NCBI GenBank assembly: GCA_003971905.1
Contig: RSEE01000093.1
Coordinates: forward strand, 239,353-259,352
Direction: 5' to 3'
Origin: Moniliella sp. 'wahieum'
Lineage: Eukaryota
Length of the DNA stretch: 20,000 nucleotides
The position numbers and the translations under genes were made by a program. Within the stretch, counting starts at the first letter, position 1, and each line of letters opens with the position of its first letter. Under the pieces are notes generated by a model. That model saw nothing but the letters and a program-made list of their open reading frames with translations. It did no database searches and was not told the DNA's origin. Positions 1 to 20,000 of the stretch are shown here, in pieces.

Positions 1-119
1 CTGGAGGCCAAGCCGTCACTGCTGCGACGGCGGCGGTGGCGGCGGGGGTTTGCGCCGGAGCCAGTGGCGGGGGCAGGGGGTGGCCCGGACGGGAAGGCAG
101 GGTCACTGTGGGTGTCCAT
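1..119 (-). CDS. Probable 5' end of a gene running off the left edge (MDTHSDPAFPSGPPPAPATGSGANPRRHRRRRSSDGLAS...), function unknown
   Basis: ATG at 119-117 on the minus strand opens a stop-free frame to the window edge. It is preceded by a pyrimidine-rich leader and a TATATA box about 80 bp upstream. No recognisable domain. Confidence 0.35.
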   Translation of the reverse strand, partial: MDTHSDPAFPSGPPPAPATGSGANPRRHRRRRSSDGLAS

Positions 120-200
120 GACGAGGGGCGGTGAAAGCGGTGGCGGGCGGGCGGAAGGGCGTGCGGGGGTGAGCACGTTGAGCGAGAAAGGGCGCGGGGG

Positions 201-206
201 TATATA
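201..206 (-). promoter_or_regulatory. Candidate TATA box for the minus-strand gene starting at 119
   Basis: Isolated TATATA in otherwise very GC-rich sequence, at a plausible distance from the ATG. Confidence 0.3.
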
Positions 207-963
207 TGAAAACCCCTCGTCCCGTCGTGCTCAACTCTGGGTTTCGACACACGGCCCTCGTGCCGCACCGCCCCGGGTGCGGACGCTCCCCCGTGGTGCT
301 GCTCGTTCTTTGGGCCGTACCAATGGCCCACTGCCCCGTGCTGGCCGCGGCCAGCGGCCTGTTTTCTCTTTGCGCTGCTCGGCGCCGCTCGCTCTCTCGC
401 AGGTACGTACCAGCGTTTAGCGCTTCTGGGCGCCTAGCCTCCAGCAGCTTAAGCCCGCCGCAGCGTGCATTGTGCATTAGTATTAGTTGCCGTCCAAGAC
501 TAACGCGCACCGCGTAACGTCTACTGCGCATCCCGACGAAGCTGGTTGCAGCGGGGACGGGGGCAGTGTCGCGTGCTGCGCCTCAGCGCCCCGGCTGAGC
601 ATGCGGGTGGCGTGCCGAGGCCGGGGGCGCACACAGGCAGCACACGCCCTGCACTGTGCCGCGATGCCTTGCCACCGCAGCACGCCGCAGGGGTGGGCGC
701 GGCGCTGAGGCTCCGTCGGCACGCGTCACATATCATACGTCATGCACATGCGTCATTCGTCACAGGTGACACATGTCACAGCGGAGGTCCACGTACCAAC
801 GGGCAGGGCGCTCCGCGGTAAAAAGCGGGTACAGCAGGCACAGCGTCCAGCGTCCAGCCGCACGCAGCCAACGCCGAGGTTGAAATTTGAAGCTGGAAGG
901 GGCACAGGGTGGCTGGTGGCGGGCGGCCACGAGTCAGCGCGAGCGCTCAGCCCTTCGGTCAAG

Positions 964-3900
964 CTGCAAGCTTCAAGCTTCAAGGGGCGCCAGGAGTGCC
1001 TGTATGCGTGGCTGACTAAAACATCCCAGCGCCAGTGCCTGGCCTGGCTGCAAGCATGCGTATTACGTGGGTAGCGTTACGTCGGGAACAAGCGTAGGAC
1101 GACACTGCCGCTGTGCCTTCCCCGCACTCGGCGTATGCTCTGGGGTGCGCCAGGGTGCTGGCCTCTTGTGGCATTTGAAATCGGACGCAGCTGCCAGAGC
1201 GTATGCGCCTGTTGCATGTTACGGGGGCTGACAGACTGGCGTGAGATGATTGATGCACATGGTAGGCCTCGCCTGTACAGGCAGCTAGCAAAGGTGGCTG
1301 GATGCAGGATGTTGGATGCTGTTCGGATGTGCGATCTGAGATCGGATGCATGATCCAGGGCCAGCGCTCCAGCGCGTTTGTATGTTGGTGCTGGTTTGGT
1401 GCCACCTGCTGTCATACACAGTTCGACCATTTTTGTCCATGTCAGGCCTCGGGTTGCTCATGACATGCATCAGCTGAGCGGCACCGTGGCAGCTGCTGTA
1501 ACCAGGCTGCGTCCGGCGTAAAGCTGTACCCCTGCCGCTTGCGTCCCCCCTGGCGAGGGCCCAAGCGTCAGTGAGAGGGTGGCAAACCAGCATCCTGGCT
1601 CCGTAGCGCTCACATGCTCAGGGCGACCTGTGACATGTGACCGGTGCCCTGTATATACATGTCGCACCAATGCATCAATCATCAGTTCCTTCTCGTATCT
1701 CTCTCGATGGGACCTGCGAGACGGAGAAAACGCAGAGGACAGAGAGCGAACACAGGCGAGAGCAGTTTCCGCGTCTCTCTCGGCCTCGGCAGCCTCGGCC
1801 TCGGCATCGAGTCTTCTCGGGCAAATCAAAACACATGCCTGCCGTCGCGATAAATGTGGCATCTCCATCCTAGCACAAACCCATTCGCGTCAAATGGCGC
1901 ATGTCACATGTTGTCACACTGCATGGCGTCACTCACCAGGCCTCAGATGCTAGTCGCCAATTGCCAGGTACTACTGAATCAAAAATGACAATCGTCGCCC
2001 ACGGTTACGTCACGCGTCACGCTAATGCCGCTGCGATACAAGCGTTACCGTTACGCGTTACGCGCAGGTAAGAACAGACGTTAAATTTTAAACGTGTCAA
2101 CGCGTAACGCGCAGAACGTCTGACCACATGCCCAGCCCCTTGTCCCTGCCAACTGCATCCTGCACATCGGCACGATCCAGCTCCAGGGGCACATCCATCT
2201 TCCAATGCCCATGCTCAGGGGCACCTGGGAGAGCCCACGAAATCCAGCTTAGTAGCACTGTGCGTCGGTGATGTGACCGTGCGGGATAGCAGGAAGAAAT
2301 GTGTGGGATATGGTACCGGCGCAACATACACCAGCGTACACCTTTGTCTTACATGTTACAAACGAGAGCAACATGAGAAGCAAGCCACCGCCTAGCTCGC
2401 TGGGGCCGGTCACGATAGGCCACTAGGTCACTACTCAGCCGGTCAGGTTATCTCTCCTCAGGACCTCGCAGGCCCTCAAAAACCAAGGACGGCCAGGCTG
2501 GTCAGAGGCTGCCTCACAGGCCTCAGGTAACCAACAAAAAAAACGAATGTGTGTGTGAATTATTGACAGGCCCGCGCGTCAAGGTGGCGCTAGACTCCCC
2601 CCTTTTTCCCTGTGGTGTGTCGGAGTACCAACACCTGCACCAGCACGCATCAGGGGCCTCACACGCGTCACGGGGCTTCACATATATATCAGCTACAGGA
2701 TAAACCCGCCGTGTCAATGCAAAAGCGGCTTTTACGAGCTTAATTAGCTGCCGGCGATCATCGATCAAAATTCAATGCGTGTTGTCTTCCGTTTACCTTT
2801 ACCGGTCCACAGACCACGGCGGCAATACGATGTGGGAGCGGAGAAGTGAAAGCGGCGAAGCGGAGACCGAAACCAAGGCTGGCACCGAAGTGAAAGGTGG
2901 CAACGGAAGCGGAATCAAACTTGCCGTGTCACGTGCCTGTCTCGCATTCTTTGTATGCTCTTCTAAGATCTAAGCGCTAGTAAGCCACGACGCCGTTCCG
3001 AGTCCCCCAGGAAGCAGATGATCGACGGAACTGAGGGTGTTTCTGCTGCTGATCGACATGGACTACGGAACGGTGGAGGATGGAACGGTAACGCGCTGGA
3101 GACTTGTGCGGGAACAGTCCTGGGCGCACCCATGACAGTTCCTCACGGACTTTCCCCGATAGGCAGGAAACGAGAGGAGGGGACAAGAGGGGGAGAGAAA
3201 AGGAGGGGGGAGAGGCCAACAGGAAGACTTCTGTTGTGCGTGGCCATGTAGTGCCCCAGCAGCGAGATCTCGCCTGCAATTTTCTGCTTCATATTTTCTT
3301 CTCTGGGCCTCAATGCGTTTGGTGCCGCGCCTGCAAAGAGAAGAGCAGGAGGTGCATACGGTGTATTATAGAAGAACAGAGATCAGGCACTGGTGGTGCA
3401 GTATTGCATTGCACATGAACTACGCGTGGAGTCTATGACGGTGGCTTCACCTTAGGACACAACAGGGGAATAGTGTCGGGGTAAATAGCGAGGAGTCAAT
3501 GGTCGACAATGACAAGGGTATGTGTATCCCCACGCGCCTGGACGAGGAAAATGTGGACGACAATGAGGTAAAGTCAAACGAGAAGAGCGAGAGACTAGTC
3601 TAGATGAAGTAGTGGCCAATCGCAATTTGAGGCGGAGCAATGACTCGGGACGGATGACTTGGAGTACAAAGCCATGAGGGCAGTTCCAGAGTGACATCCC
3701 TACCTCAGAAGCGTTCAAAACGGGTAAGGAGTGGTAGAATGAGAGTGCTGGAAGCTGGAGGATTAACGCCAAATACCACAGTTGGCGTGGGGGTTACATC
3801 AGAGGCCTGAATCATCAACAGTATCACGCGGCATGATGGTATTGGGCGAGGTGACACTGTTGGGGGCTCGGTGCGGAGGAATAATAAGGGTATACTACTA

Positions 3901-6900
3901 GCTGGAGTCGGTGGAGAAACGAAGAGATCGCACCCGGTTCGTCTCGGAAGATATATAGATACCTTTAGCGCCCACCCAAGAGGGACTCAGCTTCCAATAA
4001 GTCCGTGCAATCGACGAAAGATGATATGTGCATGTGGAATACTTCTGGGGAACGAGAGGGGCACCATGAAAGCTCCAGCGTAAGAGTATCAGGACAAGTG
4101 GCCTGTGTTATTAGTGTCAATGCCTTCACTGTGCACATAACCTCCCATTGCTACTATATTTGGGTTGGTGGTGAAGATGAAGATGGATAGATGACATTTC
4201 TGATGTCATGTTGAATGCAGATATGTGGTTGGTCGCCTCAAATAACGATCAACTAATGGTGGGTCCAGGTTTCAGCACCGACTCACGCCAACAAGGCCAC
4301 AGAGGCCTCTCGAGATTCCCAACAAACCCTTTCTTCTGGTGACGTTTATTGCATGCAGCGCCACAGCGCCAAATGAAGATCCAGGAAATGAGTCAAGAAC
4401 AGCGCAAGAACATCAACGAGGCATATGGCCGCCATGTGCCTGAGCACAGCAAACTGCGGCCAACTACACTTGACTTTACTCCATGCCGACAGCCAGGTGC
4501 CTTGAGAGCTCGCCGACAGCCATCAGGTCCCGATCGGCCTCCACATCATCCGTCCCTGGGCCGTTCCTCTCTCGCACACAGCACCCCGCCAAGAGTGTGA
4601 TCTGGTGTTACCGCTTCAGCACATCATGGCTTGTGCGTTCCCGCTCCCATCCAAGGCTGGCGCACTGCAGACTGTGCGGGAGCCGATCCGATATCATGTG
4701 CGCGCATCCCGGACACTCATGTTCTCACTGATCCCACCGAGGAGGAATTATGAGAGAGAGGAAAGACGTGGAAGGAAAGAAGGAAGGCCACAGGCATACG
4801 GCCGATCATGTCGATCATGGGAGAGGGAATGTTCGGAGGATCGGGGATGGAGTGAATCACACTCTGACTCAGGTACCAACGAGGACAAATGTGTCCCGAA
4901 AAAGGTGGTACACGAGGAGACAGCAAAAACGCCTGCGTGGAACATCAGTGGGGGCGCCGCATCTACTGTTTCATCAGCTGCATCATGCATCAGTAACAGC
5001 AATGCGCCAAGAGCGCCAAGAGTCAGATACGACTAAGAATGTGTCATTCTTTCCCCAGAGGTCATGTTTGATGGCACATGCCAGTGGGCGCTATAGCGGC
5101 AGCCTATAGGCTGCCACGGAGGTTGCCAGTAAATTGTTTGGGCATCCGAGGAAAATCTCATCATCGAAGAGTCTCATTCTGGGGTGCGGCCTTCCGTCTC
5201 CGTTCTCGACCCCCCCCTCTGTTTGCGCCCTCGCAGCGGGTTGTCATACTTTGGCTGATATCTCGGTCCCACCATTTCCAATTTTTTCGCGTCCCGCGAG
5301 CGTCTCGCTCTTTCCTTGTTTCTTGTTCCGCTTTTCCTCATGTCTTTTGCTCTTGTTTTGCCACGAACGATTTAATCTCGACTCTGGTCTCTCCTATGGT
5401 CTCCCTCGTCTTTGTTAGAGCCCAGAGACTGTAGGAGTGACACGGGTTATTATTATTGCCTTTTCTCCCACAAGTGATTGTGCATCCCCTACTGTAATTG
5501 CATCACTACCACATTCCTTCCCCTTGTCGTGCTCGCCTTCCACACCTCTACGCGGGAGGGGAGCTATCACCATCCGGTAACGGTTGTCCGCAATCGGTTG
5601 CGTGTGTTGGTTACGCACTCTGCGCGTACGACTCGTCCCAAAAAAGCACGAAACCGCAAATTAAACATGCCACTGCATAGCTTTACGGTGACGTGGTGAC
5701 GTGACGCGTGATGGCGTTCTGGCCTTGTCACACGACCGCAGTCCACATATGAGGAGGGCAGCCATTGTCAGGCACACCGCAGTTCACAGGCGGGGTTTGC
5801 ATTATATGCAAATCGTTTGGTATTCAAAATCGGTGTTTGGCGCCTCCGGCCTCCGTACCCGGCATGGTCAGCTTCCATGTCCCTCATCTCGTAGGATCTA
5901 AGCTCTATTAAGGCCCTAAGGCCTAAGGGCCTATAATAGTCCTTTTAGACACACTAGTCAGTCTGAGATCTGACTATTGAACGTTTTGAACGTACTATAC
6001 GTTGAACTGAATCGGGGCCATATCTGATTGCGGCAGAAACTCGTCCCTGGGCAACAGATTCCAAAAGCCTGAGGCTCAGCGCTGGGCGCCCGATCCTGCA
6101 GCAAGTGCATAACACTTGCGGATGCGTGACGCTGCGCGGTTACTCAATAGGTGCAGTTGCCCGGGACCGGCGGCCGGGGGGCCTGCGACCGATGGGCGAG
6201 ATGGAATTGGAAGGTGATGGACCGCGACCGGGCACGGCGACCGCTGGTATCGCCGGAGTACAGAGCGCCGGATGCTTTGGCCGAACGCCACTGGAGCAAC
6301 GCGTACAAGTTGCCGCGGGCCCAGCACTAGCCAGCAGTACGCGCAGTCCGCACCCTGTATTGAATTTGAGGTCTGAGGCCCTGAATACTGAGTCCGGGGT
6401 CTGAGACCAGGCACTGTTACTGAGTTTATACGTTCATTGTTCTGAATGCACTACTGAGTTAACTGAGTTATTAGTGACTAAAGAGCAATACATTAGCGCA
6501 CCGATTAATAATAAGCTGCTTTCTAGTTGCCATGGTAGTTACTGTGTATTAGGTTACTGCTGTCGCTGACTAGCAGCCAGGGGCGAGTCTAATGAGTAGG
6601 ACTTCCAAGTGGAAGCGATATGGCTACAATGTGAGCACCATGTGAGTGTGACATGTTGTAGGGGCGGGGTTTGTACCTAGTACTTCTAGAGTACTCAATC
6701 TTTAAGTGATGCATCTCTGTGATATATGCATGTGTGTTGCGTATCCGTATTCCTGTGTATCGATCGTGCATCCCAGGAGAAAAGCTGATCACAAAGACGA
6801 TTGTCACTATCCAGAACAACGCGTTGGGGCCAGAGCAGTACATCAATATGAAATGCCATTTAGGGGTGCATGGGAAAAACGGAGGCACTGTGAAGCGTCC

Positions 6901-8848
6901 GGTGTGATCAAAAGTGGAGAGAAGGCTGACGAAGGGACCCTCGGAGATGTATAGTATACTTTTGCGCTATACTCTTTCGCCGTTTGTAATATGCACATGC
7001 ATCGCAAGAACCAGACCCCAGTCCCGGGCCTCTGTTGGGAAGTATAGAGGGACGCACAATCGTTGAGTGTTGAGCGTGAGTGCCACGGCTTGAAAAATGC
7101 GAAATGATCCTATGTGTATACCCGTTACGTGTTACGTTGAACATTGAGGAGATAGGTGGGCTGTGCAAGTTTGAGCATTATCAGTGAAGAGACCTGCCAA
7201 AACTGTTAGGGGGGGCGTGTACAGAAAACGTGTTGCGCTGGTTCTGTCCTTGGGGGACAGAGATGCTTCGACGATCTGATCTATATCTGAAGGCTGCACA
7301 CAACACGGCCAACTAGTCCAACTGTCAGTCGTTTGGTGTGTGTGGCAACTTGAACATCCATACCGATCATCACAATTGTGCAGAAGGGTCTAGCCCTGGG
7401 CCATCCTCGAGCCCTTGTTTTGCCGAAAAAAAGCCGTGGACGCAGCAGCCAGCGTTAGCCGGTAACCAACGTTCACAGTATTCTGAGGTGGTGAGTCTGA
7501 GTACTCAACGGAGTAGTGACTACTAAGTGAATCGTGGTGGATAGTGACTAGTGACTAGTGAGATCTGAGAGTAGCTCAAAGCTTTTGCCTATATTATTGT
7601 ACTGTGTGGCGGGATGCTGTGCCAGAGCGCCTGAGCTCAGCGCCTCCGCGCCTTCGCAAGCCCTCGAAGGTTTCCTCTATGCCAAACGTGCTGCAGCTCT
7701 TACTGACAACGAGATGGAACGTATAGGAAAGGGGTTTGGTATAACTCAGCACTCACACGTCACATACCCAGTATACTCAGGGCGACCTCTTCTAATATGT
7801 ATGCAGCGGAGAAGATCTAAGATCATCGATCATATCAATCTGCATATCATATACTTCTTGGGGGGTTCCCCCCACACCGGCACGTTTTCGTTCTTCCGTA
7901 CACAACTGGCCCCAACGCAAGTTATTCAAGAGAGACATTGAGGGGCTGTGGTGCAGGATCTACCTTTAAAATTTGATGGCACCAACAAGTACTAAGGCCT
8001 GAAGATGTGCATGATGCACGTGACGGCGTCTCAATAAGCTGCTGAATCTTCGATGCACCTACTGCCATTGCCCATTTCTGTTTTGAGTACCTTGCGTATG
8101 ATCCAGATTCTAGGAACAGTTGTACAGCCAAAGCAGACCTACATTTGGCCCCGGATGTCCTTCGAAACGAAGCGTTCAGGAGGACACGGATCGGCCCTAC
8201 TATGATATATGGTACACTTGCGAGTATATAGTGTCCATCGTCTCGTATTGAGTATTGCAGATGCTGGAGAAGAGAAACCACGATCGATTGTGGTGCAAGA
8301 CGTTTGGGGTCTAGATTGATATCGACCTCAACGTTCCCATATCTCTCAGGCCTCATGGATCATCGATCATCAGGCCTCAACGTCTCAACGGCCTCAACGT
8401 CGGCCGACCTCGGCGTATTACTCAGTTACTCGGGTGGCAAGACGGCTACCACAGGCGGCACTCAATACTGCAACCACTACTTGAGTATACTGAGTACTGA
8501 GTACTGAGTATCCGTCGACATTTTGTTCGGTGTCCACCATACTCACCCCCCCCCTAACACAATCACCTGCCCGAGGCCTGAGGCCTGAGACTCAAGCTGC
8601 AGGAGAAGCGAGTCCGAGCGCTACCTACGACAAACTGTGTGGGACCGTCATACTTCAACGGCTTATTTGCCCAACTCTACTACCCTCCTATGCCAGCCTC
8701 TCACGCATTGAACAAAGTAGTCATAGTATATGCGTCCGGGCCCCGGACTTGGTCTGGATCCCTAGGGCCAACAGCTCGCTGTCGATGACTACAAGTACTT
8801 TTGGGTTTCAGTGTCCAGCGTATAGCATAGGGGCAATGAGCGCTGAGC
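964..8848. repeat. Dispersed tandem duplications of 7-bp odd palindromes (xyTNAy'x')
   Basis: Perfect tandems read directly: (CTTCAAG)2 971-984, (CGTCACG)2 2008-2021, (CGTTACG)2 2049-2062, (CCTAAGG)2 5915-5928, (AGTGACT)2 7543-7556, (GATCATC)2 8358-8371, (ACTGAGT)3 8489-8509. Many partial copies also occur. Confidence 0.85.
3452..4190 (-). mobile_element. Possible highly degenerate non-LTR (LINE/Tad1-like) retrotransposon relic, RNase H to CCHC region
   Basis: Minus-strand fragments in mixed frames occur in the expected order: FIFTTN, LELSWCPS (4078-4055, resembling the RNase H W(V/C)PGH motif), IGH (3620-3612), then C-H-C...RH...LLCP. All matches are short and imperfect. Confidence 0.2.
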
Positions 8849-9060
8849 GGCGCTGACCCAGCAGAGAACCCCGCGGACCACCAGGAGAGCAAGTAAAAAA
8901 GTACATATATCTCCGCTACGCTCTATATGGGATGCCTTTTTCCTTCCCACATATCCTCCCGTCCTACACACGAATCCTCCATCCCGCGTAGGGCAGCCGG
9001 TTTTTTCCCACCAATTTCTCATCGCCGAGATCAACCTGGACTTGTGCTACGGTAACCCCG

Positions 9061-10320
9061 ATGCCCCCATCCTCCAACTCCTACTCCCGAAAGCAGCAGA
9101 TGCCCCGCTGCAAGAACCCACGCCGTCAGAAGCTCGCTATCGAGCCCAGCAATGAGGGTGAGCATCGCACCTTCACATGCACCGTCTGTTCCCGCCAATT
9201 CCATCGCCTACTCCACCTCCAACGTCACGAGTACATCCACTCTGATAAAAAACCGTTCCAATGCCCTTGGTGCCCAAAGGTAAGTGTCTCTCCCTACTGC
9301 TCCCTCCTCCCCACAGTACAGGGCAATGAGTGCATAGTGTACTGATTATTTTTTTATCCTCAATGCAGTCTTTTACACGCCAAGACTCTCTTGTTCGCCA
9401 TGCTCGACTGCATGTCCAAGAAGGAGACAAGAAGATGGTATCTCTCTCACTCAACAGGCATAAGGGTATGTTTGTATCCAAATCAGTGGGCAATACTCTG
9501 TGACATGCTAACCCATCACGACCCGTCTTTCTTTTAACGATTATAGCGTGCATGTCCTGTACTGAAGAAGGGCAGTGCGAACGGTGCGCGGCGTACAATC
9601 GACGTTTGCTAAAGCGTAAAAACAAAGAAGACACTCTATCTCCATCTTCTCCTCCGCGCAAACGCACCTCTAGGAAGCCCACGAAGGAACCCAAACCTCC
9701 GGTACCCCCTCCGCTTCACGTGCCTCAATGGCAGGACCATGTTCGGCCCTCTCTTTCACCCATCTCGGCCGAGGAGAGAGCCCCACCAACCTGATTGAAG
9801 ACTGTTTCAGTCCAGATAGTGGGACGGGTAAGTGGCGCCTCGTTTGATCTTATGTGTTGAGGAGACGGATCTAACCCGACCCTGTTTTGCCCCCTAAGAT
9901 CCCTTGTCGCCTACCGCTACTCCCGAGCTGCTCCCACCAGACCAAACAAGAACCACTCGGGACCACAGTATTTCTTCGTCAGAGTGTGGCTCTCTCATGA
10001 GCGGTGGCGATGTGCTACCGTCCTACTTGGCTCCTCCTGTATTCTTTCCCAGCATGCTTACCCCCCGTGCATTTGTGGAACCTGGCGCCATGACCAACTA
10101 CACCCTCTCGCCCTCCTACGACTGCCGATCCCAGTCGATTTCCCCTTTTACGGCTCACTATGGTGGAACGGACCAGCCCCTTATTCCTACACCTCAAAGC
10201 GGATACTTTGATTCTTCCTTTTTCCCTACCATAACGTCTCCTGCTTCGATCCTTGCTAACACCCTTCCATCGATGGTGTCCAAGATCAACTGCTCGATAT
10301 GCTTCGCGCGTGCGAAGTGA
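9061..10320 (+). CDS. C2H2 zinc-finger transcription factor (two fingers) followed by a degenerate Zn2Cys6-like Cys motif and a Ser/Pro-rich tail; 4 exons, one frameshift
   Basis: Exon 1 9061-9279 encodes FTCTVCSRQFHRLLHLQRHEYIH-SDKKPFQCPWCPK. Intron 9280-9368 (GTAAGT..CTGAT..CAG) restores finger 2, CPWCPKSFTRQDSLVRHARLH. Intron 9466-9546 (GTATGT..GCTAAC..TAG) gives RHKACMSCTEEGQCERCAAYNRR. Intron 9828-9898 (GTAAGT..CTAAC..AAG) joins into the 9904-10320 ORF frame. One frameshift is needed between ~9674 and 9792. The 3' end is uncertain. Confidence 0.8.
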
Positions 10321-11063
10321 TGGAGCTTTCCCTTTCCTTACCTCGGGCTTCCTGAGGCGCATCAATTGATTCCCTTTTACTCTCCTCTGTTGTCCATCCC
10401 CCTCTATGGTCCATTTGTTGTCTTCCACCTAGTCTCCTATTCTGATTGACCTTCATGATCATGTACTGTTTCCTGGTTACCAGGTGTTGGCGGTAGGTAG
10501 GCGTGCACAATCATGTAGAGTCTCTTCCGCGACTGGGAGGTTTTCTTGCCCTAGAGGAAGGGCATCAGGTCTTTTTCATCCGTCGTGTCATTACATGATA
10601 ATATGGTGTTGGCGGAGGGAAATGAATGCTGGCGATTTGACCGGTTGACAAACATGCTCAAGATGGACGCTTGTCTGGGTTGATGCTCTCTTGCACATTC
10701 TTTTCCGGCAGCGATACAGAACCTCTCGACCAAGTTTTTTTAAAACTCCCAACATACACACACAGCGGCTCGAGGCGCACCCCGATCATCACCTCGATCA
10801 CATGAAACTGTATCGGGAACTGTTTGGAAGAGAGGAGAGAGTGCGGAAACATGGTAACGCGTTTACGGGGAGTTTATAGGTTTCGTGCCCGAGCCTGCGG
10901 TTATACTTCTGTTTTTTTATCCAAAGTGGAAAGATGCCCTCTCTCATACAGGTTCCCGGCATAGAGAAAAGCAGCGGAAGCGTCCGTAGTTGGACTCCTC
11001 TGGACAGGACGCCCATGCATCAATAATCGCCATGTATCCATAGTAACTCCAATGCAGGATACT

Positions 11064-11922
11064 TGTCACGGGGGGGTCCCGAGGTGGGACCCCCCCTGTA
11101 GTTTAGGGGTATAAACCCTTGGACAGGTCAATCGGTGGCTCGTACGTTAGGTCCTGCTCCAGATCCTGGTTGAACCGAGCGGGTGTAGAGGCTAGGGAGA
11201 GACCCTCTAGTTTGGGTGGCTGCCTGCGTGCAAAGGCCGCAGTCCAGACCCTCCGAGGTAGGAGCCGTGTACGTAGGTCGTTAGCCAGCTGAAGGGGTCC
11301 AGGAGCTCCGGAGCTACTCTGTTCCTCGCCGCGTTACCACACTCGGTACGCTGTAGCCGGCGGGAACAGACAGAGTCCTAAAGAAGAGCAAGCGCTACTG
11401 ATGTGAGTAACCGCGGCTTGCAGTGCACTCGACGTAAGTCGTAAATTCGTAAGCGTAAGGGTGGTAGAAGGTGGAAGGGCGAGAGAGGAACTGGTAGTCG
11501 GGGAGACCAACGGTAATAGACAGGATGGTCGACAAGGACCACAGCTAGCAAGCCATAGACATGGCTGCTTATATACAGCAGAGGGAACCAGGCCTCAAGT
11601 GCCTCATGACAGGTATAGACAGAATGCGGGGCACTTCCCAGAAAGGTAAAGAAGACTAATGCACAGCCCTTGCTTCCCAAGGCGCTGACGCTGCGCAGTC
11701 GGGCGCAGCAGGAAGGGTTCTGACAAGACTGGCCGCAATAGGCACAAAACATCGTACCGATAAGACCATGCGGCCATGGCAGGCCGCGGAGGATATCCGC
11801 AGCAAGGATAAGGTGTCGACTGGCTTTCTCTCGCTAGTCTAACCGAACTGACGCATGTTGGGCTGAGATGTCTACGACATGCGGGGCTCAGCGTCCGGAG
11901 ATAACCGGAGCGCCCCGTAACA
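11064..11922 (-). mobile_element. Solo LTR (859 bp) of an LTR retrotransposon
   Basis: TG...CA termini with 10-bp terminal inverted repeats TGTCACGGGG / CCCCGTAACA (9/10 match). Perfect 5-bp target-site duplication ATACT at 11059-11063 and 11923-11927. TATATAAG on the minus strand at 11575-11568, followed by pyrimidine-rich sequence, suggests minus orientation. No PBS, PPT or gag-pol is adjacent. Confidence 0.88.
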
Positions 11923-12633
11923 ATACTAGGTTGAGGGTGCTGCGCGGCTATAGTAAACCAGATTAATATAGTCTGGGACCGAGTGCCGGGAGTTCCAATA
12001 AGGGTCCTAGCCTAGAGCTGTTGCCAGATGGAGGGCGAGGGCGACGATATCTTTGGACACGCCCGTTCAGACAGCAGGCGAAGTGAGGCTGAGGCGGACC
12101 AAATATTGATGGAGGCGTATACTAGTACTAGGCGGGGCCGATGTATAGAAGTAGATGGGCCAGGCTGCGGCCATGCAGTCAACGTAGTGAACAGCAGGAA
12201 AACCAAGGGGCCCGAGGGGTGGACTAGGGTGAACTCACCCCCTCCTGCGCACTAACGTCGTTGAGCAGGCAAAGACACCGCGCGGGCGCATAACCGCGGA
12301 GCCACTGGTTCCGACAATATTGACGAGTTCTCTGTTGCCCTTCCGGAGCCATAGGAGCGGCTGCAACCCACACGCCGAGCCAGCGCAGTGGGGCACAATT
12401 CCGCCCCACGCCTGCTTTCCGCGCAGGGAGGCGCGCGAGGCACGGCTGAGGATCAACGTTCAACCCTAGCGCAGGTGGATCCGCGCTAGATCAGGCCACT
12501 GGGCCAGCCTTCCTCCGTCCTCAGCATTGAACGTTTCAACACCAGGCTGCCCCGTCCGACTGCTGTGGTCCTCCCCCAGCCCGAAGCCCCCAACACCATC
12601 CACCCCCTCACTCGGCCGCTCCCGCCCGCCTGC

Positions 12634-14403
12634 ATGCCAATCATCGTCCTGTCCTCGCCGCCGTCGCCGGCCCGCGCCGCGCTTCCCGCGTGCCTCATCG
12701 CCATCCAGCGTTCGTACTTAGCCCTCGCCAGCTTGCTGGTTGTGGCCGTTGGCCTCGCCTCGGCGTCCGCAGCACAGTCGCTTCCGTGCGGATGCCGCGC
12801 CCGACGTCGACGATGCCACCTGGGCGCGTCCTCTTCTGCGCAGCTTGCAACACCCCACCTTGCATCATCGGCCGTCTCTTCCGTGCGCTGCCTGGATCTC
12901 CATTGTGTGCGCTACGTAACGAGCAGCTATCAGAACGACCCGTTCCGCACCCTGCCGAGCTGTGCTCATCGGCTTTGCCCTGCGCACCATTCTCCAGCAG
13001 CGTACCCAGTCCCAGGCCTCCGGCTCGAACTTTGTCGAGCTCACCGCGGCCGAGATCGATGGACTGGTGACGACTTTAGTCCTGAGCCCCTCTGCACCCC
13101 TCTCGATGAGTTTGAGAAGTGGGACTTGGCCTCGGTCCCCCTCATTGTTGGACCCAACGGCCCGCGCCCTACGGTCAAGTCCGAAGCAGTGGGCCAGCGA
13201 ACCAGGGCTTGAACCTAGCTAGCTTCAACTTACCGATCTGGCGTCTGGACCCGAGATGAAGGAGCGCGCGATCCAGACGCTGCGCCAATACGGCGTTGGG
13301 TCCTGCAGTCCGCCTGCTTTTATGGCACGATTGGTGCGTTCCCGCCCTGTCCTGTTCTTGTTTGCCATTTGCTAACCTGCACATCCTCTCGTAGACGTCC
13401 ACATGGACCTTGAGGCCAACCTGGCACGCTTCCTTGGCACAGAGCGTGCGATCGTCTATCCCAGGGCTTCACCACCACCTCAGTGTTATCCCTATCTTTT
13501 GCAAGCGCGGAGACGTCATCGTTGCTGACCGCGGGTGAACTACTCGATCCAGAAAGGCATTCAGATCAGTCGGTCGAAGGTGCGATGGTATGAGCACAAC
13601 AGCATGTCTTCCCTGTCCGCGTGCTCGAGTCGATCACCCGGGACGATGTGCGCCCGCAAGCAGCCCCTCACCGCCGCTTCATCATCACCGAGGGCATCTT
13701 TGAGAACGATGGTCAACTGAGCGATTTGGGTGCGATTGTTGCGTTGGCCAAGAAACACAAGTTCCGCATTCTGCTTGACGAGGGTCTTTCTTTGGTACGA
13801 TTGGAAAGACGGGCAAGGGTGCGACCGAGTTGTTTGGGGTGCCGGCTACCGACATTGACATTCTGACGGGTAATCTGGCCAACACTCTTGGCAGTGCTGG
13901 CGGCTTTGTTGCTGGTTCGGCTGTCGTCGAGTTCCACCAAACGGATCAACTCGCCTGGGTTTGTTTACTCAGTGCTCTGCCGGCGCTCAATGCGGTAACC
14001 GCCTCGACTGCGATTCAGCGGCTCGAGACGGACGCCTCGTCGTTGCGCGTGCTGCAAGACAACATTCGCACGCTGCGGAGCGTGTTGGATACGTTGCCTA
14101 CAATTGACATTCCCTCGCACAGCCCCTCGCCCGTCATTCATATTCGCGTGCGTGCTGGGGAAAAGGAGCGGACCGTGGAAGAGCAGACGCGCTTACTGCA
14201 GGCCATCGTGGACCATGCATTGAACCAGGGTGTCCTCCTCGTCCGTTCTCGCCGCCTCCCCTCGATCAACCCGGCGGTGCTCGATACAAGCCCGACTCTG
14301 ACCCGACCATCCGAATTGCCGTCTCGTCGGCCTTCACCAAGTCCGAGATGGAGCTTGCGGCCAGGTACTGCGCCAAGCGATCGTTGACGTTCTGGGCCAG
14401 TAG
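12634..14403 (+). CDS. LCB1: Serine palmitoyltransferase subunit 1 (LCB1/SPTLC1); multiple frameshifts, start codon uncertain
   Basis: Conserved blocks across frames: [105 protein letters not shown]. The last lacks the PLP-binding Lys of LCB2, as expected for LCB1. Intron 13334-13394 (GTGCGT..GCTAAC..TAG). Stop TAG 14401-14403. Confidence 0.93.
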
Positions 14404-14570
14404 GCACCTTCCCCTTCCCCGTGCCCTGCTTGGATGCCGCTGCCCTCCTCCCCCTGACATGACAGAATGGTTCTATGGCGTGTAAGTGCAACCTGGCCCC
14501 TTTAAACGAAAGCAAGAAAAACAAGAAAAGAAAAACGCAAGATATGCCATGTTCAATCCTTCTCCCCTCC

Positions 14571-15609
14571 TTACTCTTCCAGAACTTGGGCCCCTCGTAG
14601 GAACAGAAAGGAACTGCACGTCGCACTCGATCTTCTCCTTGGCAAATTCACCCGTGATCGTGTTGGCAATGTGCGACAGTTGTCCGTCGCCAAGGCAGGA
14701 TGGTAGGTCCAGCGCGGAGAGACAGATGCCCAACAGCCCCGGGTGGGACGAAGGCGTGACGCTGGCAAGGATGCGCGGAAGACCTGGGATGAGTTGAGAG
14801 CGGTAGGGCTGGGGGACCTTGTCCTGCATCGCCTGGAAGACGAGGTTGACATCACAAGGGCTGCGGGCCAGGGCAGTAGTGAGAACAGCGAGCCCGTTGC
14901 AAGTTGAATACCAGGTCGTGCCGGGAAAAGGTGGTGGGCAAGACAGCCCGCGTTTGCAGTGGACACTTCAAATTGCGGGATGATCGCAATCACACGAATC
15001 TCGGCTGCCCAGCCAAACCGAATGTAGGCCAATTCCGCGCGGCGGGGATGGGGGGGTTGCGACCCCAGTCGGCCGACGCATCGGGCGGGTACTCGGGCAG
15101 GACCTCGGAAAGGGGCACATCTTTCGCCTCCGTGTCTTCGGGCGACAGCGAGCAAGTAGGAGCCCACCAAAGCCACCACCAGCGCGCGCGTCACATTGTC
15201 CGGGTGGCGCTCAATCATCAGCGCATGGTCCAACAGACGAGACGTGTCGAGCCCAGCTTTCCCAGCCGGTTGCCCAAACCACACCGGCCACCACAGCGGC
15301 GCCCGACGAGCCAAGCCGCGCCAAACGGTACCTCGTTGTGCACATCAATGACACCCTGCCGGGAAAGAAGGGACGCCGTTGGCACGCAGCACGTAGAGAG
15401 CAGTGCGGGTGGTCAGTTCTTGTACGCGTCCAACGGCGCATCCGCTGCGCCTTGACCCGTGTAGTGCAGCTTGGGCGCCGGGTTGGAGGCGGCTGGGTCG
15501 ACGGTGACGCGCAGCGTAAGGTAGAGGAAAGCGAGAGGCCAACAACGTCAAACCCAGGGCCAATGTTGGAGGAGGTGCAGGGCACCTTGATCGTGAAGGT
15601 CTCAACCAT
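14571..15609 (-). CDS. THR1: Homoserine kinase (GHMP kinase family); multiple frameshifts
   Basis: N-terminal MVETFTIKVPCTSSNIGPGFDVVGLSL, GHMP ATP-binding motif (L)GSSGAAVVAGV, MIERHPDNV, IAIIPQFEVSTA, and QDKV.QPYRSQLIPGLPRIL...HPGLLGICLS. Ends GAQVLEE-TAA at 14571. Confidence 0.95.
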
Positions 15610-15769
15610 GGGGGAGGAGCTGGTGGGGAAGGAAAGGGAAGGAGGAGGTGCTGATGGAGAAAAACTTCTGACTGGCCACCCACCGGAACGGACAAGGAGC
15701 GGACAATGTCATCGATAGATGATCTTTTTTGTCCGCTGCTCCGACCGGCCCGCAGCGAAAAGAAAACTT

Positions 15770-16216
15770 TTACTCAAAACCCAGCTGGTAAGCGGCAACC
15801 CTACTCTGCCAAAAAACTGCGCAGTTTCGCCCCCATCGCTCCACTTTGTGGCCTAGCCCTTTTGTGATTGTGACAAGCACGAGTACCACACACCAATGTA
15901 AGAGGAGCACAACCGGCAGCCACTGGCTACAATGCACGGTCAACGTGTCGGGCCTATAGGTGGGTTGGGACCAAGAACGGGAGAAAAAGGGCGATGAATT
16001 CGGAAGAATGAATAAGCTAACGAGACTGGCCAATGACACCACGATCATGAAAAATGTCGACCCAACGGAGAGCAGCAACAAGTAACGGAGCCTCCCCATT
16101 TGGGGCGGCAGTGGAATGTTGAGCGGCGTTGCCGGGCCGACGGCGGTATGTTGAGCTATTGCTGTGGAAACGATACTCTTGGCTGCCTTGGCGAAAGTGT
16201 CCTTGTCCCGTGCCAT
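15770..16216 (-). CDS. Small membrane protein (148 aa, two hydrophobic segments); weak architectural resemblance to PIG-Y/Eri1
   Basis: Intact ATG-to-TAA ORF filling the gap between THR1 and THP3 in the same orientation. Hydrophobic stretches LLLLSVGSTFFMIVVSLASLVSLFILP and WLPVVLLLHWCVVLVLVTI. The family assignment is only an impression. Confidence 0.5.
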   Translation of the reverse strand: MARDKDTFAKAAKSIVSTAIAQHTAVGPATPLNIPLPPQMGRLRYLLLLSVGSTFFMIVVSLASLVSLFILPNSSPFFSRSWSQPTYRPDTLTVHCSQWLPVVLLLHWCVVLVLVTITKGLGHKVERWGRNCAVFWQSRVAAYQLGFE

Positions 16217-16413
16217 AATACCAAGTTACTTCTGTGCTCGATCATCCGTCTTGGAGAGGAGCCGACTTGGGCACTGGTCAGCACTCAGGCGAAGAGCGAC
16301 GGGCAACCTGTTCAAAAAAAGAAAAAAAAATACGGGGAGGGAGAAGGAGAGGGAGAAGGAGAGGGGAGAAAGGGGAAATGCGATGGGGGTGGGGAGGGGA
16401 ACACGATAACCGC

Positions 16414-18065
16414 CTACAGCTGACCCTTGATGTCTACCCTCTTGAGCTTTTCGGCGGCAGTCAAGAGAAAGGCAGAGCAGCCCGCGTGTCCCACTTGCCC
16501 TCTCCTGCATACAGGTCGGCCTGCACAGAATGGAGGAATTCCATGACCTCCTGGGAAGACTGGAAGGCTAGCTCATCCTGGAAAAGGAAAGGGGCAAGCT
16601 GGGACGGTAGGCTCGGGCGAGCGTGAGGAGCGCTCGGGTGCGTTCTCGATCGGAGAAGGATCCATAATGTAGGCATTCATGTTGGGCGCAGAGGTGTAGA
16701 GGAAAAGAAGGCATGGTAGTCCCCGTTAGCAAGCCCTACGTACCCCTAACGCATGCTGCACTGCCGCGTCATCTTCCTCTTGTGGGCACCAGGCTGGAAG
16801 CTCACTGGGCGGGAGATCGGCAGAGCGCATTGAGTTCTTGCGGTTGCCCGTGTGGAGCAAATAGAGAATCCTGTATGCCGTGAACTCGCTGACTCGGCCG
16901 GGGATCCCCAACTCATACAGGACGAGGAGTTGGGATTGACACTGATTGTACTCGCCCAAGTCGCCCTTCTCAAGGGCAATACGGGCGTGAATCTCGTATA
17001 CTTGGACCGTAAATGGGTTCTTGATCCGTTGCACCTATTCTCATACACCACGCAGTTAGTTCCACCACCGCGACAGTAGCAAAAGAGACGCACCGTCAAA
17101 TCCTGTCGCAAACTCTTGAACTGGTCACAAATGTAAGCATAATTGTGTTCAGCCCGCCACTTCTTCTTCAGCAGGGCCAACGTCTGCTCCAACACGGGCA
17201 GTGGGCGCACTGTTCGGGGGTCAGGGGCCGAGGTGAGGCGCAAATATGGTTTTTCGAGTGCTGTACTGGTGCCCACAACGGTGTCCTTGTCCCAATCAAT
17301 AACGTTGGGGTCTTCCACTTCGGCGTCGACAAAGGCCGGAGCGCGGGGAAGAACAGCAGCCGGGGCACCATAAGCCATCGGGCGTGCCCAAAGGCGTGCT
17401 GGGCCGGGACAAAAGCTGGGGCTGAAGATGGTTGGCCAAATCGTGATTTTTTAGGAGGGGCCGCGGATGCGGTCAAGGAGGACGAGGGCGGTGGAAGGAG
17501 CGGGTCAGGGGCAGCTTCGAATCGGCGGGCGCGCTTGTCGCGGCGTGCTTGTTCTTCAGGGGTCAGTTTAGGCACGCCTCGCAATGCCTTGCGTTTGAGG
17601 GGTGTGGGCGCAGGCTGGAGAGACTTAGGAAGCGGGGCCTGTTCCCAGTCGGTGCTATGGATCGTCTGGCTGCTGTGGGCGGCGAACACGATCTGACGCA
17701 GCTCTTCGCTGACCGCATCGCGGTTCGAGTCGTCGGCCAGCTCGAAGACGCGTCTGGCGTACTTTCTTCGGGGGGGGGGGTCAACACCGGGCGGCGGCAG
17801 ATCAGCTCGCCGACGCACAGGGGAGACAGCAGACGCACTTGAGAGATTCGGGCCATGCGCCCATGGTGTGGCGGCGACGAGGGAGGGGGGGGTGGTGGTG
17901 GTGGTGGTGGTTGGGGTGGTGGTGGTGGTGGTGGTGCAGTGGGTGGGTGCCTGTGGATGCTGACAGCGGACCGCGGCGGGCGCAGCCGATTAAATCGCAG
18001 GGGCGGAGTGGGCGGGTTGCACCGGGCCGTGGCGGAATGGATGGGCTCACCCAGGCGGACACCAT
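16414..18065 (-). CDS. THP3: SAC3/GANP/THP3-family PCI-domain protein (Thp3/LENG8 type); introns and frameshifts, start uncertain
   Basis: Core sequence [41 protein letters not shown]...[50 protein letters not shown]...[10 protein letters not shown]-terminal WPESLKKYARRVF...TDWEQAPLP block and C-terminal [11 protein letters not shown] (16414). Introns 17838-17766 and 17093-17035 (GTGCGT..AG). The ATG at 18065 lies in a GCCGCCATGG context. Confidence 0.92.
17891..17935. repeat. (GGT)7-TGG-(GGT)7 trinucleotide repeat, probably a poly-Pro tract in the THP3 N-terminus
   Basis: Read directly. On the minus strand (CCA)n encodes [15 protein letters not shown]. Confidence 0.85.
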
Positions 18066-18164
18066 GGCGGCGGGGCGTTTCCGCGACGGACACGGCCACG
18101 GCAACGGGGCGGGTGGGCTGGTTTCGACGGCTGAGCCACCATCATCCCATGGCTGCTTGACTCC

Positions 18165-19162
18165 ATGGCCTGGGCCCTGGCCGCTGCAGTGCGTGTTGCC
18201 GGCGCTGGCGTCGCTGTGCTGGGCTCCAGCACCGCTGCCCTCCTCGTCGCGCGCGCAGCCCCGCTGCGGCTGCGCTGTCCTCGACGCTGCTGCCAGCGCA
18301 GCGCTTCTCGGCCTCAGTCTCGGCCTCGCGGCGCGCTGCCGCGCATGTGTCGCCAGTGCGCATCCTGCTCTGGGCCACACATACAGCAGCAGCTCCACTT
18401 GTCTTCCTCCTCTCCTCCTCCCCTTCTCTAGCCACGAAGAGCACGAACTCCAAGAAGCTCGCGCCGGCCTCTTTGGCGCTCTGCTCTTGCTCGGCGTCTT
18501 CCTGCTATGGATTTCGACAGTGTTATCGCGGCTCTTCCCTGCCTATGGCACAGGAACAGGGGTACGCTCCCTTGAAGTCACGGTGCACGATTTGAAGTAC
18601 CCCGATCCCCATCCTGCTCCGGTCTCCCGCCCCCTGGTCTGGGCCATCCCGAGTCTCACGAGTTGGCCGAGTGGGACGCTGATGATGCGGATGAATCGAG
18701 CGGGGCCGAAGAAGAAGAAAGGGAGTCAACACCACAGCCGCATCTTCGCACCCGTCGCCCCCGGCAATTCCGTCCCCCTCGTGCTAAGCGGCGCCAGCCA
18801 TCACGATGGCATGTCCTCTCTCCCGCTGGGCGGTACTCGGACGTACTCGACCTTGTACTGCCTCCTCGTGCCGGTGGACCCGGCTCATATCCGACCAAGT
18901 GTTGGTCAGTGCAGCCGTTTACATGTGCCACTGTGCCTTTCAGCTTGGCTCTGACGCTTCGTTCCTGCCTCTCGTTCCGGCCATATCGCTGAGCACGAGC
19001 GCCGCCTTGTTGCTTGGCATTCGACTTGGCCGTCCTCCACTCTTTATGCCGCTCATCTGGGCTGTGCCTTTCGTGCTTGTAGGGTGGCTGGCCGGGGCAG
19101 TTTTCCCGCTGGAACCCAGGTGCCTGGTGGGACGGACGATCGTGGCGGGCATGCTGCTGTAG
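18165..19162 (+). CDS. Multi-pass membrane protein, possibly a divergent PIG-F/GPI11-like protein; frameshifted
   Basis: ATG 18165 opens a hydrophobic N-terminus (MAWALAAAVRVAGAGVAVLG). Further hydrophobic blocks across frames are LFGALLLLGVFLLWISTVL, YCLLV.GGP, SLALTL.FLP and AVPFVLVGWLAGAVFPLE. Their order recalls PIG-F (LFGAP ... GAWLGAxPIPLDW), but the DWDRPWQ motif is not visible. Confidence 0.4.
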
Positions 19163-19533
19163 TGTCGGTGCGCAACCTCCACGACTCGACCATCCTTTTT
19201 GACCAGCTAGTCGCGTGCCGCCGTTTCAGCCATGTCCCCTGCACGACCACGCCATCGGATCCGGCGGACTCGCTCGATGCACTTGCCCTGCTGCTGCGGG
19301 TCGAGAAGCACATGTGCACGCCCGTCCCGCTCCACCCTGCCCACTTTCGCTCTGCCGATGTGGCCAGGCCGAGCGCCATCGCCTGCTGCGCCCTTGGCTA
19401 CGGCTGCTGTCATGGCGTGGCCGCGTGGGCGCCGAGCGTGATGGTGTGGCTCTTGTCATGCCGGGAGCAGGCAATGCCGATACCCCATTGTATCTGCTGG
19501 GTAGACAGATGGGAGGCAGAGACGGAAGGTAGA

Positions 19534-20000
19534 TCAGCTTAATGATAGCAGAGCGCGCCTCTGTGCGGCGGAAGCGCTGACGTCAGACCATTCCAGACTG
19601 GATCCAGACCGGCCGATGTAGGGTTGGGCACGCGGCCGCCCTCCGCGCCGCCCGCCGCGCCCGCCGGCTGCGCCCCACACTCCTCCTCCGCCCGTCGTCT
19701 GTGCCATGCGCGCCGGCGGCGCGCTCTCCCGCCGAGCCGCCGCCGCTGGCGACTCGGCCGGCGCCTCTCCCGACAACCGCAGTTGCCTCCGCCCTCGCCG
19801 CCCTCCACCAGCAGGTCCCTCCCCTCGCCTCGCCGCCTCCCCGCCCGCCGGCCCAGACCCAGCCCGCGCTCAGCGCCCTCTCCGCCCTGCTCACCACCGT
19901 CCTCTCCGACGCTGCCCCGACGCACCCGGCCTGGCCCGTCTCTTTCAGCGTGCGTTCGTCCGCGCTGCCATCGAGCACGTCGGTGCCGACCTCGCTGCCC
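19534..20000 (-). CDS. Probable low-complexity 3' end of a gene entering from the right edge, function unknown
   Basis: Very GC-rich, stop-poor minus-strand frames (GSEVGTDVLDGSADERTLKE...; ...SSLEWSDVSASAA...LLSLS-TGA). No recognisable domain, and frameshifts are likely. Confidence 0.35.

What the first reader, a model, noticed from the sequence alone, without database searches (positions are those of the whole stretch)
964..8848. Recurrent 7-bp TNA-centred palindrome tandem duplications with variable arms across the gene desert
Seen in sequence: seven perfect tandems of 7-mers, all of the form xyTNAy'x' but with different arms: CTTCAAG x2 (971), CGTCACG x2 (2008), CGTTACG x2 (2049), CCTAAGG x2 (5915), AGTGACT x2 (7543), GATCATC x2 (8358), ACTGAGT x3 (8489). 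Near-perfect or partial copies: TGTGACA (1629, and TGTCACA 1902/1912), GATCATC (2756, 7821), TCTAAGA (2962), CGTGACG (5700), TCTGAGA (5962), CGTTACG (7123), CCTGAGG (8577), GCTGAGC (8842) and GTTCAAC (12458). Equivalently, a TNA triplet is duplicated around a 4-bp palindrome. My rough uniform-base estimate is ~2e-7 per position, or ~0.002 expected in 9 kb. I noticed none in the coding-dense 12.6-20 kb. Inference: the symmetry and period are conserved while the sequence is not, which points to a mutational process rather than a binding site. Candidates are excision footprints or retained 7-bp target duplications of a cut-and-paste transposon preferring symmetric TNA sites, hairpin-opening (P-nucleotide-like) repair, or iterative template switching at breaks.
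Basis: partly seen in the sequence, partly recalled or inferred. Interest (0 to 1): 0.8.

Follow-up and report, generated by a model that had tools for sequence, protein, structure and literature searches.

The report
Seven-base hairpin-repair scars, fungal desert
A 9-kb gene-free stretch of a smut-related fungus carries about 25 seven-base insertions of one fixed format, which look like the repair scars left when a cut-and-paste transposon jumps out; such a dense and regular record of these events is unusual.

Summary
All seven perfect tandems sit at the stated coordinates. (xyTNAy'x')x2 occurs at 7/16/33 loci (0/≤1/≤2 mismatches) in bases 1-9000, against 0.003/0.05/1.25 in shuffles. It is absent from the genic half and from 811 kb of other fungal DNA.

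The anatomy is not "a palindrome duplicated". Arrays read [L-TNA-L']n [L-TNA-R] [R'-TNA-R]m, for example AGTGACT AGTGACT AGTGAGA TCTGAGA. An ordinary, non-palindromic heptamer nnTNAnn is duplicated directly, so N is the same in both copies. The 2-3 bases of one copy next to the junction are then replaced by the reverse complement of the other copy's junction bases. So the event itself creates the complementary arms.

This format (7-bp target duplication plus an even 4-6-bp junction palindrome) is what hairpin-forming cut-and-paste transposons leave after excision. Transposon groups with 7-bp duplications are known in Basidiomycota (hAT7, Kyakuja). No transposon, empty allele, read set or genome was available, so the agent is inferred.

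The junction geometry does not match canonical Ac/Ds (hAT) footprints. Simple slippage, whole-unit fold-back copying, a 3-bp TNA duplication and protein-binding arrays all fit worse. An assembly artefact is unlikely but not excluded.

The parts
767..780 (.). TGACACA TGTCACA: hybrid unit (centre ACA) followed by a palindromic unit. Fits the 4+3 format only.
957..984 (.). GGTCAAG CTGCAAG CTTCAAG CTTCAAG: hybrid unit GG-TCA-AG at the left end, then three inserted palindromic units (the first has T>G).
1629..1642 (.). TGTGACA TGTGACC: palindromic unit then hybrid unit (inferred original TG-TGA-CC).
2008..2021 (.). CGTCACG x2: two palindromic units, no hybrid unit visible.
2043..2064 (.). CGTTAC- CGTTACG CGTTACG CG: about 3.3 units, the first one base short.
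2079..2092 (.). CGTTAAA TTTTAAA: hybrid unit then palindromic unit.
2096..2109 (.). GTCAACG CGTAACG: hybrid unit (centre CAA) then palindromic unit. Fits the 4+3 format only.
2347..2360 (.). TCTTACA TGTTACA: hybrid unit then palindromic unit.
2514..2527 (.). TCACAGG CCTCAGG: hybrid unit (centre ACA) then palindromic unit. Fits the 4+3 format only.
2659..2672 (.). TCACACG CGTCACG: hybrid unit (centre ACA) then palindromic unit. Fits the 4+3 format only.
2756..2769 (.). GATCATC GATCAAA: palindromic unit then hybrid unit.
2962..2975 (.). TCTAAGA TCTAAGC: palindromic unit then hybrid unit.
4981..4994 (.). CATCATG CATCAGT: palindromic unit then hybrid unit. Overlaps the perfect tandem TGCATCA x2 at 4979-4992.
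5700..5713 (.). CGTGACG CGTGATG: palindromic unit then hybrid unit.
5907..5928 (.). ATTAAGG c CCTAAGG CCTAAGG: hybrid unit, one extra base, then two palindromic units.
5962..5975 (.). TCTGAGA TCTGACT: palindromic unit then hybrid unit.
6453..6481 (.). Period-9 member of the same format (ACTGAGTTA x2), followed by an abutting second 11-base TGA-centred palindrome with different arms.
7123..7136 (.). CGTTACG TGTTACG: two units. This is the only one-mismatch locus whose mismatch lies at the junction (position 8).
7543..7570 (.). AGTGACT AGTGACT AGTGAGA TCTGAGA: two left-type palindromic units, the hybrid unit AG-TGA-GA, then one right-type palindromic unit. This is the clearest array.
7809..7834 (.). 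GAGAAGA TCTAAGA overlapping GATCATC GATCATA: two adjoining loci.
8201..8214 (.). TATGATA TATGGTA: two units with one mismatch (position 12).
8351..8371 (.). CCTCATG GATCATC GATCATC: degenerate hybrid unit, then two palindromic units.
8483..8510 (.). Period-9 member (GAGTA TACT GAGTA) running into ACTGAGT x3.
8570..8590 (.). CCCGAGG CCTGAGG CCTGAGA: two palindromic units (the first has T>C), then the hybrid unit CC-TGA-GA.
8835..8848 (.). AATGAGC GCTGAGC: hybrid unit then palindromic unit.
12451..12464 (.). GATCAAC GTTCAAC: hybrid unit then palindromic unit. This is the only locus outside 1-9000, and it lies in the 10.3-12.6 kb intergenic stretch.
1298..1318 (.). CTGGATG CAGGATG TTGGATG: same 5+2+5 format with a non-TNA centre (GGA). 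Similar loci are at 3748-3761 (centre GGA) and 5843-5856 (centre TCC).

Best explanation
These are excision footprints of a cut-and-paste DNA transposon, or of an enzyme with the same chemistry.

Proposed steps:
1. The element inserts with a 7-bp target-site duplication and prefers nnTNAnn.
2. On leaving, it closes the flanking DNA into blunt hairpins.
3. A host nuclease opens each hairpin 2 (sometimes 3) bases from the tip.
4. One self-complementary overhang is kept and filled in; the other is clipped.

The result is always 14 bases: xyTNAw1w2 | w2'w1'TNAw1w2, or the mirror form. One unit is the untouched original heptamer. The other has become a perfect palindrome.

Each scar recreates two TNA sites. 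Re-insertion and re-excision there extend the scar into arrays of palindromic units ending in the single hybrid (original) unit.

Shown here: the format, its statistics and its specificity. Inferred: the hairpin step, the nuclease, and above all the transposon, which was not seen.
For: Fixed period 7: 13 perfect tandems vs 0.42 expected. The 5+2 format is found at 23 loci and the 4+3 format at 26, against about 0.55 chance per orientation.

Direct duplication: N is the same in 24 junction cores and different in 3. Structured pairs show the same N 13 times and a different N once.

The junction palindrome comes from one side. At least one flank of the core matches fully in 21 of 24 cores. The flank table has 8 with both sides matching, 6 with one side matching fully and the other at one of two bases, and 7 with one side matching fully and the other at neither base. 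That last class is far more frequent than independent decay of a 14-mer would give (my hand estimate, not computed in any call).

One-mismatch loci: 9 of 10 mismatches lie in positions 1-3 or 12-14 (p=0.003).

Array grammar: PPhP, hPP, Ph x8 and hP x4 (P = palindromic unit, h = hybrid unit).

No perfect non-palindromic tandem contains TNA: 0 of 13. This is expected if hairpin opening always rewrites the junction.

The centre preference is strong but not absolute. The 11-base pattern [N b W][W' b'][N b W] (4-base direct repeat around the 3-base reverse complement of its last three bases; b = its second base) occurs at 25 loci with b = A and at 2/0/0 with C/G/T. Centres GGA, TCC and ACA also occur. 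This is how transposon target preferences usually behave.

The scars are confined to non-coding DNA: 25 of 92 TNA-palindromic heptamers sit in tandem there, against 0 of 18 in genic DNA (Fisher p=0.011).

Literature. hAT, Transib, RAG and MULE transposases make hairpins on flanking DNA that host enzymes such as Artemis open, and end joining then leaves footprints (PMC5499845, passages). Ds footprints in a fungus carry palindromic P-nucleotide insertions, and Pso2 cleaves hairpins (PMC5873905, passages). 7-bp duplications are reported for hAT7 (rust fungi) and Kyakuja (Laccaria) (PMC12730594, passages).
Against: No transposon, terminal inverted repeat or transposase domain lies in the window.

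No empty or occupied allele, no relatives of the locus and no reads could be obtained.

The density (about 25 loci in 9 kb) implies very many insertion-excision cycles in one region.

Five arrays (2008, 2049, 5915, 8358, 8489) show only palindromic units. Three of them have a degenerate hybrid unit beside them.

The footprint length is unusually uniform compared with the 28 different Ds footprints reported in Candida (PMC5873905).

The junction palindrome is even. In Ac/Ds footprints the palindrome is centred on the complement of the base next to the element (PMC5873905). So this is not canonical hAT chemistry.

The formats 5+2, 4+3 and 6+1 cannot be told apart when the centre is TNA.
Confidence: 0.45

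Rival explanations
1. Transposon-independent break repair. A nick or staggered break near TNA is filled in, and the polymerase or ligase turns back on the complementary or displaced strand for 2-3 bases (fold-back overshoot or template switch) before rejoining. This gives the same 7-base insertion without any mobile element.
For: It produces the same anatomy: a direct copy of 4-5 bases plus an inverted copy of 2-3 bases. T and A at ±1 allow a copy of TNA to pair with itself in antiparallel. No transposon is seen. The high density is easier to explain with an endogenous process.
Against: The inverted tract abuts its template with no spacer and no microhomology. That is typical of covalent hairpins, not of polymerase switching. 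The fixed length (7 at about 25 loci, against about 2-4 loci each for periods 8 and 9) and the A/T requirement would need a site-specific nick exactly 2 bases from TNA. Other self-complementary centres (ANT, CNG, GNC) are not used.
Confidence: 0.2
2. Slippage or hairpin-driven instability. Pre-existing nnTNAnn mini-palindromes are duplicated and expanded like a microsatellite, because looped-out units fold.
For: Three-unit arrays are predicted to fold (-2.5 to -6.8 kcal/mol, 9 of 9). Arrays of 3-4 units exist.
Against: A single unit does not fold (0.0 kcal/mol, 9 of 9), and two units fold at 0 to -1.2 kcal/mol. Slippage cannot make the 12-base class, which is a 5-base direct repeat plus 2 inverted bases; 7 cores have both outer bases unmatched on one side. 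It explains neither TNA specificity nor the absence of periods 6 and 8. About a quarter of all available palindromic heptamers would have to have been hit.
Confidence: 0.08
3. Artefact of an error-prone long-read assembly.
For: The serine palmitoyltransferase (LCB1) gene at 12.6-14.4 kb changes frame at least 10 times. At the four places I read, a base is missing from a run of identical bases. No reads could be laid.
Against: None of 18 TNA-palindromic heptamers in genic DNA is duplicated, against 25 of 92 in non-coding DNA (p=0.011), whereas the single-base errors do hit genes. Copies have diverged (7 exact, 9 further loci with one mismatch, 17 further with two). Hybrid units exist. An artefact would give exact copies. 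I know of no base-calling error of this form (recalled, not searched).
Confidence: 0.06
4. Functional arrays of binding sites for a dimeric DNA-binding protein in a long regulatory region upstream of the C2H2 gene.
For: The location is upstream of a zinc-finger gene. A few motif cores recur (CTSAG, GTSAC, GTWAC, ATSAT).
Against: The arms take many sequences: 13 different units among 16 tandem loci. The exact 7-base register, identical N and hybrid end units are properties of copying, not of recognition.
Confidence: 0.04

Closest known systems
Ac/Ds (hAT) excision footprints, including those seen in fungi
   Same: Both target-duplication copies are retained. There are short inverted (P-nucleotide) tracts at the joint, explained by flanking-DNA hairpins opened by an Artemis/Pso2-type nuclease and joined by end joining (PMC5873905 and PMC5499845, passages).
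   Different: Here the duplication is 7 bp, not 8. The junction palindrome is even, not centred on the complement of the base next to the element. Nearly all scars have one length, whereas Ds gave 28 different footprints in Candida.
hAT7 (rust fungi) and Kyakuja (Laccaria) transposons
   Same: Both are basidiomycete DNA transposons that make 7-bp target-site duplications (PMC12730594, passages; supplement Table S1 searched).
   Different: Their target preference and footprints are not given in the text or supplement I could read; Figure 1 is an image. Neither is reported there from Ustilaginomycotina. No such element is in the window.
Galileo / P superfamily
   Same: 7-bp duplications with an odd-palindromic target consensus, inside a 15-bp palindromic target motif (PMC4168063, passages).
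   Different: The Galileo consensus is base-specific (GTANTAC, centre ANT). Here the centre is TNA and the arms are free. These are insect elements. P-element excision chemistry differs (recalled).
V(D)J coding joints / Transib-RAG hairpins
   Same: Blunt hairpins give even palindromic P nucleotides after off-centre opening (recalled; the hairpin step is cited in PMC5499845).
   Different: Transib makes a 5-bp duplication (recalled). A 5+2 reading fits most loci here, but it would need an asymmetric target (TNA at one end) and P nucleotides always from the other end.
PIF/Harbinger (3-bp duplication, usually TNA-like)
   Same: TNA sits at the centre of the site. Canonical Harbingers give 3-bp duplications (PMC12730594, passages); that the triplet is TNA-like and the extended target palindromic is recalled.
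   Different: A 3-bp duplication plus 4 templated bases fits no locus (0 hits). The direct repeat always extends beyond TNA.

Membership tests
hAT excision footprint | 8-bp target duplication (7 bp in the hAT7 group) | tested here: inconclusive
   The period is 7, not 8. This fits only the hAT7 group (PMC12730594).
hAT excision footprint | [quoted passage not shown] | tested here: not met
   The junction palindromes are even (w2|w2'). No parse with a complemented central base fits, because N is the same in both copies (24 vs 3; 0 exact inverted variants).
hAT excision footprint | hAT transposase gene or terminal inverted repeats nearby or elsewhere in the genome | not testable with these tools
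   None in the window. No genome is held.
Hairpin/P-nucleotide repair scar (general) | An inverted copy abuts its template with no spacer, next to a direct target duplication | tested here: met
   The 5+2 format occurs at 23 loci and the 4+3 format at 26, against about 0.55 chance per orientation. There are 24 junction cores against 0.55 by chance.
PIF/Harbinger footprint | 3-bp duplication of TNA only | tested here: not met
   The 3+4 format has 0 hits. In 21 of 24 cores the repeat extends 2 further bases on at least one side.
Kyakuja / KDZ transposon scar | 7-bp target duplication | tested here: met
   Period 7. This is the only Kyakuja feature that could be tested; its target motif and excision chemistry are not given in what I read.
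Microsatellite / slippage array | Whole-unit direct repeats only, with any unit sequence | tested here: not met
   Hybrid-plus-palindrome pairs with only 5 matched bases. Restricted to TNA-centred units. A single unit has no predicted fold.
Transcription-factor site array | Conserved half-site sequence | tested here: not met
   There are 13 different units among 16 tandem loci. All four bases are used at both arm positions.

The most novel reading that the evidence does not exclude
An undescribed, highly active hairpin-forming transposon (or a domesticated transposase) of a smut-related fungus has a 7-bp nnTNAnn target. Its excision scars turn ordinary heptamers into perfect palindromes that are again targets. 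The element would thus manufacture its own landing sites and build 'footprint microsatellites', becoming a major source of insertions in this lineage's intergenic DNA.
Probability: 0.3. Interest if true: 0.75.

Novelty: new variant of a known kind. Interest (0 to 1): 0.6.

Why it matters
If these are footprints, one 9-kb desert preserves about 25 independent excision events in a single, readable format. That would give the target motif (nnTNAnn), the stagger (7 bases), the hairpin geometry (blunt tip, opened at +2/+3) and the end-joining rule (one overhang kept, one clipped) of an element nobody has seen.

It would also show how transposon scars alone can seed short palindromic tandem repeats and enrich a region in odd palindromes. 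In 1-9000, odd palindromes with arms ≥5 number 25 against 9.6 ± 3.2 in shuffles.

The prediction is sharp and cheap to test. In related strains, the single-copy allele at each locus should be the hybrid heptamer.

Tried and rejected
Data that could not be obtained:
- Whole genome: not held.
- Public runs: none was listed.
- Earlier scan notes: none for this genome or look-alike windows. Word searches returned only bacterial heptamer hairpin arrays, which are unrelated.
- Metagenome scan with flanks of the 8489 array, seeking an allele: 0 matches.
- Protein Atlas look-up for taxonomy: no usable hit.
- The Ascobolus Ascot-1 footprint paper (PMC109017) is not held.

Searches of the window that found nothing:
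- Rfam: 0 matches.
- Pfam on 52 reading frames: only a C2H2 finger and a weak SAC3/GANP hit, and nothing in 1-9000.
- Self-BLAST of 1-12600: no dispersed repeats, only two perfect palindromes.
- Search for 7-mer direct repeats flanking inverted termini: nothing credible.

Literature searches: for 7-bp duplications or footprints in fungi, one search gave 0 papers and the others only general transposon papers. led to the hAT7/Kyakuja and Galileo papers. The supplement of PMC12730594 gives consensus sequences but no target sequences for hAT7 or Kyakuja.

Models considered and dropped:
- Whole-unit fold-back, odd-hairpin and paired topoisomerase-I cleavage models. All predict complementary N in the two copies.
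- A 7-bp duplication of a pre-existing palindrome. It cannot give the hybrid units.
- Generic microhomology-mediated tandem duplication. It predicts many periods and non-palindromic units.
- A 3-bp TNA duplication with hairpin loops. It fits a few different-arm pairs (6465/6476, 8013/8022) but none of the period-7 loci.

Full report
CONTEXT

The window is fungal. Bases 1 to about 9100 have no protein-family hit in 43 reading frames, no Rfam match and no dispersed repeat.

A C2H2 zinc-finger gene with introns follows at about 9.1-10.3 kb. Next come a serine palmitoyltransferase (LCB1) gene at 12.6-14.4 kb and a THP3-like PCI-domain gene at 16.7-17.5 kb on the minus strand.

The best database relatives are Ustilaginomycotina. 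For LCB1 they are Tilletiaria and Exobasidium at 46-48 % identity. For THP3 the best is Tilletiaria at 78 % over the conserved part.

The LCB1 gene changes frame at least ten times against its homologues. At the four places I read, a base is missing from a run of identical bases. So this is an error-prone, probably long-read, assembly. No genome, reads or earlier notes were available.

- Perfect period-7 tandems: 13 in 1-9000 and 0 in 9001-20000. The mean of 300 dinucleotide shuffles is 0.42 (max 3).
- Of the 13, 9 have a palindromic rotation, and all 9 are TNA-centred (shuffle mean 0.037).
- The explicit model (xyTNAy'x')2 is met at 7, 16 and 33 loci with 0, ≤1 and ≤2 mismatches. Shuffle means are 0.003, 0.053 and 1.25.
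- Each of the 15 other centre pairs gives ≤1 exact locus and ≤3 at ≤1 mismatch. The genic half gives 0/1/2.
- Periods 6 and 8 show no palindromic tandems. Periods 5 and 9 show a weak echo: 8 palindromic of 11 at period 5 and 1 of 2 at period 9.
- As a natural control I fetched 80 fungal loci from metagenomes (811,394 bases around THP3 homologues). They hold 0 exact and 9 one-mismatch TNA loci, no more than other centres (5-20). The 12-base format described below occurs 7 times there against 6.2 expected. In 1-9000 it occurs 29 times (18 loci) against 0.07 expected.

WHAT THE LOCI REALLY ARE

The second copy is a direct copy, not an inverted one.
- The central N is identical in both units in all perfect cases.
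- The variant with complementary N has 0 exact hits.
- 'TNA - 4-bp palindrome - TNA' occurs 24 times with the same N and 3 times with a different N. Chance is 0.55 for the same-N form.

The units are not simply duplicated palindromes.
- Around the 24 cores, at least one flank continues the period in 21. The table has 8 with both flanks matching, 6 with one flank full and the other half-matched, and 7 with one flank full and the other wholly unmatched. No core has both flanks wholly unmatched.
- By my hand estimate (not computed in any call), independent decay of a 14-mer would give about 0.6 of the 'two adjacent outer mismatches' class. 7 are seen.
- Among one-mismatch loci, 9 of 10 mismatches lie in positions 1-3 or 12-14 (binomial p=0.003).
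- Read in register, the arrays follow one grammar: [L-TNA-L']n [L-TNA-R] [R'-TNA-R]m. Examples are AGTGACT AGTGACT AGTGAGA TCTGAGA (7543-7570), GGTCAAG CTgCAAG CTTCAAG CTTCAAG (957-984) and CCcGAGG CCTGAGG CCTGAGA (8570-8590).
- There are eight 'palindrome + hybrid' pairs and four 'hybrid + palindrome' pairs.
- The hybrid unit is an ordinary heptamer. I take it to be the original sequence.
- Each event therefore adds exactly seven bases. A direct copy of the heptamer is made, and the two (or three) bases of one copy next to the junction are replaced by the reverse complement of the other copy's junction bases.

Stated without any assumption about the centre, the pattern is [N b W][W' b'][N b W] with |W|=2 (a 4-base direct repeat around the 3-base reverse complement of its last three bases; b is its second base).
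- It occurs at 25 loci when b is A, and at 2, 0 and 0 loci for C, G and T (chance about 0.27 each).
- |W|=3 gives two further loci.
- |W|=1 shows only a weak excess.
- A few loci of the same format have imperfect centres (GGA, TCC, ACA).
- No perfect tandem that contains TNA is non-palindromic (0 of 13).

MECHANISM

Three features together define the format: an inverted tract that abuts its template with no spacer, a direct duplication beside it, and an unchanged total length. This is the signature of covalent hairpins opened off-centre (P nucleotides).

The reading I commit to has five steps.
1. An element inserts with a 7-bp target duplication and prefers T and A either side of the central base.
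2. On excision the flanks are closed into blunt hairpins.
3. A host hairpin nuclease nicks 2 (or 3) bases from the tip. This gives a self-complementary 4- (or 6-) base overhang on each end.
4. One overhang is filled in and the other is clipped. So two or three bases are gained on one side and lost on the other.
5. The ends are then joined.

This explains the following:
- the fixed 7;
- the identical N;
- the base-specific but leaky TNA preference;
- the sequence-free complementarity of the arms;
- the roughly equal numbers of left- and right-handed scars;
- the absence of unmodified non-palindromic duplications;
- array growth by re-use of the TNA sites that every scar recreates.

The separate steps have precedent. 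Flanking-DNA hairpins are described for hAT, Transib, RAG and MULE transposases, opened by host enzymes such as Artemis and joined with footprints (PMC5499845, passages). Palindromic P-nucleotide insertions occur in Ds footprints in Candida, and Pso2 acts as the hairpin nuclease in yeast (PMC5873905, passages). 7-bp duplications are reported in basidiomycete hAT7 and Kyakuja elements (PMC12730594, passages and supplement search). A 7-bp odd-palindromic target consensus is reported for Galileo (PMC4168063, passages).

WHAT ARGUES AGAINST IT, AND WHAT IS NOT SHOWN
- No element, inverted termini or transposase domain is in the window.
- No alleles could be compared.
- The density is about 25 loci in 9 kb. 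About a quarter of all TNA-palindromic heptamers in non-coding DNA sit in a tandem (25 of 92). This is very high for footprints.
- The scars are much more uniform than reported Ds footprints.
- Five arrays lack a clear hybrid unit.
- The geometry is not that of Ac/Ds, whose palindromes centre on the complement of the base next to the element (PMC5873905). Every such parse fails here because N is not complemented. So I do not file this under hAT.
- The 5+2, 4+3 and 7-with-replacement parses are equivalent on most loci.

RIVALS
- A transposon-free break with fold-back or template switching gives the same product. It needs a nick placed exactly two bases from TNA, and it does not explain why ANT, CNG and GNC centres are unused.
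- Slippage at pre-existing mini-palindromes cannot make the hybrid pairs. It also has no thermodynamic basis for the first duplication: single units fold at 0.0 kcal/mol in 9 of 9 cases.
- An assembly artefact is unlikely. None of 18 genic TNA-palindromic heptamers is duplicated, against 25 of 92 non-coding ones (Fisher p=0.011). The copies have diverged and hybrid units exist. Without reads it is not excluded.
- Binding-site arrays do not fit the variable arms.

SIDE EFFECTS IN THE REGION
- Odd palindromes are enriched in 1-9000. Those with arms ≥3 number 210 against 149 ± 11 in shuffles, and those with arms ≥5 number 25 against 9.6 ± 3.2. There is no such excess in 9001-20000.
- The excess is confined to TNA centres: 449, 176, 82, 28, 16 and 7 by increasing arm length, falling 2-3-fold per step instead of about 4-fold.
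- A few abutting TNA palindromes share N but have different arms, for example 6460-6481. The period-7 model does not explain these.

VERDICT

The best mechanism is a 7-bp target duplication plus hairpin-type repair, that is, transposon excision scars of a geometry not described for any family I could check. Confidence is moderate, because the element itself and any comparative or read evidence are missing.

Noticed in passing
window 12640-14400 (+): The serine palmitoyltransferase (LCB1) homologue changes reading frame at least 10 times against Tilletiaria and Exobasidium proteins. At the four places I read, a base is missing from a run of identical bases. This points to an unpolished long-read assembly rather than a pseudogene.
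   Followed up: partly
window 6460-6481: Two abutting 11-base palindromes, TAACTGAGTTA and TTAGTGACTAA, share the centre TGA but differ at four mirror-symmetric arm positions (2/10 and 4/8), where each base is replaced by its complement. The 7-base scar model does not explain this. A similar different-arm pair is at 8007-8025.
   Followed up: partly
window 8346-8355 and 8370-8379: The 10-mer TCAGGCCTCA occurs twice, 24 bases apart, bracketing the GATCATC tandem. Variants of AGGCCTSAG recur at least a dozen times across 1-9000.
   Followed up: no
window 465-478 and 841-858: Two perfect 7-base tandems lack TNA and any palindrome (GTGCATT x2, CAGCGTC x2.6). They may be unmodified duplications or ordinary slippage.
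   Followed up: no
window 5098-5115 and 340-355: Perfect even palindromes of 18 and 16 bases. They are the only self-BLAST hits in 1-12600.
   Followed up: no
window 696-7852 (eight loci): 8 of the 11 perfect 5-base tandems in 1-9000 have a palindromic unit (4-bp palindrome plus one base). The shuffle mean is 1.9 (max 7), and 4 of 17 are palindromic in 9001-20000. Only two of the eight have a TNA centre.
   Followed up: partly
window 17891-17936: A (GGT)15 microsatellite in a GC-rich stretch (about 68 % GC) between the THP3-like gene and the next reading frame.
   Followed up: no
window 721-780: A run of CGTCA/TGACG half-sites at roughly 7-8-base spacing (TRF period 7, 4.4 copies, 75 % match). 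It lies just upstream of the first scar locus.
   Followed up: no
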